DNA from: Geobacter metallireducens GS-15
GTDB taxonomy: Bacteria; Desulfobacterota; Desulfuromonadia; Geobacterales; Geobacteraceae
NCBI RefSeq assembly: GCF_000012925.1
Contig: NC_007517.1
Coordinates: 2,730,001 to 2,762,000 of the forward strand
Length of the DNA: 32,000 nucleotides
Direction of reading: 5' to 3'
Shown: piece after piece, positions 1 to 32,000 of the stretch
Layout: the number at the start of each line of letters is the position of its first letter
How positions within the stretch are numbered: position 1 is the first letter of the stretch
Notes under the pieces: model-generated
What the model saw: only the letters and a program-made list of their open reading frames with translations
What the model was told of the DNA's origin: nothing
The model's database searches: none
Position numbers and translations under genes: made by a program

Positions 1-523
1 CGAAGGGGAGCGCGTCCAGGTCTTGGATCGGCGGGCGGTCCGGGGTGTGGTGGATCTTCCCGTCCTTCCAGAAGCTGATCCCGTCCACTTTTGCCCACTC
101 GCGGCCCTCGCAGAGTTCCTTGGTGGTGTAATCGAATTCGCCGCGGCAGACGATGTCGATGACCCCTTCGCCCTGGCGCAGCGTCTCCTCGGGGAGAACG
201 GAAACGTGGGGGCCCGTGAGGACCGTAACCGTGGCCGGCTTCTGCTCCTTGACGCGGCGGGCGGTGGCGATGTCGAGGGCCAGGGTCGGCGTGGAGGTGT
301 ACATCACCACCATGTCGAAATCACGGGCAATGGCCAGGCAGTCGTCGATGGTGAAACGTTGCACCGGCGCGTCCACCACCCGGGAGCCGTCGATCATCCC
401 GGCGGGGAAGCAGAGCCACGTGGGGTACCAGAAGGAGGTCACCTCCCGGGATGCCTGGTAGCGGGCGCCGGCTCCGCCGTCGAAATCTTCGTAGGTGGGT
501 GGATTGAGAAACAGAGGCTTCAT
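1..523 (-). CDS. B12-binding/radical SAM protein, HpnJ-like; N-terminal 174 codons, gene continues past the left edge
   Basis: It is missing from the ORF track because it has no in-window stop. Reverse-complement translation from the ATG at 523-521 reads MKPLFLNPPTYEDFDGGAGARYQASREVTSFWYPTWLCFPAGMIDG...MYTSTPTLALDIATARRVKE...GEFDYTTKELCEG... and stays open to position 1. A GGGAG Shine-Dalgarno lies just upstream. The N-terminus matches my recollection of hopanoid-associated radical SAM HpnJ / B12-binding radical SAM proteins. The + ORFs 23..589 and 153..461 look like mirror-frame artefacts. Confidence 0.6.
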   Translation of the reverse strand, partial: MKPLFLNPPTYEDFDGGAGARYQASREVTSFWYPTWLCFPAGMIDGSRVVDAPVQRFTIDDCLAIARDFDMVVMYTSTPTLALDIATARRVKEQKPATVTVLTGPHVSVLPEETLRQGEGVIDIVCRGEFDYTTKELCEGREWAKVDGISFWKDGKIHHTPDRPPIQDLDALPF

Positions 524-633
524 GGCAAATCTCCCGAAAAAACGGATACCTTCACGGGGGCTTGCCCCATGAACAAACCGGCAGTATGAAGGGATGCCGA
601 CGGAAAGTCAAGGATGGAGGGGTAATGACCCAA

Positions 634-1869
634 TCAGACGGCGTCGTCCATGCCGTTGACCCAGTTGCAGGCTGCCAGCTGGACAGGGGCAAGGTTCGCC
701 ATGGAAAGGCTGAAGCGTTCGATGAGGGGCGAAATCGCGCTGAAATCATCCCTCTCGATTTTTTCCACCAGCTGGAGGAGGATGCCCAACTCCCCCTCGC
801 GGGCCAGGAGCGCCTGCCGGACATCCTCGTTCAGATTGAGGGGGGACACCACCTCTTCGATGGGCATTTTGAGCAGCGCATCGGCAAGGGAAAGGATGCC
901 GGTCATGAAGGCCCGGTCGGGATATTCGCGGTCATAGAGCACGGTGGGCTGCTCCGAGATGATGAGCTCCATGAGGCGGGCCCTGGTTGCGGCCATAACG
1001 AGGAGCGGGTTATCGCCCACCGCCTGGGCGGTGTTGGCGAAAAGCGCCATCATGGCCCAGCGGCGCAGCTGGTGGTAGCCGAGCACCATGATCGCATGGC
1101 GCATGCTGGTGATCCTGCTTTTGAGCCCCACGGAGACGGAGTTCACCAGCCGGAGGAGGTTGATGATCAGGTTCGGGTGCTGCTTGAAGGTACTTTCCAG
1201 CTCGTCGATATCCACCTCGGCCACGAGCTGGTTGAAGAGCTTGATGATGGCGAGACGCCCCACGTCGACGCGGGTACGGGTCAGCACCACGGGACGGGCG
1301 AAGTAGTACCCCTGGAAGTAGGTGAAACCGAGGGCCTCGCACTGCTCGTACTGCTCGTAGGTCTCCACCTTCTCGGCCAGAAGCTTCGGCTTCCAGTGCC
1401 TGAACGTCTCTAGTTCGGACTGCAACCGCTCCATGCCGGTACGCATCAGATCAACCTTGATGACATCGACAATCTCGTAGAGGGGTTCGTAGACCGGCGC
1501 GTAGACATGGTCGTCAAGGGCGATCGAAAACCCCTTCTCCTTCAGCTCGCGGCAGCGGTTTATGACCGTTTCGGTTATGGGAACGTGCTCCAGAAGCTCG
1601 ATGACCACTTTTTCCGGGGGAAGGAGTTCGAGGGCCTCGCTCATGAGGACATCGGCATTGACGTTGATGAACCCCTTGTGCTTGCCGAGGATTTCGCGGA
1701 GGCCGAAACTGGAGAGGGCATCGAAGATGACGCTGGCGCTGGCCTGGAGATAATCGGTGACATTGGCGTGAAGGGTATCGGCCGAACGGAAGAGGAGTTC
1801 GAAACCGTAAAGCTTCTGCTCGCGATCAAGAATCGGCTGGCGGCCGAGGAAAAACTTTTCTTCTGCCAT
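634..1869 (-). CDS. EAL domain + HDOD domain signalling protein (c-di-GMP phosphodiesterase-like)
   Basis: 411 aa. The N-terminal half has EAL-family landmarks: QPILD..YGFELLFR, VVIELLE, INVN, KVD, AEKVET, FQGYYFARP. The DDFGTG loop is replaced by DDHVYAP. The C-terminal half looks like HDOD (ITSMRHAIMVLGYHQLRRWAMMALF). ATG start with GGAG upstream. Confidence 0.85.
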   Translation of the reverse strand: MAEEKFFLGRQPILDREQKLYGFELLFRSADTLHANVTDYLQASASVIFDALSSFGLREILGKHKGFINVNADVLMSEALELLPPEKVVIELLEHVPITETVINRCRELKEKGFSIALDDHVYAPVYEPLYEIVDVIKVDLMRTGMERLQSELETFRHWKPKLLAEKVETYEQYEQCEALGFTYFQGYYFARPVVLTRTRVDVGRLAIIKLFNQLVAEVDIDELESTFKQHPNLIINLLRLVNSVSVGLKSRITSMRHAIMVLGYHQLRRWAMMALFANTAQAVGDNPLLVMAATRARLMELIISEQPTVLYDREYPDRAFMTGILSLADALLKMPIEEVVSPLNLNEDVRQALLAREGELGILLQLVEKIERDDFSAISPLIERFSLSMANLAPVQLAACNWVNGMDDAV

Positions 1870-2017
1870 AAAAAAAACTCCGTGCGGAGAGAATGCAACG
1901 ACAACTCACGAACCAGCATACTACCGGGCGGCAGCAAGTGGCAAGATAGCAAGTAGCGAGATGGCGAAATAGTTTATTTCTCCCTCGCTCCCTAACTATC
2001 TCGCTCCCTCGCCATTC

Positions 2018-3085
2018 CTACCCGCAGAGCCGCAGCACTTCCCGGGCGATGGTATCCAGGGGGATAACCCGGTCGGCCCCTCCCCGCTTGATGGCCTCGT
2101 TGGGCATGCCGAAAACGATGCAGGTGGCTTCGTCCTGGGCGATGGTGACGGCGCCGGCATCCCTCATCTCCTTCATGCCGCTGGCGCCGTCGTCCCCCAT
2201 GCCGGTCATGATGACCCCCACGGCGTTCTTGCCGGCGTAGCGGGCCGCCGAGCGGAAGAGGACGTCGACGGAGGGGCGGTGGCGGGAGACCAGCGGCCCG
2301 TCCTTGATCTCCACGTAGTAGCGGGCGCCGCTCCGCTTGAGGAGCGTGTGCCGGTTGCCGGGGGCGATGAGGGCCCTCCCCCGCATGACCGTGTCGTTGT
2401 CGGCCGCCTCCTTCACCGTGATGCGGCAGATGCCGTCAAGCCGCTGGGCAAAGGCCCGGGTGAATCCCTCGGGCATGTGCTGCACGATGACAATAGGAGG
2501 GGAATCCGCCGGGAGCGCTTCAAGGAAGACCCGCAGCGCCTCGGTGCCGCCGGTGGAAGCCCCCACGACCACCACCTTCTCGGTAGTCTGGATCATGGCC
2601 TTCGAGCCCGGCTTTTCCAGGATCACATCGGCGGAGAGCTTGGGAGCAATCTCCTTGCCGGTACGCGGCGTAATCTTGCGGAGCCTGGCCTGGCTCGCCG
2701 CCTTCACCGCGTCGCAGATCCTGACCCGCGACTCCTCCAGGAACTGCTTGGTGCCGAGCTTCGGTTTCTGGATGATCTCCACCGCCCCGTATTCCAAGGC
2801 CTTGACAGCCGTTTCCGAACCGCTCTCGGTGAGGGTCGAGCACATGACCACCGGGATGGGGTGCTGGCTCATGATTTTCTTGAGGAAGGTGATGCCGTCC
2901 ATGCGCGGCATCTCGACGTCGAGGGTGATGACATCGGGGACCTGCTCCCGCATCCGCTCCGCGGCGATGAAGGGATCGGCCGCCGGCGCCATGACCTCGA
3001 TATGGGGGTCCGAGGCGAGGATGTCGGCCATGGTCTGCCGCACTACAGCCGAATCGTCAACGATGAGCACCTTGATTTTCTTCAT
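2018..3085 (-). CDS. cheB: Chemotaxis response regulator protein-glutamate methylesterase CheB
   Basis: 355 aa. Contains an N-terminal receiver ([13 protein letters not shown]...DVEMPRMDG...KP) and a C-terminal methylesterase domain ([28 protein letters not shown]). Confidence 0.95.
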
Positions 3086-3120
3086 GACGTTCCCTGGTTT
3101 ATGGAGTTTCCACGCCCCGT

Positions 3121-3603
3121 TTATTCTGCTCCGCCTCCCCGGCGGAGGCGCTTCAGAAAGACTTCGCCGGTGTGGGTCACAAAAAAAAGCTTCCGCCCCC
3201 GCGTTCCCCCAACGTCCTTGGCGGCAACCGTCAGCCCATTGGCAGCCAGGACCAGGGTGGCAATCTCCACGTTGCGCCGCCCTACCCCCACCCTGTTTCC
3301 TCCCGCGCCGATTATGTCGGCGCCGCCGAACACCTTCACCTCGAGGCGTTGGCGACTAACACCCTGGGCCGCAAACATTTCGAGCATGAGAAGGATGGAG
3401 GAATCGACATAACGGAAGGCGTCGGAACGGGGCCCCTCGGGGAGCAGCGCATGACAGATGGCGGCGGTGCCGCTGAGGCGATCGAACATGGTGACCGATA
3501 CGCACGAGCCGAGGACCGTGGTCACGACAGCAGGGGTTGCGGCAAAATGCAACTCTCCCGGTTTCAGATACACCTTCGGAAGATCGGGCGCAATGGCTGT
3601 CAT
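3121..3603 (-). CDS. cheD: Chemoreceptor glutamine deamidase CheD
   Basis: 160 aa with CheD family landmarks ([24 protein letters not shown]). Its ATG overlaps the cheR stop in an ATGA arrangement (3600-3603), which suggests translational coupling. Confidence 0.9.
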
Positions 3604-4469
3604 GGCGGTTTCCGATAGATGGTGGAGGCCACCTGGACCAGGGGGACATCGAGCCCCGACAGGGTTTCAGAGTGCCCCATGAAGAGGTATCCACCGGGGA
3701 TCAGATGGCGGCAGAACTTATTGAGAAGCCGCTCCTGGGTCCGCTTGTCGAAGTAGATAATGACATTGCGGCAGAAGATGATGTCCATGGGCTCCCGCAG
3801 GCCAAAATCGTCGTCCATGAAATTGAGCCTGCGGAACCTGATGCGGCCGCGCAACTCGGGGATGACACGCACGAGCCCCTTCTGTCCATCCTTCCCCCGG
3901 AGAAGGTACTTCCGCTTGAGGGGAAGGGAGACCGGCTCGACCCGCTCCTCCTCGTAGATGGCCAGCTTCGCCTTGTCAAGGACGGTGGTGCAGATGTCGG
4001 TGGCGAGGATACTGTAGGAAAACCCCTGGTTCTGTTCGGCGAATTCCGCAAGAACCATGGCGAGGGTGTAGGGCTCCTCGCCGCTGGAGCACCCCGCGCT
4101 CCAGAGGGAGAGCCCCTTGCGGAAACCGGCCCCCCGCGATTCCGCCAGGTCAGGGAGGGCCTTTCCCACCAGATAGTCGAAATGGGCCGGCTCGCGGAAA
4201 AAATCGGTTTTGTTGGTGGTGACCACGTCAATGAGGTGGACGAGCTCCAGCCCTGCCCCCTCGCGGCTGAAGATGAAATCGGCGTAGTCCTGAAACCCCC
4301 TCAGGCCCAGTGCCCTGAGCCGTTTCTGGAGCCGCGCCTCCAGCATCGTCTTCTTGGCCGGCGGCATCTTGATGCCACACTGGTCATAGATGAACTCGGC
4401 GAATCGCGAGAACTCCCGGTCGCTCATGGCCGCCGTGGCAAGGCGGTTGTCAGTGGCAGAATTGAGCAT
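3600..4469 (-). CDS. cheR: Chemotaxis protein methyltransferase CheR
   Basis: 289 aa with CheR landmarks: TTNKTDFFREPAHF, SLWSAGCSSGEEPYTLAM, IFCRNVIIYFD, GGYLFMGHSE. Confidence 0.95.
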   Translation of the reverse strand: MLNSATDNRLATAAMSDREFSRFAEFIYDQCGIKMPPAKKTMLEARLQKRLRALGLRGFQDYADFIFSREGAGLELVHLIDVVTTNKTDFFREPAHFDYLVGKALPDLAESRGAGFRKGLSLWSAGCSSGEEPYTLAMVLAEFAEQNQGFSYSILATDICTTVLDKAKLAIYEEERVEPVSLPLKRKYLLRGKDGQKGLVRVIPELRGRIRFRRLNFMDDDFGLREPMDIIFCRNVIIYFDKRTQERLLNKFCRHLIPGGYLFMGHSETLSGLDVPLVQVASTIYRKPP

Positions 4470-4498
4470 AAATAGGATCTGGTCCCTGGTCCCGGCCT

Positions 4499-4993
4499 CT
4501 ACGCCGCCTCTCCCGCCACGACGCCGGCAGTGGCAATCTCATCGCTGGTGAAGGTACGGTCGATGTCGAGGATCATGATGAACTGCCCATCATGTTTCCC
4601 CATCCCCAGGATGAAGTCGGTGTTGAGCTTGGTCCCGATCCGGGGAGCCGGCTCAATCTGCTCGGGCTCCAGCTCGAAGACCTCCTGCACCGAGTCGGCC
4701 AGGGCACCGATAATAATGGTCTCGCCCTCGTGGTTCACTTCCACGACAATGATGCAGGTATTGACGGTCTTCTCCGTCACGGGCATGCCGAACTTGAGCC
4801 GCATGTCCATGACAGGCACCACGCTCCCCCGCAGATTGATGACCCCGCGCATGAAATCGGGGGTCTGGGGAACCTTCGTAATGGTTGTGAACTCGAGGAT
4901 CTCGCGCACCTTCGCCACATCCACGGCAAAGATCTCCTCCGCCAGCTTGAAGGTCAGATACTGCCGTGTTTCCGTTATTGCCGCAACGCTCAT
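4499..4993 (-). CDS. cheW: Chemotaxis coupling protein CheW
   Basis: The track ORF is 4499..5035. I prefer the internal ATG at 4993 (MSVAAITETRQYLTFKL...) because GAGGAGG lies 7 nt upstream. CheW fold landmarks are present: YLTFKL.EE.FAV....V.EI, INLRGSVVPV.D.R.KFG. Confidence 0.9.
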   Translation of the reverse strand: MSVAAITETRQYLTFKLAEEIFAVDVAKVREILEFTTITKVPQTPDFMRGVINLRGSVVPVMDMRLKFGMPVTEKTVNTCIIVVEVNHEGETIIIGALADSVQEVFELEPEQIEPAPRIGTKLNTDFILGMGKHDGQFIMILDIDRTFTSDEIATAGVVAGEAA

Positions 4994-5068
4994 GGTAACC
5001 TCCTCGTGGGGTTGTACTTTGGGGGCTAGGCGCATGCGGCCCGCCCCGAACCTTCGCTTATAGGATAC

Positions 5069-5095
5069 ATATCGGCAAAAAATGAAAATTCTTTA
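5069..5095 (-). promoter_or_regulatory. Sigma-28 (FliA)-type promoter for cheW-cheR-cheD-cheB
   Basis: The minus strand reads TAAAGAAT-N11-GCCGATAT against the consensus TAAAGTTT-N11-GCCGATAA. That is 6/8 and 7/8 matches with exact spacing. It lies about 75 nt upstream of the cheW ATG in an AT-rich gap. Confidence 0.65.
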
Positions 5096-5100
5096 GCAGT

Positions 5101-5118
5101 TCAGGAATTGCCTGATCT
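5101..5118. promoter_or_regulatory. Palindromic motif TCAGGAA-TTG-CCTGATCT (copy 1), directly upstream of the cheW sigma-28 -35 element
   Basis: The 18-nt plus-strand string tcaggaattgcctgatct has a second copy at 22307..22324 that differs only in the central 3 nt. The arms TCAGG/CCTGA are inverted repeats. Confidence 0.35.
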
Positions 5119-5285
5119 GTAATTCCACGATTTCTTACTTAAAGCAAATCGGCCACAAAAAAATCTTAATACAAATATACCAATAATCAACAAACGCCAT
5201 ATTGCAAGGCAACAATGCAGCATCATTAAACATGCCTTGTCAAACTAACACAACGCACTGTAACTTCATGAAAAATACAAACAGT

Positions 5286-5325
5286 GTTTAATAACAGCCC
5301 CTCCTGCATAGTGCGGGAGGGGCTG
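5286..5325 (-). terminator. Hairpin terminator downstream of the 5356..8496 MCP
   Basis: A perfect 10-bp GC-rich stem cagcccctcc / ggaggggctg (5295-5304 / 5316-5325) has an 11-nt loop. On the minus strand it is followed by TTATTAAACA, a weak U-tract. It begins 31 nt after the stop codon. Confidence 0.55.
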
Positions 5326-5355
5326 CCATTGCGATATTATGAACAGCTGCAGAAA

Positions 5356-8300
5356 TCAGAACTTTTCGAATTCAGCGTCCATGGCGTCACTGTTTTCCAT
5401 TTCGAACGCATACCCTTTGGCAGTGCCAGGAGCGAGTTTTCCCGAATGGCCATTGTCGGCTGCAATATGGCCGACCTGGACCCGGTTTCGGGTTTTTGCC
5501 AGCTTGGATGCGGGGTTGCGGCTACCCTCATTCTTGAGCCTGAAAAAACTGATAGTTGACTGGAGTTGCTCTGCCTGGGCCGAGAGTTCTTCGGCAGTGG
5601 AGGCCATCTCCTCGGCGGCGCCGGCGTTCTGCTGGATCACCTGGTCCAGCTGCTGGATCGCCTTATTGATCTGTTCGGCGCCGGTATCCTGCTCACGGCT
5701 CGCAGCGCTGATTTCCTGGACAAGCTCAGCGGTCCGCTGGATATCGGGGACCATCCGCCCCAGCATCTCGCCGGCCCGTTCCGCAACCTCGACACTGGCT
5801 GACGACAGCTGGCTGATCTCCCCGGCTGCCTTCTGGCTCCGCTCGGCGAGCTTTCTCACCTCGGCGGCCACCACCGCAAAGCCTTTGCCGTGCTCGCCGG
5901 CCCGGGCCGCCTCGATGGCGGCGTTGAGAGCCAGGAGGTTCGTTTGTCGGGCAATCTCCTCGATGATGCTGATTTTCCCTGCGATATCCTTCATGGCGAC
6001 CACGGTCTCGGCCACCGCCTCCCCCCCGGCCTTGGCATCCGCGGCGCTCTTCATGGCGATTTTTTCGGTCTGGGCAGCATTATCGGCATTCTGCCGAATG
6101 TTAGAACTCATTTCCTCCATGCTTGAGGAGGCCTCTTCGGCTGCCGCTGCCTGCTCGGTGGCCCCCTGGCTCATCTCCTCGGAGCCAGAGCTCATCTGGG
6201 CCGATCCGGACGCAACGTTGTCGGCAGCAGTCTTGACCTCGGTCACAACGGCGGTCAACTGCCTGACCATTTCCGACAAAGCCTGCATCAATTCATCGGC
6301 TTCCGAACGCTGGGTGAGCTCCACGGTTAGATTGCCGGCCGCAACTTCTTTTGCGGCCGTGACCATGGAACGAGTCGCCGCCACCAGTGAGTTTATGTTA
6401 CGCGCAATTTCGGAGAAGGTTTTGTGGACAGATTCGGTATCCCCGTCGGCCGGAGCCGGTTCGATATGGATATTCACATCGCCTTGAGCCAGTTTGACAA
6501 GGGTACCGGTCAGCTTTGCCGCCTCGGCATTCTGGTAATCGGCAACTTTTTGGGCGGTGCGGGCGGCTTTCTTGACCGCCGTCTGGTCGGTGACCACCTC
6601 AAAGGCGCCGATGATCTTGCCGGCGGTATCCCGGATCGGCACGCCGGTGTAGGAAATATCGAGATCAAGCCCCGCCACGGGGTGAGCGTCGGTCTCGCTG
6701 CTCGAAACCTGTCCGTCACGGATGGCGCGGCCGCAGGCGCACTTGTCGGTCTTGCAGTCGGAGGTTTTGAAGTGATCGTAACACTTGCGGCCAATTACCT
6801 CCTGCTGTGTCCTCCCCCCCACCTTGGCACCCAGCTCGTTCATATAGAGGATCGAAAAATCGTTATCGACGATCATGGCGGGAGCGGGCATCGCGTCGAG
6901 GAACCCAACGAGCCGGTCGATGGTCTCGTTGACCCCTTCCACAACCTTCCGGTATTCGCCCTGGTGCTTTGCCGCATCTGCACGATGGGTGAGACGCCCT
7001 TCGACGGCTGCCTTCGCGAGTCCGGCTGTGTCGGACACGAGGGCGTTGACCGCATTGACACACGTGTTCATCGCATTGCCGAGAGCAAGGAACGTATCGT
7101 GAACCTCCCTGGTCTCGGCGTCACCGGGAGCGGCATCGATCCGGAAGCCGGCATCCCCTTGCGCCAGCCTTGAAAGGCCGTCCACGAGCTTTTCAGTCTC
7201 GGATTTCTGGTAGTCGGCCACCTTCTCGGCAAGGCGCGCCGCTTTCTTGACCGCCGTCTGGTCGGTGACAACCTCGAAGGCGCCGATGACCTTGCCGGCT
7301 GCATCCCGAATCGGCACGCCGCTGTAGGAGATATCGAGATCGAGCCCTGCCATGGGATGGGCGTCGGTCTCGCTGCTTGAGACCTGGCCGTCCCGAATTG
7401 CCCGGCCACAGGCACACCTCTCGGTCCTGCAGTCAGAGGTCTTGAAGTGGTCGTAGCACTTGCGGCCGATCACTTCCTTCTGGGTCTTTCCCCCCACCTT
7501 GGCGCCCAGTTCGTTCATATAGAGGATCGAGAAGTCGTTGTCGATGATCATGGCCGGCGCCGGCATCGCATCGAGGAACCCCACGAGCCGGTCGAAGACT
7601 CCATTCAGGCCTTCAACTATCCTGCGGTACTCTCCCTGGTGTTTCGACACATCCGCCCGATGGGTGAGCCGCCCTTCGACAGCCGCGGCATTGAGTGAAC
7701 CGGCATCGGCGGCAAGAGCATTGATCGCCGCCACCATCCGCGCCATGGAGGCCTGTAGCATGCCGGTCTCGTTCGTGGCCTCGCTATCGAGCTTCACATC
7801 CAGGTTCCCCGCGGCAATGCTGTCGGCAGCGGCCATGCATTCACGGATCGGCCGGGAGATGGAACGGGCGATGACAAGCCCCAGAAATCCGCCCAAGAGG
7901 ACACCAAAAATCGTCAGAATGATGACCGTGAGCTGTGCCCGTTTACCCGCGGTCACCCCCTGGACGCCAAGCTTTTCCACCGCCGCGCGATGGTACTGGA
8001 CCAGCTCGTCGACACCTTTCATGTATGCCGTCTGCCGATCCCTCACGGTAGTTATCAGAAGCACCTTGGCCTGGGCGTACTTGCCGGCCTTGATATCCGC
8101 AATGACAGTTGCGAGAGCCTCACGATACACTTTCAGTTCGTCAGTTACAGTCTTAAGCTTTCCCTTCTCTTCGTCGCTCTTTTCCGTTTTTTCTAGGGCT
8201 ACGACGATCTCTTCCGACTTCTGGAAGGCCTCCTGAATCCGGTCCAGTTCTTTCTGTTTCTGAACCGGGTCATCCAGGAGAATGGCATTGCGAACCGCAC

Positions 8301-8496
8301 GGGCGACGATATTTGCTTGGTTCACCATCTCGTGGGCCTGAACGGTCTTGGGGAATTTCTCCTCGGAGATTATGGCGAGGTCGTTATCAATGAGGTGTGT
8401 CTGGAAGTATGTCACCACCCCCAGCACAATCATGACGGCCAGGATTGCGGCAAAGCCCGCCCAGAGTTTTGATGCAATCTTCAGGTTTTTAAACAT
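5356..8496 (-). CDS. Methyl-accepting chemotaxis protein with duplicated cytoplasmic PAS-like (4-Cys) modules
   Basis: 1046 aa. Order of elements: TM1, periplasmic helical region, TM2 (aa ~189-211), HAMP, two copies of a 225-aa module, HAMP, canonical MCP signalling domain ([37 protein letters not shown]), long linker, C-terminal EFEKF. AAGGAGG lies 5 nt upstream of the ATG. Confidence 0.95.
6337..7686 (-). repeat. In-frame tandem duplication, 2 x 675 bp (7686..7012 and 7011..6337), inside the MCP gene
   Basis: Protein residues 271-495 and 496-720 repeat with a period of exactly 225 aa. A hand alignment of 6841-6920 against 7516-7595 (offset 675) gives 9 mismatches in 80 nt. Confidence 0.9.
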
Positions 8497-8586
8497 AAAT
8501 CCTCCTTTGATACCGTTCGAACTCCATCGGGCAGAGCGTGGGATTTAAGCCATCGGCATTCTTGCTTTTATTAAATACCACTATCC

Positions 8587-8617
8587 TTTTCGGCACAATT
8601 TACCGATAAATTAGCTA
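8587..8617 (-). promoter_or_regulatory. Sigma-28-like promoter for the 5356..8496 MCP
   Basis: The minus strand reads TAATTTAT-N11-GCCGAAAA (5/8 and 7/8 to consensus, correct spacing). It lies about 90 nt upstream of the ATG at 8496. Confidence 0.45.
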
Positions 8618-8723
8618 TTATTTTCAAACAGGGCTCTAATACAGAGATATGACCTCCGCTCTTGATCCTCTCTCGGCTATCGGGTGACCGGAATCACTAA
8701 TAATTTTCTCTCTTCTCTCCATC

Positions 8724-8763
8724 TCTAAATAACAGCCCCTCCCGAATGCCACAGGAGGGGCTG
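8724..8763 (-). terminator. Hairpin terminator downstream of the 8791..11013 MCP
   Basis: It has the same 10-bp stem arms as the 5295/5316 hairpin (cagcccctcc / ggaggggctg at 8733-8742 / 8754-8763) but a different 11-nt loop. TTATTTAGAG follows on the minus strand. Confidence 0.55.
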
Positions 8764-8790
8764 CATTGCGCTTGTATGACGCAGCCGCGA

Positions 8791-11013
8791 TCAGAACTTT
8801 TCGAATTCGGTGTCCATGGAGTCACCACTACCCATATCATATGAAATTCCACCAACCGCCAAGGGAGGCTGATCCCCGCGGTTTTTGGCAGGGAGCGCAG
8901 CATTGCCGGCGTCCATATGCCCGACATGGATCCGTTTTGCGGCCCTCGTCAGCCTGGCTTCGGGTCTCCTTCGTTCCTCGTCACCAATCCGGAAAAAGCC
9001 AATGGTTGTCTGGAGTTGTTCCGCCTGGCTGGCCAGCTCCTCTGAGGTAGAGGACATTTCTTCGCTGGCCGAGGCGTTCTGCTGAATAACGGTATCGAGC
9101 TGCTGAATCGCCTTATTGATCTGCTCGGCCCCGGTGTCCTGCTCACGGCAGGCCGCGCTGATCTCCTGCACCAGTTCCGCCGTTCGCTGGATGTCGGGAA
9201 CGATGGTTGCCAGCAGTTCCCCGGCCCTGACCGCCACCTCGACACTGGATGAGGAGAGCTCACTGATTTCGCCGGCAGCCCGCTGACTCCGCTCGGCCAG
9301 CTTGCGCACCTCCGAGGCGACCACCGCGAAACCCTTGCCGTGCTCACCTGCGCGCGCCGCCTCGATAGCCGCGTTGAGCGCCAGCAGGTTCGTTTGCCGG
9401 GCAATCTCCTCGATGATGGATATCTTGCCGGCGATATCTTTCATGGCTTGCACTGTGTTGCCTACAGCCTTTCCCCCCTCGATGGCATCGGCAGCGGACT
9501 TCGTGGCAATCCGCTCGGTCTGGGTGGCGTTGTCGGCGTTCTGACGGATGTTCGCAGCCATCTGCTCCATGCTGCTGGAAGCCTCTTCGGCAGCTGCAGC
9601 TTGCTCGGTGGCCCCCTGGCTCATCTCCTCGGACGTGGAGGAGAGCTGCTGGCTCCCCGACCCAACATTATCGGCAGCCGAGACAATGTCTCTCACCACG
9701 TCGCGCAGCCGGGCCACCATGGAGGCCAATGCACGCATCAGCTCATCCTGTGCGGAGCGTTCCCGAACCTCAACCATCAGATTACCGCCGGCAATCTCCT
9801 GGGCCAGCTTCGTTACGGCGTTCATGGAATCGATGAGGCTGTTCAGGTTTTTCTTTATCTCATTGAAATCACCCTTGTACTCCTCGCTGATCCGCTCGGG
9901 GATATCCCCACGGCTGATGCGGTCGAGGGAGACGGCCGTCATGTGGATTGGAGCGACAAAGGCCTCGATGAGCCGGTTGATTCCGGCCACCAGATCGCGC
10001 CACCCGCCGTCGAATGATGTGGCGTCCCCCCGTTGGTCCAGTTTGCCGTCCTGAACAGATGTAACAAGGTGTTCTGTCTCCCTTTGAAGGTTGTTGAGGG
10101 TGGCCAGCATTCGGCCAAGGTTGCGGGCAAGGATGTCCTGCTCGGAACGGACTTCCACCACCTTGACCGACAGATCGCCTCCGGCCACCTTCTCGGCGGC
10201 GTTGGCCAGGACCCGCATGCTTTCCACCATGTTCTTCATGGAGGAGAGGAGCTGGCCGGTTTCGTCGGTACGGTCCACGTCGATAGCAACCGAAAGGTCT
10301 CCCACGGCGAGGGCATTGGACACCGCCACCGCCTTCTGCAGCGGCAGCGTAATGCTGCGGGTCAGAATGAATGCCAGAATTATTGCCAGAACAATGGATA
10401 TGGCACTCACGGATATAAGGAGCATCTGTGCCTTGCCGGCAAGCGCATTGGCCTCTTTGACCATCTCTTCCATCCGCTTTTCGGAGCCCTTTGCAAAATC
10501 ATTGACGCCGGCCTCGAAGCGGTGGGCCTCATCCTTCACGTCGCCGATGGCCTTATTGGCATCGGTGGTCGTCTTGATCTCGCCCGCCTTGATCTTCTCA
10601 TGCACCTTTTTGAAGCCATTGGCATAGCCGAGCAGGTCTTTTTTGAGCCCGGCCACAACTTCCTTTTCCTTTGTTGAATCATAGTCAGTCTTTGACAGCC
10701 CCTTTTCGATAGCATCGACGCGTGCCATTATGTGCTCAAATGTTTCATCCCACTTCTTTCGGTATTCCTCCGTTTTCTGGACGTTGCCAATATTGATGTA
10801 CAGGTCCTTTTCGTAGCGGCGCAGCATATTGACGTTGGCACGGGCACGCTGACCGGAAATGACCATATCGGCATCCACCTTTATGGCATCATCCATCGTG
10901 GCCTTGAGTTGCCTCGTGGACCAAAGGCCCGTCCCCCCGACAACCAAAAGAAACAGCGTCAACAAACCGAAGCCAATTGCCAACTTGATACCGATTTTCT
11001 GATTCTTCAACAC
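8791..11013 (-). CDS. Methyl-accepting chemotaxis protein with a multi-HAMP array
   Basis: The track ORF extends to 11052. I prefer the GTG at 11013 ([15 protein letters not shown]...), which has GAGAGG upstream and gives an N-terminus parallel to the other two MCPs. An ATG at 11034 is possible but has no SD. Contains two TM segments, about five HAMP-like units, a canonical MCP signalling domain and a C-terminal EFEKF. Confidence 0.9.
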
Positions 11014-11088
11014 GGGGCACCTCTCTTTACTCATGAAGCGGTGTATCCACACCTCACACTCTTGTGGAATGTATTGACTCTAAGGAAT

Positions 11089-11115
11089 ATATCGGCGTCC
11101 AGTGGAAAAACTTTA
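11089..11115 (-). promoter_or_regulatory. Sigma-28 (FliA)-type promoter for the 8791..11013 MCP
   Basis: The minus strand reads TAAAGTTT-N11-GCCGATAT, which is 8/8 and 7/8 to consensus with exact spacing. Confidence 0.75.
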
Positions 11116-11180
11116 TAAACCTAATAAACGTCCGACAACCGAACTGACAAAAACCAGAAAGACAGGCGAAGGCCCCCAAC

Positions 11181-11214
11181 AAAAAACGACGCCGCGACAG
11201 TGGCCACGGCGTCG
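11181..11214 (-). terminator. Rho-independent terminator downstream of the 11239..12984 MCP
   Basis: The minus strand has an 8-bp stem CGACGCCG...CGGCGTCG with a 12-nt loop, followed directly by TTTTTT. It begins about 25 nt after the stop. Confidence 0.75.
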
Positions 11215-11238
11215 ATGACACATTACGATAAGGAGACA

Positions 11239-12984
11239 TCAAAACTTTTCAAATTCTTTGTCCAGATTGTCAGATTCGGAGCTGAGGTCGAGATCGACGC
11301 CTGCGCTTCCCGCTTTCCTGGTAGACGCACTGGCGACGTAGCCGTTGGCGCTGTGTGAAGCAATATGCTTCACCTCCACCTTGTGGGCAGGGGGCTTCCT
11401 GACGCTTGCGCTCCTGCCCGAAACGCTGCCATCCACCTTGAAGAAGCCGATGGTCGCCTGCAGCTGTTCGGCCTGGGAGGCAAGCTCCTCGGAAGTGGAG
11501 GCCATCTCTTCGGAAGCACTGGCATTCTGCTGGATTACCTGGTCGAGCTGCTGGATCGCCTTGTTGATCTGTTCGGCGCCGGTATCCTGCTCCTTGCACG
11601 CCGCGCTGATCTCCTGCACCAGTTCCGCCGTCCGCTGGATGTCGGGAACCAGGCGCTCAAGCATCTCGCCCGCCTTTTCCGCCACGTCGACGCTCGTGGC
11701 CGACAGCTCGCTGATCTCGCCCGCCGCCTTCTGGCTCCGCTCGGCCAGCTTTCTCACCTCGGCCGCAACCACCGCAAACCCCTTGCCGTGCTCGCCGGCC
11801 CGGGCCGCCTCGATGGCCGCGTTCAGGGCCAGCAGGTTCGTCTGACGGGCAATCTCCTCAATGATGGATATCTTGCCGGCGATCTCCTTCATGGCATTGA
11901 CGGTCTGGCCTACCGCCTTGCCCCCTTCTTTGGCGTCGGTGGCACTCTTAAGGGCGATTTTTTCGGTCTGCTGGGCATTGTCGGCGTTCTGGCGAATATT
12001 GGAGCTCATCTGTTCCATGCTGGACGATGCCTCTTCAGCCGCCGCCGCCTGCTCCGTGGCCCCCTGGCTCATCTCCTCGCTGCTGGAAGAAAGTTCCTGA
12101 CTCCCGGCGGCAACATTGTCGGAAGCCGATTTCACGTCCGCCACCACGATTTTCAGCTTTTCCACCATGTTCGCCATGGCTTCGAGAAGCTGCCCGGTCT
12201 CGTCCTTGCTGGTGACGTCGATGGCTATGGTCAGATCGCCGCCGGCAAGCCTGGTGGCCACATCAACCCCTTGCTTCAATGGCCGGGTAATGGCACGGCT
12301 GATGAATATCCCGATCCCAAGCCCCAGCACCAAGGCCACAAGGCTTAACCCGATCATGGCCTTGACGGCCATCTGCTCATCCTTTTCCGCAGTGGCGACG
12401 GAGTCGTTGGTAAACTTCTCGACATTTTTCAGGAACGTGTCTATCGCCTGCTCAAGATCACTTCCCTCCTTTTCCACCCGGTGCTCCAGTTCAGTAACTG
12501 CACTGAACTTACCGGCATCGAGGGTGGAAAAGAGCTCCTGAGTGACTTTCTCAAAGTCGTTGTATTCCTTCTCGATCACCTTCAGGCGTTCAGCCATTTC
12601 GGTGAATTCCTTCTGGACTGCCGCATCTCCAGCCGTTTCCTTGAGAGCTTGCTGCACCACCTGTTCAGCCTTTTTCAGGGTGGCATCAAACTCCTTGGCC
12701 TTATTACCGAACGCTTCCTCCACTTTCTTCAGTTCGGCCTGCTGGTTGTTTGTCCCCAGACGCACCGCCCGATGGAAAAGGACCATTTCATCCATCTGGA
12801 TCTTCCCTACTTCATTGATCGCCTCGGTAAGGGGAATGTCCTGCTTGTCAATGCCCGCAATTTCCTCACCAATCCCTTTCATCTTCACAACGCCGAAGGC
12901 GGCTATCGTCATCATGAATGCAAGCATGAGCGTTACCAGGCCGAGAATCTTGGTGCCTATCTTCATGTTATTCATGAGCTTCAT
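11239..12984 (-). CDS. Methyl-accepting chemotaxis protein
   Basis: 581 aa. Order of elements: TM1, helical periplasmic domain, TM2, single HAMP, canonical MCP signalling domain, linker, C-terminal EFEKF. AAGGAGG lies 7 nt upstream of the ATG. Confidence 0.95.
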
Positions 12985-13150
12985 CTTTCTACCTCCTTAA
13001 TACTGAGAGTACCGCCGATATCTGCTGGGAGGGGTACAAAGTCCCCCGAACCGGCGCAGGGATTTCCCGTCTTTGATTTCGTGTTTTCCGACCTACCGAA
13101 CGCCAGATTTCCCGCATTACACAAAGGGAATTTACCAACTCTAAAGCTGG

Positions 13151-13176
13151 TATCGGCGATCTCCGGGGAATCTTTA
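13151..13176 (-). promoter_or_regulatory. Sigma-28 (FliA)-type promoter for the 11239..12984 MCP
   Basis: The minus strand reads TAAAGATT-N11-GCCGATAC (7/8 and 7/8, exact spacing). It lies about 170 nt upstream of the ATG, which implies a long leader. Confidence 0.6.
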
Positions 13177-13220
13177 GAATTCTAATATTCCCCGTTGGCT
13201 GTCAGCAGCAAAATGGTGTC

Positions 13221-13253
13221 AAAAAAAAACGCCGCGGCACTGGCCACGGCGTC
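13221..13253 (-). terminator. Rho-independent terminator downstream of the GGDEF gene
   Basis: The minus strand has the stem ACGCCG...CGGCGT followed by a run of nine T. The sequence is related to the 11181..11214 terminator. Confidence 0.7.
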
Positions 13254-13281
13254 ATCGACACGCTTGATCCACACTAAAAAT

Positions 13282-14343
13282 TTACGAATTCTCTCCCAGC
13301 AGGGAAGAGCAGACGCGGTTCTTGCCGGTCACCTTCGCCTGGTAGAGAGCCCGGTCGGCCTCTTCGATCACATCGGCAACCTCAATTCCCAGGCGCAGCG
13401 TCACGGAGGCGATTCCGACACTGACCGTCGGCATTATCTTCTCTTTGTTCACGGGAAGCGACAGCGTCGCCACATTCTGCCGGAATCGTTCCGCAACCAC
13501 CCGGGCGGAATCCTGCGACGTATCGGGGAGCAGCACTCCGAACTCCTCGCCGCCGTAGCGGGAAACGACGTCGGACTTCCGGAAGCTGAGCCTCAGCATC
13601 TTCGCCACGGCGACGAGAACCTGGTCTCCGGCTCCGTGACCGTAGGTATCGTTCACGCGTTTGAAGTCGTCGAGATCGATCAAAAGCAGCGAAAACGGCT
13701 TTGTGGTCCGCTTCCGGGCCTCGACTTCCAGCATCGCCTCGAAGACCCGACGGTTGTAAAGTCCGGTCAGATGATCGCGCATGGAAAGGTTCTTGAGCCG
13801 GTCGCACTCCCGGGCAGCGGCCAGGGAACGGGCAAGGTTTTCGACAACTCCCCCAAAGAACTCGTCGGAATATTGACTTTCGGCCAGGGATTGACGGGAG
13901 AGGGAGAGGGTTCCCGAGCCGTCGGGGAAAGGGATGGTACGGACGTCGGCGGCATCGCTCAGCCCCTTCTGCGCGGCAGCGATAAAGACCGTGGACGTGG
14001 CGCCTTCCTGACGTTTTTTTGACAAATGACGACCGCGTCCCGCCCCACCCCTCATCGTGCCGGTGGAAAAATCATGGCAGCAAACCGAGAGCATTTGCCA
14101 GCCGAGAGTCTCGCCGAGCCATGAAGATGCTACCTCGCATACCTGCCGGGGGTCGAGGATGGAACCGACAACAGCGCCAAAATCCGCCACGAGAAGCAGT
14201 TCGGCAACGCGCCGCTCCAGGGCGGCAGGAGATTCGTCACAACCGGAGTTTGTCGATTTCAGTTCGTGCCGTGCATAGGGGGCGCGTGTCATCCGTGCCG
14301 GTTTTACCGTGCAGTTTCCCGCCATAATGTGCGATTGCAGCAT
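13282..14343 (-). CDS. Diguanylate cyclase (GAF-like N-terminus + GGDEF domain with I-site)
   Basis: The track ORF starts at a TTG at 14349. The ATG at 14343 has GGGAGGA 8 nt upstream. The GGDEF domain shows DHLTGLYNRR, DLDDFKRVNDTYGHGAGD and RYGGEEF. An RKSD (RxxD) motif lies 5 residues before GGEEF. Confidence 0.9.
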   Translation of the reverse strand: MLQSHIMAGNCTVKPARMTRAPYARHELKSTNSGCDESPAALERRVAELLLVADFGAVVGSILDPRQVCEVASSWLGETLGWQMLSVCCHDFSTGTMRGGAGRGRHLSKKRQEGATSTVFIAAAQKGLSDAADVRTIPFPDGSGTLSLSRQSLAESQYSDEFFGGVVENLARSLAAARECDRLKNLSMRDHLTGLYNRRVFEAMLEVEARKRTTKPFSLLLIDLDDFKRVNDTYGHGAGDQVLVAVAKMLRLSFRKSDVVSRYGGEEFGVLLPDTSQDSARVVAERFRQNVATLSLPVNKEKIMPTVSVGIASVTLRLGIEVADVIEEADRALYQAKVTGKNRVCSSLLGENS

Positions 14344-14411
14344 GTTCAATTTCCTCCCTGAAAGAAAACATCATAATAGTTACAGCCAATTACGGAACCA
14401 TTGCCATAAAA

Positions 14412-14427
14412 AAGCATATTTAGTGCC
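14412..14427 (-). promoter_or_regulatory. Sigma-54 (RpoN)-type -24/-12 promoter for the GGDEF gene
   Basis: The minus strand reads TGGCAC-TAAAT-ATGCT, with GG-N10-GC spacing exactly as in the consensus TGGCAC-N5-TTGCW. It lies about 65 nt upstream of the start codon. Confidence 0.6.
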
Positions 14428-14565
14428 AGTCCATTAACGCTATGTAAAATTTTCTTTGCAAAACAAATCATACGTCTTGTATCCGGCATATGGCGGGCTA
14501 AGGGGAAAGGCGCAACCGTTTACTTCTCGATCGGGTACTGCCCCTTCACCGCAGGCTCTCTACAC

Positions 14566-14592
14566 AAAAGGCCCCGTATTTCGGGGCCTTTT
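14566..14592. terminator. Bidirectional-looking hairpin terminator downstream of the hybrid kinase gene
   Basis: The sequence is AAAA-GGCCCCG-tattt-CGGGGCC-TTTT: a 7-bp GC stem flanked by A and T runs, about 180 nt after the kinase stop codon. Confidence 0.65.
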
Positions 14593-14769
14593 ACCATAGA
14601 CGGACAGCGGTGGCCGCCTGCGCGTCAGGGGGTACAACGTATCGTCGGGGAAATGTCCAACGTCAATAATCCGTCTCAGCCGTTAAACGAGAAGGCTAAA
14701 CAGATAGGGGAAACCGGCACGGCCGCCCATACCAGGGAGATCGGGCGACCGTTTGCCAAGAAGGGAATA

Positions 14770-17253
14770 TCAGGACATTTCGCCGACCGCCGCCTCTACC
14801 CGGCGGACTTCGCGGCGAAGCAAGGGAATAGTCCGGGCGACAGCGACGCCGTCGCTCTTTCGAGCCGCCGTTTCCACGTCGGCGGCGTATCTGCTGACAT
14901 GGGGCGCGCCGATTGTTGCAGCCGCTCCCTTCACGGAGTGGGCAGCCGCGGCCAGTTCAGCGTACTTGCCGGTGGCGAGGTATTCCTCCATCCGTTCGCA
15001 CTCCGTCGCCGTTGACTGGGCGAAGATGGAGAGGACCTCAGCAAGGCAGTCCCCGATTCCCGCGTCATGGAACTGTGATTGCTGGAATTCAAGGTCAAAC
15101 GGGGAACCTTCATCGGGAGCATCACGCATCGGGCATCTCTCCTCGGGTGGCAATTCGCCTCTTTCTCCGGCGATGCGAAGGAGCATCCTCTGCAACTCGC
15201 CACGGATAAGGGGCTTGGATAGGTAGTCGGACATCCCTGCGGCAAGAAAACGGTCCCGGTCATCCTTCAGGGCATGGGCAGTCAGGGCGACAATCGGAAT
15301 CGCGCGAGCCTTCTCCCCCGCGTCCCCCCGGCGGATCGCCCGGGTGGCCTCGATCCCGTCCATCTCGGGCATTGAAATATCCATGAGGACCAGGTCGTAC
15401 GTGCCATCCCTGAGGGCGTCAACAGCCTCCCTGCCGTTGGCGACGGCAGCGACCCGCTGCTTGAGCGCCGTGAGCAGACCAATGGCCACCGTCCGGTTCA
15501 GCTCGTTGTCCTCGACCACAAGCACAGAGAGGCTGGGAAGTACGCTGTCGGAAAGCTCCTCGCCGGCGGTTTTGTCCGCTGGAGGACCGGTTGCGGGCCT
15601 CAGGGGGAGGAGAACACGGAAGACCGCCCCTTTCCCCGCCTCACTCTCCACCTCGATGGTTCCCCCCATCAGTTCCACCAGCCCCCGTGTTATGGCGAGC
15701 CCGAGGCCGGTTCCGCCATAGTTGCGGGTTGTGGAAGAATCGGCCTGGCGGAACATCTCGAAGATTCTCTCATGTTTGTCCTTCTCTATCCCGATGCCGG
15801 TGTCACTTACTGTGAAGAGCAGATTTCCGCCGGCAGGGTCCGCATCTGCAGCAAGGGTGACCCGCCCACCCGTCGGGGTAAACTTGATGGCATTCGAAAG
15901 GAGATTGGTCAGTACCTGACGGAGGCGGGCCGGATCGCCACAAATAAACTGCGGCGCCTCATCGCCCACAAGGATCGAGAGGCTGATGTTTTCTCGTTCT
16001 GCCTTTACGGCAAAAAGGCGGCGGAGCGATTCGACAAAGGAGCGGAGTTCCAGCGCTTCGTCCGAAAGCTCCAGGCGCCGGGCTTCGACCCGGGAGAAAT
16101 CGAGAATGTCGTTGATGATGGTCAGGAGCGATTCGGCGGCATTGCTCGAGTCGTCCACCAGCCGGCGCTGCTGCTGAGAGAGATGGGTCTCCTGCAGCAA
16201 CTGGTTGATCCCTATGATGGCGTTCATGGGAGTACGGATCTCATGACTCATGGTGGCGAGAAATTCGCCCTTGACACGGTTCGCCTCCTCGGCCTCTTCT
16301 CTAGCCTGGACAAGTTCGGCGGTCTTCTCTTCCACTTTTTCCTCCAGGTTATTGATGAAGGCGTGGAGTTCCGTCGACATGACGTTGAAAGACGCGGCGA
16401 GTTCATTCATTTCACGGTCGCGGCCGAGAGGGATCTGCTCACCGAGGTAACGGCGGTCGTGGGCGATCCGGCGGGCACTTTCGGTGACAGATGCCAGAGG
16501 GCTTAGGACAACACGGCCGAAGAACCAGTTCTTGATGGCGAAAAACGAGGCAATCACCGCAAGGAGCAACGCCGACAGTCTGAGGGAAAAACTGTTGGCC
16601 TCGGCATAGGCCTCGGACAGGGGAATCCGGATGGAAATTGCCGACACGAGCTCGTTCTCGTGGCGGCTGAAGCTGCGGTTGGGCCCATAGGTGCGGACCA
16701 GGCCGCCTGGTGCCGTCTCCGGGTTACTGTGGCAGAGCAGGCAGGACTTCTCCATTGCTTCGCCGCGTGCCATGGCGACGAAAAACAACTTGCCGTCGAT
16801 CTCGCGTACGCCGTTGAACGTGGTAACCGCCGGATTGTGGCTGGCCCGCTCCAAGAACTCACGCTCGAAGGGATCGGCCTCGTTCCGGGGGCTCCGGGCG
16901 TTGATGGCGCATTCCTTGTAGTAGTACCCTTTCCCGTGGCGTGACTGGAATATTTTGTCGATCTCTCGGACGGCATAGGTGGAGGACATCCAGACCGGAT
17001 CGAAGTAATCCTTGTCCCGCAGGGACGCGGTGAAGTCAAGAAGCCGCGGCTTGAGCTCCTTGTTGATATAGGCATGGATTGCGAGATACCGCACGAGGAT
17101 TCGCTCGGCATCCCGGCCGGCATCGTTGAGGGCCAGCCGCTTCTGGGCGACGTTCACCACCAGGACGATGACAAGGGATGTGACGCCGAGGAGGAGGAGA
17201 TTTATCCGGAGAAGCCGTGCCTTTATTGAGGAAGCCTGTTTCTGGAGAACCAT
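14770..17253 (-). CDS. Hybrid sensor histidine kinase: periplasmic c-type-heme (DUF3365-like) sensor, HAMP, HisKA, HATPase, receiver, HPt
   Basis: 827 aa with these elements:
- TM1 at aa ~15-35
- CLLCH at aa 171-175 in the context [23 protein letters not shown]
- TM2
- H-box ([10 protein letters not shown])
- N/G boxes ([21 protein letters not shown])
- receiver (VLVVEDN...DISMPEMDG...KP)
- HPt ([15 protein letters not shown]). Confidence 0.9.
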
Positions 17254-17353
17254 GGGTTTTCTACTCCATTTCCCCTGATGTCACGAGAAAAAAGGGGTTG
17301 CCACATTGCTGCACAATCCTTGCCGAAACAACCTCAATAGGTCTCTTTGATAC

Positions 17354-17387
17354 AAAAAGAGCCGCCACGACAGGTAATCGTGGCAGC
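17354..17387 (-). terminator. Hairpin terminator downstream of cheA
   Basis: The minus strand reads GCTGCCACGA-ttacctg-TCGTGGCGGC, a 10-bp stem with one G-U pair, followed by TCTTTTT. It begins 30 nt after the cheA stop. Confidence 0.55.
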
Positions 17388-17416
17388 CCGAATTTCCCCG
17401 TTGCACTACATCTCCT

Positions 17417-19525
17417 TCAACGGGCCATCTGCTCCAGTTCCACATCGCGCACCAGTTGGGGAATATCGAGGATGAGGGCCACTGAGCCGTCACCCAGAAT
17501 GGTGGCACCCGAGAGACCTTGGACGTCCCTGTACATCTTCCCCAACGACTTGATCACCGTCTGATGCTCGCCGATGACGTGGTCCACCACAAAGCCGACC
17601 CTCGTTCCCCCCACCCGGGTGATGACGATCTGCTCGATCTCCGGCTGCTCACCCCGGATGAGGAACCGCTCCCGCAAGGGGATGTAGGGGACAATCTGGT
17701 CCCGGACCGTGGCCAGGTTGCGGCCGTGGGCGTTGCGCACATCTTCCCGGGTCAGTTCCACGCACTCCTCCACGACGGAGAGGGGGAGCACGAAGCAGTC
17801 GGAGCCGATCTTCACGAGGAGGCTCTCGATGATGGCAAGGGTTAGCGGCAGCTTGATGGTGATGACGGTCCCCGTCCCCCGCTCGCTCCGGATGTCGATG
17901 GTTCCCCGCAGGGCGTCGATGGCCCGCTTCACCACGTCCATGCCGACCCCGCGCCCCGAGACGCTCGTGACGGTCGTGGCGGTGGAGAAGCCGGGGGCGA
18001 AGATGAGGCTGAAGATCTCCTTGTCGGAGAGTTCGGCCGTGGCCGGGATGAGTCCCCGCTCGACCCCCTTGGCCCGGATCGCCTCCCGGTCGAGTCCCTT
18101 GCCGTCGTCGGTGATGGTGATGAGGACGCTGTCCCCCGAGTGTACTGCGGCCAGGTGCACGGTCCCCTGGGGAGGCTTGCCGGCGGCGGCCCGCTCCTCG
18201 GGGCGCTCGATGCCGTGGTCGATGGAGTTGCGGATGAGATGGACCAGGGGATCGTTCAGCTTCTCGATGACCGTCTTGTCCAGCTCGGTCTCGGCGCCGT
18301 CGGTGGTCATCTCGATATCCTTGCCCAGCTCCACCGACAGATCCCGCACCAGTCGCTTGAACTTGCTGAAGGTGGTGCCGATGGGGAGCATCCGGATGTT
18401 GAGGGCCGTGTCGCGCAACTCGTTGGTGAGCCGCTCCACCTCCTCGGCAATGGTAACCAGCAGGGCATCGGCCCGGCCGGCGGCGGTCTGGGAAAGACGG
18501 GCCTGGACGGTGACGAGTTCTCCCACCAGGTTCACCAGCAGGTCGAGCTTTTCCGCCGGTACCCGGATGCTCGACGCGCTCTCCTGGACCTGGCGCTCCT
18601 TGCGGACCTCCTTCACGTGCTGCTGCTCGATGAGGGCCGACTCAACCTTCTCGGGGGAAACGATTCCCTGCTCGACGAGGAGTTCGCCGAAGCGCTTCTG
18701 TTTGGCGAGAATCGCCTCCATGTCCTGCCGGGTCAGATCACCCCGTTCCGCGAGAATAAAGCCGAGCTTCTTGTAATCGGCGTCAACGTCGAGGATACCG
18801 CCGTCGTCGATGACATCGATTTTCAGCTCGCAGTCGTCCTCGATAAAAATGAAGACGTCCCGAATGGCGTCAATCCCCCGGTTCGTAGTCAAAATCACGT
18901 CCCAGAAGACGTGGCAGTGTTCAGGATCAATCTCCTCCAACCGGGGCACTTTTGCCATCTGGGCAACGGTTCGGCAGTGGCCCAACTGGCGGAGTTCCGC
19001 CAGAAGGAGCAGCGGGTTGGTACCGTTGACGGTCACCTCAGGGGAAGGAACAAAGCGGATGCGGTAGGTGACCGCTGTTTCACCCCTCTTCGATTCCTGG
19101 GCGCCTCCTCCCACGGGTGTTTCTTTGGCGGATGCGCCATCCGGCTCCGCCGGCACAAGCCGCCGGAGCCCGGCGATGACCTCCTCTGCCTGGCGCCCTT
19201 CCACCGGTTCTGCCCCGCCGTCCGAGGCGTCCAGCATCCCCTTAATGAGGTCCCGAGCCTTGAGGGTGAGGTTGACCAGGTCCCTCGTGACCGTCATCCG
19301 GCCGTTGCGGACCATGTCGAAGACGGTTTCCACCTCGTGGGTGAAGGTGGCAATGTCGTCGAAGCCGAACATGGCCCCGGACCCCTTGATGGTGTGCATG
19401 GCACGAAAGACCCGGCTGATGAGGTCCATGTCCTCGGGAGTTTCCTCCAGCTCCAGGAGCGATGTCTCCAGCTCCGCCAGGAGCTCGTAGGCCTCTTCCT
19501 TGTATGCCTGCCTGTGGGCGTCCAT
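17417..19525 (-). CDS. cheA: Chemotaxis histidine kinase CheA
   Basis: 702 aa with these elements:
- P1 HPt (MHTIKGSGAMFG)
- P2-like region
- an inserted pair of LGxxLxxxG...Q motifs at aa 253-301
- P3/P4 (HLIRNSIDHGIE, DDGKGLD, GRGVGMDVV)
- P5 CheW-like C-terminus
The ATG overlaps the cheY stop (TAATG at 19523-19527). Confidence 0.95.
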   Translation of the reverse strand: MDAHRQAYKEEAYELLAELETSLLELEETPEDMDLISRVFRAMHTIKGSGAMFGFDDIATFTHEVETVFDMVRNGRMTVTRDLVNLTLKARDLIKGMLDASDGGAEPVEGRQAEEVIAGLRRLVPAEPDGASAKETPVGGGAQESKRGETAVTYRIRFVPSPEVTVNGTNPLLLLAELRQLGHCRTVAQMAKVPRLEEIDPEHCHVFWDVILTTNRGIDAIRDVFIFIEDDCELKIDVIDDGGILDVDADYKKLGFILAERGDLTRQDMEAILAKQKRFGELLVEQGIVSPEKVESALIEQQHVKEVRKERQVQESASSIRVPAEKLDLLVNLVGELVTVQARLSQTAAGRADALLVTIAEEVERLTNELRDTALNIRMLPIGTTFSKFKRLVRDLSVELGKDIEMTTDGAETELDKTVIEKLNDPLVHLIRNSIDHGIERPEERAAAGKPPQGTVHLAAVHSGDSVLITITDDGKGLDREAIRAKGVERGLIPATAELSDKEIFSLIFAPGFSTATTVTSVSGRGVGMDVVKRAIDALRGTIDIRSERGTGTVITIKLPLTLAIIESLLVKIGSDCFVLPLSVVEECVELTREDVRNAHGRNLATVRDQIVPYIPLRERFLIRGEQPEIEQIVITRVGGTRVGFVVDHVIGEHQTVIKSLGKMYRDVQGLSGATILGDGSVALILDIPQLVRDVELEQMAR

Positions 19526-19890
19526 TAGCCGAGCACCTTTTTGACCACCGCCACGAGCTGCTCGGGCTTGAAGGGTTTGACAATCCAGCCGGTGGCCCCT
19601 GCGGCTTTTCCTTCGGCCTTTTTCGCATCCTGGCTTTCAGTGGTGAGCATGATGATCGGGGTGAAGCGGTAGGCGGGAAGCCCCCGGACCCCCTTGATGA
19701 GGCCGATGCCGTCCAGGTTCGGCATGTTCAGGTCGGTGATCACCATGTCGACCTTCGCCCCCCCCAGTTTCCCCAGGGCGTCCTTGCCGTCCACCGCCTC
19801 CACCACGTCGTAGCCGTTCTGCTTGAGGGTGAAGGCTACCATCTGGCGCACGCTGGCGGAATCGTCAACCGTCATGATTGTCTTGGCCAT
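19525..19890 (-). CDS. cheY: Chemotaxis response regulator CheY
   Basis: The track ORF runs to 19911. The ATG at 19890 (MAKTIMTVDDSASVRQ...) has GGAGGA 8 nt upstream. It is a single receiver domain (DD, D in ITDLNMP, T in LTTE, K in VKP). The start overlaps the STAS stop as TAATG. Confidence 0.9.
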   Translation of the reverse strand: MAKTIMTVDDSASVRQMVAFTLKQNGYDVVEAVDGKDALGKLGGAKVDMVITDLNMPNLDGIGLIKGVRGLPAYRFTPIIMLTTESQDAKKAEGKAAGATGWIVKPFKPEQLVAVVKKVLG

Positions 19891-20252
19891 TACTCGTATC
19901 CTCCAATCCATATACAGGATTTTCCCACATCAACGGCGCATCCCACGTGGCGCCGAAAACCGGCGAGGCATGCCGCCTCTTCCAGTATGGGATTCGTCAG
20001 TCCTTCGACAGCAAGCTCCTTCTCCCTGCCATAGGCCGACCGGTGGGCGGAGCAGAGAAGCTGCAAACCGGTGATGTCCACGGCGCTCACCCCTTCCAGG
20101 TTGACAAGCACCCGTCCCGCCCCGTCGAAGGCGTCAAGGAGCGCCGTCGAGAACTCTCCGGCGAAGGGAATGGTCAGCTCGCCATTCACCTTGAGGACAA
20201 GGGTCGCGTTTTCCCCTCCAACTTCTTCCCGTGTAATTGTCAGTCCGTCCAT
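19890..20252 (-). CDS. STAS-domain protein (anti-sigma-factor-antagonist fold)
   Basis: The track ORF runs to 20396. The ATG at 20252 (MDGLTITREEVGGENATLVLKVNGELT...) has AAGGAG 6 nt upstream. The STAS pattern is present: a beta-strand-rich N-terminus, then VNLEGVSAVDITGLQLL, where SpoIIAA-type proteins have DSSG. Confidence 0.8.
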   Translation of the reverse strand: MDGLTITREEVGGENATLVLKVNGELTIPFAGEFSTALLDAFDGAGRVLVNLEGVSAVDITGLQLLCSAHRSAYGREKELAVEGLTNPILEEAACLAGFRRHVGCAVDVGKSCIWIGGYE

Positions 20253-20301
20253 TCTAGTCTCCTTGCACTGTTCCCGACTTTGCCGGTCCCCGGTCCCAGC
20301 C

Positions 20302-22179
20302 TCAAAACAACTCCACATTGTCGCCAAGCCCGTCGTCGGCGGCCCCGCCCGCGGCCGCGGCAAATAGATCCGGCGTCGGCTCGACCCTGGCGCCATTCCC
20401 GGCGATCATGGCATCATGAACCCTCCGTTCGCTGTGCATCGTATACCGGTCGGCCAGCTCCCGCAGCCGCAGCTCTTTGGCATGGGCAGCCGTAGCGGGC
20501 GCAAAGGGGCGGACAGCACCCACGACCCCAGTGATCTCGGCCAGCACCTCATCGATGAGCGCGGTCGAAGTTTCGTGGACGGTCATCACGCCAGTGGCCT
20601 GGTCGATGTCGCGGGAAAGGGCCTGGACGGCCGCGTCGATCCGGCCGAGGAGGTCGATGAGCCGCTCGTTGACGCCGCGGACCGAACCGACGAGGTTGCG
20701 GATTTCGCCGATGAATCCGTCAACCTCTTCGGCAATGAGACGGACGTCGGTGTCGACTTCATGGCTCAGGCCCCCGGTCACTTCAGTGACGTTTCTGAGG
20801 GTATCGGAGACAGCGCCGGTCCGGGTCCGGGCCTCCACCGACAGGTGCTGGATCGCCTCGGCGAGAACGCCCAGGGCTGCCCCGCCATCGCCGGTATTGG
20901 CGGCCTTCACCTGGGAATTGAGGGCGATGAGCTCGATCTCGGAGCCGATCTCCTCGATGGTGGTGACGAAGCCTGCGATGTCCTGCACCGATGCCATTAC
21001 GGTCTCCATGGCCGATGCCAGGTTCCGGTTGGCCGCGGCGTTGTCGGAGAGGACCTCCGTCACCCGCCCCATGCCGTTCTCCATGTCGGCAAAGAATGAA
21101 CTGCCGGCCCGGTCGGCGGTTCCGGCCATGTGGCGGGTTTCGTCCGACAGGCGGGTCTGCCGGCAAGCGATGGCCCGCAGGTTCTCCACGATCCGCGCCA
21201 CGGCCGATGAAAGTTCCTCGCGGGCGTGGCGCAACTGGGCCTCCTGGAGCTCGCAGACATCGGCCACCTCGCAGGCGTTCTTCACCGGATCGCCGGCCTG
21301 GTCCGTAAGATTCGGGATCAGATCGTCAAGGGCCTCCTTGACATGCTCGATCTGCTGCCGGGTAATGTCGTGGAACTGGAGCGACGTGACCACCTCGGCG
21401 ATGCTCCCGGCGGTTTCGGCCGAGGATGAGGTCACGACGCCGACCGCTTCGGAGCAGCGGCCATGGATCTCGGTCAGGGTGACGAGGCTCTCGCGGGTTT
21501 TGTCGAGGATATGGCGGACGTTTTTCCGCTGCTCGACCTCCGACGCGGTTACCCGGGCAAGGGTTCCGCCGATCATGGATGAAAGGGTCTCCTTCTCGCC
21601 GAGGATGGCAACGGACTTTTCCTTGATGGAGACCGAAAGCCGCTCCACGTCGTCGGCCAGGGTATTGAACCCCGCGGCCCCCTCCCCGAGCCGGGCGCTT
21701 TCAATCTTGACGGAGGTGCTTATCATGTGGAGGTTCTTGATTATTTTCCGGAACCCGTCCAGGGGCTCGTCGACATTGCTGATGTGGGAAAGTATCGTCT
21801 TGAGGGTGGTGGCGCTCTGGTCGCTTTCTGCCTCGGCGCGGGAGAGGTAGTCGGCAATCCGGTCGACAATGCCGTGGAGCGCCGCCATGTCGCGGCTGAT
21901 TTCGTCGCCCAGGATCAGGTCCGCCACCTGGCGTGACATCTCCTCGATCTCCCCGGCCCGGCCGTAGAAGTCGTGGAGACGGGCGCCGATGGCGAGAAAC
22001 TCCTCTTCGGTGGAGCCGTTGAGAAGGGAAAGCCGGCCTCCGATGCCCAGGAGCTGCTGGTGCCACGGCTCGAACTGTGCGGAGAGAGCCTGGTTTGCCG
22101 ACAGGGGAGATGAAGCGTCAATCGCTGCTTCGGACTGGTCCGGGTCTGGCCTGAACCTGCGAAAGAATGCTAATGTCAC
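20302..22179 (-). CDS. Soluble, atypical chemoreceptor-like protein with two signalling-tip-like motifs
   Basis: The track ORF starts at a TTG at 22218. The GTG at 22179 has AAGGTGG 6 nt upstream. I see no TM segment. There are two MCP-tip-like segments: ISTSVKIESARLGEGAAGFNTLADDVERLS and IELIALNSQVKAANTGDGGAALGVLAEAIQHLS. These compare with [31 protein letters not shown] in the neighbouring MCPs. The protein ends in DNVELF. Confidence 0.8.
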   Translation of the reverse strand: MTLAFFRRFRPDPDQSEAAIDASSPLSANQALSAQFEPWHQQLLGIGGRLSLLNGSTEEEFLAIGARLHDFYGRAGEIEEMSRQVADLILGDEISRDMAALHGIVDRIADYLSRAEAESDQSATTLKTILSHISNVDEPLDGFRKIIKNLHMISTSVKIESARLGEGAAGFNTLADDVERLSVSIKEKSVAILGEKETLSSMIGGTLARVTASEVEQRKNVRHILDKTRESLVTLTEIHGRCSEAVGVVTSSSAETAGSIAEVVTSLQFHDITRQQIEHVKEALDDLIPNLTDQAGDPVKNACEVADVCELQEAQLRHAREELSSAVARIVENLRAIACRQTRLSDETRHMAGTADRAGSSFFADMENGMGRVTEVLSDNAAANRNLASAMETVMASVQDIAGFVTTIEEIGSEIELIALNSQVKAANTGDGGAALGVLAEAIQHLSVEARTRTGAVSDTLRNVTEVTGGLSHEVDTDVRLIAEEVDGFIGEIRNLVGSVRGVNERLIDLLGRIDAAVQALSRDIDQATGVMTVHETSTALIDEVLAEITGVVGAVRPFAPATAAHAKELRLRELADRYTMHSERRVHDAMIAGNGARVEPTPDLFAAAAGGAADDGLGDNVELF

Positions 22180-22264
22180 GGAAGACCACCTTTGCTCTGG
22201 GAAAAACAGCCGGCGCAACCGGAATCGGCTTTGCTAACTGTACGGAATCGCTATCTGTTCATAC

Positions 22265-22290
22265 TATCGTCAGAGAACTGGATATCTTTA
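22265..22290 (-). promoter_or_regulatory. Sigma-28-like promoter in front of the soluble receptor-STAS-cheY-cheA genes
   Basis: The minus strand reads TAAAGATA-N11-GACGATAG (6/8 and 6/8, exact spacing). It lies in the 115-155 nt gap between the receiver gene and the receptor-like gene. Confidence 0.4.
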
Positions 22291-22306
22291 ACAAAAGCTT
22301 ATGGTA

Positions 22307-22324
22307 TCAGGAAATTCCTGATCT
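22307..22324. promoter_or_regulatory. Palindromic motif TCAGGAA-ATT-CCTGATCT (copy 2)
   Basis: It is identical to 5101..5118 except for the central 3 nt. Here ATCAGGAA / TTCCTGAT forms a perfect 8+8 inverted repeat. It lies 16 nt upstream of the -35 of the 22265..22290 promoter and 10 nt after the receiver gene stop. Confidence 0.35.
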
Positions 22325-22333
22325 CGCCGCCGG

Positions 22334-22729
22334 CTATACGAGACCGTGGCTTCGAATCTCCTTCAACAGCTTCTGCCTGGTGATGGGCTTCACCAGATAC
22401 GAGGTTGCCCCGCCCCGATACAAGGCATCAACGACGTTCTTCGGGTCATCGAGGGCTGTGGTCATGATGACCCTCACCTCATTGGCGCATGCGATTCCCA
22501 TTTCCCGCTCAAGTTCCCTCATGCGTTCCAGGGCGCCGTGGCCATCCAGGTTGGGCATCATGATATCCATGCAGACCAGGTCATAGGGGCGCTTTTCCTC
22601 ATGGGCAAGCCGAAAGGCCTTCACGGCTTCCTCACCGTCGATGGCGATATCGCACTCGCCCAAGGGGGTGATCAGCTCCTTCATGATTTTGCGGGATACG
22701 AAATCATCCTCGACAATCAGCGTCTTCAT
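22334..22729 (-). CDS. Stand-alone CheY-like receiver protein
   Basis: The track ORF runs to 22750. The ATG at 22729 (MKTLIVEDDFVSRK...) has AAGGAG 5 nt upstream. It is a single receiver domain (EDD, CMDIMMPNLDG, TT, VKP). Confidence 0.9.
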   Translation of the reverse strand: MKTLIVEDDFVSRKIMKELITPLGECDIAIDGEEAVKAFRLAHEEKRPYDLVCMDIMMPNLDGHGALERMRELEREMGIACANEVRVIMTTALDDPKNVVDALYRGGATSYLVKPITRQKLLKEIRSHGLV

Positions 22730-22765
22730 TCCTGCTCCTTTCACGCACAAGTTACCCAGAATTCC

Positions 22766-22792
22766 TTATCGGCCGATTGGACGGATAGTTGA
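22766..22792 (-). promoter_or_regulatory. Sigma-28-like promoter for the stand-alone receiver gene
   Basis: The minus strand reads TCAACTAT-N11-GCCGATAA. The -10 is a perfect 8/8 and the -35 is only 5/8, with exact spacing. It lies about 37 nt upstream of the ATG. Confidence 0.45.
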
Positions 22793-22823
22793 GAGGAAAT
22801 AAGCACCTCCCATTTTCAAACGC

Positions 22824-22852
22824 AAAAACGCCACGGTTTCCCGTGGCGTTTT
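22824..22852. terminator. Hairpin terminator downstream of the cytochrome P460-like gene
   Basis: The sequence is AAAAA-CGCCACGG-tttc-CCGTGGCG-TTTT: an 8-bp stem with a tetraloop and a T-run on either strand, about 36 nt after the stop at 22888. Confidence 0.75.
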
Positions 22853-22887
22853 GCATGTTCTCAAGCAGGATAGCTGCGTGAAGATCT

Positions 22888-23361
22888 CTATTTTTTGAAG
22901 TCGGCGTACCGGGAGATGACGAAATCCCTCTCCTTGGCCTCCTTCTGGTGGCATTCGAAGCAGTTTTTCACCGGGTCGATTCCCGAGGGTTTCCCCTCCG
23001 GCGTAAAGCCGGCGAAGAGCCAGCCTCCGGTGGCGGACTGCTTCTTGTCTTTCGTCATGAGGACGACCATGCTCTTCTTCCCCTTGACCGGCTTTCCCCC
23101 CTCGTTCCTGATGGTGTACTGCACCACCACGAAACGGCTCCCCTCCGGGTACGGCCCCCCCTTCTTGTAGGCGGGCATCGTCTTCTTGTCCACATAGATG
23201 TTGTGGATGCCGTAGAAAAGGGAGGTCTTGTCGTTAATCACCTTCTCCGAGCTCTTTCCCCACTTTTCGTATCCCTTGGGGAGCGCCACCTTCTCTGCTG
23301 CAAAAGCGGCCGAAGCAGCCAGAATGGCTGCAACCGCCGTTACGCCTGCCAATCTTCTCAT
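22888..23361 (-). CDS. Cytochrome P460-family-like periplasmic monoheme protein
   Basis: I prefer the ATG at 23361 (MRRLAGVTAVAAILAASAAFAAEKV, a signal-peptide-like N-terminus; GGGAGGAG 7 nt upstream). The track ORF reaches 23520, where an ATG also has AAGGAGG 7 nt upstream. A single CFECH motif sits near the C-terminus, preceded by GGWLFAGF, as I recall for the P460 family. Confidence 0.7.
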   Translation of the reverse strand: MRRLAGVTAVAAILAASAAFAAEKVALPKGYEKWGKSSEKVINDKTSLFYGIHNIYVDKKTMPAYKKGGPYPEGSRFVVVQYTIRNEGGKPVKGKKSMVVLMTKDKKQSATGGWLFAGFTPEGKPSGIDPVKNCFECHQKEAKERDFVISRYADFKK

Positions 23362-23602
23362 CGATTTACTCCTCCCGTGCTCAATCTCATCTGCCATCCC
23401 TTCGTGGCGGCGGAATGTTCGATCATTTTCACCCATCTCCCCGCAGGCGTCAAGAACAACGGAGGCGTGTATTTGACTACAATTGAGTCTTGACGGTTTC
23501 TTGATGTCTTTCAGCGGCATATTGAGACCTCCTTTATGCGGGATGGGCTACTCTAACATCAGGTGAAAAGCTTTCGGGCTCACGTGGAGGAAGGTAATTT
23601 CC

Positions 23603-23824
23603 ATGAAGATCTATCGCTTTGATACTGATACCGGCGTTTACCTTGGAGAAGATTTCACCGATGACCACGGAAGGGGAGTAACGATCCTGCCGTCAGACTC
23701 TACAACCATCGCGCCGCCACAGGTTGAACAGGGGAATACACTCTATTTCAACGAACGCGAACAACGGTGGGAAGTCCGCACCCGGCCTACCCCCTTTCGC
23801 CGACGTGATCAACAGGTACAATAA
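23603..23824 (+). CDS. Small hypothetical protein (73 aa), possibly a remnant of a phage tail-fibre-assembly-like protein
   Basis: GGAGGAAGG lies upstream of the ATG. The sequence [16 protein letters not shown]...[16 protein letters not shown]...W resembles the N-terminal pattern I associate with tail fibre assembly chaperones. By eye its GC content is lower than that of its neighbours. Confidence 0.4.
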
Positions 23825-23855
23825 GTACGTTGGCATCCGAAACGGAGACCAAATC

Positions 23856-25616
23856 ATGACCCAGTACGAATGGCTGCAAACAACCCTTTTTCTAGTCCTC
23901 CTCTTGGCCGTGGTGAAGCCGATGGGGGCCTTCATGGCTAAGGTCTTCCAGGGGGAGCGCACCATGCTGTCGCCACTCCTCGTCCCGTGCGAGAACCTCC
24001 TCTACCGGATCTGCGGAGTGAACCGTGACGAAGAGATGGACTGGAAGCGGTACGCCGTCGCCGTGCTCCTTTTCAATCTGGCGCTTTTTGTCTCGCTCTT
24101 CGCTATCCTGATGCTGCAGCACCTGCTGCCGCTCAACCCGCAGAAGTTCCCGGCCTACACCTGGCAACTGGCCCTCAACACCGCTATCAGCTTCGTCACC
24201 AACACCAACTGGCAGGCCTACAGCGGTGAATCGGCGGCCAGCTACTTCACCCAGACGGTGGGGCTGGCGGTGCACAACTTCGTCTCCGCCGCCACCGGCA
24301 TTGCCGTGGCGATTGCGGTGATCCGGGGCTTTGCCCGACGCAGGACCTCGATGCTGGGTAACTTCTGGGTCGACATGACCCGCTGCACCCTCTATGTCCT
24401 GCTGCCCATTTCCCTTATTGGTGCACTCATCCTGGTTTCCCAGGGGGTGATCCAAAACTTCAGCGATTACAAAACAGTCCCCCTGGTCCAGCCCATCACC
24501 TACGACAAGCCGAAGGCGGACGGCAAGGGGAATCCAGTCACCGGGCGCGTGACCGTCAAAGATATCACCATTCCCATGGGTCCGGTCGCGTCCCAGGAAG
24601 CGATCAAAGAACTGGGGACCAACGGCGGCGGCTTCTTCAACGCCAACTCGGCCCATCCCTATGAAAACCCCACACCCATTTCCAACATGGTTGAGATCTT
24701 CCTGATCCTCCTCATCCCGTTCGCCCTCACCTCCACCTTCGGCGTCATGGTGGGAAATACCCGCCAGGGGTGGGCGATCCTGGGGGTGATGCTCCTGATG
24801 ATGGCGATCTCCTTTGCCGTGCTGCAAGGCGTGGAAACGAGCGGCAATCCCCTCGTGGCCAAGCTGGGCGTCCACGGTGTCAACATGGAGGGAAAGGAGG
24901 TCCGCTTTGGGCTGGCCGGCGCGAGCCTCTTCACGGTGGCCACCACCGGTACCTCCTGCGGTGCGGTGGCCACCATGCACGACTCCCTCACCCCCCTCGG
25001 CGGCATGATCCCCCTGGGCCTGATACTTCTGGGCGAAATCGCTCCCGGCGGGGTCGGCTCCGGGCTCTACACCATGCTCGCCTTCGTGGTGATCGCAGTC
25101 TTCGTGGCAGGGCTGATGATCGGCAGGACGCCGGAGTTTCTGGGGAAGAAGATCGAGGTGCGCGAGATGTGGATGTCGATCATCACGGTCCTGGCAGCAG
25201 GGGTTGTGGTGCTGATCCTTTCGGGCGTCGCCATGATCACGCCTCAAGCCGTGGCCTCCAAGGCCAACCCCGGCGCCCATGGCCTGTCCGAGGTGCTGTA
25301 CGCCTTTGCCTCCATGGCCAACAACAACGGCAGCGCCTTTGCCGGGCTGAACGCCAACGTCGATTTCTATACCATTCTGGGTTCCCTGGCCATGCTGGTC
25401 GGGCGCTTTGCCCCAGCCGTCGCCGTGCTCGCCATGGCCGGTTCCCTGGCGGAGAAAAAGTACGTCCCACCCAGCCTGGGGACGCTTCCCACCGACAAGG
25501 TTCCCTTTGCCCTCTGGCTCATGCTGGTAATTCTGATCGTGGGCGCACTGACCTTTTTCCCGGCCCTGTCGCTTGGCCCGCTCGTCGAGCATCTGACCAT
25601 GCTGGGAGGTAAATAA
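23856..25616 (+). CDS. kdpA: Potassium-transporting ATPase subunit KdpA
   Basis: The track ORF begins at 23724. The ATG at 23856 ([24 protein letters not shown]...) has GGAGA upstream and gives the typical KdpA N-terminus. The protein is polytopic and carries the [10 protein letters not shown] and TNGGGFF selectivity-filter-like motifs. Confidence 0.95.
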
Positions 25617-25619
25617 TCC

Positions 25620-27689
25620 ATGTCGATACACAAGCCTGACCCGATCTCCATCTTCGACAGCCGGATTATGAAACCCGCGCTGATCGATTCCTTCAAAAAG
25701 CTCGATCCCCGGGAACTGTGGCGCAATCCGGTCATGTTCTGCGTGGAGATCGCCAGCGTCATCACGCTGGTAACCTTCATAATGTCGCTCACCGGAGCCA
25801 ACAGGGAGCCTGCCTGGTTCACCGGTCTGGTATCGGCCTGGCTCTGGCTGACGGTTATTTTCGCCACCTATTCCGAAGCTCTGGCGGAAGGGCGCGGCAA
25901 GGCGCGGGCCGCGTCGCTGCGCAAGACCCGCACCGAAGTGACGGCCAAACGACTCAGCAAACCGGCATTCGGTGACAACTTCACCTTGATCGGCGCCAAC
26001 CAGCTCCGCAAAGATGACTACATCCTGGTTGAGGCGGGAGAGTTGATCGCCGGCGACGGCGACGTGGTGGCCGGGGCGGCCCTGGTGAACGAGTCCGCTG
26101 TGACCGGCGAGTCGGCCCCGGTGGTGCGCGAATCGGGGGGCGATCGGAGCGCGGTCACCGGCGGCACCACGGTCATTGCCAACTCGATCATCGTCAGGAT
26201 CACCGCCAATCCGGGGGAGACCTTCCTGGACCGGATGATCTCCCTGATCGAGGGGGCCAAGCGGCGCAAGACCCCCAACGAGATCGCCCTGGAGGTGCTC
26301 CTGATCGCCCTGACCCTGGTTTTCCTCCTGGTCTGCGCCAACATCAGCCCCCTCTCCATGTACAGCGTCAGGGCCGCCGGCCAGGGGTCCCCGGTGTCGC
26401 TGACCGTCCTGACCGCCCTGTTCGTCTGTCTGGCGCCCACCACCATCGCCGCGCTTCTGCCTGCCATCGGCATTGCCGGCATGGACCGGCTGTTCCAGAA
26501 AAACGTCATCGCATTGTCGGGGCGGGCCATCGAGGCGGCCGGCGACGTGAACGTGCTCCTCCTGGACAAAACCGGCACCATCACCCTCGGTAACCGTGAG
26601 GCGGTGGCTTTTGTCCCGGTCGGCGGCCACAGCGAACAGGAACTGGCCGAAGCAGCCCTGATGGCGTCGCTCACCGACGAGACTCCTGAAGGGCGGAGCA
26701 TTGTGGCGCTGGCGAAGCAGAAGCACGGTCTGAAAAGTAACGCGCTCCCCCCCGATGCGGAAACCATCGCTTTCAGCGCCGAAACCCGCCTGTCCGGTGT
26801 CAACGCGGGCGGCAACCAATACCGCAAGGGAGCTGCCGACTCGACGGTTGCCTTTGTCAGAACCCTGGGTGCAAGGGCCATCCCCGGCGAACTGGCGGAT
26901 GTGGTCGACAGGATCGCCCGGGCCGGGGCAACCCCGCTCGTGGTCAGTTGCGACGCCGAGATCCTCGGAGTGGTAAACTTGAAAGACATCATCAAGAGTG
27001 GTATCCAGGAGAGGTTTCAGCAGTTGCGGAGCATGGGGATCAAGACCGTAATGATCACCGGCGACAACCCCCTCACCGCTGCCGCCATCGCGGCCGAGGC
27101 CCAGGTGGACGATTTTCTGGCCCAGGCCAAGCCGGAGGACAAGCTGCGCCTGATCAAGGAAAACCAGGAGGCCGGCTACATGGTGGCCATGACCGGCGAC
27201 GGCACCAACGACGCCCCGGCCCTGGCCCAGGCGGATGTGGCGGTGGCCATGAACACCGGCACCCAGCCGGCCCGGGAGGCGGCCAACATCATCGACCTGG
27301 ACAGCAATCCTACGAAGCTGCTGGACATCGTCGAGGTGGGGAAGCAGATTCTCATGACCCGTGGGAACCTCACCACCTTCAGCATCTCCAACGATGTGGC
27401 CAAATACTTTGCCATCATCCCGGCCATGCTCCTCTCCATCTATCCCCAGTTGGAAGTGCTGAACATCATGCACCTGGCCACCCCCCTGAGCGCGATCCTC
27501 TCGGCGGTCATCTTCAATGCGATCATCATCCCGCTCCTGGTCCCCCTGGCCCTCAGGGGAACCAAGTTCCGCCCCATGCCGGCCGAAAAACTCCTGATCC
27601 ACAACCTCCTCATCTACGGGGCCGGAGGGATCATCGCGCCGTTCGTGGGGATCAAGGGGATCGACCTGGTGATCGGGATGTTTGCATAA
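25620..27689 (+). CDS. kdpB: Potassium-transporting P-type ATPase subunit KdpB
   Basis: 689 aa with the DKTGTIT phosphorylation motif, TGDN and [27 protein letters not shown] lies 10 nt upstream. Confidence 0.97.
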
Positions 27690-27703
27690 GGAAAGGGGAA
27701 ACC

Positions 27704-28273
27704 ATGAACGACATAAAACCGGCTATTATGATGGTACTCGTCTTTACCATCATCTGCGGCGGTATCTATCCGGCGGTGGTTACCGGGATTGCCCAGGCCG
27801 TATTTCCAAAAGAGGCCACAGGGAGCTTCATCACCGACCGGAGTGGCCGCGAGATCGGATCGGCACTCATCGGCCAGCCCTTCTCCGATTCGAAGTATTT
27901 CTGGCCCCGCCCGTCGGCAACCACTGACTTCGGCTACAACCCGGCCGCTTCCGGCGGCTCCAACTCCGGTCCGACCAATCCTGACTACCTGAAGACAGTG
28001 GCCAACCGGGTCAAGGCACTCAAAGATACGGGCGTCTCCACCGGAATCCCGACCGACTTGGTTCAGGCCTCGGCCAGCGGCCTCGATCCCCATATCTCGC
28101 CGGAAGCGGCAAGCGTGCAGATTCCCCGGGTCGCCAAGGCGCGGGGCATGATGGAGGACAAGGTGAGGAGGCTCGTATCCGGCCACACCGAAGATCGTCA
28201 ATTCGGAATTATTGGAAGTCCGCGGGTGAATGTGCTGGCACTGAATCTGGCATTGGATAGGTTGGCCCCATGA
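27704..28273 (+). CDS. kdpC: Potassium-transporting ATPase subunit KdpC
   Basis: The in-frame track ORF 26948..28273 has a long Arg/Pro/Gly-rich extension overlapping kdpB. The ATG at 27704 (MNDIKPAIMMVLVFTIICGGIYPAVVTGIAQ...) follows AAGGAAAGGGG and gives a KdpC-like single-TM protein (SASGLDPHISP motif). Confidence 0.9.
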   Translation: MNDIKPAIMMVLVFTIICGGIYPAVVTGIAQAVFPKEATGSFITDRSGREIGSALIGQPFSDSKYFWPRPSATTDFGYNPAASGGSNSGPTNPDYLKTVANRVKALKDTGVSTGIPTDLVQASASGLDPHISPEAASVQIPRVAKARGMMEDKVRRLVSGHTEDRQFGIIGSPRVNVLALNLALDRLAP

Positions 28274-30936
28274 CCGATATCAACGACGAAAGACGCCCCT
28301 CGCCGGAGGCGCTTTTGAGGCTCGCCCAGAAGGAAGAGGCTCAAGCGGAACAGGGAAGGCTGAAGATCTTTCTCGGCTATGCAGCCGGTGTCGGAAAGAC
28401 CTACGCCATGCTGGAGGCAGCCCGCCAGCGGAAAGGGGAAGGCCGGGACGTGGTGGCCGCGTACGTGGAGTCCCACGGCCGGGCCGAAACCGATGCACTT
28501 CTCGAAGGGGTGGAGATCATCCCACCGGCACGCATCGAATACCAGGGGGTCACACTTCGCGAAGTGGACGTGGATGCGGTGCTGGCCCGAAAACCCCAAC
28601 TCGCCCTGGTGGACGAGCTGGCCCACACCAATGCCCCCGGCTCGCGGCACGAGAAACGCTGGCAGGATGTGGAGGAACTCCTGGCGGCCGGCATCAACGT
28701 CTACACCACGGTCAACGTCCAGCACTTCGAGAGCCTGAACGACGTGGTGGTGCAGATCACTGGCATTGCGGTGCGGGAAACCGTCCCTGACAGCCTCCTG
28801 GACCAGGCGACGGAGATCCGGCTCGTGGACATCCCGCCGGAGGATCTTTTGCAGCGCCTGCGCGAAGGAAAGGTTTACGTACCGGAGCAGGCCGCGTTTG
28901 CCACGGAGAAGTTCTTCCGGCCCGGCAACCTGATCGCCCTGCGGGAGCTGTCCCTTCGCCGCGCCGCCTCCCGCGTGGACGAGGAGATGCGGGCCTACAT
29001 GGAGTCACGGGCGATTCCGGGGCCCTGGCCGGCGACCGAGCGGCTCCTGGTGAGCGTCAGCGGCAGCCCGTACAGCGAGCGGCTGATCCGTACCACCCGC
29101 CGCCTGGCGGATGAACTGAAGGCCCCCTGGTTCACGGTCTACGTGGAGACTCCCGGCGGCGGGCGACAGGAGCAAGAAAACCGGAAACGGGTCTGGAAGG
29201 ATCTCCGCCTGGCAGAAAGCCTCGGCGCCCACGTTGCCACTCTAACCGCCACGTCGGCGGCGGATGCAATCATCGACTACGCCCGCAGCCACAACGTCAC
29301 CCAGATCGTGGTCGGCAAGCCGGCCAAGCCGCGCTGGCGCGAGCTCCTGCGCCTTCCCCTTGTCGATCAGATTATCCGCCTGAGCGGCGCCATCGATGTG
29401 CACGTCGTCAGCTTCGAACCGGCCGGAGCCAAAAAGGGACCGGTAATCCCCAGACAGAGAAGGCCGATTTCCCTCACCGGATACATGGCGAGCCTGGCCC
29501 TGGTCGCCGCTACTACCCTGGTTTGCCTCCTCGGCCGCCCATTCCTCGCGCCGACCAACATGGTCATGATCTACCTGCTGGCGGTGGTTCTGGCCGCGCT
29601 GCGGCTCGGCCTCAAGCCGGCAATCCTTACGGCCTTTCTGGGTGTCCTGGCCTTCGACTTCTTCTTCGTGCCGCCACGCCTGACCTTTGCCGTGGCAGAC
29701 ACCCAGTATCTCATCACCTTTGTCGCGCTCTTCACTGTCGGGGTGGTCATCAGCACCCTCGTCTCCAAGGCGCGCGAACGGGCCGAAGCTGTGCGGGAAC
29801 GGGAGGTGCAGACCGCGGCCCTCTACTACCTGAGCCGCGACCTGGCCGCCGCCGCCGACATCGAAACCCTCGTGCAGGCTGTAGTCAGAAACATCGGCGA
29901 GTCACTTGCCGCCGGATCTACCGTGCTCCTCCCCAAAGGGGACCGGCTCGAAGTTGCTGCCGCGAGCAAAGGGCTCAAACCCGATGTAAAGGAGATGGCA
30001 GTGGCCGACTGGGCGTTTCGCAACCGGCAACCGGCGGGACAGGGGACCGAAACACTCGTCTCGGCAGGTCTCCTTTATCTTCCGCTCCAGACATCGGGGA
30101 ATATCCTCGGGGTACTGGGGATCAGGCTGAAAAACGTTGCCGATTATCGGTCTACCCAGCCCCGTCGGCTCCTCGACGCCTTTGTCACCCAGACCGCCAT
30201 GGCGCTGGAGCGGGTCCAGCTCTCCCGGCAGGCCGAGCAGACCCAGATCCTCCAGGCCCGGGAAACCCTCGAACGTGCCCTTCTCAATTCCATTTCCCAC
30301 GACCTGCGTACTCCCCTCGTTTCCATAACCGGCGCCCTGGACACCCTGCGGGAAAAGGTGCATACCCTGGCCAACGAAGCCCGGATGGAGCTTCTCGACA
30401 CCGCATGGGAAGAGGCGGAGCGGCTGAACCGCTTCGTCGGCAATCTCCTCGACATGACCCGTTTGGAGGCCGGGGCGCTCAAGGTGAAGAAGGAGCTGTG
30501 CGATGTTCAGGATCTGGTCGGATGCGCTCTGGCTGCTCTCGAACGGCGGATCGGAGGGCGGCAGGTCGATGTACATCTCCCCCCCGATCTGCCGCTCGTC
30601 AGGATGGACATGGTCCTGATGACCCAGGTGCTGGCAAATCTGCTTGATAATGCGTTAAAGTACTCGCCACCGGAAAGCGGCATAGAGATATCTGTTCGTG
30701 TGAATGACGGGAGGCTCGAAATGGAGGTGGCCGACCACGGTCCCGGAATTCCCGAACAGGACCTGAAGAGGGTATTCGACAAGTTCTACCGAATCCCGAT
30801 CCCGGAAGGGTCACGGGGGACCGGCCTTGGTCTCTCAATCTGCAAGGGGATTGTCGAGGCTCACGGCGGCGCCATCCGGGCCGAAAACCGGGCACGTGGC
30901 GGATTGAGAGTAATCGTCACGTTAACGATCAAATAG
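28270..30936 (+). CDS. kdpD: Sensor histidine kinase KdpD
   Basis: 888 aa with these elements:
- KdpD N-terminal domain (GYAAGVGKTYAML)
- Usp-like region
- four TM segments
- GAF-like region
- H-box (ISHDLRTPL)
- HATPase (LDNALKYS, DHGPGIP, GTGLGLSIC)
The start overlaps the kdpC stop as ATGA. Confidence 0.95.
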   Translation: MTDINDERRPSPEALLRLAQKEEAQAEQGRLKIFLGYAAGVGKTYAMLEAARQRKGEGRDVVAAYVESHGRAETDALLEGVEIIPPARIEYQGVTLREVDVDAVLARKPQLALVDELAHTNAPGSRHEKRWQDVEELLAAGINVYTTVNVQHFESLNDVVVQITGIAVRETVPDSLLDQATEIRLVDIPPEDLLQRLREGKVYVPEQAAFATEKFFRPGNLIALRELSLRRAASRVDEEMRAYMESRAIPGPWPATERLLVSVSGSPYSERLIRTTRRLADELKAPWFTVYVETPGGGRQEQENRKRVWKDLRLAESLGAHVATLTATSAADAIIDYARSHNVTQIVVGKPAKPRWRELLRLPLVDQIIRLSGAIDVHVVSFEPAGAKKGPVIPRQRRPISLTGYMASLALVAATTLVCLLGRPFLAPTNMVMIYLLAVVLAALRLGLKPAILTAFLGVLAFDFFFVPPRLTFAVADTQYLITFVALFTVGVVISTLVSKARERAEAVREREVQTAALYYLSRDLAAAADIETLVQAVVRNIGESLAAGSTVLLPKGDRLEVAAASKGLKPDVKEMAVADWAFRNRQPAGQGTETLVSAGLLYLPLQTSGNILGVLGIRLKNVADYRSTQPRRLLDAFVTQTAMALERVQLSRQAEQTQILQARETLERALLNSISHDLRTPLVSITGALDTLREKVHTLANEARMELLDTAWEEAERLNRFVGNLLDMTRLEAGALKVKKELCDVQDLVGCALAALERRIGGRQVDVHLPPDLPLVRMDMVLMTQVLANLLDNALKYSPPESGIEISVRVNDGRLEMEVADHGPGIPEQDLKRVFDKFYRIPIPEGSRGTGLGLSICKGIVEAHGGAIRAENRARGGLRVIVTLTIK

Positions 30937-30946
30937 GGGAGAAGAA

Positions 30947-31648
30947 ATGCCGAAGGAAAACCGTCTACCGCGGATACTCATAGTCGATGACGAACTGGCG
31001 ATACGGCGCTTCCTCTGCACCGCCCTCGATACCGGGGAGTTTTCCCTCCACCAGGCGGAAAACGGCCATACAGCGCTGGCGGCAGCGGTTGCGACGATGC
31101 CGGACGTGATCCTCCTCGACCTGGGGCTTCCGGATATGGACGGGGTTGAAGTCATCCGACGGATACGGGAGTGGTCCCAGGTGCCGATCATCGTCCTTTC
31201 CGTGCGGGAGCGTGAGGACGACAAGGTGGCTGCGCTGGATGCCGGGGCGGACGACTACCTGACCAAGCCATTCGGCGTCGCAGAGCTTGTGGCCCGGATT
31301 CGCGCGGCACTGCGGCGCGCCTTGCAACAGGTGCCGGAACCCATCTTCCGTTCCGGAGACCTGGAGGTGGACCTGGCGCGCCGGCGGGTAACGGTCGACG
31401 GCAGCGAGTCCCAGCTCACCCCCACCGAGTACGAACTGCTGCGCCTCCTGGTGGTCCATGCGGGAAAGGTCCTCACCCACAGCCAGATTCTCCGGCAGAT
31501 ATGGGGGGTCTCCCACCTCGAGCAACCCCACGTGCTGCGGGTGAACATCAGCAACCTGCGCCGCAAAATAGAAATGGACCCCTCCCGTCCGCGCCACATC
31601 CTCACCGAACCCGGAGTCGGCTACCGGCTCCGGAGCGACGGCAGTTGA
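30947..31648 (+). CDS. kdpE: OmpR-family response regulator KdpE
   Basis: 233 aa. Contains a receiver (ILIVDDE...LDLGLPDMDG...KP) and a winged-helix output domain (LTPTEYELLRLL, VGYRL). Confidence 0.95.
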   Translation: MPKENRLPRILIVDDELAIRRFLCTALDTGEFSLHQAENGHTALAAAVATMPDVILLDLGLPDMDGVEVIRRIREWSQVPIIVLSVREREDDKVAALDAGADDYLTKPFGVAELVARIRAALRRALQQVPEPIFRSGDLEVDLARRRVTVDGSESQLTPTEYELLRLLVVHAGKVLTHSQILRQIWGVSHLEQPHVLRVNISNLRRKIEMDPSRPRHILTEPGVGYRLRSDGS

Positions 31649-31675
31649 TTTTTCCCCGCCCCCTCCGTGCGTCTG

Positions 31676-32000
31676 CTATTTTTTCGCCGGCGCCTTCGAC
31701 TTCTGATGGGCCAGGTCGAACTGGAGCATCAGGTAGCCGTAATGGATGTCGTCGCCGCTCCCGGCGGCGTCGCGAAAGAACTTCCCGGTGAAGAAGTGGT
31801 CGTAACCGGCAACGAGCGAGAGGTTGCCGTTCACCGCATAGGTCAGGGTAAAATCGGTCTCCAGGCCGATGCTGCGGCTGAATCCCTCCTCCACGTGGTT
31901 GGCAAGGAAGTAGCGCCCCGTGGCGGAGAGGTTCAGTTCCTTCGTGAGGTCGATTCCCCACCCGATGGTGTAGATCTGGAGGCCGCTGGCATGGTGGTCG
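31676..32000 (-). CDS. C-terminal part of an outer-membrane beta-barrel protein (alginate-export/porin-like); gene continues past the right edge
   Basis: The frame stays open from the window edge: ...LQIYTIGWGIDLTKELNLSATGRYFLANHVEEGFSRSIGLETDFTLTYAVNGNLSLVAGYDHFFTGKFF...YGYLMLQF. Alternating hydrophobic beta-strand periodicity is visible. The family assignment is from memory. Confidence 0.5.
   Translation of the reverse strand, partial: DHHASGLQIYTIGWGIDLTKELNLSATGRYFLANHVEEGFSRSIGLETDFTLTYAVNGNLSLVAGYDHFFTGKFFRDAAGSGDDIHYGYLMLQFDLAHQKSKAPAKK

Follow-up and report, generated by a model that had tools for sequence, protein, structure and literature searches.

Known Iron-Sulfur PAS Domains and Known Redox Sensors of Chemoreceptors

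To our knowledge, the redox and oxygen sensors known in chemoreceptors use FAD (Aer), heme (Aer2, HemAT, and DcrA), hemerythrin (DcrH), a diiron site (ODP), or zinc (CZB). Outside chemoreceptors, OrpR (DVU2106) of D. vulgaris Hildenborough, a sigma-54 AAA+ activator, carries an N-terminal PAS domain that binds a redox-sensitive [4Fe-4S]2+ cluster; this cluster requires C52, C61, and C65, and a conserved D/E is found nearby at position 54 (PMC8359166). The PAS domain of the histidine kinase NreB from S. carnosus is a [4Fe-4S] O2 sensor, and B. licheniformis NreB is a three-Cys [2Fe-2S] sulfide sensor in which the three conserved Cys are complemented by a labile fourth ligand (PMC13478379). In classifying PAS domains, Xing et al. 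(2023) cite only NreB for Fe-S and assign the NreB PAS to a PAS sequence cluster different from that of the domains analyzed here (PMC10468136). Our literature search found no description of an iron-sulfur chemoreceptor or of a Cys-cluster PAS domain in chemoreceptors; searches with motif strings (CX8CX4C and similar) returned only unrelated proteins, a review of Geobacter chemotaxis does not mention a Cys-cluster PAS domain, and the OrpR paper (PMC8359166) does not mention chemoreceptors.

Domain Architecture and Genomic Context of the Receptor

The window analyzed here is a 32,000-nt stretch of Geobacter metallireducens GS-15 (contig NC_007517.1), to which all coordinates below refer; all features described are located on the minus strand. 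One ORF (5356..8496) encodes a 1046-aa methyl-accepting chemotaxis protein (MCP), designated P0001, in which Pfam identified 4HB_MCP_1, HAMP, HAMP_2, two PAS_4, and MCPsignal domains. The N-terminus is formed by a periplasmic four-helix-bundle ligand-binding domain (residues 4–175, 7972..8487; PF12729 4HB_MCP_1, E 1.4e-22), representing a second, external input separate from the PAS modules, and is followed by a membrane-proximal HAMP (residues 208–259, 7720..7875; PF00672, E 1.6e-15). A HAMP_2-like helical segment (residues 285–305, 7582..7644; PF18947 profile positions 1–21, E 3.5e-8) directly precedes PAS domain 1 (residues 308–417, 7246..7575; PF08448 PAS_4, also recovered with AlphaFold2 and Foldseek). 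A further HAMP_2-like helical segment (residues 510–531, 6904..6969; PF18947) precedes PAS domain 2 (residues 533–642, 6571..6900), which was detected as the second stretch matching Pfam PAS_9/PAS. The C-terminal part contains a HAMP (residues about 702–748, 6253..6393; PF00672, E 2.5e-5) and the MCP signaling (kinase-control) domain (residues 813–953, 5638..6060; PF00015 MCPsignal, E 4.3e-33). Both PAS domains are positioned after the transmembrane and HAMP region and are therefore cytoplasmic, in agreement with the initial annotation, which had proposed a cytoplasmic input present twice in series.

The signaling domain (PF00015), the HAMP domains, and the surrounding che genes all identify P0001 as an MCP. 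A Pfam scan of neighboring ORFs revealed a chemotaxis cluster, encoded entirely on the same strand, that includes cheA (17417-19525), a Tll0287-type hybrid kinase, a GGDEF gene, two more MCP genes (11239-12984 and 8791-11052), P0001, cheW immediately downstream of P0001 (4499..5035), cheR (3600-4469), and cheB (2018-3085). The CheW, CheR, CheB, and CheA proteins of this cluster, together with its two other MCPs, most likely constitute the pathway that P0001 feeds into.

Pfam also showed that the PAS domains of P0001 are flanked by HAMP-type helical modules, an arrangement shared with Aer2 (P. aeruginosa and V. cholerae), in which the PAS is likewise located between HAMP-type modules and upstream of the MCP signaling domain. 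A single-sequence search of the PDB yielded no close relative; Aer2 was its best match, with an E of 0.026 and a match restricted to the first 40 PAS residues, and the HAMP_2-to-PAS junction of P0001 presented a weak NCBIfam match to Vibrio Aer2. However, Aer2 is a soluble protein with a single PAS domain that binds heme b, whereas P0001 is a transmembrane protein with a periplasmic four-helix bundle, two PAS modules, and a Cys cluster in each of them.

Two Copies of a Cysteine Motif within the PAS Fold

Translation of the minus strand at 7390-7476 and 6715-6801 placed the two motifs exactly where they had been annotated. Cysteine cluster 1 (7408..7458) reads C347-x8-C356-x4-C361-x-C363 and includes D349, H350, and D355, and cysteine cluster 2 (6733..6783) reads C572-x8-C581-x4-C586-x-C588; these two motifs account for eight of the ten cysteines in P0001. 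The initial annotation had further noted that all four Cys are kept between the copies while neighboring residues have drifted; the first part of this statement holds, but the drift is mild, as only three conservative changes are found in the 17-residue motif, the PAS domains are 90% identical, and the complete 189-aa modules are 80% identical.

The assignment of these modules to a PAS-like fold, previously a proposal made from the letters alone, is borne out by a Pfam PAS_4 match (E 8e-29) and by an AlphaFold2 model of PAS1 (residues 303–426, built from a 48-row alignment) that presented canonical PAS topology with a mean pLDDT of 96 and a pTM of 0.86. A Foldseek search with this model returned LOV, FAD, and heme PAS domains with TM of about 0.8. 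The nearest solved structures, both by profile (E 1.2e-10) and by fold (TM 0.82), are LOV domains (e.g., 6rhg and 9vf7); the PDB profile search returned only PAS domains of differing cofactors, with LOV on top, and no solved structure carrying the Cys triad was found among the PDB matches of the single-sequence and profile searches. Searches of NCBIfam and the ESM Atlas yielded only generic “PAS” labels.

In the AlphaFold2 model, C347 begins the short E-alpha helix, C356 lies within a well-ordered E-F loop, and C361 and C363 are found at the N-terminus of F-alpha. Sequence and profile alignments match the “GRKC” around C347 with the “GRNC” of LOV domains; C347 thus occupies the position of the photoactive Cys that forms the flavin adduct, which indicates that the Cys cluster is located in the cofactor pocket rather than at the periphery of the domain. 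P0001 has three further Cys that LOV domains lack, and flavin binding of the LOV type was rejected because the GxNCRFLQ motif is not kept (P0001 reads GRKCYDHF, retaining only the Gly, Arg, and Cys). A c-type heme PAS/Cache sensor (as in DcrA and GSU0582/0935) was rejected as well, since P0001 contains no CxxCH and its PAS domains are cytoplasmic, not periplasmic.

Conservation and Distribution of the Cysteine Motif

A region search recovered 612 relatives of similar length, and an exhaustive search with the domain recovered 13,157 representative proteins at E<=1e-3, including 399 at E<=1e-30. Conservation was assessed in an alignment of 554 PAS domains from 267 proteins found in the exhaustive search. 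The first three Cys are kept in 499 of these 554 domains and all four in 349, so that the conservation of the Cys motif across homologues, which had been suggested as a check, is far beyond chance. In 150 of the 554 domains the first three Cys are retained and the fourth position is occupied by V, T, L, or I; the invariant core is thus the triad C347/C356/C361, to which C363 is an add-on. Consequently, the site is family-invariant in its triad, but its initial description as a fixed set of four cysteines is not correct, as the fourth position varies. The remaining 55 domains are Cys-poor and include those of a 4799-aa protein with 30 matched PAS stretches.

Besides the Cys, residues K346, F351, T353, T358, E376, T377, Y391, and E408 are near-invariant. 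Position 349 is D or E in 381 of the 499 triad domains (D349 and D574 in P0001), and triad domains present a His either at position 350 (together with D355, as in P0001) or at position 355; C363, H350, or H355 is present in 455 of the 499. A Pfam scan of 60 family members identified MCPsignal in 37 and a kinase or GGDEF output in none; the close family is linked almost only to chemoreceptor outputs. Members were found in Geobacter, Geomonas, Trichlorobacter, Desulfurivibrionaceae, Desulfobulbales, Desulfonema, and Thiobaca, as well as in metagenome-assembled genomes (MAGs) of Bacillota, Spirochaetota, Planctomycetota, Fibrobacteraceae, Rhodocyclaceae, Thiobacillaceae, and Acidobacteriaceae. 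The family thus spans several phyla, and its hosts are mostly anaerobes or come from anoxic habitats, which speaks for an Fe-S site; however, the Acidobacteriaceae, Thiobacillaceae, and Rhodocyclaceae MAG hosts are not strict anaerobes, which counts against an Fe-S site.

Within the G. metallireducens genome, the sole close copies of the domain are the two in P0001. The next match is a PAS-PAS kinase with C-x8-C-x6-C at the same place, followed by a dCache-HAMP-PAS kinase with C-x10-C-x2-C-x4-C and by a PAS-GGDEF-EAL protein with C-x9-CC-x2-C, both again at the same place, while a fifth, weaker PAS match has no such Cys; the closer PAS relatives are thus those that carry a Cys cluster. Loops of such variable length would be easier to reconcile with a cluster-binding site than with a rigid zinc knuckle. 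A single genome therefore encodes related Cys-cluster PAS domains on two histidine kinases and one GGDEF-EAL protein.

Relationship to OrpR-Type PAS Domains

The motif of OrpR reads C-x-[DE]-x6-C-x3-C and that of P0001 reads C-x-D-x6-C-x4-C-x-C; homology was assessed by searching the domain profile against 301 genomes of the same phylum. This search returned many matches (E 1e-16 to 1e-22) at the N-terminus of ORFs of 437–482 aa. Ten such ORFs were examined, eight of which were full; all four of those scanned with Pfam presented a PAS-Sigma54_activat architecture, and three of the four also contained HTH_8. One of these activators (L090), from a Humidesulfovibrio-like genome, has its Cys at exactly positions 52, 61, and 65, as well as E54, and is followed downstream by genes for Nitro_FeMo-Co, ParA/NUBPL, and CbiA+Fer4 proteins (Pfam), a gene set that we take to be the orp cluster known from D. 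vulgaris Hildenborough. Based on the Cys numbering and the orp-gene synteny, L090 is here treated as an OrpR orthologue. In BLASTP, the P0001 PAS matched L090 with E 9e-13 and 26% identity, the likeness to OrpR thus being measured through L090; the match to L086, an activator whose three Cys are spaced C-x8-C-x4-C like those of P0001, presented E 2e-18 and 31% identity.

A MAFFT alignment of both P0001 copies, six sigma-54 activators (including L090), and one kinase from the P0001 genome showed the three Cys and F351 as invariant columns. The column of D349 contains D or E in every row (E54 in L090), and the column of C363 contains Leu or Met in the sigma-54 activators and the histidine kinase. 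P0001 and the OrpR-type proteins thus share the PAS fold, three Cys placed between E-alpha and F-alpha, an acidic residue two positions after the first Cys, and the placement of that Cys within G-R-x-C-aromatic-[DE]-x-F, with x8 to the second Cys; both also occur in anaerobes. They differ in the spacing between the second and third Cys (x4 in P0001 and L086, x3 in OrpR), in the presence of C363 in place of the OrpR Leu, and in the additional H350 and D355 of P0001. P0001 is moreover a chemoreceptor rather than a sigma-54 AAA+ activator, and, unlike OrpR, it carries a tandem pair of domains, with a putative cofactor, between HAMP-type segments.

Judged by these comparisons, the closest characterized relative of the P0001 PAS is OrpR, rather than NreB. 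The initial annotation had guessed at an Fe-S site with reference to NreB; homology to OrpR-type PAS domains supports this guess, but the NreB motif (C63-x2-C66-x11-C78) does not fit. NreB does resemble P0001 in that a cytoplasmic PAS domain holds an Fe-S cluster in its pocket through conserved Cys; in the B. licheniformis protein, these Cys number three and the fourth ligand is variable or labile. However, it has a histidine kinase output, no specific sequence relation between its PAS and that of P0001 was detectable, and an NreB-type assignment was rejected because the Cys of P0001 are found at 347/356/361/363, with no C-x2-C.

Nature of the Cysteine Site

We consider it probable that each P0001 PAS domain, located between HAMP-type helical segments as in Aer2, provides an Fe-S-based redox or oxygen input. 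Three Cys combined with a fourth ligand that varies are characteristic of sensory Fe-S sites, as in OrpR and B. licheniformis NreB, although the parallel with OrpR involves only 26–31% identity and a spacing between the second and third Cys that is one residue off that of OrpR. The main rival explanation is that the Cys bind a structural or regulatory zinc (as Cys4, or as Cys3His with His355), which would either stabilize the E-F loop or serve as a Zn or thiol-oxidation sensor resembling zinc-thiolate switches. It owes this standing to the fourth Cys and its His and Asp neighbors: four Cys are found within 17 residues along with a conserved His and Asp, and C363, along with D355 and with H350 or H355, would likewise be compatible with a Zn(Cys)4 or Cys3His site. 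The family pattern can be read in the same way, as His355 is present in 98 of the 150 domains that lack C363, and the presence of C363, H350, or H355 in nearly all triad domains follows a Cys4/Cys3His logic. In addition, exchanges between Zn and Fe-S are known from homologous sites, and chemoreceptors already use zinc in the unrelated CZB domain, which was found in 3 of the 60 family members scanned. Zinc nevertheless appears unlikely, since both the fourth Cys and the His are absent from the OrpR-type relatives, and a shared core limited to three protein ligands would be uncommon for structural Zn; moreover, the site is found at the position of the LOV Cys, within the sensory pocket, and the characterized homologue OrpR holds Fe-S and not Zn (PMC8359166). 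A metal-free thiol/disulfide switch, in which oxidants would link the clustered Cys and thereby shift the PAS conformation, would be in line with clustered Cys in a sensor domain of an anaerobe and with a cytoplasmic location that keeps them reduced until oxidative stress. We regard such a switch as highly improbable, because two Cys would suffice for it and it leaves unexplained the invariant triad, the fixed x8/x4 spacing, and the acidic, His, and Glu neighbors conserved across phyla; the OrpR homologue is also cluster-bound (PMC8359166).

Other alternatives accept an Fe-S cluster and differ in what it would detect. An exchangeable coordination position could let the site report a specific small ligand or the supply of a metal (sulfide, NO, or Fe2+) instead of bulk redox potential or O2, as might be suggested by the variable fourth ligand position in the family and by hosts that are iron- and sulfur-cycling bacteria; the fourth position is, however, a Cys in P0001, which argues for a closed coordination sphere, and we consider this alternative very unlikely. 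C-x-C pairs are unusual for [4Fe-4S] clusters and better known in [2Fe-2S] proteins such as mitoNEET, so the cluster type in P0001 may differ from that of OrpR. It is conceivable, although we judge it quite unlikely, that the family represents a distinct chemotaxis-dedicated branch of Fe-S PAS domains with a ligand site unlike that of OrpR (e.g., a [2Fe-2S] or mixed-ligand site, one position of which is exchangeable) and used for steering by specific cues. The fourth Cys, the His swapping between positions 350 and 355, Asp349, and Glu408 would then form an enlarged ligand set, the presence of two modules in tandem would make the response broader or sharper, and iron- and sulfur-cycling anaerobes would steer to or from sulfide, NO, or Fe2+, and not merely by bulk redox state.

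Proposed Signaling Mechanism and Significance

The analyses above establish the gene, its architecture, the PAS fold, the conservation pattern, and the homology to an OrpR orthologue; for the favored explanation, an Fe-S redox or oxygen receptor, we infer as follows which cofactor is bound, which stimulus is sensed, and in which direction the signal runs. Each cytoplasmic PAS domain of P0001 would hold an Fe-S cluster ligated by C347, C356, and C361 (C572, C581, and C586 in the second copy), with C363 (C588) or a nearby Asp, His, or Glu as the fourth ligand; the cluster would occupy the pocket that canonically holds PAS cofactors, with the E-alpha/F-alpha region on one side and the inner beta-sheet face on the other. 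On the model of OrpR, a [4Fe-4S]2+ cluster would be kept in the reduced cell, and oxidizing conditions (O2, high redox potential, and possibly ROS or NO) would either convert this cluster or destroy it. This change would reshape the E-F loop and alter how the C-terminal helix of the PAS domain, with its D412-x-T414 motif, drives the next HAMP-type segment; the signal may then be relayed through the second PAS module and the last HAMP to the tip that controls CheA/CheW. The cell would then be guided by gradients of redox or oxygen, and the periplasmic four-helix bundle would add a second input of its own.

While OrpR-type Fe-S PAS domains are already known, the linkage to a chemoreceptor, the presence of four Cys, and the tandem arrangement in P0001 are, as far as our literature search shows, new. 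The P0001 PAS family is large, with 399 representative proteins at the stringent threshold above and members in several phyla. If the P0001 PAS domains indeed hold Fe-S clusters, the OrpR-type sensor would extend from one transcription factor to a general signaling module, and its presence in chemoreceptors would account for the way in which Geobacter and similar organisms find their position within redox gradients.

Evolution and Distribution of the Duplicated PAS Domain

The PAS copies of two-PAS proteins show concerted evolution, as seen when the two copies of the chemoreceptor (window positions 6571-6900 and 7246-7575) were compared with each other and with those of 155 homologous two-PAS proteins. 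Among these 155 proteins, identity between the two copies inside one protein had a median of 0.70 and reached a maximum of 0.99, and this within-protein identity was often higher than the identity to the same-position copy of other species; orthologous pairing of the copies was favoured in only 70 of the 155. This pattern points to an old PAS pair that would have been subject to gene conversion or repeated re-duplication, rather than to a single recent duplication.

The MCP-type PAS domain is unevenly distributed in the phylum; in a profile search of 301 sampled genomes, it was detected at E < 1e-30 in only approximately 14. This patchy pattern includes a 1063-aa orthologue (E = 3e-99) in G255, a genome of the same order, while no orthologue was found by this search in G102, a representative of the same genus, where the top match reached only E = 8e-10.

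Residues around the Cysteine Cluster

In the family alignment, the position of a histidine near the cysteines alternates between H350 (window positions 7447-7449, minus strand) and position 355, occupied by D355 in the receptor (7432-7434, minus strand); 220 domains carry H350 with D355, and 131 carry H355 with a residue other than His at position 350. This swap across the PAS family suggests that selection maintains one His close to the cysteines.

Two triad-PAS sigma-54 activators, encoded at L086:541-1926 (plus strand) and by the same ORF in L087, two loci from the same phylum, carry an extra C-x6-C-x4-C-x3-C cluster (Cys 8, 15, 20, and 24) N-terminal to the PAS, which may represent a second metal or cluster site. 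The PAS domain homologue search also identified two giant proteins, P0123 (4799 aa; 30 matched PAS stretches) and P0204 (1197 aa; eight matched stretches), with long tandem arrays of Cys-less PAS relatives, in which the Cys positions are filled by Leu/Tyr or Phe/Pro.

Putative Redox Inputs in the che Cluster and in the Genome

A hybrid histidine kinase gene (14770-17253, minus strand), flanked by cheA and a GGDEF gene, encodes a Tll0287-like periplasmic domain, HisKA, receiver, and HPt (Pfam). The Tll0287-like domain is a c-type heme Cache; this kinase is a putative second redox input within the same che cluster.

Besides the MCP, the G. metallireducens genome (G000) encodes three sensors with PAS Cys clusters, which share the E-F position and differ in spacing: a PAS-PAS histidine kinase (L082, G000:C1:802054-805380; C-x8-C-x6-C), a dCache-HAMP-PAS histidine kinase (L083, G000:C1:3176317-3179619; C-x10-C-x2-C-x4-C), and a PAS-GGDEF-EAL protein (L084, G000:C1:2974104-2977415; C-x9-CC-x2-C). 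With these three added to the MCP, a probable Fe-S PAS input would serve four kinds of output within a single cell.

Follow-up and report, generated by a model that had tools for sequence, protein, structure and literature searches.

The chemosensory gene cluster of Geobacter metallireducens GS-15 raises the question of whether a CheA kinase may bind c-di-GMP directly. In the window (the whole stretch of DNA analyzed, 32,000 nucleotides, whose coordinates are used below), one cheA gene was found. All five CheA domains were present in its product, and Pfam, Foldseek, HMM and hhalign results placed an MshEN_N module between P2 and P3:

17417 to 19525, minus strand: cheA, 702 aa, domain order P1-P2-MshEN_N-P3-P4-P5 (ORF and Pfam)
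19226 to 19510, minus strand: P1 (Hpt), aa 6-100 (Pfam PF01627, E 1.3e-15)
18806 to 19072, minus strand: P2 (CheY-binding), approximately aa 152-240, alpha/beta in the AF2 model (pLDDT 95-98)
18698 to 18769, minus strand: MshEN motif copy 1, aa 253-276, KLGFILAERGDLTRQDMEAILAKQ
18695 to 18697, minus strand: one-residue spacer, K277, between the motif copies
18623 to 18694, minus strand: MshEN motif copy 2, aa 278-301, RFGELLVEQGIVSPEKVESALIEQ
18572 to 18622, minus strand: helical linker, aa 302-318, prolonging module helix 4 towards P3
18395 to 18574, minus strand: P3 dimerisation domain (H-kinase_dim), aa 318-377 (Pfam PF02895, E 1.2e-12)
17840 to 18253, minus strand: P4 kinase domain (HATPase_c), aa 425-562 (Pfam)
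17441 to 17824, minus strand: P5 (CheW-like), aa 568-695 (Pfam)

P2 was identified by a Foldseek match to the P2 domain of T. maritima CheA (1u0s_A, probability 1.00), and P3 was modeled by AF2 as a helical hairpin (aa 324-351 and 354-378). A different element known from the region between P2 and P3 is the CheA LID, the ParP-binding localisation and inheritance domain, which carries EFExLLD repeats. A motif search for EF[ED]x[LIV][LIV]D found no occurrence anywhere in CheA; with the defining repeats absent, a LID or ParP-binding identity was ruled out for the insert.

Translation of the minus strand of 18623-18769 gave KLGFILAERGDLTRQDMEAILAKQ-K-RFGELLVEQGIVSPEKVESALIEQ (aa 253-301), located directly before P3. 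This agreed with the initial annotation, which had described two MshEN-type 24-residue motifs at aa 253-276 and 278-301 with a gap of one residue (K277), and its placement of the insert between P2 and P3 was consistent with the domain boundaries given by Pfam and Foldseek. Its list of deviations from the strict motif, RLGxx(L/V/I)(L/V/I)xxG(L/V/I)(L/V/I)xxxxLxxxLxxQ, was incomplete. For copy 1, K1, A7 and D11 had been listed correctly and M17 had been overlooked, giving a total of four; for copy 2, F2 had been presented as the sole deviation and V17 had been overlooked, giving a total of two. When the relaxed form of the motif (that of Wang et al.) was used, copy 2 fitted completely and copy 1 missed position 11 (D) only. 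Of 80 indel-free sequences, 47 had a motif 2 that agreed with this relaxed form, and 59 had a motif 1 that missed position 11 only. Matches this close lie well outside what chance would give: segments with two or fewer strict deviations are expected at 2e-4 per shuffled CheA, and background ORF translations totalling 650,000 aa contained none.

A relation of both motifs to the c-di-GMP-binding MshEN_N module, also put forward by the initial annotation, was borne out by phmmer, HMM and hhalign. An HMM derived from 13 MshEN_N domains in the literature matched aa 251-301 from one end to the other (E = 3e-8), and the CheA insert was its sole match in the window. Comparison of the CheA-insert profile with the MshEN_N profile by hhalign gave a probability of 99.2% and an E value of 1.5e-19, with a single 4-residue gap that fell at the spacer. 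Among PDB sequences, phmmer detected T. thermophilus PilF (E 3.6e-6) and V. cholerae MshE (5htl, E 0.009); library-wide, it returned 667 matches at E <= 1e-3, the top ones being multi-repeat MshEN_N-type arrays. The repeat period was 28-31 residues in other MshEN_N arrays, and a period of 25 was almost exclusive to the CheA (DVU_1594) family. Based on these sequence comparisons, we regard homology of the CheA insert to the MshEN_N c-di-GMP-binding domain as nearly certain. A match to Pfam PF05157, which had been suggested as a check, did not materialize: neither CheA nor aa 233-322 matched this profile even at E <= 10. In the alignment supplied by Wang et al. (supplement; PMC5013675), PF05157 begins inside motif 2 and mostly spans MshEN_C, a part that the CheA insert does not have. 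PF05157 is an unfair test of the insert because the profile mainly covers this region absent in CheA, and we judged the missing match to be a limit of the Pfam model and not counter-evidence to homology. Pfam DUF4388 gave a sub-threshold match only (18.7 bits vs a cutoff of 25).

Conservation was assessed in a set of 81 sequences, the orthologs being drawn from 80 loci in Desulfobacterota, Nitrospirota and other phyla, the closest of which showed 73% identity. CheAs bearing the module were widespread among anaerobes: besides Geobacteraceae they occurred in syntrophs, sulfate reducers and Nitrospirota, some of the last being magnetotactic. The 49-residue unit, with its 1-residue spacer, was free of indels in 79/80 orthologs (80/81 sequences), and the spacer residue was K in 66/81 and R in 8/81. 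A sister CheA clade had the same P2 and P3 domains and lacked the module. These distributions show the module to be a discrete, clade-specific insertion.

The ligand-contact set comprises G10 and, in both motifs, positions 1, 2, 3, 17, 21 and 24. In MshE, the position-3 Gly contacts guanine through its backbone, and the substitutions G11L and G40I abolish binding. The corresponding residues of CheA, G255 and G280, were invariant in all 81 sequences, as were E300 and Q301; L298 was present in 80/81, position 17 of motif 2 was always V or I, and positions 2, 17 and 21 of the motifs were hydrophobic throughout. Position 1 of motif 1 was K or R in 78/81. Conservation of the ligand-contact positions among orthologs, which had been suggested as a check, was found, with both G3 residues and Q24 of motif 2 invariant and weaker constraint at position 1 of motif 2 (R or K in 53/81, L or P in 22/81) and position 24 of motif 1 (Q in just 51/81). 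The alignment shows that the predicted counterparts of the V. cholerae MshE ligand contacts are under strong purifying selection in the CheA module. The half-site composed of the motif 1 N-terminus and the motif 2 C-terminus was almost invariant and the other one was relaxed; because position 1 of motif 2 and position 24 of motif 1 vary, the half-site adjoining the shortened junction is less constrained. A family-specific trait was the acidic residue at position 11 of motif 1 (D in 64/81, E in 7/81).

In the AF2 models, the module had four confident helices, aa 249/254-261, 266-275, 279-285 and 291-305+ (pLDDT about 89-96, and 88.8-90.4). Residues 291-318 were modeled as one helix, with pLDDT down to 76-81 near the junction. 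A Foldseek search of the PDB, with the insert-only model as its sole query, gave no significant match; c-di-GMP-bound PilF (9glg_B) appeared at rank 19 (E 7, TM 0.40, rmsd 10.9 Å). Foldseek matches of a 241-aa model were dominated by the P2 fold and were uninformative on the module.

The surroundings of cheA were also analyzed, both in the window and in the 80 orthologous loci:

19525 to 19911, minus strand: cheY (Pfam Response_reg), its stop codon and the start codon of cheA overlapping as TAATG
19890 to 20396, minus strand: STAS-domain gene (Pfam STAS_2), present in 70/80 loci
20302 to 22218, minus strand: MCP, signalling domain only (Pfam MCPsignal), N-terminal part upstream in 49/80 loci
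14770 to 17253, minus strand: hybrid histidine kinase (Tll0287-like, HAMP, HisKA, HATPase, REC and Hpt; Pfam)
13282 to 14349, minus strand: GGDEF diguanylate cyclase with GGEEF, RxxD I-site and GHGAGD (Pfam)
2018 to 5035, minus strand: cheW, cheR, cheD and cheB (Pfam), downstream of cheA in ~50/80 loci
634 to 1869, minus strand: EAL-HDOD (Pfam), after cheB, in the same place elsewhere only in loci L004, L005 and L007

The order MCP-STAS-CheY-CheA, with CheW, CheR, (CheD) and CheB downstream, identified a CheA1/DVU_1594-type cluster. Orthologous loci had cheY upstream of cheA in 64/80 cases, and cheW, cheR and cheB were each found in 47-54 of them. The STAS gene probably starts at an internal Met (MDGLTI...). 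The presence of c-di-GMP enzymes on both sides of the cluster had been taken by the initial annotation as a hint to function, and this hint did not hold across the family: a GGDEF gene occurred within 10 kb in just 7/80 orthologous loci and EAL-HDOD in just 3/80, and no enrichment of GGDEF, EAL or HDOD near orthologous cheA was found in the 80 loci. Neither the N-terminal part of the GGDEF cyclase nor the sensor part of the hybrid kinase had a match in these loci. The cyclase and the hybrid kinase are lineage-specific additions to the cluster.

We propose that the insert is a compact MshEN_N of two 24-residue helix-turn-helix hairpins (period 25 vs the canonical 29), set between P2 and P3 of DVU_1594-family CheA, and that each module would bind one c-di-GMP. 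Helix 4 is predicted to continue without a break into the helix that runs up to P3. Because of this continuity, ligand-dependent ordering would alter the tether between P1-P2 and P3-P4 or the geometry of the P3 dimer; through either change, the module might adjust autophosphorylation or the phosphotransfer to CheY, whose gene is co-transcribed. We lean slightly towards the view that the CheA module binds c-di-GMP. Counted in its favor were the MshEN_N homology, the conserved contact positions, the four AF2 helices, the precedent of A. veronii CheA (KD 2.6 µM) and the sister CheA clade that has the same P2/P3 and no module.

Counted against binding was the spacer. In the c-di-GMP-binding MshEN_N domains of Wang et al. 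2016 (PMC5013675), spacer length ranges from 3 residues in Bd2402 to 9 in A. veronii CheA; a 1-residue spacer lies outside this range, and no binder with so short a spacer is documented. Also counted were D/E at core position 11 of motif 1, hydrophobic in the canonical core, in 71/81 sequences; L/P at position 1 of motif 2 in 22/81, and Q at position 24 of motif 1 in 51/81; the AF2 insert model without a significant PDB match; the c-di-GMP enzymes, which are not conserved neighbors; and the D. vulgaris cheA1 mutant, which had wild-type motility in soft agar and hence no phenotype in this assay. A real possibility, if not the one we expect, is that the insert is a degenerate MshEN_N without nucleotide binding, like those of XpsE/GspE and P. 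aeruginosa PilB, that would lie between P2 and P3 as a rigid helical spacer or as a docking element for a protein such as CheY or the conserved STAS protein. The spacer, the acidic position 11, the two variable contact positions and the absence of GGDEF/EAL enrichment near the 80 orthologs all agree with such a role, as do a predicted three-dimensional arrangement that did not superimpose on ligand-bound MshEN and the identity of the truly conserved partners, STAS (70/80 loci) and CheY (64/80). In non-binding XpsE, I19R, equivalent to position 11 of motif 1, is among several listed changes. However, XpsE-like non-binders have lost several contact positions, whereas the invariant G255, G280, E300 and Q301 and the conserved hydrophobic contacts of the CheA module coincide with the MshE ligand-contact set; in addition, another CheA module whose motif 1 is more degenerate still binds c-di-GMP.

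Rather unlikely, and worth stating as a variant of c-di-GMP binding, is that the 25-residue-period form is a functionally distinct MshEN_N. The short junction between helix 2 and helix 3 would then make the half-sites unequal, and the c-di-GMP site might be asymmetric or be completed across the CheA dimer beside P3, directly gating kinase geometry and activity.

It is very improbable that the module recognizes another cyclic dinucleotide, such as 3',3'-cGAMP, in place of c-di-GMP. cGAMP signalling is used in the Geobacteraceae lineage, to which the host belongs. V. cholerae MshEN_N binds cGAMP weakly (KD 3.3e-4 M), and the unequal conservation of the half-sites would also be compatible with such a ligand. 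However, the CheA family extends far beyond Geobacteraceae, the guanine-contact positions are kept in both motifs, the GHGAGD and GGEEF sequences of the adjacent cyclase are canonical for a c-di-GMP synthase, and an Rfam scan found no c-di-GMP/cGAMP riboswitch in the window. Finally, an amphipathic helical linker fitting a loose motif by chance would be in line with the absent PF05157 match and the sub-threshold DUF4388 match, but it was ruled out by the MshEN_N HMM (unique in the window), hhalign and shuffling results, and the unit is kept in strict register across 80 loci of several phyla.

Should c-di-GMP bind to the module and alter kinase output, a messenger that governs the switch between motile and sessile life would target the central kinase of a chemosensory pathway. 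Known c-di-GMP links act elsewhere, that is, on receptors (PilZ-MCPs), CheR (MapZ), CheY-like proteins and the motor. D. vulgaris CheA1 is the sole family member that has been studied, and the module provides a tangible starting point for the biochemistry of this orphan pathway. The CheA MshEN architecture, including its short-spacer form, is not new and was catalogued in 2016 (PMC5013675); in the literature searched, no later functional work on CheA-MshEN or on c-di-GMP control of CheA was found. Since the architecture has been published and so has the idea, the value of our analysis lies in confirmation, a family-wide description and a sharper question about the 1-residue spacer.

Several known systems resemble the CheA module. 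One is DUF4388 (PATAN N-terminal, PF14332), whose profile resembles MshEN_N-type hairpins at positions ~23-90, both in CheA and in multi-repeat arrays; however, the CheA match was sub-threshold and covered the helical part only, and the remainder of the domain was absent. The GSPII domains of T. thermophilus PilF (6F8L, 8PDK, 9GLG) gave the best sequence match among solved structures (E 3.6e-6), and domain 3 of its three MshEN domains aligned over both motifs of CheA. PilF differed by a 6-residue alignment gap at the spacer, and the AF2 model superimposed poorly on 9glg_B. V. cholerae MshE (MshEN, 5HTL), in which each 24-residue motif binds half of c-di-GMP, has the same two tandem 24-residue motifs with G3, hydrophobic residues at positions 2, 17 and 21, and Q24. 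Its spacer is 5 residues and its domain 53 residues, compared to 1 and 49 in the CheA of the window; moreover, its module forms the N-terminus of a secretion/pilus ATPase, with MshEN_C next in line, whereas the CheA module is internal and has no MshEN_C.

Two other CheA proteins also carry the module. Wang et al. 2016 listed the architecture HPT-P2-MshEN_N-P3-P4-P5, and the MshEN_N fragment of Aeromonas veronii CheA (EKB11881, aa 261-390) bound c-di-GMP with a KD of 2.6 µM (PMC5013675). As in the window CheA, this module lies directly before P3 and its motif 2 ends in Q and carries V at position 17; in contrast, its spacer is ~9 residues, its motif 1 has no initial R or K (MLG) and its host is gammaproteobacterial. 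The other protein is CheA1 of D. vulgaris Hildenborough (DVU_1594), which was aligned as MshEN_N in Supplementary Fig. 3c panel C of Wang et al. (PMC5013675). It is a member of the family to which the window CheA belongs and has the module in the same place (aa 245-319). The two proteins share ERGD in motif 1 and SALAEQ in motif 2, and in both the spacer is 4 residues below the canonical length. Apart from the organism, the window CheA differs from DVU_1594 in having F at position 2 of motif 2 and A at position 7 of motif 1.

The chemosensory kinase CheA encoded in the window carries two tandem copies of the 24-residue motif RLGxx(L/V/I)(L/V/I)xxG(L/V/I)(L/V/I)xxxxLxxxLxxQ, which was defined by Wang et al. 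2016 (Nat Commun 7:12481, PMC5013675). As reported in the initial annotation, the copies occupy CheA aa 253-276 and 278-301 and are separated by a single residue; minus-strand translation of 18623-18769 gave KLGFILAERGDLTRQDMEAILAKQ-K-RFGELLVEQGIVSPEKVESALIEQ for aa 253-301.

The cheA gene and the Pfam domains of its product
17417-19525, minus strand: cheA, ORF of 702 aa
CheA aa 6-100: Hpt
CheA aa 318-377: H-kinase_dim
CheA aa 425-562: HATPase_c
CheA aa 568-695: CheW domain

In an AlphaFold2 model of CheA aa 150-390 (mean pLDDT 90.4), an alpha/beta domain at aa 152-240, identified by Foldseek as P2 of T. maritima CheA (1u0s_A, probability 1.00), is followed by four helices (aa 254-261, 266-273, 279-285 and 291-318), the last of which runs on towards P3, and then by the P3 hairpin. 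The module therefore lies exactly between P2 and P3, where the insertion had originally been placed.

Copy 1 deviates from the strict motif at four positions (K1, A7, D11 and M17) and copy 2 at two (F2 and V17); the initial annotation had listed all of these except position 17, which was overlooked in both copies. Chance resemblance was excluded, with 2e-4 windows of no more than two deviations expected per shuffled CheA and none found when 650,000 aa of translated background ORFs were screened. An HMM built from 13 MshEN_N domains (supplement of Wang et al. 2016 and PDB alignments) matched CheA aa 251-301 end to end (E 3e-8), the only match among the ORF translations of the window. Alignment of the CheA-insert profile with the MshEN_N alignment by hhalign (probability 99.2%, E 1.5e-19) covered 51 columns, interrupted by a single gap of 4 residues at the spacer. 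When PDB sequences were searched with the single sequence of CheA aa 233-322, Thermus thermophilus PilF was matched at E 3.6e-6, the alignment with the third of its three MshEN domains spanning both CheA motifs once a gap of 6 residues is allowed at the spacer, and V. cholerae MshE (5htl) at E 0.009. The proposed relationship to the MshEN domain is borne out by the hhalign, HMM and PilF matches. An exhaustive phmmer search of 1.84 billion representative proteins with the 59-aa insert returned 667 matches at E <= 1e-3, the top ones being arrays in which this hairpin motif is repeated several times.

A Pfam scan of CheA did not recover the T2SSE_N domain (PF05157) named in the initial annotation and gave a single sub-threshold DUF4388 match (aa 243-303). 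The missing match is uninformative because PF05157 mainly covers MshEN_C, which is absent from CheA; in the alignment of the Wang et al. 2016 supplement (PMC5013675), PF05157 starts within the second motif and extends mainly over MshEN_C. Profile positions ~23-90 of PF14332 (DUF4388/PATAN) matched MshEN_N-type hairpins in this CheA and, strongly (E down to 3e-16), in multi-repeat arrays; the centre of this profile may thus represent an insert of MshEN_N type.

CheA homologues fell into two groups, one with both motifs and a sister group without the module (37-50% identity; P0024-P0045, P0072 and P0080-P0082 in the 53-sequence protein alignment A1). The latter has the same P2 (FIFVEDxCEL) and P3 but only a short low-complexity linker between them, which identifies the module as a discrete insertion confined to one clade. 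A locus scan covering a single genome for each species found 80 loci, all of which contained the module: Geobacter/Geomonas (the closest, up to 73% identity), Desulfuromonadales, Syntrophobacteraceae, Desulfobulbaceae, Syntrophorhabdaceae, Smithella, Nitrospirota (including magnetotactic ones), Spirochaetaceae, SAR324 and Denitrovibrio. Among 81 aligned sequences, including that of the window, the 49-residue unit was free of indels in 80, and the spacer residue was K in 66 and R in 8. Gly at position 3 of both motifs, I257, E300 and Q301 were invariant, and positions 2, 17 and 21 were hydrophobic without exception. Motif 1 had K/R at position 1 in 78/81 sequences, Q at position 24 in 51/81 and D/E at position 11, canonically hydrophobic, in 71/81; position 1 of motif 2 was R/K in 53/81 and L/P in 22/81. 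Of the R/G/G/Q positions singled out in the initial annotation, Gly at position 3 of both motifs, Q301 and the start of motif 1 (as K/R) were thus well conserved, the start of motif 2 and position 24 of motif 1 less so. The RLG of one motif and the LxxxLxxQ of the other together hold each guanine in V. cholerae MshE. Mapped onto CheA, this scheme suggests a nearly invariant half-site, formed by the N-terminus of motif 1 with the C-terminus of motif 2, and a more relaxed one adjoining the shortened junction. Judged from its sequence, the module is an MshEN_N homologue with strong constraint at the predicted ligand-contact positions.

A third motif copy was present in two CheA orthologues from Nitrospirota loci (L038:10001-10792 and L045:10001-10792, from Nitrospirae MAG HyVt-268 and bacterium BMS3Abin06) and in protein P0192, upstream of the usual two and with the same one-residue separation; the hairpin of 25 residues thus acts as the unit of a tandem repeat. 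The period was 28-31 residues in other recovered MshEN_N-type arrays, and a period of 25 was nearly restricted to the module-bearing CheA family.

All genes of the chemosensory cluster are on the minus strand, in the order REC, MCP (signalling domain only), STAS, CheY, CheA, hybrid kinase, GGDEF, three MCPs, CheW, CheR, CheD, CheB and EAL-HDOD, and the cheY stop overlaps the cheA start (TAATG).

Further genes of the cluster
13282-17253, minus strand: hybrid histidine kinase and GGDEF cyclase, between cheA and the MCP genes
634-1869, minus strand: EAL-HDOD protein, directly after cheB

The hybrid kinase contains a Tll0287-like sensor, HAMP, HisKA, HATPase, REC and Hpt; the GGDEF protein has GGEEF, an RxxD I-site and a canonical GHGAGD, and its 185-aa N-terminal region is without domain assignment. 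A STAS partner was kept in 70 of the 80 loci, CheY in 64, the MCP N-terminal part in 49, and CheW, CheR and CheB in 47-54. Within 10 kb of cheA, only 7 loci had a GGDEF domain and only 3 (L004, L005 and L007) an EAL-HDOD protein, which in these follows cheB just as it does in the window. The sensor regions of the window's hybrid kinase and of its GGDEF protein had no match across the 80 loci. Given such sparseness, the c-di-GMP enzymes are a lineage-specific embellishment. Both enzymes named in the initial annotation are present in the window, but as support for module function they are weak. No riboswitch was found in the window.

In L004, L005 and L007 the EAL-HDOD gene lies ~4.7-5.0 kb downstream of the cheA start; it directly follows cheB in the window, two Geomonas species and one Desulfuromonadales MAG, and nowhere else in the 80 loci, and two Geobacteraceae (L041, L056) have a GGDEF gene in its place. 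Just upstream of the cluster is a cytochrome P460 family protein (22888-23520, minus), and KdpB, KdpC, KdpD and KdpE are encoded at 25620-31645 (plus). A 1236-aa ORF antisense to the kdp genes (23892-27602, minus; no Pfam match) is most likely spurious in this 60% GC DNA.

We consider it somewhat probable that the module binds c-di-GMP. When bound, it would order or reshape the tether between P2 and P3, and the altered tether would modulate autophosphorylation or phosphotransfer to CheY. This idea, raised in the initial annotation, retains the MshEN_N homology as its basis, with its genomic-context argument weakened. The main alternative, plausible though less probable, is a degenerate, non-binding module serving as a spacer or docking element. 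It is favoured by the unprecedented 1-residue spacer, an acidic residue occupying core position 11 of motif 1, the relaxed second half-site, the absence of structural superposition and the poor conservation of nearby c-di-GMP enzymes across the 80 loci. The insert modelled alone (aa 248-306, pLDDT 88.8) had four predicted helices (249-260, 266-275, 279-285 and 291-305) in the MshEN_N order, the shortened helices 2 and 3 flanking a junction of 3 residues. A Foldseek search of PDB with this model, run without a canonical MshEN_N model as positive control, gave no significant match; PilF GSPIIB with c-di-GMP (9glg_B) ranked 19 (E 7, TM 0.40, rmsd 10.9 A). A cGAMP-binding variant is possible but unlikely.

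MshEN_N-like hairpins were also observed in other proteins. Small proteins in three loci (L006:16718-17464, plus; L032:16923-17786, plus; L028:11723-12544, minus) have a J-domain (HPD motif) at the N-terminus and, after it, two or three hairpin pairs, which matched the MshEN_N HMM at E 3.5e-4 to 1.2e-9; in L006 and L032 the gene is in the same cluster, shortly downstream of cheB. Eight proteins of ~780-1180 aa from the phmmer search with the insert (P0087-P0091, P0094, P0095 and P0097) combine Hpt domains with bacterial TSP3 repeats, a dockerin domain and arrays of MshEN_N-type motifs (as many as 12-13, period 29-31), an odd mix of cytoplasmic signalling and extracellular modules.

The association of MshEN with CheA was stated by Wang et al. 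2016 (PMC5013675), who listed the architecture HPT-P2-MshEN_N-P3-P4-P5, reported c-di-GMP binding by aa 261-390 of the Aeromonas veronii CheA EKB11881 (KD 2.6 uM by ITC, Supplementary Table 6) and aligned DVU_1594 aa 245-319 (…YKRLGEILLERGDVATEDLRRVLEEQR----PI.ELLAEAGIVTPDQVASALAEQ…) with a 4-residue spacer gap (Supplementary Fig. 3c). Therefore, the CheA-MshEN architecture, the short-spacer subfamily and the general finding that a CheA module can bind c-di-GMP are already published, mostly in the supplement. Our literature search found no later papers studying CheA-MshEN; putative c-di-GMP binding by the form with a 1-residue spacer is unpublished, as is any effect on kinase activity. DVU1594 is CheA1 of D. 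vulgaris Hildenborough, whose mutant had normal soft-agar motility halos. This protein belongs to the same CheA subfamily as the window CheA and, like it, has a spacer 4 residues short.

Follow-up and report, generated by a model that had tools for sequence, protein, structure and literature searches.

The gene at 20302..22179 (-) of the window (the whole stretch of 32,000 nucleotides of Geobacter metallireducens GS-15 DNA that was analysed) encodes a soluble MCP-like protein of 625 aa which, judged from its homologies, is made of two diverged chemoreceptor signalling hairpins within one chain and originates, on the same grounds, from tandem duplication of an MCP signalling hairpin. The gene starts with a GTG at 22179 and its stop codon occupies 20302-20304. 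These limits, already given by an earlier sequence-only reading, are exactly those of the database form (625 aa from the GTG, which AAAGGTGG precedes), while the open reading frame spans 20302..22218 (-) and gives 638 aa if read from TTG. The protein is viewed as sensor-less, cytoplasmic and all-helical, its parts following each other in the proposed order H1, tip 1, H2, variable loop, H3, tip 2, H4, YTMxSER motif, flexible linker and GDNVELF docking peptide. It lacks all of the TM helices, the periplasmic or PAS sensor and the HAMP domain of a canonical transmembrane MCP. As the sequence-only reading had proposed, no TM segment was found (maximum Kyte-Doolittle mean over 19 residues of 1.33, whereas the transmembrane MCPs nearby reach 2.6-3.0), and no HAMP or sensor domain of Pfam matches the protein.

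Unit 1 (aa 36-285, 21325..22074 (-)) comprises the helices H1 (aa 36-165) and H2 (aa 170-285), and unit 2 (aa 298-556, 20512..21288 (-)) comprises H3 (aa 298-429) and H4 (aa 434-556). They are separated by a variable, indel-rich loop (aa 286-297, 21289..21324 (-)). Both units were delimited by Pfam, by profiles of solved receptors and by covariation centres (166-167 and 427-430, respectively), unit 1 also by the internal repeat. The Pfam family MCPsignal (PF00015, gathering score 34.6 bits) matches the whole protein over two stretches with 49.1 bits. The domain-wise search with this family that had been proposed earlier gave a divided result when the halves were scanned separately: the C-half alone passes the gathering score (38.7 bits, E 1e-9) and the N-half alone stays under it (23.1 bits, E 7e-5). 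This low score of the N-half, together with weak matches of the protein to many coiled-coil families, is what could be held in favour of unit 2 being the only genuine MCP signalling domain and of the likeness of unit 1 being coiled-coil noise. Such a reading is very improbable, being contradicted by the BLASTP alignment of the N-half with the C-half (E 3e-8, tips in register), by the match of the unit 1 family profile to four Tm14 entries (E 2.5e-9 to 4e-8; the best, 3g67, covered over both arms) as well as to TM1143 and Tsr (E 1e-4 to 1e-3), and by an invariant IESAR.G....GF of tip 1 at canonical spacing. The profile of unit 2 matches the entire cytoplasmic domain of TM1143 (2ch7) with an E value of 4e-19 over 260 residues, nearly without gaps. 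As far as homology can tell, unit 1 is a second, independent MCP signalling domain. The earlier proposal of two MCP-derived tips in one chain, at the positions where we find them, is upheld by the Pfam matches, the internal repeat and both receptor profiles, and the second similarity, whose insignificance would have spoken against it, is significant.

The tip 1 block, PLxGFKKI..KIESARLG..AGF..LAxDVxxLS (aa 139-182, 21634..21765 (-)), has its tip near aa 167 and reads KIESARLGEGAAGF..LADDVERLS at aa 158-182 of the 625-aa numbering. The tip 2 block, FVxDIExIGxEIELIALNxQxKAAxTGxxGAALGVLAEAIQxLS (aa 404-448, 20836..20970 (-)), has its tip near aa 431 and reads IEEIGSEIELIALNSQVKAANTGDGGAALGVLAEAIQHLS at aa 408-447 in the same numbering. 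Both were defined from the sequence and from alignments, and both are nearly invariant among 254 homologues. Of the canonical tip, the IExAR.GE...GF side survives in tip 1, where LLALNA is gone; in tip 2 it is IE.I....LIALN that survives, and E, R and GF are gone. About half of the full tip consensus is therefore kept per tip, against the whole of it in the three neighbouring MCPs, and relative to these canonical receptors the decay of the two tips is, on the alignments, complementary.

The search for homologues of the double-hairpin protein returned 1035 sequences. In a representative library clustered at 50% identity, they form at least 150 clusters, and the best 150 are all full-length matches above 475 bits. 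The two tips, along with three other motifs, are invariant across 254 sequences whose median identity is 37%. The caveat raised earlier, that a frameshift had fused two neighbouring genes, is hardly credible, and so is a mistake in assembly or annotation: nothing was found in favour of either, and more than 250 sequences, drawn from numerous genomes and metagenomes with 80 genome loci among them, share the same single ORF of about 600-650 aa, as does the complete genome of G. sulfurreducens.

The gene heads an operon, as the sequence-only reading had it. It is followed, after a gap of 49 nt holding an AAGGAG site, by a gene for a STAS-domain protein in a CheS-like position (19890..20252 (-); Pfam), in which the canonical phospho-serine position reads DITGL. 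Then come a CheY-type response regulator with equivalents of D12/D13/D57/T87/K109 (19525..19890 (-); Pfam, 81-98% identity across loci) and a CheA with Hpt, dimerisation, HATPase and CheW-like P5 domains (17417..19525 (-); Pfam). The STAS/CheY and CheY/CheA junctions are TAATG overlaps, by which the module is, as far as its gene junctions indicate, translationally coupled. The order double-hairpin protein-STAS-CheY-CheA on one strand is found in 66 of the 69 informative loci, and an upstream single-domain response regulator (22334..22750 (-); Pfam) is kept in 43 of them. The same module is present in G. sulfurreducens, and it is retained in distant members of the family, one of which has it as a stand-alone four-gene module. 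The minimal module contains no CheW. The G. metallireducens cluster also holds three class-34H transmembrane MCPs, CheR, CheD, CheB and a CheW, the one in the window being a single-domain protein of 178 aa. The family defines a widespread, unstudied module of four genes (double-hairpin protein, CheS-like STAS, CheY and CheA) in the metal-reducing Geobacterales. A literature search with the locus tags GSU1286-1291 found no papers. The MCP alignment of Tran 2008 was searched for the motifs of the protein and lacks them; the same paper gives just one low-identity c-domain (15%) for G. metallireducens cluster 3.

The arrangement of the two hairpins was approached by covariation (MI-APC and mean-field DCA summed along diagonals, about 180-200 effective sequences). 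Individual top MI or DCA pairs were discarded as contacts, being dominated by phylogeny and gap columns, and only the diagonal sums are informative. Antidiagonals with centres at 166-167 and 427-430 (z 3-5) give peaks, as do long-range antidiagonals (separation 260-400) with a centre at 291-300 (z 4-6.6) and parallel offsets of 260-277 (z about 3.7-4.1); such z-scores are moderate, and contacts within a chain cannot be told from contacts between chains by covariation. An entropy-product control is flat at the peak positions. Paired indels in H1 and H4, sought as a topology test, do not co-occur. Read in this way, covariation shows hairpin 1 packing against hairpin 2, which is compatible with a pseudo-dimer formed by a single chain and with a swapped dimer of antiparallel chains, and disfavours a parallel unit1:unit1' dimer in which each tip would be paired with its own copy. 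The earlier suggestion of either an intramolecular pseudo-dimer or a scaffold for two CheA/CheW units holds for the packing of unit 1 on unit 2, be it in cis or in a swapped antiparallel dimer; a scaffold whose tips each pair with their own copy is disfavoured.

The explanation that we favour, with about an even chance of being right, is a single-chain pseudo-dimer: units 1 and 2 would pack together as a heterotypic bundle of four helices whose two tips lie at the same end. If the hairpins pack together in this bundle, one chain would therefore supply the share of a normal receptor homodimer, and the topology of the pseudo-dimer would be in cis. What stands against it is that AlphaFold2 shows one giant hairpin and not a four-helix bundle, and that covariation agrees just as well with giant hairpins that dimerise or with a swapped antiparallel dimer. 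The Pfam score of unit 1 alone, under the gathering score, and the minimal module without CheW also count against the favoured pseudo-dimer.

Two AlphaFold2 runs on the monomer, a check that had been proposed earlier, agree with each other (pLDDT 83 and 90, pTM 0.64 and 0.76; read by DSSP and Foldseek). They give no turn at either tip: the helices run unbroken across both tips (H137-285, H298-530), where the second run has a pLDDT of about 94, and the only clear reversal of the chain is at aa 286-297. If this topology were correct, an N-arm (aa 36-285) and a C-arm (aa 298-556) would form one giant antiparallel hairpin. Two such hairpins would probably pair antiparallel to give a rod of four helices, about 37 nm long, in whose middle the former tips would be straightened and zipped together and whose two ends would carry the conserved polar motifs. 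In that case, the tip motifs would be either relics or sites of lateral binding. Besides the agreement of the two runs, this possibility draws on the antidiagonal centred at 291-300, which has the strongest summed covariation and along which the conserved blocks pair, and on a Foldseek superposition of a model hairpin of 2 x 105 residues on Tm14 (TM 0.85), a result that one long hairpin would be expected to give. Yet monomer AlphaFold2 is unreliable on long oligomeric coiled coils, each unit is homologous to solved MCP hairpins across both arms, and the covariation at 166-167 and 427-430 would need an extra antiparallel dimer. Moreover, there are signs in the alignments that the tips still act as turns: the complementary decay with its retained E..R.GE..GF signature, the turn glycines (G430 in 249 and G433 in 252 of the 254 sequences), the charged residues E160, K425 and E432 at positions that a straight helix would bury in the core, Pro435 in 13 sequences, and an uncompensated deletion of four residues at tip 1 in alpha-proteobacterial homologues. 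All things weighed, the giant hairpin is a serious but distinctly less probable alternative to the pseudo-dimer.

Receptors with a double signalling domain are already described, so the architecture has precedent. DosM (VC1403, WP_001185438.1) of the F9 systems of Vibrio cholerae, compared here by description only, is likewise soluble and sensor-less, with two tandem MCP signalling domains, and it is encoded within a che cluster, as is the Geobacter protein. By analogy, the loop aa 286-297 could be extended and two chains could lie antiparallel (unit 1 with unit 2') in a double-ended rod of about 36 nm. Each end would carry a pair of tip 1 and tip 2', and the rod might connect two CheA layers in a cytoplasmic array. 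This model predicts the same covariation sets as the cis model, and DosM itself, a sensor-less MCPsignal:MCPsignal protein, spans two baseplates. With arms of about 115-130 aa, each some 18 nm long, two units placed end to end agree with the spacing of 35 nm reported for F9 arrays, and the span of about 35 nm of DosM/F9 is compatible with the arm lengths of the Geobacter protein. Furthermore, VC1403 is classed 44H, which resembles the 44H-like register of unit 2, gapless against the 44H receptor TM1143. The label '40+24H' comes from another paper, and nothing ties it to the double-hairpin protein. However, the F9 gene order (DosM-W3-B..R-Y-A, with a CheW-CheW-CheW protein) differs from the STAS-CheY-CheA neighbourhood of the Geobacter protein, and neither this order nor the triple-CheW gene occurs in the window or in the related loci; Geobacter is absent from the published table of 72 F9/DosM species. 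The simplest reading of both AlphaFold2 models is that the chain turns back at aa 286-297, and a weak short-range antidiagonal covariation signal is centred at 294-296. A DosM-like scaffold is rather unlikely. Unlike DosM, the Geobacter protein has complementary degenerate tips, extra invariant motifs and a putative docking peptide. On its sequence features, the Geobacter family stands apart as a variant among the known receptors with a double signalling domain, being devoid of F9 hallmarks and marked by the additional invariant motifs DITRQ..EH and YTMxSER and a repeatable GDNVELF. Neither the DosM/F9 precedent nor the alpha-proteobacterial MCP-CheS-CheY-CheA order, the other invariant motifs or the C-terminal putative docking peptide figured in the sequence-only reading.

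Receptor dimers of chemosensory arrays are symmetric in structure and asymmetric in use, one subunit facing the trimer axis and the other CheA/CheW. In the favoured pseudo-dimer, the E..R.GE...GF face would be the specialisation of tip 1 and the IE.I....LIALN face that of tip 2, and these unequal tips would fit the unequal subunit roles, one being turned to the trimer axis and the other to CheA-P5/CheW. Such a division of labour between the tips would make this natural single-chain version, with its complementary decayed tips, an evolutionary experiment separating the two subunit roles and a means of attributing tip residues to one role or the other. Probably, the protein acts as a receptor-like scaffold dedicated to the CheA whose gene lies two genes downstream and regulates this CheA, to which it is predicted to bind; its partners would be the CheS-like STAS protein and the highly conserved CheY.

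The order soluble MCP-STAS (CheS)-CheY-CheA is identical to that at the head of alpha-proteobacterial che operons, with IcpA in S. meliloti or MCP514/Atu0514 in A. fabrum. The alpha-proteobacterial CheS is a binding partner of CheA and accelerates the dephosphorylation of CheY1-P. A family of Rhizobiaceae is a full-length remote homologue of the Geobacter protein (hhalign Prob 99.5, E 4.5e-23, 521 columns). Its members, 'chemotaxis proteins' of about 576 aa (e.g., WP_304983968.1 and WP_241949778.1), keep DITRQ..EH, YTMxSER and an acidic C-terminus ending in ..LF, and adjoin STAS-RR-CheA-CheW or ParA-CheB-CheR-CheW. They differ from the Geobacter family by a decayed tip 1, the four-residue deletion lying exactly there, and by an internal repeat that is undetectable (E 0.037, against E 3e-8 in the Geobacter protein). 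MCP514, compared by description only, is described as having a single 36H signalling domain with a tip asparagine N336 and an uncharacterised N-terminal region; orthology with the alpha-proteobacterial family was ruled out because the tip asparagine of the latter is at residue 386 and not 336. The ParA neighbour of the Rhizobiaceae homologues and their tip near residue 387-395 recall TlpT/PpfA. By this locus geometry, TlpT of R. sphaeroides is possibly a member of the same family. Remote relatives of the module adjoin ParA/PpfA-type genes in Rhizobiaceae, and the family may link the biology of DosM, TlpT and IcpA.

Another invariant motif, EVVTSLQFHDITRQQIEHV (aa 262-280, 21340..21396 (-)), in which D271, R274 and Q275 are found in 254/254 sequences of the alignments, resembles the DxxxQ site of the CheY-P phosphatase CheZ, like the double-hairpin protein a helical-hairpin bundle. 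F-Q-D143-L-T-G-Q147 of CheZ aligns with the invariant F-H-D-I-T-R-Q (D271/Q275), with an E value of only 0.05-0.16 (hhalign), and in both proteins a flexible linker precedes an acidic C-terminal peptide ending in F. For the isolated DITRQ segment, CheZ is the only Pfam family that matches; PF04344 scores 13.5-18.4 bits for a cut-off of 30.7, and 16 of 28 family members match it at E <= 1 (best 1e-4). Outside this segment, the protein is MCP-like, unlike CheZ, and no CheZ chain was retrieved at E <= 10 by the PDB profile search. Membership of the CheZ family was rejected on these sub-threshold scores and the likeness retained as a motif-level lead only. Geobacter has no cheZ. On this lead, the single-chain receptor pseudo-dimer could also be the missing CheY-P phosphatase, with D271-I-T-R-Q275 placed at the distal end of the bundle like the DxxxQ of CheZ and of HisKA_3 kinases, GDNVELF tethering CheY or another partner, and the same fold in the uncharacterised N-terminal halves of TlpT, IcpA and similar cytoplasmic receptors. 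This extension is speculative and on balance improbable. If true, it would combine kinase scaffold and phosphatase in one MCP-derived chain, and a catalytic DITRQ would explain CheY dephosphorylation in Geobacter Che pathways without CheZ, a question raised by Tran et al. 2008. A phospho-histidine role of the HisKA_3 type for H270-D271 was ruled out because H270 is a glycine in the alpha-proteobacterial homologues and because Pfam HisKA_3 does not match. The invariant QQ (aa 275-276) is devoid of the flanking small residues of the methylation consensus [ASTG][ASTG]xx[EQ][EQ]xx[ASTG][ASTG].

The alignments reveal a further invariant motif close to the C-terminus, RYTMHSERxxH (aa 578-588, 20416..20448 (-)). 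It is followed by a variable low-complexity linker (aa 589-617) and by the terminal peptide LGDNVELF (20305..20415 (-) for both), in which N621 and F625 are invariant. NVELF after a flexible linker recalls the pentapeptide that tethers CheR/CheB, with N, E and F as in NWETF. This pentapeptide is taken as xWxxF, or as xF/YxxF/Y for class 34H, and the neighbouring MCPs end in EFEKF; in the double-hairpin family, position 2 is V or I, and F in only 7/260 sequences. The terminal LGDNVELF is present in 2-14 tandem copies in 7/260 homologues.

The dblMCP gene, which encodes the 625-aa receptor-like protein under study, lies on the minus strand, with a reading frame that starts at 22218 (TTG) or 22179 (GTG) and ends at 20302. 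Residue numbers refer to the 625-aa database form, read from the GTG at 22179 with AAAGGTGG just ahead of it; the protein shares 89% identity with a G. hydrogenophilus protein and 55% with one from G. sulfurreducens. The sequence-only reading of a soluble protein without transmembrane segment or HAMP domain holds: the Pfam scan matched neither a HAMP nor a sensor domain and no hydrophobic segment was found, the 19-residue hydropathy maximum being 1.33 as against 2.6-3.0 in the adjoining MCPs.

The claim that a single chain carries two MCP tip segments is likewise borne out. Pfam MCPsignal matches the whole protein over two separate stretches; taken alone, the C-half exceeds the cut-off of 34.6 bits (38.7 bits, E 1e-9) and the N-half falls below it (23.1 bits, E 7e-5). 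An alignment of one half to the other (E 3e-8) brings the tips into register. Furthermore, a profile built from unit 1 only (aa 36-285) matches the Thermotoga receptor Tm14 over both arms (E 2.5e-9), as well as TM1143 and Tsr (E 1e-4 to 1e-3), and the residues of the tip 1 motif IESARLGEGAAGF..LA.DV..LS are spaced exactly as in canonical tips. This internal repeat, the Tm14 match and the tip 1 spacing rule out that the N-half match is coiled-coil noise. Unit 2 (aa 298-556) aligns with the TM1143 cytoplasmic domain (E 4e-19) over 260 residues, nearly the entire domain, and its register is considered 44H-like because this alignment is almost gapless. A frameshift fusion of two genes was examined and is excluded, since the single ORF is conserved.

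Along the chain, helix H1 (aa 36-165), tip 1 (~aa 165-170) and H2 (aa 170-285) are followed by a variable loop with many indels and prolines (aa 286-297), then by H3 (aa 298-429), tip 2 (~aa 430-433) and H4 (aa 434-556). After the last helix come the invariant RYTMHSERxxH (aa 578-588; window 20416-20448, minus strand), a variable linker and the C-terminal LGDNVELF. The three adjoining MCPs of the window belong to class 34H, with canonical tips and the C-terminus EFEKF. Compared with them, tip 1 retains IE.AR.GE...GF but not LLALNA, whereas tip 2 keeps IE.I....LIALN.Q with E replaced by K, R by N and GF by AL; to judge from these motifs, the two tips are decayed in complementary ways. Among 254 homologues (median identity 37%), Q268, D271, R274 and Q275 are found in all 254, and tip residues E160, F171, N421, G430 and G433 as well as C-terminal residues Y579, M581, R585, H588, N621 and F625 are invariant or nearly so. 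RYTMHSERxxH is kept, as YTMxSERDVH, even in the alpha-proteobacterial relatives, Rhizobiaceae proteins of ~576 aa.

Covariation was scored by summed MI-APC and mean-field DCA on 105, later 254 sequences, with an entropy-only control that was flat at the signal positions. Antiparallel ladders are centred on tip 1 (aa 166-167) and tip 2 (aa 427-430), a long-range antiparallel ladder (z up to 6.6) is centred on aa 291-300, joining H1 to H4 and H2 to H3, and parallel signals at offsets of 260-277 join H1 to H3 and H2 to H4. Taken together, these four sets of signals indicate that unit 1 packs against unit 2 much as one subunit does against the other in a receptor dimer, and they exclude a rod built of units that each pair solely with their own copy. 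The packing part of the earlier pseudo-dimer idea therefore stands, but covariation cannot separate three arrangements. The favoured one, given close to an even chance, is a cis four-helix bundle, in which a single chain forms a pseudo-dimer and the two tips lie together at one end. An antiparallel swapped dimer, ~36 nm long and bearing one pair of tips per end, is compatible with the same signals and seems unlikely. Giant hairpins whose tips are straightened, paired as an antiparallel dimer, are also compatible with them and somewhat less improbable. The giant hairpin is favoured by two AlphaFold2 runs (pLDDT 83 and 90, pTM 0.64 and 0.76), where DSSP helices are unbroken at 137-285 and 298-530 (360-530 in the first run) and the sole clear reversal is at aa 286-297. 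These models (m31ab2f5fc019 and m7ed873441a65) show a confident continuous helix of 233 residues across tip 2 and of 149 across tip 1, and one model hairpin of 2 x 105 residues superposes on Tm14 by Foldseek (TM 0.85). However, such continuous helices contradict the homology to solved MCP hairpins, which extends to both arms, and the tip-centred covariation. Straight tips are also opposed by the retained canonical turn glycines, by charged residues at would-be core positions, by the uncompensated loss of four residues precisely at tip 1 of the alpha-proteobacterial relatives and by Pro435 in 13 sequences. In 45 of 253 family members (~18%), H1 lacks 4 residues (aa 110-113) and none of the other three helices has an indel to compensate, which is odd for a tightly packed four-helix bundle.

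Two further motifs deserve mention. The invariant EVVTSLQFHDITRQQIEHV / QFHDITRQQIEH (aa 262-280; window 21340-21396, minus strand) aligns to the active-site helix of CheZ, so that D271 pairs with CheZ D143 and Q275 with Q147, with all scores below threshold. CheZ is the sole Pfam family matched, also below threshold, by the isolated segment, and a PDB profile search found no CheZ chain; cheZ is absent from Geobacter. Rhizobiaceae homologues keep the motif as IGDITRQRIEH. A phospho-histidine at H270 is disfavoured by the Gly found there in the alpha-proteobacterial relatives. The C-terminal GDNVELF, whose N and F are invariant, is present as 2-14 tandem copies in 7 of 260 proteins: P0180 (793 aa; L085:8001-10382) ends in 14 copies of ..DDSSMGDNVELF, and P0144, P0148, P0152, P0155, P0252 and P0254 carry 2-6. 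GDNVELF has N, E and F in common with NWETF, but not the aromatic residue that comes second there. From these sequences, GDNVELF is a putative docking peptide with the behaviour of a short linear motif whose copy number can increase.

With dblMCP as query, the representative library yielded 1967 clusters at E <= 1e-30, a set that may include ordinary MCPs; each of the top 150 is a full-length match above 475 bits. The 80 best-matching genome loci come without exception from Geobacterales or Desulfuromonadales. That dblMCP heads a STAS-cheY-cheA operon, as first proposed, agrees with 66 of the 69 loci with enough downstream DNA, where STAS, CheY and CheA genes follow on the same strand; 43 of the 69 also have an upstream response regulator. 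In the window, the STAS (19890-20252), CheY (19525-19890) and CheA (17417-19525) genes, all on the minus strand, are considered translationally coupled because of TAATG overlaps. From locus to locus, CheY identity is 81-98%. The module also occurs in G. sulfurreducens, there with no CheW, CheR or CheB adjoining, and in one distant metagenomic member the four-gene module stands alone.

dblMCP could serve its cognate CheA as a receptor-like scaffold that has no sensor of its own. Its complementary tips suggest a division of labour, trimer contacts falling to one and CheA/CheW contacts to the other. The STAS protein stands where CheS does in other operons; in S. meliloti, CheS binds CheA and speeds CheY1-P dephosphorylation. 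The STAS protein carries DITGL at the canonical phospho-serine position. At that position SpoIIAA and RsbV have a phosphorylated serine in DSSG/DSTG. The STAS protein is probably not under classical partner-switch phosphorylation.

Receptors with a double signalling domain are already established: in V. cholerae, DosM bridges two baseplates that lie 35 nm from each other, and DosM and a triple CheW are what defines the F9 class. The Geobacter family shares this double-domain architecture but not the F9 context: the window CheW is single-domain, the dblMCP neighbours are STAS-CheY-CheA and the published F9 table lists no Geobacter. The gene order is that of the alpha-proteobacterial icpA/atu0514-cheS-cheY1-cheA operon. 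The Rhizobiaceae have remote full-length homologues (hhalign E 4.5e-23) adjoining either STAS-RR-CheA-CheW or ParA-CheB-CheR-CheW. For example, on Agrobacterium leguminum plasmid p1 (L087:6686-9192), a 576-aa homologue adjoins a ParA-family gene, then cheB-cheR-cheW-mcp-mcp. The latter arrangement resembles the R. sphaeroides TlpT/PpfA cytoplasmic-cluster locus and the tip position is similar; TlpT may, by this analogy, belong to the dblMCP superfamily. Public names of Rhizobiaceae members are misleading ("type VII secretion target", "DNA-binding ferritin-like protein (Dps family)", "MlaD"), as for L086:6707-8431 (Shinella plasmid p2, WP_241949778.1), P0263 and P0346. Compared by architecture and context, dblMCP combines a DosM-like architecture with a module of another, CheS type, and in addition has specialised tips and further motifs.

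Downstream on the same strand, the window carries a hybrid kinase, a GGDEF protein, three 34H MCPs, CheW, CheR, CheD, CheB and an EAL-HDOD protein. This is G. metallireducens cluster 3 of Tran et al. (2008), who recorded one c-domain with low identity (15%), left out of the average, and do not mention two tips. The genes of the hybrid histidine kinase (14770-17253, minus strand; Tll0287-like sensor, HAMP, HisKA, HATPase, REC, Hpt) and the GGDEF protein (13282-14349, minus strand) separate cheA from those of the three 34H MCPs, and the EAL-HDOD gene (634-1869) ends the cluster; the GGDEF and EAL-HDOD genes hint at a cyclic-di-GMP link. Upstream of the module, a cytochrome P460 gene (22888-23520, minus strand) is found again by tblastn 2-5 kb upstream in 12 of 12 related loci among the matches listed, including G. 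sulfurreducens, which suggests conserved synteny. Divergent from the che cluster, the region 23724-31648 (plus strand) appears, from ORF translations (KdpA-like, 630 aa; P-type ATPase, 689 aa, with DKTGTIT), to be a kdpABC-kdpDE potassium transport operon.
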